This document shows, in pieces, positions 1-64,000 of a DNA stretch of 64,000 nucleotides. The DNA lies in contig JAEOSZ010000031.1 of NCBI GenBank assembly GCA_016840095.1, positions 160,938 through 224,937 of the forward strand. The letters are read 5' to 3'. Numbering within the stretch: the stretch's first letter is position 1; every line of letters begins with the position of its first letter. This stretch comes from Candidatus Heimdallarchaeota archaeon (GTDB lineage Archaea > Asgardarchaeota > Heimdallarchaeia > Heimdallarchaeales > Heimdallarchaeaceae). Made by a program: the position numbers and the translations under genes. The notes beneath the pieces are model-generated. The model did no database searches. It worked only from the letters and a program-made list of their open reading frames with translations, and had not been told where the DNA came from.

Positions 1-95
1 GTTTCGGAATAGGTCTTCCAGTTAACATTATCAACTACACTTCGAATGTTGTCCAATAATTCTAATACTTCTTCAGTATACAGTTTTCCTGTCAT
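1..95 (-). CDS. N-terminus of a CDS running off the window edge (possibly SIS-domain sugar isomerase)
   Basis: ATG at 95 opens MTGKLYTEEVLELLDNIRSVVDNVNWKTYSE... with no stop before the edge; the product guess rests only on vague resemblance to hexulose-6-phosphate isomerase N-termini. Confidence 0.5.
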   Translation of the reverse strand, partial: MTGKLYTEEVLELLDNIRSVVDNVNWKTYSE

Positions 96-221
96 TACTT
101 CCACAACGATTCAAGTGTATGGTTTCTAGCAAACCATTCGAAACCTTACGAGAATATAAAAGTTACATCAGTTTTTAAAATTACTCTTGAGGTAATAGCT
201 AAAAAGAAGAAAAAGGATAGA

Positions 222-1067
222 CTAGTTCTCAATAAAATAGAAGTGACATGACTTGTTGACAATCTTCCAGCAATCCTCAACTTTTAGCAGAGTTAGGTAA
301 TCTGTTGTATGTCCTATTCCTTTCGGAGTTAAAGCTTTCCAGTACATAACAGCAACAGCAGCAGTTCCTCTCTGATCTATTTGTTTGATTTCTGTTTCAT
401 ACTTTACTCCATCAGTTTTATGTGTTTCAAGAACCTCTTTCCAAACAGCATATGGTCGAAATTGATTCCTAAATTTCTGAGTATCTTGGTCAACTGAATT
501 TAATCTCATTGATGGATGAAATGTATGTTTTATCTTTTCTAGATCCCAATCATGAAATGCCTCTACATAAACTTCCAAACATTTAGTAATTTGTTCAATT
601 TCATCTGGATCATTAAATGGTAATGAACTCTCCCCATTGATTCTTTGTTCTAGCTCTGAATATTCAAGACTTACTGTGTGACCTGATTTGTTAACAATTT
701 TCCAGTCTGTATCAAATTTCATCAGTGTGAGATAATCCGTAGTATCTCTATAGTTCTGAGGATCATCCGCTAAGAATCTTACTCTTGCGAAGGCTACAGA
801 TTCATGTTGACTGATACTTTCAACGTTTACATAATAGTTTACTTCAGGATCATTTATTTGATTGCGTAGGAAATCTTCAACCCAACGATAGCAAAGGCCA
901 TTATAGAACCTGTTGCTTTCAGGAATGTACCAATATACCATAGAGTCAGAATGAAATGCACGAACTAATTTGTCTAGATTCCACTCATTAAATGCTTCCT
1001 CATATAATTGGATTGTTCTTTCTATGCTTTCAATTTCATGAGTTTCTCCCTTAAACATTAACTTCAC
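222..1067 (-). CDS. Tandem NTF2/SnoaL-like (lumazine-binding-2 type) two-domain protein
   Basis: Two repeats, each with Y-x-EAF..W.L.K...FH and DYLTL(M/L)K....WKIVNKS. Confidence 0.8.
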   Translation of the reverse strand: MKLMFKGETHEIESIERTIQLYEEAFNEWNLDKLVRAFHSDSMVYWYIPESNRFYNGLCYRWVEDFLRNQINDPEVNYYVNVESISQHESVAFARVRFLADDPQNYRDTTDYLTLMKFDTDWKIVNKSGHTVSLEYSELEQRINGESSLPFNDPDEIEQITKCLEVYVEAFHDWDLEKIKHTFHPSMRLNSVDQDTQKFRNQFRPYAVWKEVLETHKTDGVKYETEIKQIDQRGTAAVAVMYWKALTPKGIGHTTDYLTLLKVEDCWKIVNKSCHFYFIEN

Positions 1068-1073
1068 CTCTTC

Positions 1074-1466
1074 TTATTCTTCTGCTATACCATAAATTTT
1101 TGATACTATTTTCCAATCTGTTTTTATCTTAATCAGAGAGATGTAATCAACATAAATTCTACTAACATCTCCTCTCTTTTCTTGCCATTTTAGTTTAACA
1201 CAAGATGCGTTATCATAGAAGTCAATACTTTTAATTTCAGCTTTTTGAGTTAATTTGATAGTGGGTTTTGATGAAGGTCTGGATTCAAGCATGGTAATAG
1301 TTCTTAGAGATTCAGAATCTGAATCATAGGATATCTTCAGTCCTTGGGGATGCCAAGAGCTTTCTGCTTTGTCAAAGTCGAATTCTCGAACACCTTCTAC
1401 ATATTTGAGAATCGCATCCTCAATCTTTTCTTTCTCTTTGCTTTCTACTGCTTCCATCATTATCAC
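1074..1466 (-). CDS. NTF2/SnoaL-like (lumazine-binding-2 type) single-domain protein
   Basis: YVEG...WHP and DYISLIKIKTDWKIVSK; paralog of the adjacent gene. Confidence 0.8.
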   Translation of the reverse strand: MIMMEAVESKEKEKIEDAILKYVEGVREFDFDKAESSWHPQGLKISYDSDSESLRTITMLESRPSSKPTIKLTQKAEIKSIDFYDNASCVKLKWQEKRGDVSRIYVDYISLIKIKTDWKIVSKIYGIAEE

Positions 1467-1540
1467 TCAGAAGATTACAGTACCTCGTCTGTTGTAAGAC
1501 AACATCGTAAACATGTTGAAAATAATATGCGCTGGTCGGT

Positions 1541-1558
1541 TGTGCAAACCAATGCACA
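1541..1558. promoter_or_regulatory. Candidate operator palindrome TGTGCA-N6-TGCACA next to a minus-strand TATA box
   Basis: Perfect 6-bp arms (1541-1546, 1553-1558) abutting TTATATA at ~1560-1566. Confidence 0.4.
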
Positions 1559-1687
1559 CTTATATATCTTACTAACAATGTCTTGTGGAAATTTTTACTT
1601 TAATTTTGAAGAATTCTAATTACTTTGTAGGTATGTTCATTATTACAATATGTTTATAAATTTTCAAAAGAAACTTATACGATTCAA

Positions 1688-2614
1688 ATGAAAAACAGCC
1701 AAAGAAATCAACTACTTTCTATTATCTCAATCTTAATTTTTGTAAGCTCTTTTTCGATATCATCACTACAATCACAAGCTAAGACAGATTTTATTTCTCA
1801 ACCAATACAGGTATCAACTTTAACTCCTAGTGAGTCTATTCTAATATATAACAATGGTAATTTCAGTGACTACTCATTACCTGGAACTGGTACTGCACAA
1901 GATCCCTTTCGAATTGAAAATTATAATGTCACAACTCTAAATAATATTGGAATAAAGGTTCAAGACACAACAGATCATTTTGTAATTCAGAATTGCTATA
2001 TTGATGCATCCTTTACAGGTATAGCAGTAAATGGCGTCACACCAGGAACTGGGAAGATTTCTAATGTGATATGTGTAAATCATGAATATTATGGAATTGC
2101 TATAGTTGCATCTCAAATTACTATAGAGGATAGCTTAATCAAAGAAAGCACAGAGAATTTTGGTTGGGGAATACTATTGTTAGAATCTTCTGAAATCAAT
2201 ATAACTAATAATACTTGTTTAAACAATAATTATGGATTAATTGTCCAAGACTCAAACTCTAGTTATATACACTATAATACATTTGAAGATAATATAGATC
2301 ATGGAGTATATCTGCAATCTAGTTCAAAAAATAATATAGTTCACCACAACAAATTCATTAACAATAATGAAGGGGCATCTCATCAAGCAAGTGATGATGG
2401 AACTGATAATGTTTGGTATGAAGAATCTACAAAAGAGGGGAATTATTGGGACAATTGGAACGATCCAAAAACACCTGTTCCAATTTTAGGCTCAGCTGGG
2501 AGTGAAGACCCCTATCCTTTGGAAGAAGATCTTACTAGAGAAGCTAATCTCTACTTAATATCGATACTTTTTGGTTTAGTACTTATTGCATATAGAAGAA
2601 GAAAGAAGAGTTAA
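1688..2614 (+). CDS. Secreted right-handed parallel beta-helix (NosD/CASH-like) surface protein with C-terminal anchor
   Basis: Signal peptide; N-x-I..NN..G(I/L) repeats; GNYW...DPYPL cap; TM helix followed by RRRKKS. Confidence 0.85.
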   Translation: MKNSQRNQLLSIISILIFVSSFSISSLQSQAKTDFISQPIQVSTLTPSESILIYNNGNFSDYSLPGTGTAQDPFRIENYNVTTLNNIGIKVQDTTDHFVIQNCYIDASFTGIAVNGVTPGTGKISNVICVNHEYYGIAIVASQITIEDSLIKESTENFGWGILLLESSEINITNNTCLNNNYGLIVQDSNSSYIHYNTFEDNIDHGVYLQSSSKNNIVHHNKFINNNEGASHQASDDGTDNVWYEESTKEGNYWDNWNDPKTPVPILGSAGSEDPYPLEEDLTREANLYLISILFGLVLIAYRRRKKS

Positions 2615-2695
2615 ACCTTCTATTTTCTATTTTTTCGCAGTTGTCCACGTATTAGTGTTCACAAAATTGTTAAAGTGATTATGTGATTTTGACTT

Positions 2696-3661
2696 GTGAA
2701 TATCTTAATAACTGGAGCTTTTGGAAATCTTGGACTTAGCACAATAAAATCCTTAGTTAATACTAACCACCAAATAACTTGTTTTGATTTACCTACAAAA
2801 CAGAACAAGAAAACTTATCGAAAATTATCAAAAGAGCATGATATTTCTGTTGTTTGGGGGAATATTCTAGATAAAACAAGTATTTTTCTTGCAACAAAAG
2901 ATAAGGACTGTATTATACATCTAGTGGCAATTACACCTCCTTTGTCAGAAAGACTACAAGAATTTGCATATAAGATCAATGTTCAGGGAACTAAGAATTT
3001 AGTTGATGTACTTAAGAAACAAGATCTTTCTCCACGAATAATCTATGTAAGTTCAGTAACTGTTTATGGACCACGTCATCCTGAATCTTCCTTATTAACA
3101 GTAAACACACCTGTAAACCCATCCGATGTCTATTCAAAAACAAAAGTTGAGGTTGAGGAGATTTTAGGAAATAGTAATTTTTCTTGGGTAATATTGAGAT
3201 TAACAGCTGTTCCTGATTTGAAGCTCTCAGGGAATATCAAACTTGAACCCATTTATTCCATTCCACTTATGCAAAAAATAGAATTTCTCCACACTTACGA
3301 TGCTGGTACTGCAATAGCAAATTCTGTAGATATTACTCTAGTAAACAAAATTTTTCTTGTTGGTGGTGGAAAAAATAATCAATTCACAAACAAAGAATTT
3401 CTTGGTAGATATTTCAGGATTTTAGGCTTAGGTAAACTCCCACTGAAAATCTTCAAATTACCAAAATCAGAAAGTGATTGGTATTATACTCACTGGATGG
3501 ATACTGAAGAGTCTCAAAATATTTTGAAATATCAAAATCATAGTTATGATGATTTCTTAGAAAAATTCAGTATGAATTTTGGCGTTTTAAGGTATATCAT
3601 GATAGTTTTAAGACCTCTAATAAAAATGATTATCAAGAAAAAATCCCCTTATAGAAAATAG
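2696..3661 (+). CDS. NAD-dependent epimerase/dehydratase (extended SDR)
   Basis: ITGAFGNLG, IN(V)QGT, SS..VYG, YSKTK catalytic YxxxK. Confidence 0.9.
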   Translation: MNILITGAFGNLGLSTIKSLVNTNHQITCFDLPTKQNKKTYRKLSKEHDISVVWGNILDKTSIFLATKDKDCIIHLVAITPPLSERLQEFAYKINVQGTKNLVDVLKKQDLSPRIIYVSSVTVYGPRHPESSLLTVNTPVNPSDVYSKTKVEVEEILGNSNFSWVILRLTAVPDLKLSGNIKLEPIYSIPLMQKIEFLHTYDAGTAIANSVDITLVNKIFLVGGGKNNQFTNKEFLGRYFRILGLGKLPLKIFKLPKSESDWYYTHWMDTEESQNILKYQNHSYDDFLEKFSMNFGVLRYIMIVLRPLIKMIIKKKSPYRK

Positions 3662-3703
3662 TTTTCAGATAAACTAATATTCTAGAAATTAGAAATTTAT
3701 AGG

Positions 3704-4552
3704 ATGACTGAAAATCCTGTTGAATCTGAGTTTCTTGAAGATGTTAAGAATTGGTTTTTACAGAATCATATAGAAGATACAGTTAGAGCTGTCTTATTGA
3801 TAGGTTCGTGGGCTGAGGATCGAGCTAAGAAGTTGAGTGATGTCGATGTTTTAATTGTTAAAGAAGATCAAACTCCTTTCATACAGAATGTCAAAATACC
3901 TTATGAAGAACGCATTCTTGATGTATGGTATCATAATGAGGACTATATGAAAAGTACTATCAACAAGAAAATCGAAAACTTAGGAGACATTTATCAGATT
4001 TCTCTATATCTGTCATTTACTAAGTCATGTAAGATTTGGTATGAGAAAGATAATTTTGTACAACAGCATCTACAAGTTTGTAAGGAATGGCAGTGGCAAC
4101 CTGAACACAGAATATACATCAAGATGATGGGAGAACCTCCAAACACTAAGTGGGCTGCTAGAGCTTATGAGGAAAATCTTAAGCTCCTAAGCTTGTATGA
4201 AAACCGATTTGATAATGGACAAGCACTAACTCATAGACTGAAAGACTATGTGGAAATGTATGAAGAAATTGAAGAGGAGAAGGTTATTGACTTGTACAAG
4301 AAAATTGTTTCTCTTTACAGTCACATAAAATCAGAAAGAGAGTGGACAGAAATAACAGATGCTAGGAAAGCTATTCAAGAAAAGAATTGGTCTCTTGCTT
4401 TTGTATCTTTGAAAGATGTTCTTTACTACTTATTGAAAAGATATATTTCTCCACCTTCTATGGAGTTAAGAGATCCTAGCTTCTGGAAACTAGCAGAAGA
4501 AAGAATACTTCCACAAGAGTATATCAGAGCTCTAGAATTAGCATACTTGTAG
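3704..4552 (+). CDS. Pol-beta superfamily nucleotidyltransferase domain protein with helical C-terminal region
   Basis: LLIGSWA...SDVDVLIV motif (GS-x9-DxD) and a third Asp in ILDVW. Confidence 0.75.
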   Translation: MTENPVESEFLEDVKNWFLQNHIEDTVRAVLLIGSWAEDRAKKLSDVDVLIVKEDQTPFIQNVKIPYEERILDVWYHNEDYMKSTINKKIENLGDIYQISLYLSFTKSCKIWYEKDNFVQQHLQVCKEWQWQPEHRIYIKMMGEPPNTKWAARAYEENLKLLSLYENRFDNGQALTHRLKDYVEMYEEIEEEKVIDLYKKIVSLYSHIKSEREWTEITDARKAIQEKNWSLAFVSLKDVLYYLLKRYISPPSMELRDPSFWKLAEERILPQEYIRALELAYL

Positions 4553-4560
4553 CGTATTTT

Positions 4561-5013
4561 TTACTTTATTAAGTGCTTAAATTTAATTTGAAAATCTAAT
4601 ATGATCTGCTCCAGTTTCTCTACGAAATTTTCAGTTTGAAAATATATCGCTTTGTTCAGATACCCGTCCAACTCGTCCCAGTTGACAATTTCATAAACCA
4701 ATCGTAAAAATCTTTTTGCACTAGAAGAACGAACCCTTGGATATAAACCTACAACTAGGATGAAATCTTCTTTGGTGCGAAAATAATAGTTTACTCCTTC
4801 CATTTGAATAGAATAGAGCTCAGAACCAAGTTCTCTCGAGAAAGCTATCATAGCTGCACTGAAGCCAGAAAAGAGAAGCTCATCCATTACTTCACTGACA
4901 TACGATCGATGAAAAACTGCTAAACCACTCAAATCAACAACTGTAAATCGTAACAAAGGTGGTTTCGCGGGAATGTCTGGTTGTTCCCTTATGATAGAAG
5001 CTTCAAAATTCAA
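4561..5013 (-). CDS. Longin/roadblock-like small protein (Asgard-type)
   Basis: beta-beta-alpha-beta3-alpha pattern: FTVVDLSGLAVF..DELLFSGFSAAMIAFSRELG..LYSIQM..YYF...FILVV; TTG start with GGTG upstream. Confidence 0.65.
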   Translation of the reverse strand: MNFEASIIREQPDIPAKPPLLRFTVVDLSGLAVFHRSYVSEVMDELLFSGFSAAMIAFSRELGSELYSIQMEGVNYYFRTKEDFILVVGLYPRVRSSSAKRFLRLVYEIVNWDELDGYLNKAIYFQTENFVEKLEQIILDFQIKFKHLIK

Positions 5014-5130
5014 ATAAGCACCTTTTTTCTAATCAAGATTCAATATACAGAACCATGTAATAAAAGTGTGTCGTAAGAAATAGTACCAGGAGAAAAATTC
5101 CTTCTGGAAAACACTTTTAATCTATCTAAA

Positions 5131-5928
5131 ATGTTTCATCATATGCGAGCAATTATTGTACTAACTCATTCTGAATGTAAAAGACTGATTGCTAAAGGTA
5201 TAGCTGAACTTCCAGAAGTGAAGGAAGCTTTAGAAAAACATAGAATTTTTGTCTCAAGAGGTTCCACAAACGCTTATGTGTTAGAGGAGCTACTTGGAGA
5301 ACCAATCGAAAAACGTCATTATGTTGCAGGACAAATGACCGGAGATAAAAAAACACTTTATCGTTTTGGAAGTCTAAGAGCAGAGAAAAGATTGAAAGAA
5401 ATCGTAATAGACAAAGGAGTAAAGAAAGAAGTAGATGATTTCAAGGAAGCCCTTTTAGAATTTGAACCAGGAGATCTAATCTTCAAAGGAGGAAACACTC
5501 TAGGAAGTGATGGTGTTGCTGGAGTGTATATGGCTCATCCAATTGGTGGAACAATAGGAGGAATTTTACCTATTGCTTTAGCTAGAGGCATTGAGATTTT
5601 TGTTCCGATTAGCTTATCGAGAAGTGTTGATGATAGTGTTTGGGAATTATCTCAGATTATGGGAAATCAAACGATAGATAAAGAATATGCAATGGGATTA
5701 CCAATTGGAATAATGCCTATCCCAGGAGAAGTATTTACCGAATTAGAAGCATTTGATATTCTTTATCCTGAAGTAAATGTTTTTCACATAGGCTCAAGTG
5801 GAGTAGGTACTGGGGAAGGATCTTTACACTTTCTGTTTGTTGGAGAAGATGAAAAAGTTAAAGCTGCTTATCAAGGTATGGTAAAATTAGCTAAGTCAGA
5901 TACAAAGTATGTTCCAGATACAGATTAA
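5131..5928 (+). CDS. Conserved hypothetical protein (Gly-rich alpha/beta); true start probably 5143
   Basis: LT..E.KRLIAKG, GSTNAYV, KGGN, GGTIG motifs; TATA-like TTTTAA about 25 nt upstream of the ATG at 5143. Confidence 0.7.
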   Translation: MFHHMRAIIVLTHSECKRLIAKGIAELPEVKEALEKHRIFVSRGSTNAYVLEELLGEPIEKRHYVAGQMTGDKKTLYRFGSLRAEKRLKEIVIDKGVKKEVDDFKEALLEFEPGDLIFKGGNTLGSDGVAGVYMAHPIGGTIGGILPIALARGIEIFVPISLSRSVDDSVWELSQIMGNQTIDKEYAMGLPIGIMPIPGEVFTELEAFDILYPEVNVFHIGSSGVGTGEGSLHFLFVGEDEKVKAAYQGMVKLAKSDTKYVPDTD

Positions 5929-6029
5929 ATCTTTTTTTATCTTTTTCATTTTTATTTTTGTAAGAAGTGATAGTATAAAAATTCAATTCTAATTAGATTC
6001 AGTTAGACTAATTTTATTTGGTGTAATAA

Positions 6030-7655
6030 ATGAATGATGGTATATTCCAAATTCCAAAACCAAAAAATGAACCAATACTAGGATTCCTTCCTGGAAGCAA
6101 AGAAAGAAAGGAATTGAGAAGAGTTCTTGAAACTATTCAAAATAAGTTTGAAATACCTCTCTTCATAGATGGTATAGAAATTAAAACAGATGATAAGGGA
6201 AAATCAGTTGCTCCACATAATCACTCACATGTTTTAGCAGAATACAATAAAGCAGGTGTAGAAGAAGTAGAAGAAGCAATTGAAGCATCTCTAAATGCAA
6301 AAGAAGATTGGGAAAATATGCATTGGGCAGATAGAGCTTCAATTTTCTTAAAAGCTGCAGATCTAATGGCTGGACCTTATAGACAATACATGAATGCGGC
6401 AACGATGCTAGGTTTAAGTAAAAACGTTTACCAAGCTGAAATAGATGTAGTTGAAATGATTGATTTCTTCAGGTTCAATGCTTATTTCATGCAAGAAATT
6501 TACTCTAAACAACCTGAATCGGCAGAAGGTCAATGGAACAGATTAGAGTATCGTCCTTTAGAAGGATTTGTGTTCGCTATTACTCCCTTTAATTTTATAT
6601 CCATTGCTGGAAATCTTCCCTCTACTCCTGCAATGTTAGGAAACACAGTAGTCTGGAAGCCAGCTTCTTCAGCTGTATATCCCGCATACTACCTAATGTC
6701 AACACTGATTGAAGCAGGACTCCCACCTGGAGTGATTAATTTTGTTCCAGGAAAAGGAGCCGTTGTTGGAAAACAAGTTTTGAATCATAGAGATCTTGCA
6801 GGTGTTCATTTCACAGGAAGTACAGGTACTTTTCAATGGATCTGGAAAACGATAGGTAACAATATAACCTCATACAGAACCTACCCTAGAATTGTTGGAG
6901 AGACAGGAGGAAAAGATTTCATCATAGCTCATTCTTCTGCAGATATTGATGCTGTTTCTACTGCATTGATAAGAGGAGCTTTTGAATTCCAGGGTCAAAA
7001 ATGCTCAGCAGCTAGTAGAGCATATATCCCTCAGAGTATGTGGGAGAAAGTAAAAACAAATCTTATTGAAACCACTAATGAAATCAAACAAGGCGATGTT
7101 GAAGACTTTACTACGTTTGTTAATGCAGTTATCGATCAACCAGCTTATAATAACATAAAACAGTATATTGAATTTGCACAGCAAGCAGAAGATGCAGAAA
7201 TTATAACTGGTGGAAACTATGATGATTCAGAAGGTTTTTTCATTGAACCGACAACTATTGTTACTTCGAATCCAAAGTTTAGAACAATGCAAGAAGAGAT
7301 TTTTGGACCAGTGCTAACAATTTATGTTTATCGAGATGAGAATTTCATAGAAACTCTTGAATTGTGTGATGACACTTCTCCTTATGCACTAACAGGTTCA
7401 ATATTTGCTAAAGAGAAGAAAGCTATTCAGCTGGCTAGTAAAATGCTTAGAAATGCAGCTGGAAACTTTTACATTAACTCAAAACCAACAGGAGCAGTTG
7501 TTGGTCAGCAACCTTTTGGTGGAGCACGAGCATCAGGAACTAATGATAAGGCAGGTAGTTATCTTAATTTGCTTCGATGGATTTCTCCAAGGACAATAAA
7601 AGAGACCTTCAACCCACCAAAACATTACTTATATGAGTATATGGAAGAAAATTAA
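6030..7655 (+). CDS. pruA: L-glutamate gamma-semialdehyde (P5C) dehydrogenase
   Basis: PFNF, FTGST, GETGGKDF, FEFQGQKCSA catalytic Cys, EEIFGP, KPTGAVVGQQPFGG. Confidence 0.95.
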   Translation: MNDGIFQIPKPKNEPILGFLPGSKERKELRRVLETIQNKFEIPLFIDGIEIKTDDKGKSVAPHNHSHVLAEYNKAGVEEVEEAIEASLNAKEDWENMHWADRASIFLKAADLMAGPYRQYMNAATMLGLSKNVYQAEIDVVEMIDFFRFNAYFMQEIYSKQPESAEGQWNRLEYRPLEGFVFAITPFNFISIAGNLPSTPAMLGNTVVWKPASSAVYPAYYLMSTLIEAGLPPGVINFVPGKGAVVGKQVLNHRDLAGVHFTGSTGTFQWIWKTIGNNITSYRTYPRIVGETGGKDFIIAHSSADIDAVSTALIRGAFEFQGQKCSAASRAYIPQSMWEKVKTNLIETTNEIKQGDVEDFTTFVNAVIDQPAYNNIKQYIEFAQQAEDAEIITGGNYDDSEGFFIEPTTIVTSNPKFRTMQEEIFGPVLTIYVYRDENFIETLELCDDTSPYALTGSIFAKEKKAIQLASKMLRNAAGNFYINSKPTGAVVGQQPFGGARASGTNDKAGSYLNLLRWISPRTIKETFNPPKHYLYEYMEEN

Positions 7656-7708
7656 GTCTAATTGCCTTCCTCACTAACTTTTTTACCTAATATATCAGAA
7701 TAACACTA

Positions 7709-8305
7709 ATGAAAATTTATCTTGTCAGGCATGGGGAAACCGAGTATGGAAAAAAACGTTATACAACAGGTCATATTGATATCCCTTTAAATGAAACTGG
7801 AAAACAAGAAGCTGCAGCTACAGGAAGATTTCTCAAAGATAAGAACATTACTAAGATATTTTCCTCAAGTCTTAGTAGAGCAAGTGAAACTGCAAAAATC
7901 ATAGCATCTGAACTTAATCTATCAGTTGTTGAATATGATGAACTGATGGAACATACTTCAGGTAATCTTGATGGTATCCCTATCGAAGAATTTTTTGAAA
8001 AAATGAACAGTGTTGGAGATTTTGAAAAGATGATTAGGAAAGCAGGAGGGGAATCACAAGAGGTATTCAGAAAGAGAGTTTGGGATAAACTACTGGATAT
8101 CGCAGAAGAAAACAACAGCCGCGGAGATGTCATAATTGTTACTCATGGTGTAGTAATTGGATCGATTCTAGCGAAAATTTTTGGGGTTCCTTTGTTGAGG
8201 AATTTATCACAAGCTAACTGTTGTATAAATATCATTGATTATAATGAAGAAAGAGAAGGTTTGTTTGGAGTTAAATTGATAAATCATACATATCATTTGA
8301 TATAG
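7709..8305 (+). CDS. Histidine phosphatase (phosphoglycerate mutase-like)
   Basis: LVRHGET, SS.L.RA.ETA, GGES, VTHG. Confidence 0.92.
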   Translation: MKIYLVRHGETEYGKKRYTTGHIDIPLNETGKQEAAATGRFLKDKNITKIFSSSLSRASETAKIIASELNLSVVEYDELMEHTSGNLDGIPIEEFFEKMNSVGDFEKMIRKAGGESQEVFRKRVWDKLLDIAEENNSRGDVIIVTHGVVIGSILAKIFGVPLLRNLSQANCCINIIDYNEEREGLFGVKLINHTYHLI

Positions 8306-8333
8306 TAGATTTTAGCATTATTTTTTCTTAATT

Positions 8334-8450
8334 AATGGAGCAATAGTCCGTCCAAAGGAAACTGTACCATACTTTGAGTGGCTAGCTCATTTAAAAGATA
8401 TAGAAGGAAATTTGTGGGATATACTGGACGATGTCCCTAAAGCAAATTAA
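8334..8450 (+). pseudogene. 3'-terminal relic of a VOC/glyoxalase-family gene
   Basis: Translates NGAIVRPKETVPYFEWLAHLKDIEGNLWDILDDVPKAN*, matching the VOC C-terminal D-x-E-G-N motif; in-frame TAG at 8313 and no start codon. Confidence 0.6.
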
Positions 8451-8451
8451 T

Positions 8452-9897
8452 TTATTTTTTATTCCTTCTTCTTCTCTTTACAATTGCATAATATACTACA
8501 GTAGACACAAACATTATCGGTATAAAATGCATTACACTTGCTTCTTTGGTTTCAGATATCGGATTATGTAATGGTTTTTTTAGTGGATAAAGATCCTTAC
8601 TATTTCCTTCTCCTGCTATTTTATAAGAACCAAATCCTGGCGAGAGCCAAAAATTTCCCTCTTTTAATGTCGAATTATACCACTGATTTCCGTCACCAAC
8701 ATCATACGCTTGCGATGAACGTCCTCCATTATAAAAGAAAGAATTATGGTACAAAACACTCCCATAATTAAATGAAAAATAACTATAAATATTAACTCCA
8801 TATTTAGTATTAGATTGAAAGAGATTAAACTCTACTATAGATTCAAACGTTTCAACTAGAGCAAGACCATTTCTACTGTTTCGGAAAAAAGTATTATTAA
8901 ACAAATGCACACTTAGTGATCGATAAATATGAATCCCATCTTTGAGATTATCACTAATATAGTTAGACATTATTTTGACATTAGATGCCGTATTCATTAA
9001 TAAACCAAAAAAACCACTTGACAAAACATTGTTTGATAGTGTTAAATTACTACAAACGACAACATGAATTCCTATATATGCATTAGAAAGATTTTGGTTT
9101 TTCACTACAACATTCGAATTATTAAGTAAAAATATCTGACCGTAATCATCTTGATCTATCATCATATTAGATTCATTAACAAAATATCCAAGTTTCTGCC
9201 CATTAACTATATTATTGTCTTCTACAGTGTTAGTTTTTGCATCCCATATTTCATTAGGACCACTCAACCCACAGTTAACAAAAACATTATTTCTAACCTT
9301 GCAGTTCTTAAAAATAGATATTCCATAATTTTTATTGTTTATGCAAGTATTGTTCTCGATCAAAGTATTATGTCCATCTACATGACTAAGACCATAATCA
9401 TTGTTTTTTATGGTGTTGTTAGCAACTACACAAGATTCAAACAAAAGCGCACCACGAAAAGAATTCTGAAAAGTATTATTAAAAAGATAGAATGTTTCAT
9501 GTTCTGATCCTCCTATTAATGCAGCCGTTCTAACAGATTGGAAAGTACAATTTTGTATGACAAAATAACAAGAAACCCCTTCAATTGAAAGAGCTTCCTC
9601 TTCTTCTGTTATAATTATTAGATCTTCAATAATAAAGGGATTATAATCAGAGCCATTTCCAGAGAACCCTAAATCTACAAAATCTTGATTATTACTAATA
9701 TCTATAGGTTCACTATTGGAAACATAATTCATTACAGGTTTTGAAGAAACATCCTCTACAATAAAAAATATGCTTATCATTGAAAAAACAACTAAATAAA
9801 GTAAAACTATACTCTTTCTACTTATCATTGTTATTTCAAAGCTATTAGGATATTTAAAATAGTTAAATCTTTCTGCAATTAGAACGATATTTCGCAT
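8452..9897 (-). CDS. Secreted parallel beta-helix (NosD/CASH-like) surface protein with C-terminal anchor; true start probably the Met of MISRKS
   Basis: Beta-helix repeats, GNFW...DLYPL cap, TKEAS + TM helix + KRRRRNKK. Confidence 0.85.
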   Translation of the reverse strand: MRNIVLIAERFNYFKYPNSFEITMISRKSIVLLYLVVFSMISIFFIVEDVSSKPVMNYVSNSEPIDISNNQDFVDLGFSGNGSDYNPFIIEDLIIITEEEEALSIEGVSCYFVIQNCTFQSVRTAALIGGSEHETFYLFNNTFQNSFRGALLFESCVVANNTIKNNDYGLSHVDGHNTLIENNTCINNKNYGISIFKNCKVRNNVFVNCGLSGPNEIWDAKTNTVEDNNIVNGQKLGYFVNESNMMIDQDDYGQIFLLNNSNVVVKNQNLSNAYIGIHVVVCSNLTLSNNVLSSGFFGLLMNTASNVKIMSNYISDNLKDGIHIYRSLSVHLFNNTFFRNSRNGLALVETFESIVEFNLFQSNTKYGVNIYSYFSFNYGSVLYHNSFFYNGGRSSQAYDVGDGNQWYNSTLKEGNFWLSPGFGSYKIAGEGNSKDLYPLKKPLHNPISETKEASVMHFIPIMFVSTVVYYAIVKRRRRNKK

Positions 9898-10049
9898 GCA
9901 ATATAGAATTTTGATCAGTTTCTTTTCGTTTCACGTAAATTCTTTAAAAGGCAAAAATAGCTTTTTAACTCTTTCTAAGCATAGAATCATCGTTGCTAGT
10001 GATTTGTTATATCTTTTCGTAATAACTATAGTTATCAATAAATTGTAGA

Positions 10050-12158
10050 GTGGTGTCAACAATAACTCAAGCGAAGGGGTATACTGGTAAAATCTTATGG
10101 GTCAATTTATCCACTAATGAAATTCAAGAAGAATTTCCAGATGAGGAAATATATAGAAAATATCTGGGGGGATATGGTTTAGGTGTTTATTATATTTACA
10201 ATAGAATTAAACCTGGATGTGATCCTCTAGGTCCAGAAAATATCATAGGATTTTGTCCAGGATTACTAACAGGAACAGCTGCTCCCTTCACAGGTAGATG
10301 GATGGCTTGTGGAAAAAGTCCATTGACAGGAAAAGGAATTACTGCTGATGGCAATTTCTGTAATGGCGGTTGGGGAGACAGTAACTCTGGTGGTTTCTTT
10401 GGACCAGCAATCAAAAGAGCTGGATATGACGCTATATTTGTAACAGGAATGGCAAAAAAACCTGTTTATCTTTATGTAACACAGGATGCCTTTGAGCTCA
10501 GAGATGCATCTGAAATATGGGGTAAGGATGCTTTTGAAACAGAAGACATACTTAAGGAAAAACATGGTAAAACCGCTAATGTTGCATCAATAGGTGTCGC
10601 AGCAGAAAACAAGTCTTTGATTACTGGAATAGTAAATGATTATGGAAGAATAGCTGCACGAAGTGGTCTTGGAGCAGTCATGGGTGCAAAGAAGATTAAA
10701 GCTATCTGTTTAGATGGGAAGACTAGAATCAATGTTGATGATAAAGACACTACTCAAACTCTTTCACAAAATTATCGAAAGAGAATCTCCAAATTATTGA
10801 AAAAGAATCTTATGGGGAAATTTCTCAAACTAGCTCCTAAATTTGGTAGTTTGATGAGAGTTTTTAGGATGAGTTTCGGAAAGAGTGTTCAAATGGTTAT
10901 GAAGTTTCCTGGGATTAAAGCTGAAGCTCTTGTTGCAAATTACTTGCATAGATATGGAACAGCATTCACCCTCCCTATTTCTGTTCCTGTTGGAGATGCT
11001 TCTGTCAAAAACTTCAATGGAACTGGACCTAAAAACTATCCCCAAAGTATAGCATTAAGAAAAGTTGGAAAAGCTCTTGAATCATTAGATACTGTGCCTT
11101 TTGGGTGTTATGGTTGTCCATTAAGATGTGGGAGAAAGATCTCTGTTCCAGAGCTTGGAATAAAGGATTCACATATGCCTGAATATGAAACTCTTGCATC
11201 AATTAGCAGTAACATTCTGAATGGAGATCCTATGCTGATGATCAAGATAAATGAATACTTGAATAGACAAGGTATGGATTCTATTTCAACAGGAGTCACT
11301 CTAGGTTTTGTTCTAGAATGTGTTGAAAGAGGATTTCTAAAGAAAGAGGATTTCAAATCAAGTAAATACCCAGATGGATTTTTGCCTGGTTGGTATGATA
11401 ATGAGTATCTTTTTCCTCTTCTTGAGATGATGGTCAATCGTGAAGGTATTGGGGATCTTATATCTGATGGTACTTGGGCTGCAGCACAGAAAATAAAAGG
11501 TTCAGAAACATTTGCTATGAATATTAATGGACAAGAAGTGCCAATGCATGATCCTAGATATATCAACTGGTTTGGTGCCACATATGTCGCTGATCCTACA
11601 CCTGGAAGACATACTGCAGGAGGAATTGATACTCTGATGATACATCCAATAGCAAGGTTCTCCAGTTCATTTAAGTTTAAAATGAGTAGAAAGATTGACA
11701 GGACAAGTCTAAACCATTCAAATGCAGTTAAGTTCACTCAGAGTATAAATGCGCTTGGACTGTGCTCCTTCTCTTTAGCTTGTGGAAAATATCCTCTTTT
11801 AGAATTAATGAAAAGTGTTTATGGGTGGGATGTTTCTCCAGAAGAATTTCTAGAAATAGGACATAGAATTCAAACACTGCGTCAGATGTTTAATGCCCGT
11901 GAAGGTGCAATAAGACACAAGATTCCAAAGAGACTCATAGGTGATCCACCTCTGAGGAAAGGACCTTTAAGAGGAGTATCCTTACCTATAGAAGAAATGG
12001 TACAAGGCTATTATACACACATTGGATTCGAAACTAATGGGATTCCAAAAAAGGAAACACTGAAGATCTTAGATTTAGAATATTGTATAAACGATTTAGA
12101 GAAAAGTTATGGTCGACCTCAAATAGTCGTTAATAAATATCTTGAAGCAAAAACATAG
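10050..12158 (+). CDS. Tungsten-type aldehyde:ferredoxin oxidoreductase family protein (long form)
   Basis: KSPLTG, GLGAVMGAKK.KA, CxxCxxxC (CYGCPLRC), PEYET, DPR, LGLC. Confidence 0.93.
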   Translation: MVSTITQAKGYTGKILWVNLSTNEIQEEFPDEEIYRKYLGGYGLGVYYIYNRIKPGCDPLGPENIIGFCPGLLTGTAAPFTGRWMACGKSPLTGKGITADGNFCNGGWGDSNSGGFFGPAIKRAGYDAIFVTGMAKKPVYLYVTQDAFELRDASEIWGKDAFETEDILKEKHGKTANVASIGVAAENKSLITGIVNDYGRIAARSGLGAVMGAKKIKAICLDGKTRINVDDKDTTQTLSQNYRKRISKLLKKNLMGKFLKLAPKFGSLMRVFRMSFGKSVQMVMKFPGIKAEALVANYLHRYGTAFTLPISVPVGDASVKNFNGTGPKNYPQSIALRKVGKALESLDTVPFGCYGCPLRCGRKISVPELGIKDSHMPEYETLASISSNILNGDPMLMIKINEYLNRQGMDSISTGVTLGFVLECVERGFLKKEDFKSSKYPDGFLPGWYDNEYLFPLLEMMVNREGIGDLISDGTWAAAQKIKGSETFAMNINGQEVPMHDPRYINWFGATYVADPTPGRHTAGGIDTLMIHPIARFSSSFKFKMSRKIDRTSLNHSNAVKFTQSINALGLCSFSLACGKYPLLELMKSVYGWDVSPEEFLEIGHRIQTLRQMFNAREGAIRHKIPKRLIGDPPLRKGPLRGVSLPIEEMVQGYYTHIGFETNGIPKKETLKILDLEYCINDLEKSYGRPQIVVNKYLEAKT

Positions 12159-12200
12159 AAATCTCTGCACGTTTCTTTTTCTATTTAAAAATAGATAGAT

Positions 12201-12258
12201 TTTTATATTGGTAATATTTCATAATATTCAGAAATCTGAATATTCATAATTCTGAAAT
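12201..12258 (+). promoter_or_regulatory. TATA box and palindromic operator upstream of the ABC/PadR operon
   Basis: TTTTATAT at 12201; perfect inverted repeat AATATTCAGA-AA-TCTGAATATT at 12223-12244; related copies at 12216-12225 and 12249-12258. Confidence 0.7.
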
Positions 12259-12270
12259 AGAGGTTTATGT

Positions 12271-13602
12271 ATGAAGATTGGAAAAGTTACGTGGTTTGCG
12301 TTTAGAAACGCGTTTAGAAGAAAGATTGTTGCAATCCTAGCCATTGTAGGAATTAGTATAGCTATTACTATGCAAGTGACTATCAATGCATTTACAACAG
12401 GAATGGATGAAACTTTCGCAGATATTTTTGGAGAATTGGTTGGAACTTTTCAACTACAAGAAACAGATGCACCTTTTTCATATGCATCTCAATTGCCAGC
12501 AAACATTACAGAAACTATTTTGGGCTTTGAAAATAGCTCAGATATTGTTGCAGTAGCAACTGAACAGAATCTACCTGCTACGGTAAATAACTATACAGAT
12601 ATTCTCGGCACAACGGTATTTGGAACGCCCATGGGAATGAATATACGAGGAATTGAAGACCTTGATGATTTTAGTGAAATATTCTCTGAATTAGAAGAAT
12701 TAACAGAAGGATCAAGATACTTTGAGTATAATCAAGATGAATGTATAATCCCTTATGCTCTTTATGAAAACAATTCTGAGGTATTTGATGTTGGAAAAAC
12801 ATTTTCTTTAATGATTAATTCAACTTACACGTATGATTTAGAAATAGTTGGAGTTACTTCTGCTTTAGTTGGAGGTTTACAGCAATCAGTAATGGCTTTA
12901 GCCTATGATATTTATGTACCTATCAATGTTACAAATAATGTGCTGTATGAGTTGTTACGCAATGATACAATGAATTCCATGATGCATTATGTTCCCTTCG
13001 GACTAGATCCAACACAATTTGGAATAGATAGTCCCAATCTAGTATCAATCCGCACATCTTTTGATAATTCAGTTGATGTGGAGAACTTTATTGAGGATTT
13101 AACAGTATACCTAGAAGTACAATATCCTGAGATTAAATTTTCTTCATTATCTTTAGCATCAGCTTTAGAAACAATGGATGATCTAATGGCTACTCAAGAT
13201 ATAGTGATAACTGTTGTCACAATCATAATCATAATTTCTGGGAGTATGGGAGTAATTATTGCTCAGTTAGTAGGAGTTGAAGGAAGATCGAAAGAATTCG
13301 CCATTCTGAAAGCAACTGGATGGAAAGAAGGACACATCATTTACTCTGTTATAATAGAAAGCGTTACTTTAGGTATTGCTGGATCTCTAGTTGGAGTTCT
13401 GCTTTCTTTTGTATCAATAAAAGGTCTTGAAAGGTTAATGGGATCATCAGATATTGGATCTATGCCATTTTCACCAGTAATAACATTTGGAATATTTATG
13501 ACTGCAATAGGAATTGCAGTAGGAATAGGTATATTGGGAGGTCTTTATCCTGGAATAAGAGCTAGTTCTGTCAAACCTATGGAGGTTTTACAAGGAAGTT
13601 AG
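12271..13602 (+). CDS. FtsX/MacB-type ABC transporter permease
   Basis: N-terminal TM, large extracytoplasmic domain, R.KEFAILKA.GW, three C-terminal TMs, P.EVL end. Confidence 0.92.
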   Translation: MKIGKVTWFAFRNAFRRKIVAILAIVGISIAITMQVTINAFTTGMDETFADIFGELVGTFQLQETDAPFSYASQLPANITETILGFENSSDIVAVATEQNLPATVNNYTDILGTTVFGTPMGMNIRGIEDLDDFSEIFSELEELTEGSRYFEYNQDECIIPYALYENNSEVFDVGKTFSLMINSTYTYDLEIVGVTSALVGGLQQSVMALAYDIYVPINVTNNVLYELLRNDTMNSMMHYVPFGLDPTQFGIDSPNLVSIRTSFDNSVDVENFIEDLTVYLEVQYPEIKFSSLSLASALETMDDLMATQDIVITVVTIIIIISGSMGVIIAQLVGVEGRSKEFAILKATGWKEGHIIYSVIIESVTLGIAGSLVGVLLSFVSIKGLERLMGSSDIGSMPFSPVITFGIFMTAIGIAVGIGILGGLYPGIRASSVKPMEVLQGS

Positions 13603-14379
13603 GTGATTATGATGGTAAACGTTGAAGAAACACAAAAATCACTGCAAATAGCTAGTCAAGAAATAGCAGATTCTACTGACCTCATAATTGAAATAAAAGG
13701 ACTGTGGAGAAAATTCTTTGAAGATACTCCTGCTGAAGTCAAAGCATTACGAGGAGTAGATTTCAAAGTTGAGAAAGGAGAATTCATAACAATCATGGGT
13801 CCTTCTGGTTCTGGTAAAAGTACTCTTTTAACCATTCTTGGATGTATGGCTTCTGCAACTAGCGGGGAGGTGTATATCGATGGTACTGAGATTACTAAAA
13901 TGAGTCAACGTAAGCTAAGTGCTATTAGAAAGAACAAAATCGGATTTGTTTTTCAAGACATATTTCTCATAGACACTATCTCTGCTCTTGATAATGTTCT
14001 GTTACCTCTTTTACCTTATGGAATAAAGAAAGAGGACAAAGAAAGAGCCAAAGAATTAATGAAAATAGCTGGGTTGGGAGATCGTATGCACCATAAACCT
14101 ACCGAACTTTCCGGTGGACAAAAACAACGAGTTGCTATCTGTCGAGCTCTGATAAATGACCCTCCAATTGTCCTTGCTGATGAACCTACAGGTAATCTTG
14201 ACTCTCAAACAGGTGGTGAGGTTCTTGCTCTTCTTAGAAGAATTAACAAAGAGAAAGGAATCACTATTCTAGCAGTTTCACATGATCCTAAACTTGCTGA
14301 ATACTCTTCACGAGATGTTATGATAACTGATGGAGAGATTACCCGAGATAGAATAAATCCATTCAGAAGTGATAACTAG
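13603..14379 (+). CDS. LolD/MacB-type ABC ATPase
   Basis: [26 protein letters not shown]. Confidence 0.95.
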
Positions 14380-14393
14380 AATGAGGTATAAAA

Positions 14394-15359
14394 GTGACTA
14401 AAGAAACGGAGAGCATTGTAGGTAAGTACGAAGAAAGGTTTGTACGAAGGCTCGGGGAGGTTGCTATCCTATTACACTTAGCTAGGTCACCAGAAGGATC
14501 TCATGCATATGAGATGCGTCAGAAAGCTTCAGAGATTCTCTTTGAGAAGAGAAACACAGGTAAGGTATTCCTACAGAAACATCTTGATTTACTTAATGAA
14601 TTTAAGAAACTCTCATCTCAGACTGATGTAGATTCTGCTATAGTCAAGAAGATGAAGAATGAAGTCTCAGATAGAATTGACGACTATCCAATTTTCAAAT
14701 ATAATCTGCGAATTCAGCATATGCTTACAGAAAAATACAATTTCACTAAAAAAGACATAGAGTATATTGATGACTTAATTGATGCTTTAGATGAAGCAGT
14801 AAAAGATATGAAAGAAACTTCAGTTATCTGGAGCAATATTAGTGGAATTTATCCAACTATTGACTCTTTAGAAAAAAATGGTTTGATTGAATTAGCAAGA
14901 AAAGATTCCAAAGGAGATAGATTGAAGAAAATCTATACCATTACAGAACTTGGGAGAGAATCACTATCTAGAGTACTGATGTCATTAATGGATATATCTT
15001 CATTTATTCTTGATTCTGAGCTAAAACCTGCTTTACATAAACCTGATGGAATCTTATCTCCTAGATTGATTCCTTTTAGAAGGATTTTTCTAAAGATGTC
15101 AGACGATTTATCTCCTGAATTCAAGAAGAAGCTTCATTCTTCTAAAAGTCTACACCAAGGAAGATCTTTTGTTAGTATGATGATGGAGCAGGGGATGGCA
15201 GGTCCAAGATTGAATGTCCTTGTCAATCATCCAGAAATGCTAGAAGAACACTTAGATGCAATCGAAACTATAGAGGATAGAAATATGCTAAAAACATTCA
15301 TTAAGAACAGATTGCTTGAGAGACGAAAGAAGATAGATAAATTATTGGAGAAACTGTAA
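14394..15359 (+). CDS. PadR-family winged-helix regulator with a large insertion
   Basis: ILLHL....HAYEM (helices 1-2), then SGIYP..L...GLI...KKIYTITELG (helix 3 and wing) about 95 aa later. Confidence 0.75.
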   Translation: MTKETESIVGKYEERFVRRLGEVAILLHLARSPEGSHAYEMRQKASEILFEKRNTGKVFLQKHLDLLNEFKKLSSQTDVDSAIVKKMKNEVSDRIDDYPIFKYNLRIQHMLTEKYNFTKKDIEYIDDLIDALDEAVKDMKETSVIWSNISGIYPTIDSLEKNGLIELARKDSKGDRLKKIYTITELGRESLSRVLMSLMDISSFILDSELKPALHKPDGILSPRLIPFRRIFLKMSDDLSPEFKKKLHSSKSLHQGRSFVSMMMEQGMAGPRLNVLVNHPEMLEEHLDAIETIEDRNMLKTFIKNRLLERRKKIDKLLEKL

Positions 15360-17300
15360 ATGGCTACTGTAAAAAAGAAGGAAGCAGTTAGTTCTAACAA
15401 TTTTCATATTGATAAGAACATCGAAATCTTGACAAAATACAAAACATCAAAGCAGTGGTTTTGGTCAGGTTTTACAAGGTTTCCTTTGAGATATCTATTA
15501 GCAACTATCTTCCTTGGTATTAGTACATTTTCAACTACTAAGACTTTAGCTCTTGTTGGAGATGTTCTGGGTATTATTCAAAGAAATCTATCTACTAGGT
15601 TGACTGATTTCCTAAGTTCAAATGTTGAGGGTTTAACTTCAATTTCAGTTGTTAGTAGTGAAGTAACTATGTTTACACCAGATTTTGTTAAAGCTATTAT
15701 TTGGATGATTGTTTATGTGATAATAGCATGGGTTACCCTTAGTGCCAACATAGCTATATGGACTGATACATCGTTCCAAGTACAGAGAGATATGAGACAA
15801 GAATTTTACGAGGTCATACAAGAACATTCTATGGCTTTCTTTGATGTTAATGATTCTGGAGTTATTCTTTCTATGGGAATGAATGAAATAAATCAAGTGA
15901 GAATGGCCTACAGTCCTGCTATAAGAAATCTGTTAGGTTCAGTGATGACCATTGTAATCTCTACTGCTCTCCTTTGGACGTATGACTGGATAATTGGAGT
16001 TGTATTCCTAGCATCCTTCATAATTTATCTGATTGTTGCCTGGTTATATGCTGCAAAGGTTGCACCAATTCGTAGAAAATTAGCAACAGATCTGGGAGAA
16101 CTATCATCTATATCACAAGAGATGTTCAAAGGAGTTGATGTTGTAAGAGCTTTTGATAATCATAGTAAGGAAATTAACAAGTTCAACAAGGTGAGTTTGG
16201 AATATGCTGATGATATGAGAAGAGAAGGATATCTTAGTGCCTTTTACTGGCCAGCAGTAATCTCAATAGTAGTAAGTGCTGGAGCTTTCGCATTTGGAAT
16301 GTATAGTGTAATTGTTGGTCGTTATACCGGTGTTATAGCTATCGGAACACTTCTTTCAATTATGTCTTTATTACTCAATCTAAATAGACAGAATTTTATG
16401 ATTCCACAGAGATTGATAATGCTTCAAGCAGGCTTACAGAATTCTGAAAGACTTTGGAAGTTAATGGATTTTGAGGATCCTTTAGTTCAACCTTCAGAAC
16501 CAATTGAAGGAAAATGGGATAAAGCTGTTGTTTTTGAAGATGTAAATTTTGCCTATCCTGGGACAGAAAAGCTCGTTCTGAAGAACGTAAGCTTCTCTAT
16601 TCCAGCTGGAGCCAGAGTTGCACTGATAGGAGGACCTGGTTCTGGTAAATCAACGATTTTGAAGTTGCTCCTTCGTCTTTATGACCCTAATACTGGGAGT
16701 ATCAATATTGATGGTTCAAATATAAGAAGCATGCATACAAGTTATGTAAGAGAAAATGTTACAATGGTAGAACAAGATATCTTCTTATTTTCAGATACAA
16801 TTAGAGCAAACATAGCTTTTGCAAATCCTAATGCAACAGATGAAGAGATTAGGATTGCCGCTGAACGAGCACAAATTGCCCAATTTATTAGTTCTTTGCC
16901 AGATGGATATGAAACTATAATCGGAGAAAGAGGAGTAACTCTTTCTGGTGGACAGAGACAAAGAATTGCTATTGCAAGAGCTTTACTATCCAATCCAAAT
17001 CTGTTACTTCTAGATGATAGTACAAGTGCTGTTGATATTAAAACTGAGCTAAGATTAAGATACGCTATGGATGAACTAATGAAAGATAGAACTAGTATAG
17101 TTGTTACACAAAGATTGACAACTCTTGTTGCAGCAGATCTGATAATTCTTATGAGAAGAGGAGAAGTAATTGACATAGGTAATCATATAGAGTTAATTCA
17201 AAGGTGTCCTGATTACCAATTCATGTGTCAACATCTTCCAATTGCAAATGGAGATAATATTTGTTCGGATTCAGTTTCTAGTGAAGGAGGGAAAAACTGA
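15360..17300 (+). CDS. Heterodimeric ABC exporter subunit (degenerate Walker B and H-switch)
   Basis: 6-TM domain plus NBD; GGPGSGKS, LSGGQ, LLLDD (E->D), VTQR (H->Q). Confidence 0.93.
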   Translation: MATVKKKEAVSSNNFHIDKNIEILTKYKTSKQWFWSGFTRFPLRYLLATIFLGISTFSTTKTLALVGDVLGIIQRNLSTRLTDFLSSNVEGLTSISVVSSEVTMFTPDFVKAIIWMIVYVIIAWVTLSANIAIWTDTSFQVQRDMRQEFYEVIQEHSMAFFDVNDSGVILSMGMNEINQVRMAYSPAIRNLLGSVMTIVISTALLWTYDWIIGVVFLASFIIYLIVAWLYAAKVAPIRRKLATDLGELSSISQEMFKGVDVVRAFDNHSKEINKFNKVSLEYADDMRREGYLSAFYWPAVISIVVSAGAFAFGMYSVIVGRYTGVIAIGTLLSIMSLLLNLNRQNFMIPQRLIMLQAGLQNSERLWKLMDFEDPLVQPSEPIEGKWDKAVVFEDVNFAYPGTEKLVLKNVSFSIPAGARVALIGGPGSGKSTILKLLLRLYDPNTGSINIDGSNIRSMHTSYVRENVTMVEQDIFLFSDTIRANIAFANPNATDEEIRIAAERAQIAQFISSLPDGYETIIGERGVTLSGGQRQRIAIARALLSNPNLLLLDDSTSAVDIKTELRLRYAMDELMKDRTSIVVTQRLTTLVAADLIILMRRGEVIDIGNHIELIQRCPDYQFMCQHLPIANGDNICSDSVSSEGGKN

Positions 17301-19393
17301 TGAGTCACAGACCACCACGAGGTCCAGGAAGAGCTTTCGCTCAAGATAAATATGATAGATCTAGATCTACAAAAGTGCTCTTAAGTAATTTATGGGTTTA
17401 CATTCGAAGACATATTAAACCTATCATATTGGTTGCATCAGTCTCCATAATATACTCAATTTTAACTGTAGTAAACCCAATAATAATCGGAAGTGGAATA
17501 AATGTTCTGACTGAGACTCCAAATGCTACAAGCATCCTCATTATACTTACAATTTCCTTCTTCCTACTAACATTACTTGGATGGATACTCAGTTCTATTT
17601 CCACTAGAATACAAGCTAAAATGAATGCAAAAATGCTTCATGAAGTAAGAGCTGATCTGTATGAGAAACTCAGTTATTCAGATATGTCTTATCTAAAAAA
17701 TGAACAATCTGGAAACATTACAGCTCGAGTTACAGCTGATACTGGAGAGTTAGCAACTGGATTACAATTATCTACTTCAATTGTATCGCAGTTTTTAGTA
17801 ATTATAGGTGCATTTGTATGGCTTCTAGTTACAAATTGGATAATTGGTTTAATAGCTTTAGCAGCAGTTCCAGTTGCTTTAATAATGGCGAGAATTTTAA
17901 GCTTCTTTGCAAGAAAAATAGTTCTGAGGGTTAGAAGAGCATTTGGTTTTGTTTCTGGAAAGATGGCCGAAGGTTTAGAGGGTATAGCTGTAGCTAAATC
18001 ATTCAATAGAGAAGGAGAGTTGGCAGTTGAATTACGGGAATTGAATCACAAACACTACAAATATTCAAGACAATTTGGATTCTTGATGATGTTTATGCAT
18101 CCAACAATGACTGCTTTAAGTTATGGGTTATTCATAGCAATAATCTATGCAAGTGGTTGGATAAACCAATCTTCTGGAATACAACTTGGAGATATCTATA
18201 CAGCTGTTCAATTATCACAATCTTTCTTATTTCCAATGGTAATGTTATCTATGATGTTTCCTCAACTTGAGTCTGCTTTAGGAGCGATGGACAGAATAAT
18301 AGACATTTTTGAGGCTAAACCTGCTGTTGCAGATAAAGCTGATGCAGAAGATTTACAAATAACTGATGATGCAGTTCATTTTGAAAATATTAGCTTTGCT
18401 TATGTCGATGGTATCTACGTTTTGGAGGACATTTCCTTCACTGCTAATGCAGGAGAAATGATAGCTTGCGTAGGACATACAGGAGCAGGAAAAACGACAC
18501 TGTTTTCATCACTCTTAACTCGATTCTATGATGTTAACGAAGGTTCGATCAAAATAGGTTCTCAGGACATAAGAGATGTTAAACAATCCTCATTAAGGGA
18601 AGCTATTGGATTAGTGACCCAAGAACCATTTCTTTTCAATGGCTCTGTAATGGAGAACATACTCTATGGATCACCAAATGCTACTAGAGAAGATGTATAT
18701 AAGATTAGTAAAAGAATTAATGCTGATGTGTTCATTGAAGCTTTACCACAAGGATATGATACAATTGTAGTGGAAGGTGGAAAGAAATTATCAGCTGGTC
18801 AAAGACAAATTATAACTGTAGCTCGAACAATGCTAGCCGATCCTAGAATACTTGTTCTAGATGAAGCAACAAGTAGATTGGATGCGTATACTGAATCACT
18901 TATTCAAGCTGCACAAAAAGAACTGTTCAAAGGTAGAACTACTTTTGTTATAGCTCACAGACTTTCGACAATTAAGGATGCAGATAGAATAGTTGTATTT
19001 GAAAAAGGAAAACTAATGGAAATTGGTACTCATAGTGATTTGATGAAAATAGATGGTATCTATGCGGATCTTTACAATACTTATTATGTACATCAAGGAC
19101 TTGAAGAAATAGAACTCTCTGTTGATGAATTAGAACCTGAAACACTAGATGAAGATCTTCAGAAACCAATGGCTGTACCTACCGGAATGTCTGCAGCTAT
19201 GCCTGGACATGATAGTTCTCAGAAAGTGAAAGTAGAAACAAAATCTGGTAGCAAGCCTGATAAGAAGCGGATGAAGAAACATCTACAAGAGCTAAAAAAA
19301 GCTGGTAATAAAGAAGAAGTAAAGAAAATGAAAAAGATGATGAAAATGCACAAACGCAATGGTGGAGAAATGGGTGGAATGAGCCATCCATAA
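17300..19393 (+). CDS. Heterodimeric ABC exporter subunit with Met/Lys-rich C-terminal tail
   Basis: GHTGAGKT, LSAGQ, LVLDE, IAHR; start overlaps the stop of the previous gene. Confidence 0.93.
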   Translation: MSHRPPRGPGRAFAQDKYDRSRSTKVLLSNLWVYIRRHIKPIILVASVSIIYSILTVVNPIIIGSGINVLTETPNATSILIILTISFFLLTLLGWILSSISTRIQAKMNAKMLHEVRADLYEKLSYSDMSYLKNEQSGNITARVTADTGELATGLQLSTSIVSQFLVIIGAFVWLLVTNWIIGLIALAAVPVALIMARILSFFARKIVLRVRRAFGFVSGKMAEGLEGIAVAKSFNREGELAVELRELNHKHYKYSRQFGFLMMFMHPTMTALSYGLFIAIIYASGWINQSSGIQLGDIYTAVQLSQSFLFPMVMLSMMFPQLESALGAMDRIIDIFEAKPAVADKADAEDLQITDDAVHFENISFAYVDGIYVLEDISFTANAGEMIACVGHTGAGKTTLFSSLLTRFYDVNEGSIKIGSQDIRDVKQSSLREAIGLVTQEPFLFNGSVMENILYGSPNATREDVYKISKRINADVFIEALPQGYDTIVVEGGKKLSAGQRQIITVARTMLADPRILVLDEATSRLDAYTESLIQAAQKELFKGRTTFVIAHRLSTIKDADRIVVFEKGKLMEIGTHSDLMKIDGIYADLYNTYYVHQGLEEIELSVDELEPETLDEDLQKPMAVPTGMSAAMPGHDSSQKVKVETKSGSKPDKKRMKKHLQELKKAGNKEEVKKMKKMMKMHKRNGGEMGGMSHP

Positions 19394-19394
19394 T

Positions 19395-20414
19395 CTACAT
19401 TTTTTCTTCTCTTATTTTCTGGGTTGCATCAGCCAAACTTAATAAGCTTAAGATTGCAGAATCTTCATTTTTAGCAATTGGTTTTTCGAGACTTCTAAGA
19501 AATTCCGAAAGAGCATAGAATAAATTAAGTCCTTCTGATGAATTTAGAGATAGATTTCTTTTGTTGAGATAAGTCTTCCACATCATTCTTCTGAATTCAT
19601 TAAAATTCTTCCTCCACTCCCAAATACCATATCCCCACTCGAAGAAATTAAACTCCCAAACTGGGTTACCTATCCTTGCTGTTTCCCAATCAAGAATCCC
19701 AGTTATCTCCATATCTTCCTCAGATGCAACAATAATTTGATCTTCATGTATGTCGCTGTGGAGGAAAACTGGGTTCAAATTAACAATTTCTTCTAAACAT
19801 TCTATCCATAAGAAAACAGTATCTTCAGAAAGAAGTTCTTTACCAATAATTGGATCTTGTTTACTCAAGAAATCCTCTAGAATATTGTAGCTGACTAAAA
19901 TTGATTTTTTCATGGTTTTATGGTCTAGAATTTTAATCTCCCACTCATATTTGCTTGGATCAAATATCTCCCTTTCCTTTATTTTCTGAGGAATTTGCTC
20001 AAGAGGTATATCGTGCCATAGAGCAAAGACTTCAGCTAAATTGTTTAATACTTTTGTTACATTAGCTACAGGAATACCTTGCTCAATTTTAGAATAAGCA
20101 ATTCCCTTCAATTTAGAAGCAACAGCAAATTCATAGTAGGAAATTGCTGGATCTTCGACTCTTTTTATGAGATTTGGAGCTGGTATATTGTGTTCTTCGT
20201 TTAAAATTTCGTAAGCTAGCATTTCTATTTCTAACCATTCAACTCCCCTTGGATCTCGAGGGAATAGAAAAACTCTATCTTCAGATTCAAGAACTAGTTT
20301 TCGCCATCCATCAAAATTGGCTTTAACCTCTTCAGGTTTGAGTTTCAGTTTATCGCAAAATCTCTCAAACTGCTCATAGTTAAGGACTCCAAACACTGAG
20401 CTATCTATCTTCAT
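19395..20414 (-). CDS. Aminoglycoside phosphotransferase / choline kinase-like protein
   Basis: HSDIHEDQI Brenner-type motif, ILDWE, G.P..EF. Confidence 0.85.
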   Translation of the reverse strand: MKIDSSVFGVLNYEQFERFCDKLKLKPEEVKANFDGWRKLVLESEDRVFLFPRDPRGVEWLEIEMLAYEILNEEHNIPAPNLIKRVEDPAISYYEFAVASKLKGIAYSKIEQGIPVANVTKVLNNLAEVFALWHDIPLEQIPQKIKEREIFDPSKYEWEIKILDHKTMKKSILVSYNILEDFLSKQDPIIGKELLSEDTVFLWIECLEEIVNLNPVFLHSDIHEDQIIVASEEDMEITGILDWETARIGNPVWEFNFFEWGYGIWEWRKNFNEFRRMMWKTYLNKRNLSLNSSEGLNLFYALSEFLRSLEKPIAKNEDSAILSLLSLADATQKIREEKM

Positions 20415-20514
20415 AGTTTTAACTATTAAATTGCAATTAAAACAGTTTCTCTCAACTGATATGTTTCTGGTTTCTTCGATAGATTTATTATCGTCTCTAA
20501 TACCTATTTGACTA

Positions 20515-21123
20515 ATGAGTGAAGAATCTAATCAGGAAATTCAAGCTGAAGAAGTAGATGAAGTCAGTGAGGAAATCAAAAAGATGAATAGATCTTGGAT
20601 TAGAAATCCTTACATTGTTGTAGCTAGCTTGATACTTGGACCAGCAACATTTGTTGGAGCTTTTTTCATCGATTTTTATTCAGTGTGGCAATCCGTAGTA
20701 CAAACAATTGTATTCATAATTTCCGCAGGATTTTTCGTTATACTGTTCTCATATGGATTTAATCATCTATGGCTCTATGCCTTGAAAAGAAGGACTAACA
20801 GAGATTATATCAGTCTGGCATCAATTCAGTTAGGTATAGCTATTCCACTAATTATTAATGCTGTTAAAATAATTCCATACATTGCAGCAGAAAAATCAGA
20901 GGATTCTTCCATCTTTCTAATATTAACTATTGTTTATTTTGTAGTAGTAGGAATTTTAATGCTTACTCTATATGCGACCGTAAGAAAGATAAAACAACCA
21001 ATAGATTTTAACGACTATATTACTTTCACAATAGCAATTGTACTAGGAGTGATTTTTGCTCTAGCTACATATTATGGTGCATTATATTTAGATTTATTCT
21101 CCTTCAATCATGTATTTGGATGA
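20515..21123 (+). CDS. Multi-pass membrane protein of unknown function
   Basis: About 5 hydrophobic helices after an acidic N-terminus. Confidence 0.75.
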   Translation: MSEESNQEIQAEEVDEVSEEIKKMNRSWIRNPYIVVASLILGPATFVGAFFIDFYSVWQSVVQTIVFIISAGFFVILFSYGFNHLWLYALKRRTNRDYISLASIQLGIAIPLIINAVKIIPYIAAEKSEDSSIFLILTIVYFVVVGILMLTLYATVRKIKQPIDFNDYITFTIAIVLGVIFALATYYGALYLDLFSFNHVFG

Positions 21124-21234
21124 GAAAATTTTTTCAAATAATAAGGAATTGTGTTTAGAAATACACAAGCAGTTTTTTTAAAGTTTAATCCTTTATTAGA
21201 TTAAATTTATATCATAAGAAGGTGAACAAAGGTC

Positions 21235-24200
21235 ATGAAAAAAAGATTCTCTAAGGGAGTTGTGTTTTCTTTAGTCATAATTTTGGTTTTTGTTTCTTTA
21301 TCCGCTCTACATCCCAATGTGCATGCAGATGAAGCAACAAACAAGGATATGATGTTTTTCAAAGATTCAAGAGATATAGGATATATCAGAACAGAAACAT
21401 TTCTTGATAGCAATAATCATTCCCATTTCTTCATACAAATTAATTTTCATAATGGAACATTTGTCATCTTCCATATCCTTCAAAATACTGTCATTGAAGT
21501 TGACAGAGACTATTATTCAATGGATTTGTTTGATGTAAGAGAACTCAATGGAACAATCTATTTATTTTACAGTTTCATGGGGCAGATATACAACACTGTC
21601 GTGAAAGTATATTCCTGGAATAATGGTGTTCCAGATAGGACCACTTTATACTTCACACATGAATATTATTATAATTTAGACGTTTTTATGGATAATATTA
21701 GTTATCATCTCGTGGTAGCTGATTCTGAGTTTGATGAAACTGATATTACTCACATCAGAATATTTGAGAATGGAACTGAGATAGTTAAGTACCATACTCT
21801 TCCCTTTATGATCTATGACCTTAGAGAAATTCTTTTTGTGGATAATCAACTATTTACCTTTTTTGAAATTAGTAACTTCAATTCTTCAGTGTATAATACT
21901 AATATGATTCTTGTTGGAATCACAGATTCAGGATATTACAATTCTTCAGTACTTCAACTTCCTGAAAGATGGTACAATCCACAAATATTCGTAACTGAAA
22001 ATGGACAATTTTATCTAATTATAAATGAAGATAATAAACTCTCAACACTTAGTTTTGGAATAAACGAAACCATTTCTTTAAGTTCATTTCACTATATATA
22101 TCTTGATGATTATTATTGGGGAGATTTCAATGTTTTTCTTTATGAAAATGTCACTTATATCTCTTACAATGAATATGATATCTATTATCTAGATTATCGA
22201 CCAGACAGGAACTTGGATAATATACAGAAAACTCTTTCTGTAATTAGAGATAATAATGCTACACTACAGAAAAGTGAAATTAAACTAGATGAATATAGCA
22301 GAACTTATCCTTTTGTCTCTTTAAGTTATTATATCTGTGAAAATGGTTCTTACATAGTACACTACTTCTCCAAAGTAGAATCAAAAGAACTAGAAGGATA
22401 CAATTTTATCGATAAATATGTTTATTCTCTGAAAATTGCAACAGACTTAGATATTGAAATACCAGAAGAAGCAATTCTATTTAACCTTAAGAGTTATTCA
22501 GCATTTGCATATTTCTGGATCAGATTTTGGGCAGCATTTGTAGTTCCAATTGTCTCACTAGGGATGCTATATGTAATTTTTAGAAAGAGTATTAATAGGT
22601 CAATTAAAAAAATGGTTAAATTCCTTACAAGACCTATAATTCCTAATTTAGATAAGTGGAAACTAGTTTTTATCAATTTATGGTTGTTCATTAAAAATGC
22701 TTCAAATCTGGTTTTCACTTTATGGAAAGCAAACAAAAAGAGATTATTAATCAGTTTGCTAGGACTGACAATTCTAGCATCTATAATAGTCACAAGTACT
22801 ACTCTGTTTGATTCAAAGAGAAGTTCTTTGATAATTCAGTATGTTGAATCTGCTGATCCTGGACATGATTATTTTCTATCTTTAGAATATAGAATAAACC
22901 TTGCTGAAGGAAATGAAGCTGCTCTGAATTATGTAAATGAAAACTACACTGCAATGGCAATGAGTGCAATTATGAACAAAATAACTAGTTCAACAGCTTT
23001 ATACTCATCACTGATTAGTGATTATTTTTATTCCCTTAAATCTGCACTAATTACGTACAATATTTCTTGGGGAATTAATGATCACTCGTCTGTAGATTAT
23101 TTTGGGTTTCAGCAAAATTACAGCAAAGTATTTGAACAGATTTTGCATGAGGGCAGATTACCAAACAATACCAATGAAATAATGATTACTTCTTACGACT
23201 CAGCTTATTATGGTATAGAAATTAATGATACAATTTTAGTGAACGTAACTACAGAAGCAAGTTTTGTAGAATATCCAGTGATGAATTTAACAGTAACAGG
23301 AACATACTCACAACCACCTCGATCGCTAATAGAATCCCTATGTGAAGAATATAATCTACCTTCTGATCCTCTTAAGTCTTTGTTAAACTATTACAATATA
23401 CCATTAATCACATTTGAACCATATTATTTAGAAAATTTTCAGAATATCTCAATATATGATTTCTTTCTCACAGGAGGTGTACAATTTGAGTATGACTTTA
23501 GCCAATTTAATCCACAAGATCTCTCAGTATTGATTGAAGAATTGACTTCACTTAAGGAAGACGGACCTTTTCCATTTGTATTTCAAGAAAATAGTTATTG
23601 GTACATTTTGCCTGAACTAGAGTATATTTTTGAAGATATAGGATTTGAAATGCAAACAACGCAGTTTTTGATTATTTTCTTATCGATACCTATACTCTAT
23701 CTTGCTCTGTTTCTAACATTCGAAGTTAATGAAATATTCAGTACAAGTTTTGAGCAAGAAATCAGGATTCTAAGTTCAAAAGGAGTATCAACGGGAATGA
23801 TTACCTTCATCTATTCTTCAATGAAATTCTTTGAATCATTAGTAGCTACATTTCTAGGATTTGGAGTGAATATTCTCGTACTCCCAGCTTTGCTAAAGAT
23901 AAATAAATTTTTGACTTTTGATAATCCACTATTCTCTCTCAATCTTGCTAGTTTACCCACAGCAATGGGGTCAACTTTTCTACTTTTAGTAATTATATCA
24001 GTTCCAAGAATTATAAAAATCTCCAAAACAAAAAAGAAAGTGGAGAAACCTCCAAAACAATTCATACAATTAATTAAGAACATTCGACTTCATTATATTC
24101 TAACAATGGGATTTGGAGTTGGACTTACTTTCTTGTCATTTTATCTGTTTCAAATGATTGCATTTGATGGTGGGACTATGGCTAATTCAGCAATATTAGT

Positions 24201-25539
24201 TATATTCATCTATCTGATGGGAATTGGGGTAATGATAGCTCTTCTAGGATTCGGATTATTATTGCGTGAAATACATAAAATAATAATGATTGCGATTAGT
24301 AAAACTGCTTGGGCTATTAGAAAAAATCTCTTCTCTTTTTCACTAGTTGAAATCAGATCAGATATAAAATTGTTCAATAACACTTTTCTGACTTATCTAA
24401 TTCTAGTAAGTTTAGTCATACCTTTTGCAGTTTCACCTATGCTGATTCAAGAGAAATCCCAAACTGAAGCTTATTTCTATGGTGGGAGTGATATCTATGT
24501 AACTAATTGGGATGAATATAATGCTTCTCTAGCAACTGATATTCTTGCTTATCCAGAGATTGTTTCAGTAACAAATGTATCTCAAATATATGGAGACTAT
24601 CATTGGAATAATTTTGAGATTTATCTGCTTAATGATTCTGAAGATTTTCTTGCTACGTCATATAAACCAAAGAAAAATATCTTTGAAAATTGGGATACTA
24701 ATATAGAGCAATTGAATAATTCTCAAAGCATGTTGGTGTCAGAATCATTTAAGGAATATTTAGCAGGTGGAGAGGATGTGTATTATTTCATAAGAGAAGG
24801 TACACCAAATGATACGCTGATAGAATTCAGTTTAATATCTTCATTTGATTATTTTCCAGTAGTTTATGATGATGGACCTGTAGATCCTACAGATCCATAT
24901 TATTCTCCAACTGGATTTGCATTAGTAATGACTTTAGATAATTACATGCTAATAGCTGATTTAGTGGAGATATCTTCAATGTCTTTTGAGCGATTGTTAA
25001 TTAACATAAGAGATGATGTAGATCCAGAAGTTATCACAACTAAACTCAAAACTGATCTAGGAATTGAGGTTCAATCAACTCTTGAAATAGCAGACGAGAT
25101 ATTATTTACGCTGATTCCATTCTATTCAGTATTAGTGGCTGAATTCGTATTTGGTATTTTGATATGTATTGCAGCTGTAGTTTTCACTTCATTGAGCAAC
25201 CCACTGAAAATTCTACAGCGAAGGATTGTCAAGCATGATATTCTGAAGAAAATAGGTATTCCAACAAACAGAATTATCTTTCTCTCTGCATTGGAGTTAT
25301 TTATGGCTTGTATACTGCCTGGATTAGCTCTTGGAGCAGGTGGGGGATATGGGTTGTTACGGTTATTCAGTTGGATATTTATCAATCCCCCTTATGCTGA
25401 TAGTTTACCATTTAATACAATCATACCCTATCATATAGGATTGGTGATTTTTCTGGGAATTCCTATACTTTTCTATTCAATATTCATTGTATCGATGAGT
25501 AGAAATTTCGCAAAATATAGACCTAAAAATTTGGAGTGA
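21235..25539 (+). CDS. Giant (1434 aa) two-module FtsX-like permease with N-terminal extracellular domain
   Basis: Signal peptide, ~400-aa beta-rich domain, EGRLP...EI, EQEI.IL.SKG and ILKKIG FtsX motifs, two TM bundles. Confidence 0.85.
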   Translation: MKKRFSKGVVFSLVIILVFVSLSALHPNVHADEATNKDMMFFKDSRDIGYIRTETFLDSNNHSHFFIQINFHNGTFVIFHILQNTVIEVDRDYYSMDLFDVRELNGTIYLFYSFMGQIYNTVVKVYSWNNGVPDRTTLYFTHEYYYNLDVFMDNISYHLVVADSEFDETDITHIRIFENGTEIVKYHTLPFMIYDLREILFVDNQLFTFFEISNFNSSVYNTNMILVGITDSGYYNSSVLQLPERWYNPQIFVTENGQFYLIINEDNKLSTLSFGINETISLSSFHYIYLDDYYWGDFNVFLYENVTYISYNEYDIYYLDYRPDRNLDNIQKTLSVIRDNNATLQKSEIKLDEYSRTYPFVSLSYYICENGSYIVHYFSKVESKELEGYNFIDKYVYSLKIATDLDIEIPEEAILFNLKSYSAFAYFWIRFWAAFVVPIVSLGMLYVIFRKSINRSIKKMVKFLTRPIIPNLDKWKLVFINLWLFIKNASNLVFTLWKANKKRLLISLLGLTILASIIVTSTTLFDSKRSSLIIQYVESADPGHDYFLSLEYRINLAEGNEAALNYVNENYTAMAMSAIMNKITSSTALYSSLISDYFYSLKSALITYNISWGINDHSSVDYFGFQQNYSKVFEQILHEGRLPNNTNEIMITSYDSAYYGIEINDTILVNVTTEASFVEYPVMNLTVTGTYSQPPRSLIESLCEEYNLPSDPLKSLLNYYNIPLITFEPYYLENFQNISIYDFFLTGGVQFEYDFSQFNPQDLSVLIEELTSLKEDGPFPFVFQENSYWYILPELEYIFEDIGFEMQTTQFLIIFLSIPILYLALFLTFEVNEIFSTSFEQEIRILSSKGVSTGMITFIYSSMKFFESLVATFLGFGVNILVLPALLKINKFLTFDNPLFSLNLASLPTAMGSTFLLLVIISVPRIIKISKTKKKVEKPPKQFIQLIKNIRLHYILTMGFGVGLTFLSFYLFQMIAFDGGTMANSAILVIFIYLMGIGVMIALLGFGLLLREIHKIIMIAISKTAWAIRKNLFSFSLVEIRSDIKLFNNTFLTYLILVSLVIPFAVSPMLIQEKSQTEAYFYGGSDIYVTNWDEYNASLATDILAYPEIVSVTNVSQIYGDYHWNNFEIYLLNDSEDFLATSYKPKKNIFENWDTNIEQLNNSQSMLVSESFKEYLAGGEDVYYFIREGTPNDTLIEFSLISSFDYFPVVYDDGPVDPTDPYYSPTGFALVMTLDNYMLIADLVEISSMSFERLLINIRDDVDPEVITTKLKTDLGIEVQSTLEIADEILFTLIPFYSVLVAEFVFGILICIAAVVFTSLSNPLKILQRRIVKHDILKKIGIPTNRIIFLSALELFMACILPGLALGAGGGYGLLRLFSWIFINPPYADSLPFNTIIPYHIGLVIFLGIPILFYSIFIVSMSRNFAKYRPKNLE

Positions 25540-25546
25540 TGAAGAA

Positions 25547-27301
25547 ATGATAACATGTAATGACGTAATAAAAATTTACTCGGATCCTGATACAGATTTG
25601 AAAGTAGCCGCATTAAGAGGATTAGATCTTAAGGTAAAAGAAGGAGAACTTGTTTCAATAATTGGTCCTTCTGGTGCTGGGAAAACAACTCTGATTAGAA
25701 TTCTTTCAGGTATTGAGCAACCTACAAGTGGAGATATAATCATCAATGGAATGGACTTTAATAAATTAGATGAATTCGAGCGAAGGGATTACAGATTCAA
25801 CCATCTAGGTATCATCAACCAATTCACAAGTGAAAATCTATTTACTCATCTAAGTGTAAGACAGAATCTTATGATTCCAAAAAGGTTGTTTTTCTTACCA
25901 AAAGAACAATCTAGAAAAGAAGTAGATGAACTCATAAAAATTCTCAATCTTAAACATGTTGAGTATAATACTGTGGATAAACTCTCAGGAGGAGAAGCAA
26001 TGAGATTATCAATGGGCGTTGCTCTGGCAAAGAATCCAAGTGTTTTATTAGCTGATGAACCGACAGGACAATTGGATTCAATGAACACTGAAGGATTGAT
26101 AGCAACTATCAAACAAGTCAATCAAGAAATGGGTAAAACTATTCTTGTTGTGACTCATGATATTAGATATAGAAATGTCTTTGAGAAAAGCTTTGTTATA
26201 AGAGATGGTAAACTAGCTGGAATTGGTAAAGATATGGGTAAAGATGAGTTAGAATTCCTTCTACATGCTTCAGAGATGAATAAAGCTTACATGGATGCTT
26301 CAAATTATGTCCGTGTTCCAGATGAAGTAAAAGCTCTTACTGGTTTAGGAGATATAATCGAGTTTGATACCCATCCCTCTCGTAAAATTGGTTTATTCTG
26401 GAATCCAGAAAAAATAACAAGAGATAAAGTATATGAAATAGTTTCTAATCCTTTGGAAGATTTTGAAGAAAAAATAGATCAAATTTCTTATGAAGAGGTT
26501 GAAAAGCTTCTGAGTAGAGAATTTCTCCCACCAGAAAAAGCTAAACCTATAGTAAGAATAAAGAACCTATCGAAAGGATATCAATCTAGAGCCGGATATA
26601 CTGAAGTAATCTCGAATCTTAATTTGAACATTGATAAAGGTGATTTTATTTTTATCTCTGGTCCTTCAGGCGTAGGAAAAACTACTTTACTTAATCTCAT
26701 TGCAGGTTTAATCAAACCTAATAAAGGTTCAATTAAGGTTGATAATTTCTCCATAAGCGATTCAGGAGAAAAACAAGTTTCTTTGTTTAGATTGAATAAT
26801 GTAGCATACATTACCCAACATAACAATTTATTTTCTCCTCTTCCAATAAAAGACAACTTCATTTTACCAAATTTGTTTTCAAAGCAGAAAAATGACAAAG
26901 ATTATGGGTTATCAATTGCGAAAGAATGTTTTATTGATCACAAACTCAATTCATATCCAGGAGAGCTTTCTGAGGGAGAAAAACAAAGAGCAGCTTTGGC
27001 TACATCCTTGACAAGAAGAACTAGTGTTTTACTTGCAGATGAACCTACAGCAAATCTTGATACAGAACTTGCTAGATCTATAATAGATTTACTTATGGAT
27101 ATAGTTAGAATAAACAAAGCTACAATTATTACTTGCTCCCACGATCTGACTCTACTTCGACCAGGTTTTCGTCATATTAGATTACTTGATGGTAATATCC
27201 AAGAAGATGCAAGAGTAACTAAAAAGGATCTAAAGAATATTGTAACTGAATACCTTCAAATCAAGCAGAACAAGGTTAAAAGGAGGTCTAAGAAGAAATA
27301 A
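25547..27301 (+). CDS. Tandem double-NBD ABC ATPase (LolD-like) with AbrB-like linker
   Basis: Two Walker A motifs (GPSGAGKT, GPSGVGKT), LSGGE/LSEGE, two LADEPT; linker YMD..NYVRVP. Confidence 0.9.
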   Translation: MITCNDVIKIYSDPDTDLKVAALRGLDLKVKEGELVSIIGPSGAGKTTLIRILSGIEQPTSGDIIINGMDFNKLDEFERRDYRFNHLGIINQFTSENLFTHLSVRQNLMIPKRLFFLPKEQSRKEVDELIKILNLKHVEYNTVDKLSGGEAMRLSMGVALAKNPSVLLADEPTGQLDSMNTEGLIATIKQVNQEMGKTILVVTHDIRYRNVFEKSFVIRDGKLAGIGKDMGKDELEFLLHASEMNKAYMDASNYVRVPDEVKALTGLGDIIEFDTHPSRKIGLFWNPEKITRDKVYEIVSNPLEDFEEKIDQISYEEVEKLLSREFLPPEKAKPIVRIKNLSKGYQSRAGYTEVISNLNLNIDKGDFIFISGPSGVGKTTLLNLIAGLIKPNKGSIKVDNFSISDSGEKQVSLFRLNNVAYITQHNNLFSPLPIKDNFILPNLFSKQKNDKDYGLSIAKECFIDHKLNSYPGELSEGEKQRAALATSLTRRTSVLLADEPTANLDTELARSIIDLLMDIVRINKATIITCSHDLTLLRPGFRHIRLLDGNIQEDARVTKKDLKNIVTEYLQIKQNKVKRRSKKK

Positions 27302-27404
27302 AGATTCCTTAGTTGCGAATAGTTTCTAAACATTTTTATAGTTCTAAAGATATATGAAATGTTAGTTTAATCCTCTTCAAAGGGGATTAAGTGGGTGAAA
27401 AAAT

Positions 27405-28244
27405 TTGAAAAAATTTGGAATTTTTGCTGTCTTGCTATTACTAATAGCACCAATAGCTATTCAAACATCTGCTATAATACCACCACCAACTGATTTCTAT
27501 TTCCATCCTGATCTAGTAACAGGAGCAGAATTAGAATGGCAGTTGAAGAAGAATGCTTTCAACTTCGAAGGAGTTGAAGAAGTTGACTATGATATTGTAG
27601 CTGGAGTTGAATGGGGAGTAGGGTCAGTATTTAAGATTGTACTCACACAAGACCTTAATGACTTACCTCTTACTGATCCATCAGAACTATTTCTATATAC
27701 AGGAGATTGGGCTGATTTCTACCTTGATGGAGTTTTGATAACTGAAAATTCAACAGATATAGAATTCTTCGATTATTCAACAAGTCTTGTCTATGGTTTA
27801 TTTGAAACAGGAGTATTTCCATTCATTATGCCATTAACTTACAACTATGGAACTGGAAATGAAAGTTTCTTCCAATTGTTCTACGATGAACTGAAAGTGA
27901 ATGAGTTTACAGATACACCAGAGCCAGGAATAACCATATTTTACACAGTATCAATGGATGAGAAGCGATTGACTGTTAACACAGGAATGGATATGAGTAT
28001 GTCTGAATATGGACTTACAGTTAAGGGAGAAGTTGATGCATCTATAGTTTATGATGTCCAAGATGGTGTATTGGATGAAATAAAGATTTTTGTGAAAGCA
28101 AGTGCATTGGGTTTCACAATAAAATACAATTTCCTCTTAGTAAACATCACAAGTCCTGTGAATCTAGACTTCGAGTGGATTTCTGGAGTAGTTGCATTTC
28201 TCAGTATAGGTGTTATGGTAGTATTTCTGAAAAGAAGGAGATAA
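27405..28244 (+). CDS. Acidic secreted surface protein with C-terminal TM anchor
   Basis: TTG start after GGGTGA; signal peptide; beta-rich acidic body; TM helix + KRRR. Confidence 0.8.
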   Translation: MKKFGIFAVLLLLIAPIAIQTSAIIPPPTDFYFHPDLVTGAELEWQLKKNAFNFEGVEEVDYDIVAGVEWGVGSVFKIVLTQDLNDLPLTDPSELFLYTGDWADFYLDGVLITENSTDIEFFDYSTSLVYGLFETGVFPFIMPLTYNYGTGNESFFQLFYDELKVNEFTDTPEPGITIFYTVSMDEKRLTVNTGMDMSMSEYGLTVKGEVDASIVYDVQDGVLDEIKIFVKASALGFTIKYNFLLVNITSPVNLDFEWISGVVAFLSIGVMVVFLKRRR

Positions 28245-28309
28245 AGTCTCCTTTTAGTTTTTTCTTTTAATAGCCTTTATGCGAACATTTTTTTGTTATT
28301 TTCTTCTAG

Positions 28310-31078
28310 TTGTGTATTATGAATTCTAAAAAGAATCTATTTGTCTTTATGATGATAGTTATTTTTTTAGTTGTTCCAATAATACCACAGCAGCAAGTTT
28401 TTGCTTCATATACAATTAATGAAATAACAGACACAAAAGATAATGTTAGTAATCAAAATACATTACCAAAACTTATTCCACCTCCTCCTAGCAATCCAAA
28501 TTATACCTATGATTACTTCAACAGTGTAGGTGTTGAAATTGCAGAATCTATTTTCTTCACTATTGGTGATCTATTTCCTTTCACTAGCATTCCAACAAAT
28601 AGGATATTTGATTTAACAGCTGTTCAGTTTGCTCTAACTTGTATTGATTTGTACTATGTAACAGAAGATGTAAACTACCTTAATCAGGCATGGGCAGCAG
28701 CACTTCCAATGAATATGAATCTTGAAGTAAATGGAACAATGATTAAAGGAGAAGATTATGGTTCAGTTTATGATGTATATGCTGATGAGAACTTACAATT
28801 AGTTCTGATGTATGAACGTTTAGCTCAAGCTTTGGTAGTTGATGGTGACATTTTCAATGCTGTTTTTATGAACACCCTAGCAGATAATTTGTTATCAAAT
28901 ATTACAGCTTTGTTCTATGGTACTTCGAGTCAATCTATCAATGAGACTTTAACAGTCCTTTCTGCTGATAATTCGGTAATTAGTACAACACAGTATTCGT
29001 CTGCCAGAGTTACTGGTTTGTACTATATGGCAAATCATCTTGCTAATGATAGTTCGCGTTTCTATACACAAGCAAAGAATGCTTTAAACTACTATAGAAA
29101 CATAGCAAATACAACAGTCCTTTTACCTACACTGAATTTTGGATATCTATTCTATTCTACATTCAACTCTGGTTCTGCTTCAGATAGTGAAGCTGATTTA
29201 CAAGGTAATATCTATATGAACACAGCTCTTATTCAAGAAAGTCAATATCAAAGAGAATTGAATAATCCTTCAATCGCTTTGGATTTTTTCAATTGGACAA
29301 CTATGGGTGAAGAAGCTATGAAAGAATACTTCAAAAGCCCAGATACTAGTCTATTTCATACAAAATACGATTTAGGTACACTTACCCTAGAGGATGTAGC
29401 TCTTACATATGAGAACTGTTTATACTTATCACATTTAATTGAATATAAGAGAAGTAGATTAAGCATTACAGGACTTACTCCTTCCTTTATGGAAGTAAAT
29501 GACTTGTATAATGAAATGACCATAAGTGTGTTTCTAGCTCCTGACTTATTCTTAGCAGGAACAACAAAAACAGGAGCAATTTTAGATTTAATTTATGAAA
29601 TTCCACATAGTAATCCACACTTGGTAAATTATCAAGCAATTACAATGATGTCCAAATTCTATCCACTGGTATCAATGTTAGCTTATCCAAATCAAATATT
29701 GCTAAATACTGCAACTATTTTTGATTGGGCATTTGATTTTGCAGAAACAACCTCAATATTTGGAAGTAGCAATAAATCATTTGCATTAAATTATCAATTG
29801 CAGGTCACTTCTCAAACATTGTTCAGTATTCAACATCCAGCAAACTACAGAATAAATACAACTATTCTGAACGGTGTAAGAATACAATCCGCACAAGTAG
29901 CTAAACTTAACATTACGGCAGATTCAGGAGGAAATCATGATATCCTATTTGAAATCTATCTAGCTGGGTACCTAGTATTTGATACTACTTTGAGCATTCA
30001 TATTGATAAAACAATAGTACTTAATACAGAACCAACGAACTTAGAAGTTACTGAATTGTTAGATAAAGATCTAGTTCTCACAATCTATCTTGAGGATGAA
30101 ACAGGTTTAGGAATAGATAATGCAGAAGTTACAGTTTTTCCTGAACATGCACTTGACAAAACAGAAATCACAGATAGTTGGGGGTATGTTACATTCTATA
30201 TACCTATTGATGAACTAATGCCTGATTCACTACCTACAGATGACGGTTCTACCTTTAATTCTTCTTTGATAATCGTAGCATCTAAGGAAGATCATGTTCC
30301 AACTTTCATCTATAAAGATGTAACAGTCAATTTAAACAATCTAATACTAGACCTGAATCCTTCTCCTCCAGAAGTGAAGGAAGCATCTGATCTTTCATTG
30401 TATTTAGATGTTACATCAAGAATCCCTGCATCTATCTTCAATCCTACAGCAAGAATAAATATAAATGGTATTCCCTATGAGGATAAATACCATAAGAACA
30501 GCTGGAATCTACCTACAACGGTAATTATTGGAAAAAGCTGGTTGAAAAATGGTACAACTGGACAAGTAATAGTTGAAGTAGAAGTTACTGCTGACGGATT
30601 AACTGAACCTCAACTTTTTACATTTGAAGTTCTTGTTGAACCTTTAGGAACACTAGAAAGAATATACTTGTGGATTGAGATAGCTCTACAATCAGATATA
30701 GTTAAAATTCTGGGAGCTTTAGGTTTTATTTGGGCTGTTTTGTGGAGACAAATTAGTCTTTATGCACTTAAAAGAACCAGAAGGTGTCCATATTGTGGAG
30801 ACATATCTAAAAGGAAGTATCCATATTGTAAGAATTGTGGATTGAAAGATGAATCATTGGAATACAAGAAGACAGTTAAAAAGAAACACAAAGAACCAAG
30901 AATTATTCTTGCTGAAACTGAAACTATCGTTAATCCAATACAACCAACAGTTCAGCAACCAGTAGAACAACCTCCTGAACAACAATCTCCTCTACAACAA
31001 CCTCCAACTGAAGATAGATTCGACAATACATTTGATAATTCTTATGATAAAAAAGATGATGACAATTATAGTTACTAA
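28310..31078 (+). CDS. Large single-pass membrane protein: alpha/alpha-toroid-like and Ig-like ectodomain, cytoplasmic Zn ribbon and P/Q-rich tail
   Basis: Signal peptide; LYYVTEDVNYLNQA six-hairpin-like motif; beta-rich repeats; TM near aa 800-820; CPYC...CKNC; QQPVEQPP tail. Confidence 0.7.
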   Translation: MCIMNSKKNLFVFMMIVIFLVVPIIPQQQVFASYTINEITDTKDNVSNQNTLPKLIPPPPSNPNYTYDYFNSVGVEIAESIFFTIGDLFPFTSIPTNRIFDLTAVQFALTCIDLYYVTEDVNYLNQAWAAALPMNMNLEVNGTMIKGEDYGSVYDVYADENLQLVLMYERLAQALVVDGDIFNAVFMNTLADNLLSNITALFYGTSSQSINETLTVLSADNSVISTTQYSSARVTGLYYMANHLANDSSRFYTQAKNALNYYRNIANTTVLLPTLNFGYLFYSTFNSGSASDSEADLQGNIYMNTALIQESQYQRELNNPSIALDFFNWTTMGEEAMKEYFKSPDTSLFHTKYDLGTLTLEDVALTYENCLYLSHLIEYKRSRLSITGLTPSFMEVNDLYNEMTISVFLAPDLFLAGTTKTGAILDLIYEIPHSNPHLVNYQAITMMSKFYPLVSMLAYPNQILLNTATIFDWAFDFAETTSIFGSSNKSFALNYQLQVTSQTLFSIQHPANYRINTTILNGVRIQSAQVAKLNITADSGGNHDILFEIYLAGYLVFDTTLSIHIDKTIVLNTEPTNLEVTELLDKDLVLTIYLEDETGLGIDNAEVTVFPEHALDKTEITDSWGYVTFYIPIDELMPDSLPTDDGSTFNSSLIIVASKEDHVPTFIYKDVTVNLNNLILDLNPSPPEVKEASDLSLYLDVTSRIPASIFNPTARININGIPYEDKYHKNSWNLPTTVIIGKSWLKNGTTGQVIVEVEVTADGLTEPQLFTFEVLVEPLGTLERIYLWIEIALQSDIVKILGALGFIWAVLWRQISLYALKRTRRCPYCGDISKRKYPYCKNCGLKDESLEYKKTVKKKHKEPRIILAETETIVNPIQPTVQQPVEQPPEQQSPLQQPPTEDRFDNTFDNSYDKKDDDNYSY

Positions 31079-31100
31079 TCTTTTTTCTTTTTCTTCTTTT
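31079..31100 (+). terminator. Oligo-T archaeal terminator between convergent genes (representative example)
   Basis: T-rich tract directly after the stop; similar tracts near 5930-5960, 28250-28290 and 59700-59716. Confidence 0.55.
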
Positions 31101-32411
31101 TCATATTTCATCTACTAGCTTTGAAATTTCATTTCTACAAGGTGCTGGAAAGATTAGAAGATTATTGTATTTTGGTTTAGTTAAGCTTGCTATAACATCT
31201 GATACTTCAGAAAGCTGTTTCAGTTGACCATCTTTCATTTTAATCATTATTGCATTGCGGTCTGTTTCTTCATATGGAGTATAATATCTGCTTCCGAATT
31301 GATCAATGTCCCAACTAACTGTAGGATAACCATATTTTCTAACAATGAAATTGATCTTTTCAGAGTTTTCTAAAACTTTGGAAGCCATTTCTTCAGTCAG
31401 TGGAATACTTTTGTACAGATTTCTACGAAGTATATCATTTGCTAAATTCTTAATAAAATCATCATTTTGCTCTTTTGCAACAGTATAATGTAGTTGTGTA
31501 TATACAACATCATCTGTTAGAGTCATCAGTGTCTTCCAATAAGGTTTTTCTGTGAAATCATTAAAGAAGGGAAGACTTGCTACATCCTTACCTTCATCTA
31601 CTTTTTGAATCATTTGTGAAATGAATAACTTTAGCATGTATTCATAACATCTTACTGTTTTATGAAAGTAAACCCGGCTGAATTGCATGTATAACGCAAG
31701 AACTACTTGTTCAATGGACTGTACACCTTTTTCCCTAATTAGCATCGTTCCTTTTTCTGTTAACTCCATCATATCAAATAATCGTTCAAGATTATACATC
31801 CCAAAGGAAACACCTGTAGAAACTGAATCTCGCATAAGATAATCTAAAGCGTCAGCATCTAATTGTGAATTAATGATTTGATTTTTGAAAGGTTTATCAT
31901 CAACACTTTTCCCTTGTATGAGTTTTCCTATCTGTTTTCTATTGTAACCTTCTCTTTCTAAAATTCCTGCAATTTCAGATTCATCATCTAAGACAATTTG
32001 CTCAGATATATTCTCATGCCTAACAAAAATCCCGTATTTAGTGTTACAATTAGGATTTTCATAATTTTTACATAACATTTTTGTGGTATCCTCAAACATA
32101 TGTGAGAATGGACCATGACCTATATCATGGATTAACGCAGTAAGACTTACTTGTTTGATTTCATCTTCAGTGTAAACCTCAGGATGTTTCTTGTTCAAGA
32201 ATCGGCCTATCCTATTAGCTACATGATGTGCTCCTAAACTGTGCATAAACCTACTATGAGTAGCAGAAGGATATGAAGCAGAAACTCCTCCTAGCTGAAT
32301 AATGCGTCTTAATCTTTGGAATTCCCAGGTATCTATTATATCTATAATTACTTTGTCATAAATATCGATATACTTGTGAACTTGATCAGCGATGGACCTA
32401 TAAACAGACAT
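31101..32411 (-). CDS. HD-domain phosphohydrolase, SAMHD1/dNTPase-like; start taken at MSVYRS
   Basis: FQRLRRI.QLG, YPSATHSRF.HSLG, HDIGHGPFSH, LDAD.LDY..RD. Confidence 0.9.
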   Translation of the reverse strand: MSVYRSIADQVHKYIDIYDKVIIDIIDTWEFQRLRRIIQLGGVSASYPSATHSRFMHSLGAHHVANRIGRFLNKKHPEVYTEDEIKQVSLTALIHDIGHGPFSHMFEDTTKMLCKNYENPNCNTKYGIFVRHENISEQIVLDDESEIAGILEREGYNRKQIGKLIQGKSVDDKPFKNQIINSQLDADALDYLMRDSVSTGVSFGMYNLERLFDMMELTEKGTMLIREKGVQSIEQVVLALYMQFSRVYFHKTVRCYEYMLKLFISQMIQKVDEGKDVASLPFFNDFTEKPYWKTLMTLTDDVVYTQLHYTVAKEQNDDFIKNLANDILRRNLYKSIPLTEEMASKVLENSEKINFIVRKYGYPTVSWDIDQFGSRYYTPYEETDRNAIMIKMKDGQLKQLSEVSDVIASLTKPKYNNLLIFPAPCRNEISKLVDEI

Positions 32412-32521
32412 TATGTTGTCAAAGAAGAAATAGTTGATAACTTTTTGGTATGAACAGAAGAAGTTGGACAACTTCTGGACAAATGTTCTTATAATTTCTT
32501 TCCATCAGTAATCTGAGAAAA

Positions 32522-33847
32522 ATGAAAATAGCAGTAATAGGAACTGGTTATGTAGGCTTAGTTACTGGCACCTGTTTCGCAAATAAAGGACATGATGTTA
32601 TCTGTGTTGATGTTATTGAAGAAAAAATCCAGAAAATAAATGAAGGAACTGTACCGATTTTTGAAGAAGGTTTGGATGAAATGCTCAAAGATGTTGTAAG
32701 TAAAAAGAAGCTGAAAGCTACTTTAAACATGAAAGAAGCAATAACTAATTCCGAACTAATCTATATCTGCGTAGGAACTCCTTCTAAAGAAGATGGAGCT
32801 TTTGATTATGTCTATCTAAAGGATGCTGCTCAAAAAATAGGAGAGGTAATAAAAGAATTAGATGAATACAAAGTTATTGTGGTAAAAAGCACCTGCTCTC
32901 CTGGAACAACCATGAATCTAGTTAAACCTATTCTTGAAGAAACTAGTCAAAAAACTGCTGGAAAGGATTTTGGCTTGGGAATGAATCCTGAATTTCTTAG
33001 AGAAGGTGTTGCAATCAAAGATTTTCTAAATCCAGATAGGATTGTCGTAGGTGGAATAGATGAAAAATCTCAGGAAATAATTACAAAATCTTATGAAGGA
33101 TTTGAAAGTCCATTTTTGAATGTAGATCCAACTACTGCAGAGATGATCAAAATTGCCTCAAACTCGTTTTTAGCAATGAAAATTTCCTTTATTAATGAAA
33201 TAGCAAATATAGCTGAAAAAATTGGTAGTGATATTCAAGACATTGCTAAAGGAATAGGTATGGATGATAGAATCTCAATTAGATTCTTGAGAGCTGGACT
33301 GGGATATGGTGGTTCATGTTTTCCAAAAGACATTCAAGCTCTTCATCGTCAATCAGTTGAGATGGGAGTTCCATCAGATTTACTTAAGGCTACTATGAAA
33401 GTTAATGAAGCACAACCCTTACGTGCGGCTGAGATCTTAATAGAAGAGATGGATGATCGATCTTTAGAAAACAGAAAAATAGGTGTTCTTGGACTAGCTT
33501 TCAAGCCAGATACTGATGATGTAAGGGAAGCCGTTTCCATAACTCTAATTGAATATTTACTAGAACGGGGTGCAAAGGTATTTGCTACGGATCCAATTGC
33601 TATAAAGAACTTTAGAGAAATACTAAATCATGAAAATCTAACTCTAACTAGTAAAGTTGAGGATGTTCTAACTGATTCTGATGCTTGTATCTTAGTAACT
33701 GAATGGAAAGAATATCTAAACCTGTCTCCTAGTACATTCAAAGAACTAATGAAAATTCCTTTGGTTATAGATGGAAGAAGAAGTTTAGATGCTGAAAAAT
33801 TCAGAAACGAAGAAATAACTTTCAAAAGTATAGGACTTGGGAGATAG
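32522..33847 (+). CDS. ugd: UDP-glucose/GDP-mannose 6-dehydrogenase
   Basis: GTGYVG, CVGTP, NPEFLREG, GYGGSCFPKD, GLAFKP.TDD.R. Confidence 0.95.
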   Translation: MKIAVIGTGYVGLVTGTCFANKGHDVICVDVIEEKIQKINEGTVPIFEEGLDEMLKDVVSKKKLKATLNMKEAITNSELIYICVGTPSKEDGAFDYVYLKDAAQKIGEVIKELDEYKVIVVKSTCSPGTTMNLVKPILEETSQKTAGKDFGLGMNPEFLREGVAIKDFLNPDRIVVGGIDEKSQEIITKSYEGFESPFLNVDPTTAEMIKIASNSFLAMKISFINEIANIAEKIGSDIQDIAKGIGMDDRISIRFLRAGLGYGGSCFPKDIQALHRQSVEMGVPSDLLKATMKVNEAQPLRAAEILIEEMDDRSLENRKIGVLGLAFKPDTDDVREAVSITLIEYLLERGAKVFATDPIAIKNFREILNHENLTLTSKVEDVLTDSDACILVTEWKEYLNLSPSTFKELMKIPLVIDGRRSLDAEKFRNEEITFKSIGLGR

Positions 33848-33857
33848 AACTCTCTAC

Positions 33858-35972
33858 CTATACATTGCTTTTGATTAGAATTTCTTGGTTATACTTTGGA
33901 ATAATTAGATCCTTATGATCTTCTCTCAGTATTGTATCATCTGGAGTATGAACCATAATTTTCTTGCCACTCAAATCATCAATAAATTCGTTTAATGATT
34001 CAGGGCTGCTATGTCCACTTATGTGAGCATTGAAGATTTTTTGGTTATACTTCTTAAAAGCAACAGAATGTCCGTTTTTAAGAGCATACCCAAGAGTGTT
34101 TGGGGCTTGATAACCGCAGATGAGTATTCCTGTATTTTCATCAGAGCTAGTCTCATCTATTAGTTTTCTGGCAGCTCCTCCTTGCAACATACCATGACCA
34201 GTGACTACAATGTCGTCTTTCTCAAAGTTTCCATTTGTTAGATTTTTAACTATATCAAATTTAGCTCGTAATCCCATAGATTTAGAAACATCTGCTGATA
34301 ATCCTGTTGTCTTAACACTTCTTTTTGCAGAAACCCTTAACCTCTCAAATCTTTGAATCATTTCTTGAGTTCTACCCACTGAAAAAGCAGGAACTATTAA
34401 CCGTTCACAAGTTTCTGCTGCTTGTAAAATAACAGTATTGGGATCTGTTTCTTCGATTTTTCTATCATAATATGTTCCATCAAAAATTGTTACATCACAA
34501 TCTGTAGGAATTTTAGCTCCCTCAAATAGTTCACTTTTGTCTGCAGAAAAATCACCTGTAAAGAGAATTGATGTTCCAAAAACATCTATTTTATAACTAA
34601 CACTTCCATAAATATGAGAAGCTGAGTATGGTGTTACTTCAAACCCAGGACTTACCTCTACTGTTTCGTTTATCTTGAGAGGATTGAATTCATTTAGCAA
34701 ATTGACAATATTAGCATTGTTTAGGTATGCTTGTTGAAATGGAGAGGCATTCTTCTTTGCAATACCATTTGATCTTAAAATTGAAGAAGTTGAATATAAC
34801 AACTTCTCAGTTAGTATTTTTGTTGATTGAGTTGCATACCATCGTTTTCCATTCTCGGGTCTGATAAGATAAGGTAGACCCCCAGTATGATCTAGATGTG
34901 CATGAGTTACTAGGACAGCTTTTACATATTTGAGAGATGGATGCCATCTTGGAGTAGAATAGTTAGCAACACTCATCCCAAAATCAAGTACGATTGCATT
35001 ATTATCATGTTGAACCAATATACCCATATTACCAATATTTCCTCCTCCTAGAAAGCTTATACGGATTTTTTGAGCACTCTTCGGGCTAGAATACATCTTT
35101 ATTGATGCGAATTCTTTCATTTGCTCTTTAGGTAAGGAAGCAAGTTCTTCCATCGATACTGTTTTTGCATCAAAGTTAGATAAATGAGGTTCTAAAATAG
35201 GATCTACAACAGTTGGAACTGGTTTCATTCTTCTAGTTTTGAACTCTTCATCAATTCTTTTCTGGAAATTAGCAATGGAAGTTTTCTTAGTTAATTCTAT
35301 TTGCTTACTCATGTTTCTTACATAGAAGTATCCAAGCTGATTCAGAATTTCGTAGTCAACATAGAAGTCTAAATACTTCAATGTTTCAAAATTTATAGAG
35401 TTAGAAAACTCTTCTAGATATTGTGGTCTCTCTTCAATGTTCTTAATAATTCTACTAAGATCATCACCTATTTCAATTTCCTTTTCTGAGATTTTTAAAT
35501 TTGGGAAAAGCTCTTTTGTATATTTGGCAAAATCTTTAAATTTAGGCGGTTTAAGCCCTAGTTTTCTAATTAGCTCTAGAAATGAATAGAAAGAATATTT
35601 ACTAGATTTTCCTTCTCTTCTTTGTTTCTTCCAATACATCCAATAACTAGTTACTAACATTTCGGAAGATAGTAGATTATGAGATTCTAATTCTTGAAGA
35701 ATTGATCTATAAAGTTCAAAATCTATAGCTTCATCCCAATAAAGAGAGAGAGCATAAAATACTAATGTTTCTGAAGGTTCTTCTTGAATACCTGACCAAG
35801 AAGTGTTAAAGATCTCTAACAATGTTTCATTTGAACATGAATAATATGGATCTTTGAAATTTGTGGAAAAATCTTTGGATTCTTCATATATTTTGAGTAA
35901 TTCTTTGTTTAATTTCTGATTCGAATCTAGTTTTAATAGATATTTAATATAATTGTGTAAATTTAATGTCAT
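33858..35972 (-). CDS. Beta-CASP metallo-beta-lactamase ribonuclease (CPSF-like) with ~300-aa N-terminal extension
   Basis: THAHLDH, SHIYGS, FTGD, DGTY, FSVGRTQE, GMLQGG, GYQA..TLG, SGH, MVH. Confidence 0.88.
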   Translation of the reverse strand: MTLNLHNYIKYLLKLDSNQKLNKELLKIYEESKDFSTNFKDPYYSCSNETLLEIFNTSWSGIQEEPSETLVFYALSLYWDEAIDFELYRSILQELESHNLLSSEMLVTSYWMYWKKQRREGKSSKYSFYSFLELIRKLGLKPPKFKDFAKYTKELFPNLKISEKEIEIGDDLSRIIKNIEERPQYLEEFSNSINFETLKYLDFYVDYEILNQLGYFYVRNMSKQIELTKKTSIANFQKRIDEEFKTRRMKPVPTVVDPILEPHLSNFDAKTVSMEELASLPKEQMKEFASIKMYSSPKSAQKIRISFLGGGNIGNMGILVQHDNNAIVLDFGMSVANYSTPRWHPSLKYVKAVLVTHAHLDHTGGLPYLIRPENGKRWYATQSTKILTEKLLYSTSSILRSNGIAKKNASPFQQAYLNNANIVNLLNEFNPLKINETVEVSPGFEVTPYSASHIYGSVSYKIDVFGTSILFTGDFSADKSELFEGAKIPTDCDVTIFDGTYYDRKIEETDPNTVILQAAETCERLIVPAFSVGRTQEMIQRFERLRVSAKRSVKTTGLSADVSKSMGLRAKFDIVKNLTNGNFEKDDIVVTGHGMLQGGAARKLIDETSSDENTGILICGYQAPNTLGYALKNGHSVAFKKYNQKIFNAHISGHSSPESLNEFIDDLSGKKIMVHTPDDTILREDHKDLIIPKYNQEILIKSNV

Positions 35973-36062
35973 TTTTTTCGTCCTAATGTTTTTACTGTGA
36001 AAAACTGTTGATATATCATAATTAGTGTAAATTTAAATTAAAATGAAAAGAGAGCATAGAGT

Positions 36063-36923
36063 TTATTCTTCTTCGCTTGTATCGCTCTCTAGAAGACTAC
36101 TGAAAGCATCTCGTAATTCTCCTTGTAAGGCTTCTTTCATTTGTTTAGTTGATTTTTGAGGTGATGCTGGTGCTACAGGAGTTGGTTCAAACTCAGCGTC
36201 TTCAGCGTCAGCTACTCGTGACTTACGTTTTTCTAGGGCATCTTTGACTTCCAAATTGAGTGCCATACTAGCAGGCATCGACCCCCCTGTTCCTCCAGCA
36301 GCTGCTTCTCTTTCTTTTCTATGCTCATCAGGGTCTACTTTGGTTAATCCTGATCTAACATCTTGGATATCAGAAGCACTAACACCGAACGGACTGAAAA
36401 CTGGTGCTGCGCCTGGTGCTCCAGGTTCACCTGGTGTAGGTTCTGGTGCCTTCTGTAGATTTGCTGCTGCTTTCATGAGATCAGCACTACTGATTCCTCC
36501 ACCTGTGGCTCCTTGTGCTCCTACAGGTGCTGGAATATTTCCTCCAGCAGCTGGAGCTGCATCCAAACTAGGTGCTCCAACAGGAGCTGATAAATTGGGT
36601 GCACCAACTGGACCTGAACTGCTAGCTGCCAAATTCGGTGCTGCTGCTGGTGCTGCTGCTGGTGCTGCTGCAGGTGTTGCAACTGGAGATTCGAATGAAG
36701 GTGCTGCTGGTGCTGCTCGAGATGCCATACCTAGGGCTCCTTCAATAGCAGCAATTCTACTATTTAGGGTGTCAATGTAGTCTTCCATTCTTTCAGTACT
36801 TTTAACCATTATAGCTCCAAAGTTTTCAATTAATTTGGTAAGCTTCATAATAGCTTTTTTAGAGGGTTCTGCAGTTCCGGTTAGCAGACCATCTAGATAA
36901 TCATCGATTGACACATGTATCAT
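36063..36923 (-). CDS. Pro/Ala-rich protein with N-terminal coiled coil, two WH2-like repeats and C-terminal helix+acidic repeats (putative actin regulator)
   Basis: Internal repeats ISSADLMKAAANLQKA / VSASDIQDVRSGLTKV and ALNLEVKDAL / ALQGELRDAF, the latter each followed by an acidic patch; TATA at 36950-36943 favours a start at ATG 36923 or GTG 36914 over 36974. Confidence 0.6.
   Translation of the reverse strand: MIHVSIDDYLDGLLTGTAEPSKKAIMKLTKLIENFGAIMVKSTERMEDYIDTLNSRIAAIEGALGMASRAAPAAPSFESPVATPAAAPAAAPAAAPNLAASSSGPVGAPNLSAPVGAPSLDAAPAAGGNIPAPVGAQGATGGGISSADLMKAAANLQKAPEPTPGEPGAPGAAPVFSPFGVSASDIQDVRSGLTKVDPDEHRKEREAAAGGTGGSMPASMALNLEVKDALEKRKSRVADAEDAEFEPTPVAPASPQKSTKQMKEALQGELRDAFSSLLESDTSEEE
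36637..36672. repeat. Three tandem 12-bp units GGTGCTGCTGC(T/A) encoding (AAAP)3 on the minus strand
   Basis: Seen directly at 36637, 36649 and 36661. Confidence 0.9.
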
Positions 36924-37007
36924 GTGAACACCAAAAATATGATATAAAAAGTCTATGATACTCCTCAATATCACCTAAAAAGAGAAATAGAGAGAAATTG
37001 AGTACCC

Positions 37008-38042
37008 TTAGCTGAAAACTTCAGGAATTGCAGAAATAACTAGCTGAATGTCCTCTTGAGTGATTCCAAAATAGGTTACCATTCTAAAAATGTGATCGCC
37101 CAAATAGGTTACCTTTATCCCTCTTTTCTCAAAACCATCTCGTGCATCAGCAGCTGTCCATTTACTTTGTGAAGTATCAACAATCGCGATATTGGTGTCA
37201 ACAGGTTTAACTCTTAAGTCATCAATCTCAAGAAGAGTTTTTTCAATCATTTTTGCATGTTTGTGATCTTCTGCTAATCTATCTATCATATTGTTTAAAG
37301 CATAAATTCCTGGAGCAGCTATAATCCCTGCTTGTCTCATACCTCCACCTACTACTTTTCTATTTCTTCTTGCCTGATGTATGAATTCTTCGCTTCCAAC
37401 TATGAGTGAACCAATTGGACATCCTAGCCCCTTACTCAAACAGAATTGTACTGAATCAATATTTTCTACTATTTTGGATGTATCCATTCCTGTAGCTACA
37501 GCAGCATTGAAAATCCTAGCCCCATCTAGATGTACAGAAGCTCCATTTTCATGAGCAATTTTAGATAAAGTATCTATGTTTTCTTTAGGGATGATTCTAC
37601 CTCCTCCTCTGTTGTGAGTGTTTTCAAGACAAAGTAGTTTGAAATCCACCCAATGAACGTTATATCCTCTAGTAAATGCAGCTTCTACAGCTTTAGGATC
37701 CATTAAACCATTATCCCCTTCTATGAGATGAGGATATGCTCCAATTATCTGAGAAAGTCCTCCAACTTCATACATATTGATGTGGCTTTCTCTTTCAAGA
37801 ACAACACCGTCACCTCGATTGAGATGAGTCATGTTTGCTACTAAATTACCTTGAGTACCACTAGATACAAGTAAACCAGCTTCTTTACCAAGTATTTTAG
37901 CTGCAAGAGCTTCAAGCTCTTGTACAGTAGGATCTTCCTCCCAGACATCGTCTCCAAGTTCAGCAGTTAAAATAGTCTCTATCATTTCCTTTGAAGGGAG
38001 AGTAAAAGTATCTGAACGTAAATCTATCATTAATTTAAGCAC
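37008..38042 (-). CDS. ltaE: Low-specificity L-threonine aldolase
   Basis: IDLRSDT, GDDV..EDPT, LENTHN, HLDGARIFNA, CLSKGLG (PLP Lys), GGGMRQAG. Confidence 0.95.
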   Translation of the reverse strand: MLKLMIDLRSDTFTLPSKEMIETILTAELGDDVWEEDPTVQELEALAAKILGKEAGLLVSSGTQGNLVANMTHLNRGDGVVLERESHINMYEVGGLSQIIGAYPHLIEGDNGLMDPKAVEAAFTRGYNVHWVDFKLLCLENTHNRGGGRIIPKENIDTLSKIAHENGASVHLDGARIFNAAVATGMDTSKIVENIDSVQFCLSKGLGCPIGSLIVGSEEFIHQARRNRKVVGGGMRQAGIIAAPGIYALNNMIDRLAEDHKHAKMIEKTLLEIDDLRVKPVDTNIAIVDTSQSKWTAADARDGFEKRGIKVTYLGDHIFRMVTYFGITQEDIQLVISAIPEVFS

Positions 38043-38055
38043 GAATGGCCAGATT

Positions 38056-38199
38056 TTAAACTTTCCTTCTTCTCCTTCTTCTAGAGCTAACAGCTAGTAT
38101 TATTGAGAAAGCTGCAAATATAGAGATGTTTGAAAAAGGAATTCTACGTTTGTGATCCACTTGTTCTCTTAGCAATACTATAATTTTTCTAGTAAGAGT
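38056..38199 (-). pseudogene. Orphan C-terminal membrane-anchor relic
   Basis: TLTRKIIVLLREQVDHKRRIPFSNISIFAAFSIILAVSSRRRRRRKV*: hydrophobic helix plus Arg6 tail like the surface proteins in this window; in-frame TGA just upstream, no ATG. Confidence 0.5.
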
Positions 38200-38221
38200 T
38201 CAAGCTTCTGTCTTTTGATTT

Positions 38222-38668
38222 TCAGTTTTTCTTCTCTCTAGATTTTTTTATCCAAAGTTCAATTAGAACTCTGATTCCAAGAGTGATTAAGCTAACTAAA
38301 ACCATAACTCCACCGGTTATCAGACCCATTAAAACTGCATCTCCTAAATCATTTGCATATCCTACTGCAAATTGCATAATAGGTGCAAATATAATTGCGT
38401 CTAAAATAAACATGGATGGAATAATTATCATAAGATCTTTCTTGTTGGCTAGTGCACTTCTACCTAGACCACCGATTAAAGGAGCTCCAAATATTCCTAT
38501 TCCAATAAATGCATCTTCAGGAGCTAGAAAACCAATCAGTAGAGATAAGATGATGTTAATTGTTACTGTTGAAGATAAAGCGATGAAATTCATCTTGAAT
38601 CTTTTCGATTCGAATCTTTGTTTTAATGATTTTTTTTCAGTCATTCGACTTACACGAAAACTTCTCAC
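38222..38668 (-). CDS. Small 4-TM membrane protein
   Basis: Four hydrophobic segments with basic termini. Confidence 0.75.
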   Translation of the reverse strand: MRSFRVSRMTEKKSLKQRFESKRFKMNFIALSSTVTINIILSLLIGFLAPEDAFIGIGIFGAPLIGGLGRSALANKKDLMIIIPSMFILDAIIFAPIMQFAVGYANDLGDAVLMGLITGGVMVLVSLITLGIRVLIELWIKKSREKKN

Positions 38669-38740
38669 TAATATACTTTTGTGAAGAAATATGTAAAATT
38701 AGATGTGAAAAAAGAAAGAACAAAAAATTTGAAGTAAATT

Positions 38741-40285
38741 TTAATGAAACTTAACTGGTTCAGGTAGCTTATCAATATATTTCAAGAATTTCTCTGACCA
38801 GTTATTTTTGTCTAAGCCTTTTTGAGATACAAATGCAGTAAGGAATCTTTCAAAGCTTCCTCCACCACAACCACTCCAAAGTTCAATATTGCCTTCAGCT
38901 TTAACAGAGAATCCTTTTGGATATTTTTGACCTATTATAGATATGTTTTGAATTTCTAACCACTCACTCTCTTCGCGTTTTCCACGGTATGGCATATAAG
39001 CTTCATAATCGATTGTACCAACTACAAGATCCTCTGCAGAATCCATCTCATCTTCATGTGCTGATTGTTGCAACCACCAAGGGGTAACTTTGGCTTCTCT
39101 AACTTCCAAATCTAGAACTTCTTCAAAGATAACTCTTAGTTTATCCTTAACTTGCATTCCTATTTCTTTAGTTTGCTCAGGAGAACCTATGAATAGTGTT
39201 TCAATTCGGTGAAGCTCATCAACTCTTTCAAAACCGTAAGCACTACCAGATTCATAACGGTAGGTGGGACCTGACCAATCGTAGACCTTTATCGGAAGAC
39301 TTTCTTTAGCAACAGTTTTTCCTTGTAGCCACGACCAAAATGGTGGGCATTGAGCGTAAGATAATCCACCAATTGGAGCAGAAACTTTTTCAGCTAATTT
39401 TTCTGAAGGGATGGTTTTTGTAATTGTAATATAGTCAGCAATCTCCTCAAAATATTCAGGATCAGCTGAATTTGGTTGTACTACGAAATAAGGCTCAAAA
39501 CCACCTTGATAAATACCTTCAGCATGTTCAGATCTTAACCAAATTGACCAATCTACTAGTTTTGGTATCATCATCTGGTTGAATCCTAATGGCTCATAAA
39601 CATAGTCCACCATTATTTGTTTTAATGCTTCAGCCAAAGTAGTCAAAGTAGGTGTTAAAATCCACTGATTTCTATAATTTGTTCGCTGAATCCAGTTAGC
39701 TTTTTGCATTAATTGAGTTGGGTTTTCATCAGTGAAATGCTTCTTTTCTCCGCTATACCATGAAATCTGATGATGCTCACTTTTAGCTCCGTAGTGTTGT
39801 TTGGAAATCTTTTCTCCTACTCTTCTAACTATTCTTTCAATTGCTCCTTTTTCAACAAAATCCTCTTCGATTTCAGGATCAATATCAAGTTTAGCATAAT
39901 TTTTTCCTTCTTTCTCGAAGAACTCCAATTTATTGACTAAAGGCAAGCTAAATTCTTTAACTGGTTTATCTTCTAACTCAGTTTCAATTGTATATTTAAC
40001 AAAATTAAATCCTCGCAACCCAACACGATATTTCTTGCCTAAAGTGGCAGCCAGTTGTTTCCTTAACCTGAGTACAGCAACGTGTGGAGTAAGTGAATCA
40101 ATAGATGAGATTGTAATATCTAACTTGTTATCTTTAGTATTCCATTGAGTGAACTCGAATTCACCTTTGTCCCTTGATTCTTGAGTTTTTTCAGCAAATA
40201 GTTTGAGAAGCTCTTCAATTTCCTCCTTACTTTCATCTGGTAAGGGACCACTTAGTGTAAATTGTACTTCGAGATAGTATTTCAT
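38741..40285 (-). CDS. serS: Serine--tRNA ligase, methanogen-type (Zn-dependent)
   Basis: Mixed alpha/beta N-domain; YAQCPPF, DWSGPTYRYE.G...G.ERVDE.HRIE, WLE.QN, WSGC.G..ER. Confidence 0.92.
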   Translation of the reverse strand: MKYYLEVQFTLSGPLPDESKEEIEELLKLFAEKTQESRDKGEFEFTQWNTKDNKLDITISSIDSLTPHVAVLRLRKQLAATLGKKYRVGLRGFNFVKYTIETELEDKPVKEFSLPLVNKLEFFEKEGKNYAKLDIDPEIEEDFVEKGAIERIVRRVGEKISKQHYGAKSEHHQISWYSGEKKHFTDENPTQLMQKANWIQRTNYRNQWILTPTLTTLAEALKQIMVDYVYEPLGFNQMMIPKLVDWSIWLRSEHAEGIYQGGFEPYFVVQPNSADPEYFEEIADYITITKTIPSEKLAEKVSAPIGGLSYAQCPPFWSWLQGKTVAKESLPIKVYDWSGPTYRYESGSAYGFERVDELHRIETLFIGSPEQTKEIGMQVKDKLRVIFEEVLDLEVREAKVTPWWLQQSAHEDEMDSAEDLVVGTIDYEAYMPYRGKREESEWLEIQNISIIGQKYPKGFSVKAEGNIELWSGCGGGSFERFLTAFVSQKGLDKNNWSEKFLKYIDKLPEPVKFH

Positions 40286-40363
40286 AGGATGTCAAAAGAA
40301 AATCTTACTAAGTAATTTTAACTTTTCCTAATTACGATAAGAAAAAAAGAAGAGTCAAGAAGA

Positions 40364-42106
40364 TTATTTTTTATTATTTCTTTCTTCTTGTATTTGGAGA
40401 TATTCTCTGAGTATCTTCTTAAGAGAGTCTTGAGTAATTCTTTTATCCTCTGTTATTAAACCATCAGAAATACGAAGATGTCTGAAACCTGGTCGTAAGA
40501 GCGATAAATCATGAGAACACATGATGAATGTTGCTTCGTTATCCTTGACGAACTTCATCAAAACATCCATAATCTCTCTTGCAAGATCTGAATCCATATT
40601 TGCTGTTGGTTCATCTGCTAGGAGAATCGGTGTCTTTCTTGTAAGAGCTAAGGATAAGGTTGCTCTCTGTTTTTCACCAGCTGATAATTCATCTGGATAG
40701 GAAGCCAATTTGTGGCTAATATGAACATTTTTAGTAACTTCGTTTCCTATATCTGGATTATAGTTTTTACCAAGAAATAGATAAGGAACTAATAGATTGT
40801 CTTTTAGCTGAATTGGTTCGAACAAACTATGGTATTGGGTGATATAAGCAATATTAGCTAGTCTGAAATCAGACCTACCAGTATCATCTGCTGCACCTAT
40901 GGAGAAATCATCTATATGGATTGATCCCTTGTCAGGTCGTAATAATCCTGCAATAGTATTGAGTAAGGTTGTTTTTCCAACTCCAGATGGACCAGAGATA
41001 AAAACAAAATCTCCTTTCTTAATTGTAAGATCTATTCCTTTGATTACAGGATGAAGTTTTCCGAAAATTTGATACCCTTTTTCTAATCCTTTAACTTTGA
41101 TATAGTCATTAGCTTTGGCATTATATTTGAACTCATTCTCAAACAGATATCGAACATCATCAAAAGAAAGTTCATCCACTTTCTCTGAATATTCATCAGG
41201 AGGTTGCTGAAGAATTTTGAAGACTTCTTCTTTTGAGACTAAATCTGGATTCCAAAGCATAGCTAGTTTTTTCGAAGGATGAACCTCAAATTCAGCAAAT
41301 TCTCGAAGTGCAATGGAATTTTTGATTCTATCTGGTATTTGTAGCATATGAGAAGGATCAATATAAGCTCTATTCAGTTCAGATGCATCCTTGAGAATGT
41401 CAAGTTGCTGTCTGTCTGCTTCATAGCCTACACCTACTAGCCTACCATCTCGAATGAGAAAGCTCTTTTCGAATACATTTCGATATCTTACATCATGGGT
41501 TACTATCACCATAGTTGTTCCAAGTTCTTTGTTGACTCCTTTGAGAGTATCAATAATGTTGAAAGTATTAGCTGAATCAAGTTGTCCAGTAGGTTCGTCT
41601 GCCAAGATGAAATGAGGTTGTCTAGCAAGAGCAATAGCAATAGAGAGTCTCATTGATTCTCCACCACTTATTTTTGCTGCTTTATTGTTCTTAACATGAG
41701 TTAGATTGAATAACTCAAGTAATTCATCCATTTCTTTTCTAGCCATCTCTCTAGGAGTATATTTCATTTTCATAGGAAGTAGAACGTTATCTTTTACTGT
41801 TAACTGAGAGTAAAGATTCTTACTGGTGAATTGATTTACAAGACCAATATTCTCGTATCGGAATTGTCTTCTTTCTTTTTCAGTTAGTAAATCCATCTGA
41901 ACTCCTTTAATCATCACAAGACCACCAGTAGCAGTATCCACTCCTGATAGTATGTTAATTAAAGTGGTTTTTCCTGCACCAGAAGGGCCTATAATTGAGA
42001 CAAGTTCTCCATCCCCTATGTCTAAATCAAGTCCTCTAAGTGCTGATACTTTATATTCAGTTACCGGATCGTGGTAAATTTTTATTACATCTACACATCT
42101 TATCAT
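40364..42106 (-). CDS. Tandem double-NBD ABC ATPase, paralog of 25547-27301
   Basis: GPSGAGKT / GPSGVGKT, ISGGE / LSAGE; shares VTHD.RYRNVFEKSF and SHDL.LLRPGFRH with the paralog. Confidence 0.9.
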   Translation of the reverse strand: MIRCVDVIKIYHDPVTEYKVSALRGLDLDIGDGELVSIIGPSGAGKTTLINILSGVDTATGGLVMIKGVQMDLLTEKERRQFRYENIGLVNQFTSKNLYSQLTVKDNVLLPMKMKYTPREMARKEMDELLELFNLTHVKNNKAAKISGGESMRLSIAIALARQPHFILADEPTGQLDSANTFNIIDTLKGVNKELGTTMVIVTHDVRYRNVFEKSFLIRDGRLVGVGYEADRQQLDILKDASELNRAYIDPSHMLQIPDRIKNSIALREFAEFEVHPSKKLAMLWNPDLVSKEEVFKILQQPPDEYSEKVDELSFDDVRYLFENEFKYNAKANDYIKVKGLEKGYQIFGKLHPVIKGIDLTIKKGDFVFISGPSGVGKTTLLNTIAGLLRPDKGSIHIDDFSIGAADDTGRSDFRLANIAYITQYHSLFEPIQLKDNLLVPYLFLGKNYNPDIGNEVTKNVHISHKLASYPDELSAGEKQRATLSLALTRKTPILLADEPTANMDSDLAREIMDVLMKFVKDNEATFIMCSHDLSLLRPGFRHLRISDGLITEDKRITQDSLKKILREYLQIQEERNNKK

Positions 42107-42113
42107 TTTATCT

Positions 42114-45100
42114 CTACTCCAGATTCCTTGGCATATACTTTGCGTAATTTCTTTTCATCGACAAATAGAATATTCCCAGAAATAGTACCGGTGCAATTAC
42201 AAATCCAATAATAAACGCAAGAGCGTTAAATTTCCATAGATAATTTATTCCACTATAGAAGAATTTGTTTGTTGCCCAAGTGAATCCCCACAATATTGCG
42301 AATCCTACCCCTGAGCCCAGTAATAGACCAGGTAATACTCCTGTTAATGCCGTTTCAACCATTGTCATCCTTATGATTCTTTTTGTTGAAATCCCCATTT
42401 TCTTAAGCCTATCATTCTTTGTAATTCTTTGCTGTAATATTTTAATTGGGTTGCTTATACTTACAAATGCTATTGCAATCAAACAAACGAGTATTGAAAG
42501 AGCGAACTCTGCAGATACTATACTAAAGAATGGGAATGTTTCGAAAATTCTCTCTTCACTATCGGTTATTGCTGAATCAATGTTCAATCCCATTGTTTCA
42601 TCTAGATAATTAGCAATCTGGTCATGATCAGCGTTTTTTGATAGCCTTATAAGTAATCTATCCTTAATTTTATCACTTGCTACTGTCATAGTATCTCTGA
42701 TTAAATCAAAATTAGCATCTGTCATCAATAGTCCTGCTATTCTTACAGTTACTCCAGGAATGTATTCCCCTGCAGTATAAAATACTGGAATATAGTTGAA
42801 AAAACCATTGATTTCAAATGTTATTTCTGCTGGTGGGAATAAATCTTCAAATAAGTATTCATATTCTCCTTCTGCTCTATCATCAAAGAAGTATTTAGTA
42901 GCTAACATAGTATTATTATCTTCTAAAGCTCTTATTGAATCCTCCCAGTCAGTAAACAATCTGCTAGGTGGTTTATAGACTGTATTCAGGAATTCCGTTA
43001 CATTATTTATCAAATACACTGAAAGCGGATCAAAATTATAGATACATTCTGCCTCATGAATAAAGGTTGTGCTTTCAACTCCAGGTAGATCTTGAATTTC
43101 TGCAAGTAAGGATTGATTTACATCCATCCAATTTTTCACAAATATGTCAGCTCCATTATACATGTAAGCATCCTTAACATAGTTGTATTCTACCGTTATT
43201 GGTGCCATGATGGATGGAATCGTTATTCCAACAATCAACAGAAATGCAAAGAAAATATTACTGAATAATTTGATATCTGATCGGACTTCAACTAAGGTAA
43301 ACGATCCAATAGTTTTTCTTCGATTCCACGTGATCTTGCTCAGAGCAATAATAAGTATTCCATGCAAATCTTTTAACAATAATCCTATTCCTAATAGAGC
43401 AAAGAGAACGCCCAAACCTGCTAGATAGATGTTAATCATTAGAAATGATGCATTACCAGATGAGGGTAGATTTCTCAAATTTGCTTTGTATAAGCTGAAG
43501 AAAAGAATCGTAATTCCAACACCTGCGCCAATCAAAATTATTGTTGGAAGTCTAATTTGCTTCAATAGTGTAACAAGTCTTTGAGGGGTTTTTTGGAAAG
43601 TAGTTTTCTTTGTTGAAACTTGTACTATTTTTGGAATAGAAATGAGGACTAAAGCTGTAATAGTAAATAATGTAGCCCATCCTAAACCACTAAAATTCAA
43701 TACTTGATTCTGCTGGTTAAAGGTAAGAAATGAATCAACTTTCAATAATGGAGGTACTAGAACAAATGACAATCCAAAACCTACAAATGATGCAAGTATC
43801 GCTTCAAATATTTTTAGAAGTATATAATTAAACGCTATTCGACTCGAAGACAACCCTTTCGTCTGGAATATTTCAATCTCTTGCTCAAGTCCTTTGGAAT
43901 ATAGATCATTTGTTTCAAAGATGAGGAATATCGCCAAATAGAGAATTGGAACAGCTAGCATAAAGAATAGTAACGTTGAAGACTGAATTCGAGGTTCTAA
44001 AATCTCAATAATATCTTCTAGTTCAGCATAGAAATACCAATAACCATTACTCATCTCTCCTGTGAATTCAAAGAAATGAGCATTTCCATCTTCTAATTCT
44101 TCAATATCATCTTTTAATTGAGTAAGCATTTCAGGTTTAAAATCACTGAAATCATAATAGAGTTGAACATAACTGTTTACAAACATATAATAAGGATTTA
44201 AATCTTCTAGATTTGCCCAAGCATTGTCACCAAATGAAACCATCCCCCCGAAAATGTTAACTAAAGCTTGCGAAGAATCCATAGGTAGATCATAATCTGT
44301 CCATATTCTTTCTAACTCAGAAGGTGCTGGAGCGTCAAATAATCCTGTAATTGTTAGATTTACATGACTATCTCCAAGTTCTGAATTATAGTAGTTAATT
44401 TGAGATCCCCAGAATGTTATTGTATCATTTACTGTAACATTTAAGCTAATTGCAGTTGCAATATCATACTCTAAAATCACTTCACCTGGTGCTTCTGGTA
44501 ATCTTCCTTCAACAATAAATTCATTCATGAAATCGCTGTAATTATTGGATAATGCAATGTAGGTTATTCCTCTGAGTGAGCTTGTATTTGTAGTCATATC
44601 TTCTATCATACCATAGAATGCTGTAGAGTATTCATAACCACTAACAATGCTCGCAAACACTTCTTGCTCTAATTTGAGACTTGTGAAAATTTCACTAAGA
44701 GCAACTTTCTCATATTGCTGTACAGCTGGAATACTAACATACTGATTAGCAGTATCATAATTATATACTAGCTTGATGCTTTCATGTCCGTCATTGAGTA
44801 TATCGAGAGTATCTGCATACTCATTAAACAGTACTTCTCTTTTTGAACTATAAAGAGCTGTACTAGTAAGAATGATTAATGCTAGCACTGTCATACTGAT
44901 TAAGTTCATCAAATGTCTTTTTTTGTTCGTTTTAAATAGATCAAAAAGTGAGGATGTGAAATTTGCAATAAATACCCAGAAATTAATGAAAGGCAAGAAA
45001 ATTTTGCTTTTATCTTCATAAATAGGTCTGATCAGATAACGTTTTATTGAAACAAGTCCAGCTTTAACTTTCCTTCTAAATAGCATTACTACAAGAGATA

Positions 45101-46454
45101 CTATTCCTACAGCAATCACAATATAAATACCAGCGGATTTCCAGAAAACCTGAAAAGTATTAAGCTCTTGTACTCCTAAAAATCCAAGTTTTTTGAAATC
45201 ACCCAAATCATAATCTGTTGAAATATAAAATGCTATCATATCTTCTTTGGAGAAACTTCTTTTATCAAAATCATCAGTACTCACTAGTGATGTATGAGTG
45301 AATATTCTACTTCCATTAGTTGTTTCATAGAAGTAAAAGGAGTGATAATTATCCTTGTATGGAACATTGTATATGAAAAATTCTTCTTGTGTAACATTGG
45401 AATAATCATTAGTAATTATCGCCACTTTGGATTTAAGATTATCTCCAGAAAAGAACTCTTCTGTATCAATATGAGGTTCAGAATTAATCACGTATTTTGT
45501 ATGATTTTCTTCTTGAACAACATAAAAATCACTGTATGGAAAGACACCTGTATAAGTAATATTGAAATCAGAAAATTCTATAGTTTGATTAATGGAATAT
45601 TTTAAGCTGTAGATTTTATCCCCTCTAGCCATAGCTAGACTAAAATTACCATCATTTGTTAAGCTGAATTTAGTGTCAAATCCTCCTTCATTTAGGATCA
45701 TTGAATTAGAAACATATGAATCATTGAATCCTTTGGAAACAATTGTTCCATGCCAATGGATATAGGTATATTGAGGAGTATAAATATAATGACTATATAC
45801 TTTATTATCTTGATAATGGAAATCAATTAAGAAATCAAACTCTGCATCAAGTATATATTGATTCTCAAGAACAAAGCTTCCATTTCCATAAAATCTTAGC
45901 ATTTCAAATTTAGTGACAGCAAGTTCAGAAACTGGAGGCCAATTCTGAATGTAAGCTAAAACCATAAGGAAGGTATTATTTGCCTCATAGTAGATTTTCA
46001 TTTTTGGATAGTTCATATTTGCGTTGTAAGCATAGAATTCTTCATCAACTGGACCAGTTGTTACTGTCCAATTGTATTTGTGAATCTTCATTAATCCAAA
46101 AAATGTATGAAATGCATAAAATAATTCTATTCCATTTTCTATGTTAAAGACTCTGAAGTATTCCGTATTATACTCCTCTATTTTTACAATGTTTAGTTCA
46201 TCATTTACTTTGTGAATTATCATGAATGTATTGTTTTCGTAAACTATACGGGCTAGAAAGTGGAAATTACCCAAATCATCAACAATAGATTTGGATTCTA
46301 TACTTTCTTCATTTCCTGTTCTATTGATAAGTAAGAATAGTTCATCATCAATAACTTCTTGTGCATTTACCTTTAGTTGCAAACTTAGCGAAACTGTAGA
46401 AGTGACAAAAAGGACAATAATTAAGGTTAAAAACAGTGATTTTTTTCTTCTCAT
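42114..46454 (-). CDS. Giant (1446 aa) two-module FtsX-like permease, paralog of 21235-25539
   Basis: Same architecture; shares LVE.RSDIKLF, SNP.KILQ.RI.K and the C-terminal AKY.P.NLE. Confidence 0.85.
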   Translation of the reverse strand: MRRKKSLFLTLIIVLFVTSTVSLSLQLKVNAQEVIDDELFLLINRTGNEESIESKSIVDDLGNFHFLARIVYENNTFMIIHKVNDELNIVKIEEYNTEYFRVFNIENGIELFYAFHTFFGLMKIHKYNWTVTTGPVDEEFYAYNANMNYPKMKIYYEANNTFLMVLAYIQNWPPVSELAVTKFEMLRFYGNGSFVLENQYILDAEFDFLIDFHYQDNKVYSHYIYTPQYTYIHWHGTIVSKGFNDSYVSNSMILNEGGFDTKFSLTNDGNFSLAMARGDKIYSLKYSINQTIEFSDFNITYTGVFPYSDFYVVQEENHTKYVINSEPHIDTEEFFSGDNLKSKVAIITNDYSNVTQEEFFIYNVPYKDNYHSFYFYETTNGSRIFTHTSLVSTDDFDKRSFSKEDMIAFYISTDYDLGDFKKLGFLGVQELNTFQVFWKSAGIYIVIAVGIVSLVVMLFRRKVKAGLVSIKRYLIRPIYEDKSKIFLPFINFWVFIANFTSSLFDLFKTNKKRHLMNLISMTVLALIILTSTALYSSKREVLFNEYADTLDILNDGHESIKLVYNYDTANQYVSIPAVQQYEKVALSEIFTSLKLEQEVFASIVSGYEYSTAFYGMIEDMTTNTSSLRGITYIALSNNYSDFMNEFIVEGRLPEAPGEVILEYDIATAISLNVTVNDTITFWGSQINYYNSELGDSHVNLTITGLFDAPAPSELERIWTDYDLPMDSSQALVNIFGGMVSFGDNAWANLEDLNPYYMFVNSYVQLYYDFSDFKPEMLTQLKDDIEELEDGNAHFFEFTGEMSNGYWYFYAELEDIIEILEPRIQSSTLLFFMLAVPILYLAIFLIFETNDLYSKGLEQEIEIFQTKGLSSSRIAFNYILLKIFEAILASFVGFGLSFVLVPPLLKVDSFLTFNQQNQVLNFSGLGWATLFTITALVLISIPKIVQVSTKKTTFQKTPQRLVTLLKQIRLPTIILIGAGVGITILFFSLYKANLRNLPSSGNASFLMINIYLAGLGVLFALLGIGLLLKDLHGILIIALSKITWNRRKTIGSFTLVEVRSDIKLFSNIFFAFLLIVGITIPSIMAPITVEYNYVKDAYMYNGADIFVKNWMDVNQSLLAEIQDLPGVESTTFIHEAECIYNFDPLSVYLINNVTEFLNTVYKPPSRLFTDWEDSIRALEDNNTMLATKYFFDDRAEGEYEYLFEDLFPPAEITFEINGFFNYIPVFYTAGEYIPGVTVRIAGLLMTDANFDLIRDTMTVASDKIKDRLLIRLSKNADHDQIANYLDETMGLNIDSAITDSEERIFETFPFFSIVSAEFALSILVCLIAIAFVSISNPIKILQQRITKNDRLKKMGISTKRIIRMTMVETALTGVLPGLLLGSGVGFAILWGFTWATNKFFYSGINYLWKFNALAFIIGFVIAPVLFLGIFYLSMKRNYAKYMPRNLE

Positions 46455-46626
46455 TACACATCATCCAAGATTTATACCTTTATAATTTTATTGCTAAACA
46501 GTTAGTAAGCAGCCAATTAATACTTTTTTGAACTGTATTCGCAAAGACAAAGAATATTGCTCATATTTATTTATTTCTCACAACATTTTGAAAACTTTAA
46601 ATAGTAAAGCAAGTTGACTGAACAAG

Positions 46627-47448
46627 ATGAACAATCCTGTAGATTCAAATAAGGAAGATATTGTTACAACTGACGTTGAAGTAGAAAAAGACTACCTCAC
46701 ACCCGCTGGGAGGAAAAAGGTTGTTTGGTCCAAAAAACGCATTATCTTTGTAGCATTGTTTGTCTTACTAGTTTTAGTCTCAGTTGCTGTATTAATAATG
46801 ATTATTATCGATAAAACTTTTCTCTACAATATCGTAAATGATTACTTCGTAGCTCCTCTTGCAACAATGGGTAACTGGTCTATTTTCCTCTTTCTAGGAT
46901 TGATGATTGTTCAGAGTTTGATAGTTCCTATTCCTTCTGAATTAATTCTGCTAAGTGGTGGATTGTTGTATGGATTCTGGATAGGATTAACAGTTGGTGT
47001 AATTGGTTCAGTTTTAAGTGGAGTAGTTACATTCTATTTAGCAAACAAAGGTGGAAGACCTATTCTAGAAGTTACAGGAGACCATGTTGGATTTATAGAT
47101 AAGTTTGTTCTAGCAATGGACAAATGGATAGAGAAGTGGGGGATCTGGGCAATAATTGCTGGAAGAGCTGTTCCTGTAGTAATGTTTGATCCTATATCTT
47201 ATGCTGCAGGAATTTCTGATATAAAATGGAAGCCATATACTCTTGCAACCTTTATTGGTTCCATTCCTCGATCAGCTTTTTATTCATGGCTTGGTGCACA
47301 AGCTATTGTTGCTCCTGAATGGATAAACACAATATTCTATGTGATATTTGGTGTTTTAATCCTAATGATGATTATTGCTTCTATTATTGGTAATAGAATA
47401 CAGAAAAAAACAGAATTAACTAAAAACCATGAATCTGAAGAAGTATAG
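46627..47448 (+). CDS. DedA / VTT (TVP38/TMEM64, SNARE-associated) membrane protein
   Basis: PIPSE...GG..G, GR..P...FD.ISYAAG, F.G..PR. Confidence 0.9.
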   Translation: MNNPVDSNKEDIVTTDVEVEKDYLTPAGRKKVVWSKKRIIFVALFVLLVLVSVAVLIMIIIDKTFLYNIVNDYFVAPLATMGNWSIFLFLGLMIVQSLIVPIPSELILLSGGLLYGFWIGLTVGVIGSVLSGVVTFYLANKGGRPILEVTGDHVGFIDKFVLAMDKWIEKWGIWAIIAGRAVPVVMFDPISYAAGISDIKWKPYTLATFIGSIPRSAFYSWLGAQAIVAPEWINTIFYVIFGVLILMMIIASIIGNRIQKKTELTKNHESEEV

Positions 47449-47449
47449 A

Positions 47450-48439
47450 TTAATATCCTTCATCTAGATTTACTATATTTCTAAGTTCTAATCCCCTGAT
47501 GAAATTATTTATGTTAGGTATGGCAGAATTTATGAAATGTCCTCTGGGAAAGTCAGTGTTCCAAGCACGATGAGCGCTCATTATAATATTATCAAGTTCT
47601 TGAAATGGAAATTCTGAAGGAAAACAAGGAGAAGGTTCTTGATCATCAGTTCCACGGCTCTGTGGGTAATTATACCAGACATCTATTGCTGCAGCTTTGA
47701 TTAGATTATTTTTTAGTGCTTTATACATTGCTTCTGCATTAATTGTCATCCCTCTTCCAACATTAACTACTATTGTTGAAGGCTTCATTAGAGCAAATTC
47801 TTTCTCATCTAGAAAATTCTCTGTATTTTGAGTTCCAGGTAAACTATTGAAAATGAAATCTGCTTGTTTAATGGCATCTAGCTTATCATCTGGTGAATAA
47901 AATTCGACATCTTCTACTGAAGAATCTTTAGTTCTTTTAATTGCCAGATATCTCATATTGAATGGTTCACACATTTTCTTGAAATGCTTAGCAATCTCAC
48001 CATAACCAATGAATAAGATTGTTTTATTGAATAGAGTTACTGATTGATACTTTCTATGATTCCAACTTCCTTCTCTCAATAATTTATCATTTCGATCAAG
48101 CTCTTTTGAAGCTGAATGTAACATTGAAAACCCATGTTCTGCAATTATGGGCGCGTGGGAGTGATTATTGCAGAGGATTATATTGTTATCTTTATAGAAA
48201 TTGAGATTGTGTCTGTTTAATCCTGTTCCTAGAATCTGGTGAAATTTTAGCTGCTCAACCAGAGCAAGCTGCTCATCAGTTAATCTCCCACCAATTATAA
48301 TATCAGCAGTCTGTAGAGCTTTCTTTTTATCTTCTTCATCTAAGTCTGAATAGTAAGTGAGTAAGGCAGCAGAGTCAACTTTCTCTTCTGCATATTTTCT
48401 CTCTTCATCCTGTAAATTTGACATTAAAAGAACGTTCAT
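47450..48439 (-). CDS. D-isomer-specific 2-hydroxyacid dehydrogenase
   Basis: IGYGEIA, VNVGRG, AAIDVW, MSAH. Confidence 0.92.
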   Translation of the reverse strand: MNVLLMSNLQDEERKYAEEKVDSAALLTYYSDLDEEDKKKALQTADIIIGGRLTDEQLALVEQLKFHQILGTGLNRHNLNFYKDNNIILCNNHSHAPIIAEHGFSMLHSASKELDRNDKLLREGSWNHRKYQSVTLFNKTILFIGYGEIAKHFKKMCEPFNMRYLAIKRTKDSSVEDVEFYSPDDKLDAIKQADFIFNSLPGTQNTENFLDEKEFALMKPSTIVVNVGRGMTINAEAMYKALKNNLIKAAAIDVWYNYPQSRGTDDQEPSPCFPSEFPFQELDNIIMSAHRAWNTDFPRGHFINSAIPNINNFIRGLELRNIVNLDEGY

Positions 48440-48557
48440 CTTAACTTTTCCAAGTCCAACTATAATAAAGATTTTTTGGAATGGGAGTTAAGAATACTGA
48501 TTCTTTTAAAAGTAAAATAAAGTTCAAATACTCAAAAAACAAAAGTACATTGCTACT

Positions 48558-50192
48558 ATGAGTGACCAAGAAGATTCTTCAGATATTGATGCTTTAATTA
48601 AGCAATTGAAGTATAGTTCCATACCTCTACAGAGAGAAAGAGCTGCATATATCTTGAGCAATTATCGTTACTCTAAAGTTTTAGAAGCTCTTCTTAATTC
48701 GCAATTGAATGATCTTAATCCCAAAGTAAGAGATGCTGCTTCTCGAGCACTAGCCTCCCTCATCACTTCAGAAGAAACTGAAAGTGAGATCGTTGATGGT
48801 TTAAGTGGCGAGACAGTGGATTATGAGACTAAAATTGATAATCAATTGTTTAACTTAACCAAGGAATTTGAGATTATCAGAAAAGGTATGAGGAAAATTA
48901 AGTTTAACTGGAAAGATTCTGTTGAGCTTAAGCAGCTTTTTACTGCTGTTGAGAGAGATAGATTTTTGCAAAAACAACCCAATGTCAAGGGTTTGATTAA
49001 CTCCATTTTACTGTTGCCAATTGATGACCCTGATATGGGGAGAGATGTCGCTATAGCAATGGTAGAAATACTTAGAATGAGCTCAGAAGAATCTGAAAGA
49101 TTGAATGCTATAGGGTGCCTAAATAATATTATAACAAATATAGACAAATATACTCCTTACTTTGGAATTGCAGAAGCTTATATTATGATATTCAAGGCAT
49201 CTGAAGATTTTGAGATGAGAATTCCTGCCTTCAAGAGTTTAGAAGAAATCATTATCAGAAAAAGAACCCTTGCAAGATTGAATCAATATACAAACGATAT
49301 CGTTAAACTTCTCAAGTTTTCCTATGATCAAAAGATTAGAGAAACTGCATTGAAAACTTATCCAGATCTAGTAATGACTAGAGAAGAAAAAATACCTTAT
49401 CTGATTGATCTAATAATAGGCATTGTTCGAGCAACTTATGAAGATAAGCTTCGAGAAATGGGTTTAAAAGCATTAGAATCAATCATCAACAAGAATTACT
49501 TGAATGAGGAAAATGTTCAGAGGATAGTAAAGATACTTAAATCTCATCATAAGAAGAATGTCAGAATAAGAGCGATTGAATTATTTACACAGATAATTAA
49601 TCAAGCTCCAGCAGATATTTTCAATTCAGCTTCAAGTGTTTTGATGAATATAGTTCTTAAAACAAAGGAAGAAAATATATGTTATACAGCATTGCAAAAT
49701 GTCGAAAAGTTTTCCTTTATGAATCTTGATTCTGATTTGACAAACATCATCCTTAGAACAGTTGGAGAAATAACTCTCAAATCCTATCATCCTTTTGTAG
49801 CATTCCGAGCATATAATATAATTGAGAGTGTTATTCTTAACAATCCAGAAAGTTTCTCCATAGACTTTGCAAGTATATTCATTGAGTGTCTGAAATTACA
49901 CAAAGATATTGGTGTAACAGAACAAGTACTACTAACCTTTTCTGAATTAATTGTTGCAAGAAATTTAATACCAAGTGATGTTAAGCAATTCATCAAAACT
50001 TTACTCTATTTATCAGCTGATCCAGAAATACTTGAAGGTGTAGTTAGTATTTTCAAAGAATTAATGATAGCTGATGAGAATGTTTTACCTGAAAAAGTGA
50101 TTAACAAAATAATGGAAATAGTTAGTAAAACGTTAGTTAAAGACGATATTTTCTTACTTTTAACAGAACTAGAAGTTCATGAGTTTGTTTAG
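48558..50192 (+). CDS. HEAT-repeat (alpha-solenoid) protein
   Basis: QRERAAYIL / KVRDAASRAL HEAT pairs and recurring ~40-aa IR..A...L helical repeats. Confidence 0.75.
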   Translation: MSDQEDSSDIDALIKQLKYSSIPLQRERAAYILSNYRYSKVLEALLNSQLNDLNPKVRDAASRALASLITSEETESEIVDGLSGETVDYETKIDNQLFNLTKEFEIIRKGMRKIKFNWKDSVELKQLFTAVERDRFLQKQPNVKGLINSILLLPIDDPDMGRDVAIAMVEILRMSSEESERLNAIGCLNNIITNIDKYTPYFGIAEAYIMIFKASEDFEMRIPAFKSLEEIIIRKRTLARLNQYTNDIVKLLKFSYDQKIRETALKTYPDLVMTREEKIPYLIDLIIGIVRATYEDKLREMGLKALESIINKNYLNEENVQRIVKILKSHHKKNVRIRAIELFTQIINQAPADIFNSASSVLMNIVLKTKEENICYTALQNVEKFSFMNLDSDLTNIILRTVGEITLKSYHPFVAFRAYNIIESVILNNPESFSIDFASIFIECLKLHKDIGVTEQVLLTFSELIVARNLIPSDVKQFIKTLLYLSADPEILEGVVSIFKELMIADENVLPEKVINKIMEIVSKTLVKDDIFLLLTELEVHEFV

Positions 50193-50194
50193 TT

Positions 50195-51016
50195 TCAAAC
50201 ATAGAATAGAAACTGGGAGAAAATCAGTAAACCAATAATAACCGCCATCTGCCATAGGTTCATTTCAAATTTGCGAATAACATCCCGGAAGAGAAATGGT
50301 GCAATGACAGAAAATAGTAAAAAGAATGTTCCTGGGAAGTACAGATAAACTACATGATCTCTGTAGGGTATTGAATTGTTATACATTAATCCAAAGAAAA
50401 CGGTTATTGTGATGAAATCGACAATAGCATAGATGAGAAATGGTAATCTGATTTTTTTATGTACATCCATCTTATAAGCTAAGAAAATTATCGGAATATA
50501 GAAGAAGAATATGTCAGTGTAGAAATCAGTTGTTTGTAGAAGTTTTAGTTTGAACATGTCTTTGAGAGCAAATTCATTGAAACTTTCAAATGGGACTATA
50601 GGAAAACCAAGCTCTAATCTACTAGGCCATAAGAAATAAACAGAATCAATGTAAAGCATATCCAGAAAGATATGTGAAGCTAAACCAAGGAATAATCCAA
50701 GAGCAAAACCTATTGAATCAAACTCGAATTTTTTCTTGACTGATGGAATCATTCCAATTAAGAAAATTAGTAAAGGAATACCTGCTAAAAATATCAAACT
50801 GTGAGTAAAAGATCTGTGAATGGCTTCCACAGCTGCTTCTGCTTGAATGATTGCTTCAGCAGTTCCTCTGCTCCTAATTATTAGATAAGTTATTGCTGCA
50901 ACAACAATATCAATATCAGGTAGTATTGCGCCAACAACTGCACCTAATTTATACTCTTTTCTCTTGTTCAAACTAGCGAGAAGTAAGCCAGTGAGAAGAT
51001 GTATTCCGCCTTGCAC
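50195..51016 (-). CDS. Membrane-bound metal-dependent hydrolase (YdjM-like)
   Basis: N-terminal H, PDID, HRSFTHS, SHIFLD. Confidence 0.85.
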   Translation of the reverse strand: MQGGIHLLTGLLLASLNKRKEYKLGAVVGAILPDIDIVVAAITYLIIRSRGTAEAIIQAEAAVEAIHRSFTHSLIFLAGIPLLIFLIGMIPSVKKKFEFDSIGFALGLFLGLASHIFLDMLYIDSVYFLWPSRLELGFPIVPFESFNEFALKDMFKLKLLQTTDFYTDIFFFYIPIIFLAYKMDVHKKIRLPFLIYAIVDFITITVFFGLMYNNSIPYRDHVVYLYFPGTFFLLFSVIAPFLFRDVIRKFEMNLWQMAVIIGLLIFSQFLFYV

Positions 51017-51069
51017 AAAACAATGAATGAAACACCAATTATATAATGTTTATGAAAAAACAATAAGAT

Positions 51070-51366
51070 TTAGGAAGCTCTTATCTTTTCTACACATTTG
51101 CTTACATTTTCTAGTACAACTATAGCTTCATCTTCACTCAAATCTCCATGAATAAAAGCTCTACAAGAAGGAAAAATAGAAAGCTTGTTTCCTTTATCTT
51201 CATCTTGAAGAACAAGCATCACACGCGTTTCTCTAAGAAGCTTATAGGATTTTAAATTAGAAAGTAATTCGTCTTTCAGTTCCACTAAAGAGATATTGTG
51301 AAATTCTTCAGGTATACCCTCGTATCCTTTCTTTTTCTTACAAGGTGAAACTGTATGATAAATCAT
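51070..51366 (-). CDS. Small hypothetical protein resembling the MoeB/ThiF C-terminal accessory domain
   Basis: PC....YE.IP and SIF..RA.IHG...EA pattern; family assignment tentative. Confidence 0.55.
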   Translation of the reverse strand: MIYHTVSPCKKKKGYEGIPEEFHNISLVELKDELLSNLKSYKLLRETRVMLVLQDEDKGNKLSIFPSCRAFIHGDLSEDEAIVVLENVSKCVEKIRAS

Positions 51367-51477
51367 CTAAATTAAAAGAAAAATAGGGAATTATTTAAGT
51401 TTCGTATTAATGATTTTTATTTAGAGTTTTCTCCCTTCTTCTTTTTCTTCTTTGAATTTTATATGATATGAATATAA

Positions 51478-52545
51478 TTAATACCCTAAATTTGACAACC
51501 AATTGTTTAGCTCTGTTACAAGCTCCTCAGATTGTGGTATTGATGTATCATAGAAATCAACAAAGTCACAAAATCCATCGATTAATCTAAAACTGTGATT
51601 TGCGCTAGATATTACTGTAGTATTCAGATTGCTTGGTAGAATACCATCGAATATCTCATCAAAACGTTCCAGATTGGCATTTGGAGGTACAAGACCATCA
51701 TATTCACTGAACACAAATAATCCTGGTGTATCAATATTAGCTATTACCTCTCTAGGATCATAATCAATAATTTCTGATAAGTGACCTGTTCCTCCCACAT
51801 GGAAATACTTACCTATTTTACCCCACATTATTTTTGATTTGTTGACTCTCTGTAGTTTTTTCTCTAATTCTTCTCCTTCGTAACCTTGACATTCAAAGTC
51901 CCATCTGTAGGTGTCTATAATTTGTTCTAAAACTGTTCTAGTAGGACCATTAAGACTAATGAAGAACGCTATATCTTCATGTTGATAAGCTGCTAGATTG
52001 GCTATCCATCCTCCTTGACTGTGACCAATTAGACCAATTTTGTTTGGGTCAATTGAAGGATGAGTCTTAAGATATTGAACTGCTGCATAGGCATCATCAG
52101 CTCGTCCTTGGAAATCATTATTCATCCAGTTACCTTCAGATTTGCCCATACCTCGTTTATTGATATATAAAACAGCCATATCTCTTGGAAGTAAAACTCC
52201 TTGAATATATTTCTCTACAAATTCAGGAGCATAATTCTGATAAATTCCATTACCTGAACCACCTAGAAAAACTACAGCTGCTTTTGATGCATTACCTCCA
52301 ACTGGAATAAGTAAATCTGCTTCTAAACTAAATCCATCACTTGTAATGAAAAAAGATTGTCTAAGAATATCTGGACTTGTTACTGATGCTTCCCAAACAG
52401 GATTGGGTTTAATATTTGCAGGTTGTTCAGCAATTATTATTACTAAAGAAAGAGTCATATAAAGTATCAAAAATAAATAAGCTGACAATTTCTTTTTGTT
52501 GATGTTTTTTAGAAATCCTTTGAAATTAGATGCAATTTTAGACAT
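51478..52545 (-). CDS. Membrane-anchored alpha/beta hydrolase (esterase/peptidase)
   Basis: N-terminal TM; GSG, KRG.G.S.G, GHSQGG nucleophile, D..VP, NH. Confidence 0.9.
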   Translation of the reverse strand: MSKIASNFKGFLKNINKKKLSAYLFLILYMTLSLVIIIAEQPANIKPNPVWEASVTSPDILRQSFFITSDGFSLEADLLIPVGGNASKAAVVFLGGSGNGIYQNYAPEFVEKYIQGVLLPRDMAVLYINKRGMGKSEGNWMNNDFQGRADDAYAAVQYLKTHPSIDPNKIGLIGHSQGGWIANLAAYQHEDIAFFISLNGPTRTVLEQIIDTYRWDFECQGYEGEELEKKLQRVNKSKIMWGKIGKYFHVGGTGHLSEIIDYDPREVIANIDTPGLFVFSEYDGLVPPNANLERFDEIFDGILPSNLNTTVISSANHSFRLIDGFCDFVDFYDTSIPQSEELVTELNNWLSNLGY

Positions 52546-52652
52546 TTCTATTCACCTTCAATATTAATAAAAACTAAAGCTAATCTATTTAAAATCTATG
52601 AATTGCCAAAATTTTGAAAAATACTTAAAAGAGTGTAAAACTTTCAAAAACT

Positions 52653-54467
52653 ATGAATAATAAACTTCTTAGAATTAATCTAACAGAAAGTGAAATTAAC
52701 ACTGAGGAGATACCAGAGAAAATTATTAAGCAATATATTGGTGGAACTGGTTTTATCAGTTACTACCTTTACAAGGAACTAGAAAAGAAGATTGATCCGT
52801 TATCTCCAGAGAATAAAATAATTATTGCTACAGGACCTGCTCAAGCAACACGTATCCCAATTACTGGCAGGTATGCTGTAGGAGCTAAGAGTCCATTAAC
52901 AAATCACATCATAGATGCACATTGTGGAGGTTTTGTGGGTCCAGAATTGAGGATGGCTGGTTATGATTTAGTAATTATTGAGGGAAAAGCTGAGAAACCT
53001 ACCTACATATCTATCAAAGATGATAAGGTAGAAATAAAAGATGCTACTCATCTGTGGGGAAAATTAGCTCATCCTACTGAAGAAAAAATAAGAAATGATG
53101 AAGGAGAACCAAGGATGAGAGTCATCTGTATCGGACCAGCAGGAGAGAATCTTGTGAATATCTCTTGTCCAACAGCTGATTGGCACCATAATCCAGGGAG
53201 AGGGGGTTTAGGAGCAGTCTTTGGCTCGAAGAACCTCAAGGCTATAGGTGTAAAAGGTTCAAATCAACCTACAAATGGTAATCAAAATAAAATAGATGAA
53301 GTTAGAAAAGATCTTCTAGATAGAACTAAAAAAGCAAAGGACGATGGAGCAGGAATGTTCAAGTATGGAACTAGTAATGCAGTAGGATTCTCTAATGAAA
53401 TGAGTCAATATCCGACTCGTAATTGGCAATCTGGAGAATATGAAGAACATGAGAAACTGAGTGGAGTAGATTTGGATGAAAAGTATAAAGCTATCAAGAA
53501 ACCATGTTACAATTGTCCAATAGGCTGTTCAAGTACTTTGGATGCATCAGCATTTTCTTGGACAGATGAGAAGGAAATTGCTCGTCCTGAATATGAGACC
53601 ATGGCTATGATGGGTGGTAATATAGGTCTATCAGATTTGGAAACTTTGATTCACACCAATTATCTCTGCAATCAACTTGGACTTGATACAATCAGTACTG
53701 GAAGTGCTATTGCTATGACCATGGAAGCAGTTGAGAAAGGTTTGATTTCAGGTCCAGAATTTGAAGGAATAAAATTTGGAAACAAAGAAAAAATCCTTGA
53801 AATGATCGAAATGATTGCTTATAGAAAAGGATTTGGAGATATACTTGCTGAAGGAGTAGCTCAAGCTGCCGAGAATTGGGGAATAGAGCATCTGGCAATT
53901 CATGTTAAAGGTCTACCATTTGCTGCGTGGGATCCAAGAGGAAGACTTGGATTAGGATTGAGCTATGCTACAGCTGCAGTAGGTGCAAGCCATCTTAGAG
54001 GTTGGCCAGCAACATCAGAGGTTCCAAAAGATAAGAGTGCTATAGATGTAGTAGATTCTCTTATAGAGCAACAGGATTTCAAAACACTAACAGATTGTCT
54101 GGTTGTATGTTCCTTTTCTTATGCCATTAAAGGAGGATTCACTTTTGATGATAGACAAAATGTATTATCAGCTCTATGGGACAGAGATGTTCCAAAAGAC
54201 GAGATGATGGAAATAGCTCAGAGAATATGGATAACTAAAAGACTGTTTAATATCAATCAGCATGATAATTACAGACCTATAGACTATGATGTTCTCCCAA
54301 ACAGGTTAATGAATGAACCTTTGCCTTCTGGTAGAGCAGAAGGAAGTAAAGCATTTGATAGTGAGGAAGATTTCAAAAAATCACTTCAACTGGTATATAA
54401 AAAACGAGGTTTAGATGAAATAGGAATCCCAAAGAAAGAGGAAATTGAGAAACTAGGAATAGAATAG
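52653..54467 (+). CDS. Tungsten-type aldehyde:ferredoxin oxidoreductase
   Basis: KSPLT, GRGGLGAVFGSKNLKA, CYNCPIGC, PEYET, DPRG, GASHL, LVVC. Confidence 0.95.
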   Translation: MNNKLLRINLTESEINTEEIPEKIIKQYIGGTGFISYYLYKELEKKIDPLSPENKIIIATGPAQATRIPITGRYAVGAKSPLTNHIIDAHCGGFVGPELRMAGYDLVIIEGKAEKPTYISIKDDKVEIKDATHLWGKLAHPTEEKIRNDEGEPRMRVICIGPAGENLVNISCPTADWHHNPGRGGLGAVFGSKNLKAIGVKGSNQPTNGNQNKIDEVRKDLLDRTKKAKDDGAGMFKYGTSNAVGFSNEMSQYPTRNWQSGEYEEHEKLSGVDLDEKYKAIKKPCYNCPIGCSSTLDASAFSWTDEKEIARPEYETMAMMGGNIGLSDLETLIHTNYLCNQLGLDTISTGSAIAMTMEAVEKGLISGPEFEGIKFGNKEKILEMIEMIAYRKGFGDILAEGVAQAAENWGIEHLAIHVKGLPFAAWDPRGRLGLGLSYATAAVGASHLRGWPATSEVPKDKSAIDVVDSLIEQQDFKTLTDCLVVCSFSYAIKGGFTFDDRQNVLSALWDRDVPKDEMMEIAQRIWITKRLFNINQHDNYRPIDYDVLPNRLMNEPLPSGRAEGSKAFDSEEDFKKSLQLVYKKRGLDEIGIPKKEEIEKLGIE

Positions 54468-54523
54468 AGCATTCTCTATTTTTCTCACAAAGATTAATAA
54501 ATTCAACAAAATAGCATAATCTA

Positions 54524-55498
54524 ATGTCACAAAGACTGTCATTTATTGGGCGAGCTAAGAAGATATTTTTCAGAAATTTCGCTTTACCTAGAGTTAAGAA
54601 AGTTTATGCATTAGAAAATTCAGTTCAAGATTTAGATAATTCTGTTATTTTTTCTGAGGAATCTGAACCTAGATTTGATATTCCTATTGAGTTTGGAAGA
54701 AGAGAAGGAGTAGAAGTGCCTTTAACAAGGATTACAGTCAAACACATACTTACTTGTATCAAAAATATGAAAAGAGCAGTTTATGATCTCGGGAAGAATC
54801 CAGAGAATCCTAGAAAACAGATTGAAGAAGTAGAACTAGAGGAATTAGCAGAATTTGTAAAGACAGTTAAAGTATCTTCGATAGGATATACCAAAGTTCC
54901 ACAGAAGCTAGTTTTTAGAGATAAAGCTGTAGCTTATGAGAATGCTATTGTTCTCACTATGAACATGGATAATGATGCTATCAGTACTTCTCCAAGTAAG
55001 AAATCACTTCAAAGCATCTGGTATACGTATGCCAAACTAAGCATCGCATCAAATAAGATTGCTCGATTTTTGAGAAAGAAAGGTTTTGGAGCACATGCTT
55101 CTCCTCCTCTAGGTGGTATAGCACTTTATCCAATGCTTGCACGTCAAGCAGGAATGGGAGAATTTGGTTATTCAGGGATATTAATAGGACCTTTCAATGG
55201 ACCAACTTTTAGAATTGCTGCTGTATATGTTTCTGCTGAAAATCTTCCTATTGAGCAAAAAAATGATCATTCATGGATTAGAGACTATTGTGAGCAATGC
55301 AGAAGATGTGTAAGAGAGTGTCCTCCAGGAGCTATTTATGAGAATGCTATTGAGCAAAGTTATGGTAGAATTACTCACATTGATAATGACAAATGCTTCC
55401 CATATTTTGGAAATAATCATGGATGTACAATTTGCATCAAAGTTTGCCCCTTCAATAAAACTGACTATAACACAGTGAAGAAGAATTTCCAAAAATAG
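54524..55498 (+). CDS. Reductive dehalogenase/QueG-superfamily 2x[4Fe-4S] protein without Tat signal
   Basis: AGMGEFG..G, GP..R, CxxCxxCxxxCP and Cx9CxxCxxxCP. Confidence 0.82.
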   Translation: MSQRLSFIGRAKKIFFRNFALPRVKKVYALENSVQDLDNSVIFSEESEPRFDIPIEFGRREGVEVPLTRITVKHILTCIKNMKRAVYDLGKNPENPRKQIEEVELEELAEFVKTVKVSSIGYTKVPQKLVFRDKAVAYENAIVLTMNMDNDAISTSPSKKSLQSIWYTYAKLSIASNKIARFLRKKGFGAHASPPLGGIALYPMLARQAGMGEFGYSGILIGPFNGPTFRIAAVYVSAENLPIEQKNDHSWIRDYCEQCRRCVRECPPGAIYENAIEQSYGRITHIDNDKCFPYFGNNHGCTICIKVCPFNKTDYNTVKKNFQK

Positions 55499-55550
55499 CA
55501 AAGAGCACGATAACATTTAATAATCTAAATCTTAACCTCAAAGTGACTAG

Positions 55551-56516
55551 GTGCAGATTTTGACTTTAATGGATAGGATTCAGAATTTTATAATGATGAA
55601 ATTCATGTATGGACTCTTTGAGAGAGAAAATAGTCTATCAGAAAAAGAAGATTTTGTGAAGTATAACGAAGATTCTCCTGCAAGATATGAGATTATGATG
55701 GAAGGTCATAAATATGGAAAGAGATCTGGTTTCGGACCCAAAGTAGCTCCTCTTATGATTTCCGTTATCAGAAATCAAAATAAAGTGCTGAATTCGTTAA
55801 AAAAGAATCCCCTAGAACCTAGAACAGAGATTACTGAAGATGAATTAGCTGAACTAGAAAAACTAGCAAAGAAGAAAGGTGCGGAAATAATTGGATATAC
55901 GAAGATACCATCAAATCTCATATTTGAGAACAAGGCTTTACTCCATACTAATGCAATTGTTCTAGGTTTTGAAATGGATAAAAAGAAAATAGATTCTGCT
56001 CCTAGCAAAAAATGTCTTCATGAAGTATTAAGAACATATGATGATCTAGGTATTGTTTCAAATTCCTTAGCCAAGTTCCTAAGGAAGAAAGGTTTCTCAG
56101 CTCATGCTGGTCATCCACTTATGGGTGCTGCACTCTATCCTCCAATGGCACAAATGGCTGGAATAGCCTTTTTGGGATATTCAGGCATAATGATCTCACC
56201 AGAATTCGGTCCAAGATTCAGACTCGCTGCTGTTTTTACAGGTATTGAGAACTTACCTGAGAAACCAGAAGATGAACATTGCTGGGTTCGAGAGTATTGT
56301 AAAGCTTGTAAGAAGTGTATTAGAGAATGTCCTGGTGAGGCAATATTTGACGAACCAAAAATTCACGATAATGGTCAGATTACACATGTGGAAAATACTA
56401 AATGTATGCCTCATTTCATAAACGAATATGGGTGTAGTATTTGTATCAAGGTTTGTCCTTTCAACAATGTTGATTATTATCAACTGAAAGAAAATTTCAT
56501 ACAGAAAAAGATGTAG
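55551..56516 (+). CDS. Reductive dehalogenase/QueG-superfamily 2x[4Fe-4S] protein (paralog)
   Basis: AGI...GYSG, PEFGPRFRL, CKACKKCIRECP and Cx9CSICIKVCP. Confidence 0.82.
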   Translation: MQILTLMDRIQNFIMMKFMYGLFERENSLSEKEDFVKYNEDSPARYEIMMEGHKYGKRSGFGPKVAPLMISVIRNQNKVLNSLKKNPLEPRTEITEDELAELEKLAKKKGAEIIGYTKIPSNLIFENKALLHTNAIVLGFEMDKKKIDSAPSKKCLHEVLRTYDDLGIVSNSLAKFLRKKGFSAHAGHPLMGAALYPPMAQMAGIAFLGYSGIMISPEFGPRFRLAAVFTGIENLPEKPEDEHCWVREYCKACKKCIRECPGEAIFDEPKIHDNGQITHVENTKCMPHFINEYGCSICIKVCPFNNVDYYQLKENFIQKKM

Positions 56517-56526
56517 CAGAACAATG

Positions 56527-56534
56527 TTTATAAA
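56527..56534 (+). promoter_or_regulatory. Archaeal TATA box of a leaderless gene (representative example)
   Basis: TTTATAAA ends about 22 nt before ATG 56556; similar spacing at 52624 (ATG 52653), 54494 (ATG 54524) and 46596 (ATG 46627). Confidence 0.65.
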
Positions 56535-56555
56535 AAAAATCTTATCTTTTGACCC

Positions 56556-58370
56556 ATGAATAATAAGCTTCTACGGATTAATTTATCAGAAAGTTCAATT
56601 ATAGAGGAAGATATTCCTGAGTCTGTTATTTATGACTATATGGGGGGAACTGGTTATATCACTTATTACCTTTACAAAGAGTTAGAACCAGGCATTGATC
56701 CACTCTCTCCAGAAAATAAACTAATTATTGCTCCAGGACCATTGCAAGGAACAAAGGTACCCATTTCTGGTCGTTATGCTGTTGGAACTAAGAGCCCTTT
56801 AACTGGTCTTTATCTTGACAGTAATGCTGGAGGTTTTCTAGGACCAGAAATTAGGATGGCTGGCTATGATCTAATTATTATTGAAGGGAAAGCAGAGAAA
56901 CCTGTCTACATTTCTATTAAGGACGACAAAATTGAGATTAAAGATGCTTCAGCCTTGTGGGGATATTTTGTTTATGAGACTGAAGTTCTGATTAGAGAAT
57001 TAGAAAATGAACGCAAAATGAGAATTATTACAATTGGACCGGCTGGAGAAAATCTTGTTAACTTTGCCTGTACAACTTCTGATGGTTTTCGTAATGCTGG
57101 AAGAGGGGGATTAGGAGCAGTCTTTGGTTCCAAAAATCTCAAAGCTATTGCAGTTAAGGGTTCAACTAGACCTAAAAATGGTAACCCAGCGAAAATTGAA
57201 GAAGTTAGAAAAGACATTGTTCAAAGAGCAAAAAATGCAAAAGAGGATGGGCACTTACTTCATCAACATGGGACAAGTTGGTTAGTCAAAGTATCTAGTA
57301 ATCTTGATCACTATCCTACTCGCAATTGGCAATCAGGAGAATTCGAAGATGTAGAAAATCTAAGCCATGAAGCATTCTCTGAAAAATACAAGCGTTTCAG
57401 ACGACCTTGTTTCCAATGTCCTATTGGTTGTAGTGAAACACTTGATGCTTCAGTTTTTGATTGGGTTAAAGAAGATAGGAAGGAAATTGCTAAACCTGAA
57501 TACGAGACTTTAGCTATGTTGGGAGGTAATTGCGGTATTAATGATATAGAAGCTGTTATTCATGCAAACTATCTCTGTAATCAACTAGGACTAGATACCA
57601 TCACTACAGGTAGTGCAATAGCCATGACAATGGAAGCTAAGGAGAAAGGTTTCATTGATGGTCCAGAATTTGATTCAATTGAATTTGGTAATGTAGATAA
57701 GTTTCTAGAACTCATAGACATGATAGCTTATCGTAAAGATATTGGTGAAATCTTAGCTGAGGGAGTTGCACAAGCAGCTGAGCATTGGAATATAGAAGAT
57801 TTAGCTATACATGTCAAGAAACTTCCTTTTGCAGCTTGGGATCCTCGTGCTAAACTAGGATTAGGTTTAAGTTATGCTACAGCAGCTGTTGGAGCAAGCC
57901 ATCTTAGAGGTTGGCCCACTACATCAGAGATACCTGAAAAGAGTGCAATAAAAGTATTAGATTCACTAATCGAGCAGCAGGATCTAAAGACAATTAAAGA
58001 CTGTCTATCAATTTGTCACTTTACTCATAGCATAAAACCAGCTTTGGGATTTGATGACTGTGTTGATATAGCTTCAGCTGTTTGGAACAAAGAAGTAACT
58101 TCTGAAGAGTTAACAGATTTAGCTAGAAGAATTTGGATTCTCAAAAGAATGTTCAATATGAGAGAATTCGGAGATAAGAAACCTATTGAATTTGATAATC
58201 TTCCCAAAAGATTTATGGAAGAACCTTTACCAACTGGAAGAGCTAAAGGCAAAACAGCTTTTGTAAACGATGAAGATTTCATCGAATCCAGAAGAATTCT
58301 ATATGAAAAGCGAGGATTAGATGCTGAAGGTATCCCAACAGTTGAAGAGTTGAAGAGATTAGGGCTATAA
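56556..58370 (+). CDS. Tungsten-type aldehyde:ferredoxin oxidoreductase (close paralog of 52653-54467)
   Basis: Same length (604 aa) and motifs; CFQCPIGC, PEYET, GASHL, LSIC. Confidence 0.95.
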   Translation: MNNKLLRINLSESSIIEEDIPESVIYDYMGGTGYITYYLYKELEPGIDPLSPENKLIIAPGPLQGTKVPISGRYAVGTKSPLTGLYLDSNAGGFLGPEIRMAGYDLIIIEGKAEKPVYISIKDDKIEIKDASALWGYFVYETEVLIRELENERKMRIITIGPAGENLVNFACTTSDGFRNAGRGGLGAVFGSKNLKAIAVKGSTRPKNGNPAKIEEVRKDIVQRAKNAKEDGHLLHQHGTSWLVKVSSNLDHYPTRNWQSGEFEDVENLSHEAFSEKYKRFRRPCFQCPIGCSETLDASVFDWVKEDRKEIAKPEYETLAMLGGNCGINDIEAVIHANYLCNQLGLDTITTGSAIAMTMEAKEKGFIDGPEFDSIEFGNVDKFLELIDMIAYRKDIGEILAEGVAQAAEHWNIEDLAIHVKKLPFAAWDPRAKLGLGLSYATAAVGASHLRGWPTTSEIPEKSAIKVLDSLIEQQDLKTIKDCLSICHFTHSIKPALGFDDCVDIASAVWNKEVTSEELTDLARRIWILKRMFNMREFGDKKPIEFDNLPKRFMEEPLPTGRAKGKTAFVNDEDFIESRRILYEKRGLDAEGIPTVEELKRLGL

Positions 58371-58382
58371 TCTTTCGTCTCT

Positions 58383-58451
58383 TTAACCATAGAATCCTTC
58401 TGTAGAATAAGGGTAAAGGTCTACTGCTTCAGCAGTTCCAGGTATGTGAAT
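58383..58451 (-). pseudogene. 3'-terminal relic of a beta-helix surface protein gene
   Basis: IHIPGTAEAVDLYPYSTEGFYG* matches the cap motif I.G....D.YP of the three intact beta-helix proteins. Confidence 0.5.
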
Positions 58452-58545
58452 TTTTAAAAAGAAAAAAACTAATGTATAATCTCTTTTTACGTAATCTTTA
58501 TAGGTGAAAATAAGTGAACTAAGCTAGTTGACAAAGGTGACTTAA

Positions 58546-59691
58546 ATGTCAAAGAAAAGTAAAAATATAATCCTAAATTTTATAGGTATTTCACCTCTTC
58601 TACTATTAATTTCATTACTCTGGATAAATGCTTGTTTTAGCTTTACAAATGCTTATCTACAAGAAGCTACTATCTCAAAAAAAATCCAATTAATTCCCCA
58701 TAGTCCCTTCACAATCACCTCTGATTTAGATTTCGAGACTTATGGATTCCCTGGAAATGGGTTACAAAACAATCCATACATCATTGAAAACTATGAAATT
58801 ATTTCTTCAGCTGTTAAAGGTATAAGCATATCTGATACGACAAAATTCTTTGTTATTCGAAATTGTTATGTTGATGTGTTAACATCAGGTATTTATTTGA
58901 GTAATGTTGCAAAAGGAACTTCTACAATTACTAATAATACTTGTACTAACAATGTTGTTGGTATTGAATTACGATCATCATCTAGCGATATAATCAACAA
59001 CACATGCACTCTAAATACAGAATATGGAATACAAGTAGATTCTTCTCCAAGTTTAGTTAAGAATAATACTTGTTTCTCAAACGGAGCATATGGAATTTAT
59101 CTCTGGAATTCATCAGATTCTCTTATTGTTGAAAATACATGTAATAACAACAATATGCGAGGAATATATCTGCAAGATAATCAAAACTCAACAATTTCAG
59201 ATAATATCTGTTATTATAATACTCAATGGGGTATATATCTAGTTCATTCGCACCACAATACACTTACAAAGAACCTATGCAACTTCAACTATGACAAAGG
59301 TATGTATTTCTGGGGATCTGATAATTGCAACATCACTGATAGTTCTTTTGAAGCAAATGGAGGGTACGGAATTGATTTAGATTCTAATTCTGATAGTAAC
59401 ATTGTTTGCAACAACAATTTTCTTGATAATATAGTTTCAGCCTCCCAAGCACGTGATGATGGATCTAATAATTATTGGTACAATATTACAAGTTTATCTG
59501 GTAATTTTTGGTCCGATTGGTACTCTGGTTCTTATTCTATTGATGGATTTTCAAGTTCTGTTGATATGTATCCCTTAAATGATCCAGTTATTTTTCCTGA
59601 ATACAGTTTAAAATTGTCCTTCTTAATGGTATTTTTGATTTCATTATCTTTAGCTACTATATGTTACTCTAAAAAGAAATTGAAATCATGA
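58546..59691 (+). CDS. Secreted parallel beta-helix (NosD/CASH-like) protein with PEF-CTERM-like anchor
   Basis: NNTC..N..GI.L repeats; GNFW...DMYPL; FPEY + TM + KKKLKS. Confidence 0.87.
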   Translation: MSKKSKNIILNFIGISPLLLLISLLWINACFSFTNAYLQEATISKKIQLIPHSPFTITSDLDFETYGFPGNGLQNNPYIIENYEIISSAVKGISISDTTKFFVIRNCYVDVLTSGIYLSNVAKGTSTITNNTCTNNVVGIELRSSSSDIINNTCTLNTEYGIQVDSSPSLVKNNTCFSNGAYGIYLWNSSDSLIVENTCNNNNMRGIYLQDNQNSTISDNICYYNTQWGIYLVHSHHNTLTKNLCNFNYDKGMYFWGSDNCNITDSSFEANGGYGIDLDSNSDSNIVCNNNFLDNIVSASQARDDGSNNYWYNITSLSGNFWSDWYSGSYSIDGFSSSVDMYPLNDPVIFPEYSLKLSFLMVFLISLSLATICYSKKKLKS

Positions 59692-59760
59692 TATCTCCTC
59701 TTTTTTTTCTTTTTTTGACAGTTTAGTAGTCTTTATCAATTTCTGTGTCAATATATTATT

Positions 59761-61527
59761 ATGAGTAATGAGTTTGATGAAGAACAGAAGATTTTCCTTA
59801 CTCTACAACCTAAGGAGAAGATTCTATTTGTCCGAAATCAGGTAAATGAAATAGTAACAACTCTAACTCAAAAGAAAGTTGATGTAGATATTTTTATTAC
59901 GAAAATTGCTCATTTCAAAACATACACATCAAGATTATTTAGATTATCAGGAGTATATAAAAAAGAGTATTTTGATTTTCTTGTATATAGTATCAAAATC
60001 ATGTGGAATGCAGTAGAGCATTGTACATCGCAATTTATGCTATATCCAGCATTGTCTGCATTCATAGATCTATTCTCAAAACTGAAAGGATTAAATCCTT
60101 ATTATACACTAGATGGAGCAATAGAACAGACTCTTGAATATGGAAAACTACCTTCTAAGGACAAAATAGCTGAATTACTTAAACAGGAAAAACAGCATCT
60201 TAATTTCCTAATTGATTATATGCAACTTGATTCAGTTTTAAGATTAGATTTGACCAAATTTGAGAAGAAGAATATTGTTAAATCTGCAACAAACTATGCT
60301 CAAATCTTGGTTTTAACTCTATACAATTTTCTGGTAACTATACCTGTTATCTCTAAAGAAGATTTTCTGGATTGGTGCAAGCTCTTTGATGATGCTCTTG
60401 AGAAAGCTAGGTTAGGTCATCATTATTTGAAAGAAATAGAAGAAGAACCATTCGAGTTATTGAGGACAAAGATATCTGAATCATCGCTCTTTTCTCTGAA
60501 AGCACAATTACACCTTCTAAGAGCACGATTTACCAATGAGAATGTGAATGAATTTCTGAATCTTGCATACATGGATAATTCTAGAGCTTTAAGTGAGATT
60601 GAACCTTACAAAAAAGATGAACTTTTTAGTGAAACTATCAGGAGTTTTTACATCCAGCAAAAGGCTTTACTTCTTGAAACAAGATTCTATCAAATTCTGT
60701 TTAATATCCAGCAAACACAGTATAAGAATTCCATCTATGTTGGGGATCTAAAAGATGAGAAACCCGAACTTACTAAATCATTAGTTAAATTTGAAATCGA
60801 AGAAATTCTAAGCGAAATTGAGGTACATGTTCAAGATCTTCTAAGTAGATCCAGAAGAGAAGAATTAGGAATTTCATTCAATTTGATAGGAATTTATGCT
60901 AAAGTATCTCTTGGTGCATATATCTATGATCTTGTAGATGAAGTTAGCACAATGGAAGAAATAATCAAGACTCAACGAATTGATGTTGGTGATCCTGAAC
61001 TTTCTTTATTACTTGCTAGATATTGGCTAATCAGATGGTCTGAAGAAAATGATGAAGAGTATTTGAGCTTATCACAAAGTTACTTCGATAGAGCAGCTGA
61101 AGTTTATCAGATGCTGTTCAATAATAGATATGTTCCTATTTATGGATATACAATGGTTGCTCTTTATCAGTTATATAAGAAGAACATTCCTAGAGCTGAA
61201 ATTTATCTGATGAAGGCGGATGATGAATATACAGACGCTAAGATGCTTAAAATACTTAATAGTTCAGAACAATATTATTATGAGAAATTTAGAGAACAGA
61301 CAGATCAAATAATTAAGGGAGAAAAGATTGACAGGCCTTTAAGATTTGATAAACCTCTCAATCCTCTAGATTTTAACTCTTGGTTAACTGAGAAGAAAGA
61401 CTGGAGAAAAAAGCTTGCTTCTTTTCCTGAACCATTTCCTTTCCATTTAGATCAGTTGAAAATACTTGAGTTTGAATTCCTTTCACCTGAAAATAATAAT
61501 TTTCAAGAAAAAGGGGATAATTTATGA
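59761..61527 (+). CDS. All-alpha (TPR-like) hypothetical protein
   Basis: 588-aa ORF, helical amphipathic pattern, A..Y...A TPR-like pairs near the C-terminus. Confidence 0.65.
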   Translation: MSNEFDEEQKIFLTLQPKEKILFVRNQVNEIVTTLTQKKVDVDIFITKIAHFKTYTSRLFRLSGVYKKEYFDFLVYSIKIMWNAVEHCTSQFMLYPALSAFIDLFSKLKGLNPYYTLDGAIEQTLEYGKLPSKDKIAELLKQEKQHLNFLIDYMQLDSVLRLDLTKFEKKNIVKSATNYAQILVLTLYNFLVTIPVISKEDFLDWCKLFDDALEKARLGHHYLKEIEEEPFELLRTKISESSLFSLKAQLHLLRARFTNENVNEFLNLAYMDNSRALSEIEPYKKDELFSETIRSFYIQQKALLLETRFYQILFNIQQTQYKNSIYVGDLKDEKPELTKSLVKFEIEEILSEIEVHVQDLLSRSRREELGISFNLIGIYAKVSLGAYIYDLVDEVSTMEEIIKTQRIDVGDPELSLLLARYWLIRWSEENDEEYLSLSQSYFDRAAEVYQMLFNNRYVPIYGYTMVALYQLYKKNIPRAEIYLMKADDEYTDAKMLKILNSSEQYYYEKFREQTDQIIKGEKIDRPLRFDKPLNPLDFNSWLTEKKDWRKKLASFPEPFPFHLDQLKILEFEFLSPENNNFQEKGDNL

Positions 61528-61632
61528 AAGAATTTTGTCATGTAGTCATATTAAGTTGACGATGAATCAACCTAAATGAAGGGTGACAGAAAGATATTAC
61601 AGGGGCTTTTATAGAAAAATAAAGTAGAAAAT

Positions 61633-62943
61633 ATGATGACAGTAGTGTGGAGAGTAGAATGTATAGAGCTACCATCGACACCAGTTTTAGGTAGACTGTG
61701 TCATCGAGTGAAGAATCTCTATAATCGAACAAATTATCTCATTAAACAGGCTCTCACTAAAAACAACAAATTTCTAAACTATTACGAACTCAATAGACTA
61801 CTCAAGTCTGAAGATTGTTACACCCTTCTCCCAGCACATACAGCGCAACATACGCTCAAACTGTTGGTGAGAAATTGGAAGGCTTTCTTTCAAGCTTTAA
61901 AAGAATGGAAAGCTCATCCTGAGAAGTTTCTAGGACAACCCAAAGCTCCACGATATAAACCTAAGGATGGAGAAGGAGTTGCAATTGTAACCAACCAACA
62001 AACTAGATTGAGGAATGGGTGGCTGATTCTACCTAAAAAAGTAGGATTTTACTATAAAACTCGTTTAACAGCTAGATGTAAATTAAAGGAAGTGAGAGTA
62101 GTTCCCAGAAAAGTGGGATATACATTGGAAATAGTATATGAGAAAAACCTTTCAAAACAGATACAAAAAAGAACTAGAAAAGGAGCGATCGATTTAGGGA
62201 CTAAGAACATAGTGGCCTTCGTGGATAACCTCGGAAACCAGCCGATTGTTGTCAAGGATCACGGAAAAGGGATCAAAAGTATTATCCAATTTTATCAAAA
62301 GAAGCAGAAAGAATTACGAGCACGATATGTGCAACAGCAGCAGAAACGATTGAAAAACCAGCAAAAACTAGTTTATGGATCAGCGTATTACCTATTACGA
62401 GAGAAGTATAGGAAGAAACTCAAGAATGCTCTTCATCAGTTGACAACTTATTTGGTCGAGGTATTTGTTGAACGAGAGCTTCATGAGGTGATTATAGGAT
62501 ATAATCCTAAATGGAAACAGCAGGTTAATCTGGGAAAGAAAACCACCCAGCTGTTTGTCAACATCCCTTTCCTGAAGATTATTAACTTGTTGAAGTATAA
62601 AGCAGAAGAACGAGGAATACTTGTTGATACTGTGCTCGAGGATTACACTTCCAAATGCAGTTTCCTAGACAATGAATTTCCTCAAAAACGAGCTACATAC
62701 TCAGGAAAACGTCATCCTCGTGGAATAATTACTTCTGCTAAGGGGTACAAGATCAACGCTGATATTAATGCTGCGTACAATATTTTACTCAAAAGCGATC
62801 CTAATGCACTTCCTCCTCGAAGTGCTGATGGGGTAGGAGGGTACGTGATGTATCCCCGTAGGGTGTGTGTGGACCCACCAGGAATGATACCCACATCGAC
62901 TATGAAATTAGCTCAACAATGTAAAGTTTATATGACTGCATGA
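61633..62943 (+). CDS. tnpB: RNA-guided endonuclease TnpB (IS200/IS605/IS607 OrfB family)
   Basis: KNLYN..NY, Q.TLK...NWKAFF, GAIDLG (RuvC-I), VIIGYN..WKQ, EDYTSKCS, INADINAAYNI (RuvC-III). Confidence 0.93.
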   Translation: MMTVVWRVECIELPSTPVLGRLCHRVKNLYNRTNYLIKQALTKNNKFLNYYELNRLLKSEDCYTLLPAHTAQHTLKLLVRNWKAFFQALKEWKAHPEKFLGQPKAPRYKPKDGEGVAIVTNQQTRLRNGWLILPKKVGFYYKTRLTARCKLKEVRVVPRKVGYTLEIVYEKNLSKQIQKRTRKGAIDLGTKNIVAFVDNLGNQPIVVKDHGKGIKSIIQFYQKKQKELRARYVQQQQKRLKNQQKLVYGSAYYLLREKYRKKLKNALHQLTTYLVEVFVERELHEVIIGYNPKWKQQVNLGKKTTQLFVNIPFLKIINLLKYKAEERGILVDTVLEDYTSKCSFLDNEFPQKRATYSGKRHPRGIITSAKGYKINADINAAYNILLKSDPNALPPRSADGVGGYVMYPRRVCVDPPGMIPTSTMKLAQQCKVYMTA

Positions 62944-62945
62944 TA
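62800..62945 (+). ncRNA. Putative omega-RNA (reRNA) scaffold overlapping the tnpB 3' end
   Basis: GC-rich stretch with stem GGGTAC-GTGAT-GTATCC (62839-62855); position is typical for TnpB guide RNAs; boundaries approximate. Confidence 0.45.
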
Positions 62946-62973
62946 AAAACTCATCATAATAGCTTTTACGAAG

Positions 62974-63333
62974 ATGTATTCGAATATGACTATTGAAAGG
63001 AAAAGATACAGAATTGGAGGAATAACATGGTTTGTTCTTGCAATTGTTCTTGTAGCTGTTTACTATTGGTTCTATAGAGATTTAGTCATATTTCTTACAG
63101 TTGCAGGAATAGCAACTGTTCTTTTTGTATTTTTGTGGTACTTATCCAGAAGGGGAATTGCATCTAAAAAAGAAATTATGCACAAAGATTTAACAGAACA
63201 TCAACGTGCAGTAACGAAAGGGTACAAAGAACAGAATAATCCCTACAATGTCAGATTCTGTGAAGACTGCAAATATAAAATCGAAAAAGATTCAAGTTTT
63301 TGTTCAAATTGTGGGAAAGTTGTTGAGGATTAG
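62974..63333 (+). CDS. Two-TM membrane protein with C-terminal double zinc ribbon
   Basis: Two TM helices; FCEDC...FCSNCG. Confidence 0.8.
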   Translation: MYSNMTIERKRYRIGGITWFVLAIVLVAVYYWFYRDLVIFLTVAGIATVLFVFLWYLSRRGIASKKEIMHKDLTEHQRAVTKGYKEQNNPYNVRFCEDCKYKIEKDSSFCSNCGKVVED

Positions 63334-63872
63334 GTTTCTGCTTTCTTTGCAAATCGAGGATTGAAAGTCCAGATATCATTCAAAATGAAGTTTGTTAATA
63401 CTGAAACTATAAATCCTATAGCAGTTGCTACAAAAACATTCCAACCAATTACCACAAAGAACAGATGGAACAATCCATAATTCACAAGTGCTCCTGAAGC
63501 TCCAACGATTGCAAATTTAATGAATTGAGTTGGAACTTTGAAATCAGCTTGTTTCTCAACTTTTCGAAATGTCCAGATTTTGTTTATCGCATAGTTATAA
63601 ATCATAACAATTGCAATTGCAATGAGTAAAGCAAAGTGTCCAGTGTAAATATCGAAAACCCAGATTCTAAAAAGTATCAGATCTCTAGCATAATATATAT
63701 CAAAAACTAAGAGAGAAAGAAAAACAAATAACTCTGTTAAACCAAACCCACCACCACTAACTATTGCGAATTTCAATAATCTTAGGTTTCTTTCTCTATC
63801 AAAGACTGAAGTTTTCTCTTCTGTGGATATCTCAGAATCTTCATTAGTTACCTCTTCTTTTGTCATTTTCAA
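63330..63872 (-). CDS. GtrA-family membrane protein with duplicated motif
   Basis: KFAIV.. twice; NY.INKIWTF and NF.LNDIWTF. Confidence 0.88.
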   Translation of the reverse strand: MKMTKEEVTNEDSEISTEEKTSVFDRERNLRLLKFAIVSGGGFGLTELFVFLSLLVFDIYYARDLILFRIWVFDIYTGHFALLIAIAIVMIYNYAINKIWTFRKVEKQADFKVPTQFIKFAIVGASGALVNYGLFHLFFVVIGWNVFVATAIGFIVSVLTNFILNDIWTFNPRFAKKAET

Positions 63873-64000
63873 CTATCAAGTAAAAGTTGAATGCATTTAT
63901 TAAGTATAGCTTGGAAACATGATTAAACGAAGTAAGGCAGATAAATGGTGAGAACAAATCTTTTTTAAATATTTCAATAAAGTTAGGTAATAGTAGATGA

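Follow-up and report, generated by a model that had tools for sequence, protein, structure and literature searches.

Asgard archaea have dynamic actin and display actin-driven protrusions and crawling. Does a gene from one of them encode a factor that assembles this actin and, if so, of what kind? In a 64,000-nucleotide stretch of DNA (the window), one open reading frame had been read from its letters as a candidate WASP/WAVE-like nucleation-promoting factor of an Asgard archaeon, with an N-terminal coiled coil, a Pro/Ala linker, two WH2 motifs and two C/A-type modules. The host is indeed an Asgard archaeon, a member of the Heimdallarchaeaceae, and its genome carries an actin gene (378 amino acids, contig C119) whose product shares 60% identity with eukaryotic actins, so that the reading does not founder for want of an actin; two two-domain gelsolins are encoded as well. 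The Asgard actin regulators named in a 2026 motility paper are gelsolins and profilins only, with formins and Ena/VASP mentioned solely as filament polymerases of the eukaryotic migration machinery (PMC13716822), and a Heimdall profilin has been shown to bind polyproline (bioRxiv 10.1101/2020.04.23.051748).

The gene and its four motifs

Coordinates and translation place the open reading frame and every motif where the original prediction had put them. The features, with residue n beginning at base 36923-3(n-1), are as follows.

36063..36923, minus strand: coding sequence, 286 amino acids plus stop (P0001), from the list of open reading frames and translation
36937..36948, minus strand: TATA-like box TTTATATCATAT, placed some 25 nt upstream of the ATG, read from the sequence
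36729..36923, minus strand: N-terminal helical module, residues 1-65, with a short helix (6-14) and a long amphipathic helix (22-63); pLDDT 80-91, near-invariant in family f1
36498..36728, minus strand: disordered Ala/Pro/Gly/Ser linker of 77 amino acids, residues 66-142; pLDDT <50, variable in length and sequence among homologues
36564..36641, minus strand: A-P-[NS]-L short motif, three copies in the linker, residues 95-120, from the family alignment and repeat counts
36444..36497, minus strand: M1, residues 143-160, GISSADLMKAAANLQKAP, an amphipathic helix that leads into L-Q-K-A-P, from the alignment, AlphaFold2 and its repetition in M2
36294..36386, minus strand: M2, residues 180-210, GVSASDIQDVRSGLTKVDPDEHRKEREAAAG, a helix followed by L-T-K-V and a charged helix, from the alignment, AlphaFold2 and its repetition of M1
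36183..36281, minus strand: M3, residues 215-247, an amphipathic helix L..V...L, the basic cluster KRKSR and the acidic patch ADAEDAEFE, from the alignment, AlphaFold2 and the end-helix profile described below
36066..36173, minus strand: M4, residues 251-286, the near-invariant C-terminal helix STKQMKEALQGELRDAFSSLLESD, which corresponds to the end helix of the short forms described below, and an acidic tail, from the alignment and the end-helix profile

An alternative GTG start upstream, at 36974, would add 17 amino acids to the protein. Since the TATA-like sequence (TTTATATC) falls between the two candidates, downstream of this GTG and some 25 nt upstream of the ATG, the ATG at 36923 is the favoured start. 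Read in the light of what is generally known of archaeal promoters, the box would imply a leaderless or short-leader transcript and speak against the GTG. Homologues in the family alignment begin MIHVSIDDY or MSIDDY.

AlphaFold2, run on an alignment of 32 sequences, confidently predicts a helix at residues 22-63 (pLDDT 80-91), in agreement with the helical block that had been proposed at the N-terminus, followed by disorder at 68-142 (linker pLDDT <50) and short helices at 146-157, 183-192, 198-210, 218-240 and 256-285. The monomer models have a low pTM (0.21 for this long form, 0.33 for a short form of the family introduced below) and are therefore read for secondary structure only, the packing of N- against C-terminal helices not being inferable from them. 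The long helix is the signature of the family and is presumed to be an oligomerising coiled coil. The linker, predicted to be about 75 residues of Pro/Ala/Gly low complexity, has close to that length and is disordered, but it is not featureless: it carries 2-3 copies of the conserved motif A-P-N-L-S, in which A108, P109 and N110 are invariant across the 32 aligned homologues. (An N-glycosylation reading of the N-L-S within APNLS was dropped because the protein has no signal peptide or membrane segment.) Trp is absent from the whole protein.

Beyond this linker the four motifs form conserved islands amid variable sequence, as had been anticipated, in about 56 Heimdallarchaeaceae homologues, 32 of them aligned; since they are conserved across homologues, the prediction holds on this count. 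Invariant residues comprise L156, K158, A159 and P160 in M1, G192, L193 and K195 in M2, E225, K227, L230 and R233 in M3, and nearly all of residues 258-281 in M4. The cores of M1 (I144-A159, ISSADLMKAAANLQKA, 36494-36447) and M2 (V181-V196, VSASDIQDVRSGLTKV, 36383-36336) align in the register first suggested for them, with a probability of 63% and an E-value of 7e-5 over 17 columns in a profile-profile comparison, and are, to judge from their sequences, true repeats. The second proposed pair, M3 (ALNLEVKDAL, beginning at 36263) and M4 (ALQGELRDAF, beginning at 36131), fares less well in the same comparison, the E-value of 3e-3 over 12 columns lending weak backing while the probability is just 10%.

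Neither Pfam nor NCBIfam yields a match to the protein: it contains no Pfam domain at all, and hence no gelsolin domain. A search of PDB sequences with its family found no match and no BRK1 chain, and an ESM Atlas search for look-alikes of the N-terminal helix returned nothing usable. Gene order (SerRS, threonine aldolase, the 286-residue protein, beta-CASP nuclease) is shared within family f1 only; members in other lineages sit beside genes for a ThiI-like PP-loop ATPase and triose-phosphate isomerase and beside a tRNA-endonuclease-like gene. All these neighbourhoods consist of housekeeping genes, with no cytoskeletal gene among the neighbours in any lineage examined.

An Asgard-wide family of long and short forms

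A profile built from the N-terminal helix only, which recovers the window's own gene with an E-value of 7e-28, detects members in 148 of 301 Asgard genomes, for the most part in open frames of 130-190 amino acids. The short forms we fetched share the helix, a Pro-rich linker and an end helix that reads [LM]xGELKxLFxxRRK. This end helix is amphipathic, follows a flexible linker and carries RRKK-type clusters at the extreme C-terminus, and the Glu of its G-E-L-K is nearly invariant; relatives in family f2 have no basic helix altogether. Linkers differ too: PPPPP runs occur in short forms of f6, f8, f14 and f19, and repeats of P[NS][LIVM], 2-15 in each protein, are a feature of f1-f4 only, with 0-1 incidental matches elsewhere. 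Relatives of the same order carry up to about 15 linker repeats of the form GGPNLGGAPS, as well as two or three exact LKKV motifs in tandem, and M1 is also found in shorter relatives such as P0061 and P0064.

The features that define the family, namely a two-part N-terminal helix, a Pro-rich or PNL-repeat linker and a C-terminal helix L-x-x-E-L-[KR]-x-[AL]-F, are all present in P0001. We further built a profile from 16 Asgard end helices alone. Against the window's protein it scores best on M4 (11.4 bits), then on M3 (4.2 bits), and does not match M1 or M2; LKKV-type motifs (W-type hereafter) are matched weakly, and only in other, more distant long forms. The match to both M3 and M4 points to internal duplication. 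On its sequence features the window's gene thus belongs to an undescribed, Asgard-wide family, of which it is the long form found in Heimdallarchaeaceae, and what is new here is the family profile, its spread over 148 of 301 genomes, the short forms and the link from their end helix to M3 and M4. The family is conserved, single-copy and phylum-wide, and its members are cytoplasmic and mostly disordered. In f5, which belongs to the same class, it occurs in 1 of 21 genomes only, so the protein is not indispensable wherever there is Asgard actin.

WH2 tests and candidate functions

The identification of M1 and M2 as WH2 motifs is not supported. PF02205 finds no match at E<=1 to 10 in P0001, in 32 homologues from f1 or in 10 distant relatives, among them the ones that carry an exact LKKV, and nothing at E<=1 in a six-frame search of the whole genome, a search that gave chance matches in 6 of 14 control genomes. 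The published WH2 pattern (Kollmar et al. 2012), applied as a regular expression, has 0 matches among the genome's 3174 ORFs, the target included, and no WH2, thymosin, WASP, WAVE, WIP, Spire or VASP chain comes up at E<=10 among 177,635 PDB sequences with profiles made from the C-terminal half, from M2 or from 22 W-type motifs. Neither M1 (LQKA) nor M2 (LTKV) fits L-[KR]-[KR]-x. Spacing differs as well: in WASP-family WH2 motifs a linker spanning four or five residues separates the helix from the Leu motif (PMC3298513), whereas in the 22 aligned W-type motifs the last helix hydrophobic stands 3-4 residues before the Leu of L-x-K-[VA], which brings the helix 2-3 residues nearer than in known WH2 and makes the interval shorter than in any described WH2 class.

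M3 gives a more ambiguous picture. With L..V...L, KRK and V it fits the C-domain pattern of three large hydrophobics spaced by three, a K/R doublet or triplet and a closing hydrophobic, and some WASP homologues have Phe instead of Trp in the acidic region (PMC3298513). The same pattern, however, occurs at 807 sites in 679 of the genome's 3174 ORFs (21%), and 141 of these ORFs combine it with an acidic Phe. The acidic patch with its Phe, at residues 238-246, is moreover internal, with 40 residues after it that include the most conserved helix. On the partner side, the genome encodes one Arp-like protein and an ARPC4-like gene; ARPC2, ARPC3 and ARPC5 were not found in it at 89% completeness, so that a target for a CA module is not evident.

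What, then, might the protein do? The best lead remains an oligomerising helix joined by a flexible linker to several short amphipathic helices, in the style of actin assembly factors, and the explanation to which we tentatively give preference, as possible rather than probable, is a VASP-like multivalent candidate actin factor. Under this explanation the ancestral protein would have begun with a coiled-coil helix and continued through a flexible, Pro-rich linker to a single amphipathic basic helix at its C-terminus. That end helix would then have been duplicated in the Heimdall lineage, apparently several times, to give M1-M4 as four related helices on a flexible tether, with A-P-N-L repeats replacing polyproline in the long form. 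The coiled coil would make an oligomer, each chain of which could offer several weak helix motifs to actin monomers or filaments, while profilin or another partner may be drawn in by the repeat-rich linker. Such an oligomer would gather, bundle or elongate actin filaments without the Arp2/3 complex, most likely in the mode of Ena/VASP. Oligomerisation, actin binding and an effect on polymerisation are what we infer for the protein from this layout.

None of our sequence tests ties the protein to any actin-binding family, and the combination of an amphipathic helix with basic residues also binds membranes, nucleic acids and other partners. The protein may accordingly be a multivalent scaffold for something other than actin, be it ESCRT/Vps4, small GTPases, tubulin or FtsZ, or nucleic-acid machinery, with the coil oligomerising and the helices and A-P-N-L repeats serving as linear motifs; we regard this as a possible, if rather doubtful, account. 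All links to actin are by resemblance, no actin-binding profile having been matched; the end helix belongs to a generic amphipathic-basic class; and there is no cytoskeletal neighbour gene. Nor is a protein of this kind named among those co-immunoprecipitated with Lokiactin from L. ossiferum, namely profilin, gelsolins, an ARF GTPase and BAR proteins (PMC13716822; data deposited as PRIDE PXD068820), although this silence is weak counter-evidence because the lineage is another one and small disordered proteins are easily missed. Against the scaffold, no alternative partner is indicated by any Pfam, NCBIfam or PDB match, and two specific partner motifs considered do not fit the end helix. The consensus of the Vps4 MIT-binding motif MIM1, [DE]xxLxxRLxxL[KR], fits in no register tried by eye, and the PIP-box-like Q-x-x-L-x-x-[AL]-F of M4 is without paired aromatics and lies inside a 25-residue conserved helix. 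Polyproline, an oligomerising coil and a basic helix are, moreover, the combination found in actin polymerases. If the family turned out not to bind actin, it would still be a new Asgard-specific scaffold with a partner worth finding.

Two further possibilities start from the end helix. It might tether the protein to membranes, the short-form helix acting as a membrane-targeting sequence as in MinD or FtsA, with the coil holding a partner, the linker as a spacer and the long form derived. Amphipathic, preceded by a flexible linker and finishing the chain with RRKK-type clusters, the short-form helices would suit such a role. Yet M4 is strongly acidic (8 acidic versus 4 basic residues in the helix), the near-invariant Glu in G-E-L-K is unusual for a membrane-targeting helix, and acidic or Pro-rich stretches come after the duplicated motifs, which leaves the tether an unlikely explanation. 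It is similarly improbable that the helices merely associate with one another, N- with C-terminal, to form a bundle or a structural or phase-separating component without a specific ligand. The N-terminal and end helices are, to be sure, the two universally retained parts, and both are heptad-like and amphipathic. However, the AlphaFold2 monomer models predict no compact bundle, and duplication into Pro-ending L-x-K-[VA]-P motifs favours linear motifs that bind a ligand.

Least likely of all, and in our judgement highly improbable, is the original prediction taken at its word, in which M1 and M2 as WH2 motifs would deliver monomers while M3 and the acidic patch activate an Arp2/3-like complex: the order of coiled coil, linker, two L-x-K-[VA] motifs, basic helix and acidic patch with Phe is as described, M3 fits the C-domain pattern, Phe-for-Trp has precedent and an Arp-like protein and ARPC4-like gene are encoded, but PF02205 is silent genome-wide and the WH2 pattern unmatched, the helix-to-Leu spacing is too short, the C pattern is non-specific, the patch precedes the family's most conserved helix, f2 relatives have no basic helix and three ARPC subunits were not found in the 89%-complete genome.

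Comparison with known systems

The only WH2-like Asgard element described so far is an LKKT in the linker of two-domain gelsolins (PMC9433394). Like the motifs considered here it is a four-residue stretch, L-basic-basic-[VT], and it lies on actin; there, however, a folded gelsolin domain supplies the helix that binds the cleft, whereas here the motifs stand alone in a disordered chain.

The subunits CCDC53 (WASHC3) of WASH and BRK1/HSPC300 of WAVE (PF10152) offer a likeness at the other end of the protein, with an N-terminal coiled-coil helix of about 45 residues followed by a Pro-rich region. The CCDC53 Pfam model scores the whole protein of one relative (G074, of Ca. Heimdallarchaeum type) at 25.5 bits against a cut-off of 24.6, and gives weak matches in 5 of 32 full-length members. 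On the helix alone it matches 2 of 18 diverse members, with a best E-value of 0.009, and TRI4_N, DUF7310, haemagglutinin and other coiled-coil families match that helix as often or more. We therefore reject an identity with CCDC53 or BRK1 as generic coiled-coil likeness, on the helix-only scan of 18 members and with no BRK1 chain recovered from the PDB.

With the VCA regions of WASP, WAVE and WASH (PMC3298513) the likeness lies in the succession of an N-terminal helical domain, a low-complexity linker, one or more L-K-K-V-type motifs, an amphipathic basic helix and an acidic stretch with an aromatic residue. The window's protein departs from them in failing both the WH2 HMM and the WH2 pattern, in its shorter spacing and in an acidic patch that is internal and without Trp.

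Ena/VASP proteins likewise have an oligomerising coiled coil and a Pro-rich flexible region, with a helix and L-[RK]-K-V followed about 28 residues on by an amphipathic helix bearing a basic cluster. In human VASP the GAB occupies residues 223-239, the FAB 259-278 and the tetramerisation coil 343-380 (PMC10340426). In the window's protein 29 residues separate the Leu of LTKV from the first Leu in M3; the equivalent GAB-FAB distance in VASP is 28. The helix with the basic cluster reads LMGELKSLLAARRKK in Loki-type short forms and LNLEVKDALEKRKSR in the window's protein. The end-helix profile, built without any VASP sequence, gives the 20-residue VASP FAB 13.3 bits, which would place it about second among 198,556 proteome windows (top score 13.5), and in a 380-residue context 5.7 bits, about fourth of 3173 ORFs. 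Note that this likeness was noticed post hoc, with a nominal per-protein P of about 1e-3, and would not be retained by a blind database search. The top PDB scores of the profile run from 11.5 to 14.1 bits, a range that includes the VASP FAB, and its PDB matches contained no VASP chain. The GAB goes unrecognised by the W-motif profile, at just 3.0 bits. There are differences of layout, too. The coiled coil is N-terminal in the window's protein and C-terminal in VASP, there is no EVH1, and A-P-N-L repeats stand where VASP has GP5 runs.

The resemblance thus concerns the motif types and spacing of EVH2 only, and neither homology nor actin binding is thereby established. That it reflects descent, the family being the archaeal forerunner of the VASP GAB and FAB, of WH2 and of the WASP C helix, whose oligomers would bind Asgard actin through duplicated helices and recruit profilin-actin through polyproline or PNL repeats, strikes us as a long shot. 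Were it true, processive elongation or nucleation would be older than the eukaryotes and would have started with neither formins nor a complete Arp2/3 complex. Even short of this, a family that binds actin would be the missing Asgard assembly factor and would inform on where WH2- and FAB-type motifs come from. With a presumed oligomerising helix, linkers of polyproline or repeats, and amphipathic helices that are basic, it makes a concrete and cheaply testable candidate. Taken as a whole, its layout is closer to Ena/VASP than to WASP/WAVE.

The gene and the layout of its product

P0001, a 286-aa protein, is encoded by a single open frame:

36063-36923, minus strand, P0001 open frame, 286 codons

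An alternative GTG start at 36974, 17 codons upstream of the ATG, is possible. We retained the ATG at 36923 because a TATA-like box (TTTATATC, ~25 nt before the ATG) sits 3' of this GTG and because homologues start with MIHVSIDDY or MSIDDY. G+C content is locally raised at the gene (0.41 versus ~0.33) on account of its Ala/Pro/Gly codons.

The sequence observation behind the original prediction was confirmed overall, in coordinates, conservation and helices. All four of its elements (N-terminal helical block, low-complexity linker and two pairs of repeats) lie where it had placed them. AlphaFold2, run with a 32-sequence alignment, predicts a confident helix at residues 22-63, disorder at 68-142, and short helices at 146-157, 183-192, 198-210, 218-240 and 256-285. 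The four short helix motifs, M1 (143-160), M2 (180-210), M3 (215-247) and M4 (251-286), had been expected to form conserved islands amid variable linkers, and this is what we see when aligning the homologues (~56, each hypothetical by annotation and each from a Heimdallarchaeota/Heimdallarchaeaceae metagenome bin), M4 being nearly invariant. Profile-profile comparison recovers the M1/M2 repeat in exactly the proposed register (probability 63%, E 7e-5); for the proposed M3/M4 pair support is weak (probability 10%, E 3e-3). The linker also holds a conserved A-P-N-L-S motif in two to three copies, which had been missed, and the acidic patch is internal and free of Trp.

Neighbours of P0001-family genes are housekeeping genes in every lineage examined. 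Other features of the window are:

21235-27301, plus strand, two-gene module, 1434-aa protein beside a 584-aa double ABC ATPase
28310-31078, plus strand, 922-aa ORF without Pfam match
33858-35972, minus strand, beta-CASP/metallo-beta-lactamase nuclease, immediate downstream neighbour of the P0001 gene, conserved in Heimdallarchaeaceae (f1)
38741-40285, minus strand, seryl-tRNA synthetase of the rare methanogen type, tRNA_bind_4 N-terminal domain plus class II core
40364-46454, minus strand, two-gene module, 1446-aa protein beside a 580-aa double ABC ATPase

The two modules are paralogous and inverted, flank the region and are kept as a pair in relatives; the 1446-aa protein carries an FtsX-like permease domain at its C-terminus, and the 1434-aa protein has no Pfam match. 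The synthetase is syntenic with the P0001 gene throughout f1, the first ~300 residues of the nuclease match no Pfam family, and of three further f1 genomes inspected, two keep the 922-aa ORF beside the locus.

Distribution and diversification across Asgard archaea

The family reaches beyond HEIMDALLARCHAEACEAE: a full-length profile matches 25 of 28 genomes of the window's own family and, more weakly, genomes of sister families. A profile of the N-terminal helix alone detects the family in 148 of the 301 genomes that sample the phylum, mostly through open frames of 130-190 aa; we fetched 18 of these for inspection. In f5, a family of the same class as the window's genome, only one genome in 21 matches (several are >90% complete), which could be lineage-specific loss or divergence past detection; nearly all genomes of its sister families f1, f2, f4 and f6 are positive. 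A full-text literature search returned no paper on the family, which is undescribed in the literature searched.

Relatives share one plan and differ in the number of parts. Those of f2 have a linker with up to ~15 GGPNLGGAPS repeats and, after it, three motifs in tandem, for instance DDLKSALSSLKKVSPEE; in the linker of two f2 loci, L032 (genome G036) and L033 (G235), a unit of 9-10 residues (GGPNLGGAPS or GTPSGPNLG) is repeated almost perfectly, with 12-15 copies in tandem. Relatives from f6 have a linker with PPPPP(P), one TLKKAP motif, a basic helix (FRGELAEKLAKRRKKV), a Phe-containing acidic stretch and an end helix (EELRNAFSKLKG). PN[LIVM] repeats, which stand in for the polyproline runs of other Asgard lineages, co-occur with LKKV-type motifs; more broadly, P[NS][LIVM] repeats and W-type motifs (a helix followed by L-x-K-[VA], as in M1 and M2) occur together in families f1-f4 only. 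In the short forms a Pro-rich linker joins the N-helix to a C-terminal helix, [LM]xGELKxLFxxRRK, a layout with which the AlphaFold2 helices at 3-18, 21-76 and 112-133 agree.

A profile built solely from 16 short-form end helices matches M3 as well as M4 in the long, multi-motif forms of the Heimdall lineage and, more weakly, the LKKV-type motifs that some further long forms carry. We conclude that a single ancestral end helix, duplicated repeatedly, probably gave rise to the short helices of the long forms. Within P0001 the profile reaches M3 and M4 only, so that the share of M1 and M2 in this duplication is deduced from their likeness to motifs of relatives.

Pfam CCDC53 gives 25.5 bits with one relative, barely over the cut-off, and several others match weakly; yet when the N-terminal helix is used alone, CCDC53 is matched by just 2 of 18 diverse members and unrelated coiled-coil families match equally often, so we reject homology in favour of coiled-coil likeness. 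P0063, an unrelated-looking 572-aa protein of nine near-identical ~62-residue repeats, matches query residues 135-189 (E 1e-6) via motifs that include GLSLADLITNIGNL and GVSYSDLVNVVNAAQG; composition or short motifs probably account for this match.

Actin and other candidate partners

The host genome (3.44 Mb, 89% complete; window on contig 163) encodes an actin, as the original prediction needed: 378 aa, sharing 60% identity with eukaryotic actins and 93% with the actin of Ca. Heimdallarchaeum endolithica. It also encodes two two-domain gelsolins and the following:

Locus L002 (on contig C107), 841-2310 of the locus, plus strand, Arp-like protein, 489 aa, Pfam Actin score 205 bits
Contig C163, 64058-64369 (L009), ARPC4-like open frame, 178 aa, 30 bits, exceeding the Pfam cut-off

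The Arp-like protein has large insertions and a ~75-residue N-terminal extension with two Cys pairs (CGKK...C..C, zinc-ribbon-like); the ARPC4-like frame shares a contig with the window and lies ~97 kb upstream. No ARPC2, ARPC3 or ARPC5 was found in this 89%-complete genome. The Pfam profilin model has no match in it either, which says nothing on profilin because the model is equally silent in all 14 control genomes. Known Asgard actin regulators in a 2026 crawling study are gelsolins and profilins, and its Lokiactin co-immunoprecipitation lists gelsolins and profilin alongside BAR proteins and an ARF GTPase (PMC13716822).

The likeliest single mechanism, put forward tentatively, is that P0001 would act as a multivalent actin-binding factor. 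We rank it first because the layout resembles that of Ena/VASP and because the family is confined to the one phylum of prokaryotes whose actin cytoskeleton is regulated. Close behind, and still rather doubtful, comes a scaffold for another partner.

The data do not allow membership among WASP/WAVE nucleation-promoting factors, as originally proposed, and we consider it very improbable: WH2 profile, pattern and PDB searches are without match, and the acidic patch is neither terminal nor furnished with Trp. Pfam WH2 matches neither P0001, nor 32 homologues, nor 10 distant relatives having exact LKKV; a six-frame search of the whole host genome yields nothing at E<=1, a level at which 6 of 14 control genomes give chance matches. 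The WH2 pattern of Kollmar et al. (PMC3298513) matches nowhere in the host genome, and among 177,635 PDB sequences no actin-binding peptide is retrieved with a profile of M2, of the C-terminal half or of 22 W-type motifs. The published general C-domain pattern accommodates M3, but it also matches 679 of the 3174 host ORFs. When aligned, the 22 W-type motifs read as one continuous amphipathic helix, hydrophobic at -7, -4, -3, 0 and +3 relative to the Leu and 2-3 residues shorter than in any described WH2 class (PMC3298513). Full-text searches turned up WH2-like motifs of Asgard archaea in gelsolin linkers only (PMC9433394).

Comparison with Ena/VASP

Taking the human VASP motifs from PMC10340426, we find that the actin-binding motif FAB, as a 20-mer, scores 13.3 bits with the end-helix profile, against 13.5 for the best of 198,556 host proteome windows and 11.5-14.1 for the best PDB matches. 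In a 380-residue context it scores 5.7 bits, ranking ~4th among 3173 ORFs. These ranks imply a nominal probability near 1e-3 per protein. The likeness of the Asgard end helix to FAB is suggestive, keeping in mind that this post hoc comparison would fail a blind database search. GAB, the other VASP motif, is not recognised by the W-motif profile (3.0 bits). The Leu of LTKV precedes the first Leu of M3 by 29 residues, compared with a GAB-FAB distance of 28 in VASP, a single coincidence. In working principle, the layout of P0001 is closest to Ena/VASP: a presumed oligomerising helix, a Pro-rich or repeat linker, and several amphipathic helices, probably duplicated, that end in an L-K-K-V-type motif or in basic residues.

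Follow-up and report, generated by a model that had tools for sequence, protein, structure and literature searches.

The DNA segment at positions 61526-62957 of the window (the whole stretch of 64,000 nt that was analysed) is a single copy of a mobile element, 1.4 kb long and common among Heimdall (Asgard) archaea, that carries tnpB only. Its junctions, its end motifs and the company kept by its TnpB relatives indicate that it is probably an IS607-type TnpB/omega-RNA element that is non-autonomous and moves by means of an enzyme acting in trans, with AT as its crossover dinucleotide. The features of the element and its flanks are, in window positions:

61522-61525, plus strand: TTAT, the conserved 5' flanking motif and predicted TAM, seen in 20 copies and present in empty sites too
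61526-62957, plus strand: the whole element with tnpB only, 1432 bp, delimited by empty sites and by paralogues in the same genome with exactly the same span
61526-61632, plus strand: non-coding left end, with 10 variable A/T-rich bases, the repeat arm and then a promoter-like box, as found in copy alignments
61533-61557, plus strand: left arm of the inverted repeat, with the tandem motifs TGTCAT (61536-61541) and AGTCAT (61544-61549), the first 10 bp from AT
61633-62943, plus strand: tnpB, 436 aa, with D187, a shifted E336, D377 and a degenerate zinc finger, recognised by family HMMs
62798-62957, plus strand: predicted omega-RNA scaffold over the tnpB 3' end, with hairpins at 62798-62834 and 62839-62855 and an approximate 5' limit
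62924-62948, plus strand: right arm of the inverted repeat, with the motifs ATGACT (62932-62937) and ATGATA (62940-62945), the last 10 bp from the terminal AT
62946-62957, plus strand: conserved right terminus AAAACTCATCAT, in which CATCAT is invariant in 20/20 copies
62958-62977, plus strand: predicted omega-RNA guide, the unconserved 3' flank, which would lie directly 3' of TTAT in an empty allele

The ends of the element were placed by the empty sites of at least ten congeneric genomes and by an alignment of 20 copies from 15 genomes. In six close congeners (G018, G010, G008, G034, G012 and G013) the flanks abut directly in the sequence ...GATAATTTAT|AAC... (..TTTAT|AAC..), and four more distant congeners (G001, G036, G016 and G006) lack a 1.4-kb insert at this site. 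No target duplication was detected, the joint of the empty site being scarless in the six close congeners. Similarity between the aligned copies begins just 3' of TTAT and stops after ...AAAAACTCATCAT at the right. The 5' flank is conserved at positions -4 to -1 (T in 18, T in 19, A in 20 and T in 20 of the 20 copies), the 3' flank shows no conservation, and the TTAT target is present on the 5' side only. The element itself starts with R-A, and its terminal AT (62956-62957) is the same as the AT of the TTAT flank, so that AT is found at both junctions in 20/20 copies (..TT[AT]|G... at the left, ...CATC[AT]|flank at the right). The AT at 61524-61525, the last two bases of TTAT, represents the putative crossover dinucleotide. 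The insertion point is located 3' of TTAT in a roughly 30-nt spacer, with two co-directional genes on either side.

Two observations concern these neighbouring genes. The upstream gene (588 aa, no Pfam match) ends in a stop codon that spans the junction as T|GA (61525-61527); empty sites carry TAA at the same stop position, so that the length of the upstream protein is not altered by the insertion. For the downstream gene, the listed ATG (62974) is probably not the true start (62974-62988), as the orthologues in the empty-site genomes start at the match of the second ATG (62986, MTIER..).

The two ends of the element carry an inverted repeat, which an earlier note on this DNA had described correctly: 61533-61557 and the reverse complement of 62924-62948 are identical at 21 of 25 positions. 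This is far above chance, the best 25-mer score being 17 among 3000 random genomic pairs (windows 1432 bp apart) and 19 among 3000 shuffles of the element ends. Repeat-finding extends the inverted repeat to 39 nt at 74%. Same-strand similarity between left and right end is at chance level (13/25), and the likeness is strictly inverted. The note had further equated this repeat with the element ends, had taken CATG for the junction and target and had derived a near-palindromic empty site, TTTTGTCATGATAAAA. Copy comparison and empty sites set the ends at 61526 and 62957 instead, 7 nt (left) and 9 nt (right) outside 61533 and 62948, which makes the repeat subterminal; the boundaries lie away from the repeats and without a duplication, and the empty site has the sequence given above rather than the palindrome. 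CATG is present at 61539-61542 and 62939-62942, but inside the arms, and it is absent from the arms of the TGTCTCC, TGTGTAAT and TGTCAAT subfamilies.

Each end contains two tandem TGTCAT-like motifs at a distance of about 8 bp, and their orientation is inverted between the ends. At left and right alike, 10 bp separate the motif nearest the tip from the AT (AT-N10-TGTCAT ... ATGACA-N10-AT), and the outermost 10 bp differ between the two ends and are variable at the left. At least five arm types with matched changes in both arms were distinguished across subfamilies. Left arms of the types TGTCATG/TAGTCAT, TGTCTCC/TTGTCAC and twofold TGTCTCC each face their exact complement at the right; the types with twofold TGTGTAAT, twofold TGTCAAT and TGTCATATTGGC are mirrored by an exact right-arm complement in the same way. 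Since both arms co-vary between subfamilies, they form a functional pair. Decayed arms were seen in a few copies. Much the same end pattern was found in 18 further copies of G010 and in 15 metagenome copies, with two G010 left flanks departing from TTAT. Within this genome, the arm motif is restricted to the tnpB elements and one solo left end.

A conserved box, ATATTAC-N-GG-N-G-YTTTTATAG (ATATTAC..TTTATA), is located at 61594-61614, at the same position in all copies and some 20-25 nt before the start of tnpB. It is probably a BRE/TATA promoter that gives rise to a leaderless or short-leader mRNA.

The tnpB reading frame reaches the right end of the element, with its stop at 62941-62943, as the earlier note had stated. 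The protein scored 139.6 bits with NCBIfam NF040570 (cut-off 100) and was over the cut-off with Pfam PF07282 (42.9 bits) and just under it with PF01385 (29.7 vs 30.5 bits). A profile of the TnpB family matched ISDra2 TnpB and Cas12f in the PDB; this required the family profile, a phmmer search of the PDB with the single protein having revealed no match. D187 (in DLG), E336 and D377 are invariant in the alignment, the canonical RuvC-II site is occupied by Gly, and the shifted glutamate lies six residues before the lone cysteine. Such a rearranged RuvC type with a shifted glutamate is already known (PMC10691335; bioRxiv 10.1101/2023.08.09.552727). Pro-Fanzors are marked by DPG in RuvC-I combined with a shifted glutamate in RuvC-II (bioRxiv 10.1101/2023.08.09.552727); this TnpB has the shifted glutamate only, with DLG in place of DPG, and does not classify as a Fanzor or pro-Fanzor. 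The RuvC triad, the HMM matches over cut-off and a structured RNA at the 3' end place the protein among the TnpB/OMEGA nucleases.

RNAalifold analysis of the predicted omega-RNA scaffold in 18 copies yielded 17 pairs, of which 4 showed compensatory changes; two conserved hairpins of this kind are what an omega-RNA scaffold would be expected to have. Solo right-end remnants start near the 5' limit of this scaffold. An Rfam scan of 61300-63200 gave no match, and folding the right end as a single RNA sequence gave no significant result on its own (z = -1.47). From established TnpB biology, the flank at 62958-62977 would act as the guide.

IS607, IS1535, ISC1926 and CboIStron lack a target-site duplication and have a subterminal, imperfect inverted repeat, short repeated motifs and matching dinucleotides at the two junctions (PMC6188088; bioRxiv 10.1101/2023.11.20.567912); the IS607 core dinucleotide is formed by the last two bases of the TAM (bioRxiv 10.1101/2023.11.20.567912). 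The element shares all these traits: a scarless joint without duplication, the same dinucleotide in left flank and right terminus, an imperfect inverted repeat that is near-terminal but not terminal, and short repeated motifs in both ends. Like IS607-family elements it carries a tnpB with an omega-RNA overlapping the right end; unlike them it has no tnpA, and a palindromic AT with the TAM TTAT is found here in place of GG and TGGG. The canonical IS607 core is GG, so that AT would represent a variant core. As no serine transposase (a MerR-type HTH followed by a resolvase catalytic domain) is encoded in the element, it can only be a non-autonomous derivative of the IS607 type.

The lineage of this TnpB is one associated with serine transposases. 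Its nearest relatives with a linked transposase come from other Heimdall-class archaea and from Dolichospermum; they have an IS607-type TnpA gene directly upstream, and their TnpBs are only 35-46% identical to the one described here. The IS607 transposase profile NF033518 was over cut-off at G054:C54 (TnpB 43% identical), at G065:C52 (35%) and in Dolichospermum (36-37%). For the relative at G059:C114 (46%, a fragment) the TnpA was detected by tblastn and, over cut-off, by a genome-wide NF033518 search, for the relative on a metagenome contig (38%) by tblastn only. In a quick maximum-likelihood tree, the transposase-linked relatives were sister (support 100) to the Heimdall clade with tnpB only. 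GTAT marks the start of four Dolichospermum/Cylindrospermum copies, and the four cyanobacterial right ends recovered (Dolichospermum, Anabaena) end in CTAT. Their ends contain inverted TGTCTAT/ATAGACA motifs, which share the inverted TGTC core with the motifs of the element; the layout of the Dolichospermum ends is the one seen here, and cyanobacterial tnpB-only derivatives retain a tnpA stub. The right end of the Heimdall-class relatives reads ..ATAACCT, compared with ..CATCAT here; the left boundary of the relatives from the other Heimdall-class genus, including the autonomous G054:C54, could not be fixed.

According to the IS607 reading, a serine transposase supplied in trans would bind the end motifs on double-stranded DNA. 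Strand exchange at AT would excise the element as a circle and leave the scarless TTAT|target joint, and the circle would insert at other AT (TTAT) sites. An omega-RNA comprising the right end and the adjoining flank would load TnpB, which would cut the TTAT-plus-guide sites of emptied alleles, and the copy would then be restored by recombination. Several points count against this reading: pairings between TnpBs and transposases are polyphyletic (PMC10691335), the combination of a TTAT flank with a TCAT terminus is also expected of an IS200/IS605 element, the core is AT and not the canonical GG, and the searches described below revealed neither a matching transposase nor a sign of recent movement.

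The earlier note had suggested looking for a transposase with the same ends; a search of 83 genomes of the class revealed no transposase with matching ends. Among close relatives there were no autonomous copies in the 83 class genomes, the species-representative genomes and the JGI metagenomes, and the approximately 45 close copies examined had neither an IS607 transposase beside them nor an extra gene. NF033518 was over cut-off in 22 of the 83 class genomes; in this genome (89% complete) nothing scored over it. The IS607 transposases of the genus are doubtful candidates for the mobiliser: the ends of their elements (ACCGTCGTCAACTGA.. or GGGGTGACCAAC..) are unrelated to this element, and their partner ORFs (475-652 aa) are unlike this TnpB. 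Two resolvase-domain genes of this genome were also set aside, being conserved host genes, present in a single copy and with the catalytic domain at the N-terminus, and not IS607 transposases; their promoters have nothing in common with the element ends.

Large open reading frames were also observed. One of 640 aa at G000:C8:2842-3021 (L021) contains a Cas12f/TnpB TNB domain, and in sister genera (L166 and L168 in G037/G038) an IS607-type transposase is followed by an ORF of 652 aa that has no Pfam match in its first 475 aa. These 640- and 652-aa ORFs may be the large TnpB-like partner of a second IS607 family.

The assembly contains seven tnpB copies of the family plus end fragments, and more than 350 matches were found in 52 of the 83 genomes of the class, with at least 21 copies at differing loci in the richest genome. 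The four closest paralogues have dS values of 0.56-0.88 and dN/dS values of 0.09-0.13. The closest copy pairs are 86-87% identical in two genomes (86% for the closest G010 pair), and with no pair of copies above 86-87% there was no sign of recent movement. The copies look old and rarely mobile, but they are under purifying selection, by which TnpB is kept functional.

This raises the tentative possibility that the copies are now immobile relics, whose TnpB and omega-RNA are selected for homing-type self-preservation or for a host function. Such a reading concerns present-day function and is compatible with any original mobilising enzyme. The paralogues are old yet constrained, their closest pairs have diverged to the extent just given and no cognate transposase was found, all of which speak for it; on the other hand, the site is empty in at least ten congeners and filled in two, which shows insertion within the genus, and up to 21 or more copies per genome at different loci and the presence of MITE-like short derivatives speak against it as well. 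Intact TnpB genes that persist for long without a cognate transposase pose a small but real puzzle as to what sustains them.

We consider it unlikely that the element is of the IS200/IS605 type (IS1341-like) and moves as single-stranded DNA by a Y1 TnpA acting in trans, with TTAT as left cleavage and target site and TCAT as right cleavage site. IS200/IS605 is where solo TnpBs are usually filed (PMC10691335). IS1341-type solo-TnpB elements likewise have tnpB as their only gene, depend on mobilisation in trans and integrate 3' of a short motif with no duplication, but insertion 3' of a fixed tetranucleotide without duplication is also an IS607-type feature and does not discriminate between the two. 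IS1341-type ends have same-strand subterminal hairpins for the Y1 enzyme, whereas here the ends are alike only as inverted repeats, the left end is free of hairpins and the genus is without Y1 TnpA. At the right end, a hairpin with compensatory changes was found in some subfamilies only (e.g. CTTGTC/GACAAG vs CTTGGC/GCCAAG), in favour of an IS200/IS605 end. At the left end, 16 copies yielded 0 consensus hairpin pairs, and top-strand single-stranded DNA folds were no better than shuffles at both ends. The weak 5-bp hairpin at 61555-61571, which the earlier note had taken to leave an IS605-type end possible, is not conserved across copies. Y1 TnpA (PF01797) is absent from this genome and was detected in 0 of the 25 genomes of the genus; in the class, 11 of 83 genomes contain PF01797 (10 over the curated cut-off), and the TnpBs adjoining these Y1 TnpA genes are at most 24% identical to this TnpB.

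Only two genomes have the target site occupied, this one and that of its closest relative, Heimdallarchaeota AB_125; in at least ten other congeners it is empty. AB_125 (G009:C161, L024/L048; MEHH01000161) carries a related element (73% nt identity) in the same intergenic TTATAA but in opposite orientation, with the junctions ..TTT|ATGATGAG...CTTT|ATAA... The TTATAA target offers TTAT on both strands, with the palindromic AT. In a quick tree the copies of this genome form a clade that does not include the AB_125 copy (supports 88, 84 and 95). Because of this placement, two independent hits at TTATAA appear more likely than a flip; an in-place inversion of a shared ancestral copy is disfavoured by the tree, with moderate support.

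The opposite orientation in AB_125 could be the fossil of a flip, or it could reflect a strong site preference. A flip would be in line with an orphan IS607-type tnpB lineage in Heimdall archaea, in which the transposase was lost, TnpB stayed under strong long-term purifying selection and the palindromic AT would let a serine recombinase flip the element in place as readily as excise it. In this scenario, the mobilising enzyme could be an undescribed or a host-encoded recombinase. We regard the scenario as doubtful, and rather improbable as a whole.

Very improbable is an idea of the kind put forward in the earlier note, with the ends corrected: a DDE (IS630/Tc1-like) or other enzyme would move the element by cut-and-paste at its inverted ends, and the invariant AT would be a target duplication of 2 bp. 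In its favour, the ends show symmetry relative to AT, AT on both sides is readable as a fixed duplication and IS630-linked TnpBs with symmetric ends are known in prokaryotes (PMC10691335), but the outermost 10 bp do not form an inverted repeat, the lack of conservation at position +1 of the 3' flank excludes a TA duplication, Cas1 and DDE_3 (IS630-type DDE) are absent from this genome (89% complete), the arm motif is confined to tnpB elements and one solo left end, and the linkage of the TnpB lineage is to serine transposases. The element shares symmetric ends and a nuclease gene in a non-autonomous element with the IS630-linked TnpBs (DDE-6 branch) and with the TIR/TSD carriers of Fanzors (PMC10691335; bioRxiv 10.1101/2023.08.09.552727); it differs from them in a repeat that stops short of the tips, in the lack of a variable duplication and of a DDE partner, and in DLG instead of DPG.

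The proposal of a non-autonomous TIR element moved in trans, which the earlier note had put forward, therefore holds in part. The non-autonomous character, the content of tnpB only, mobilisation in trans and functional inverted repeats are retained; assignment to the TIR/TSD cut-and-paste class is not, the repeat being subterminal, the outermost 10 bp unlike each other and a target duplication absent. Boundaries apart from the repeats and an empty site free of duplication are the outcome that the earlier note had itself named as speaking against its proposal. The suggested relevance for the transition from TnpB to Fanzor is weak in view of the DLG motif and of the symmetric-ended IS630 TnpBs already described in prokaryotes (PMC10691335). 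The element is not a prokaryotic forerunner of Fanzor-carrying TIR transposons but a member of an ordinary class with well-defined ends. For an abundant Asgard TnpB family, the comparison of copies defines a TAM (TTAT), the ends, an AT crossover and predicted transposase-binding motifs, which eases TAM, omega-RNA and excision assays.

Shorter relatives of the element were also observed. Two tnpB-less derivatives of about 280-380 bp, at G000:C108 (about 722-1104) and G000:C36 (about 56345-56622), are 70% alike; both have a TTAT-flanked left end and a right end with the omega-RNA region and finish with ..CATCAT, and the G000:C108 derivative also contains the promoter-like box. Both appear to be MITE-like copies or copies with an internal deletion. 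At G000:C4:21340-21760, a solo right-end remnant of 125 bp lies about 165 nt from an inverted fragment resembling the right terminus, and these may be the remains of nested or head-to-head copies. Two TnpBs nested in the Heimdall clade carry other taxonomic labels: one is encoded on a 2.8-kb contig binned as Cloacimonadota (L117; SOIS01000011.1), the other in a MAG labelled Thorarchaeota (L135; JBHLQZ010000105.1). Both are likely to reflect binning or labelling errors rather than transfer.
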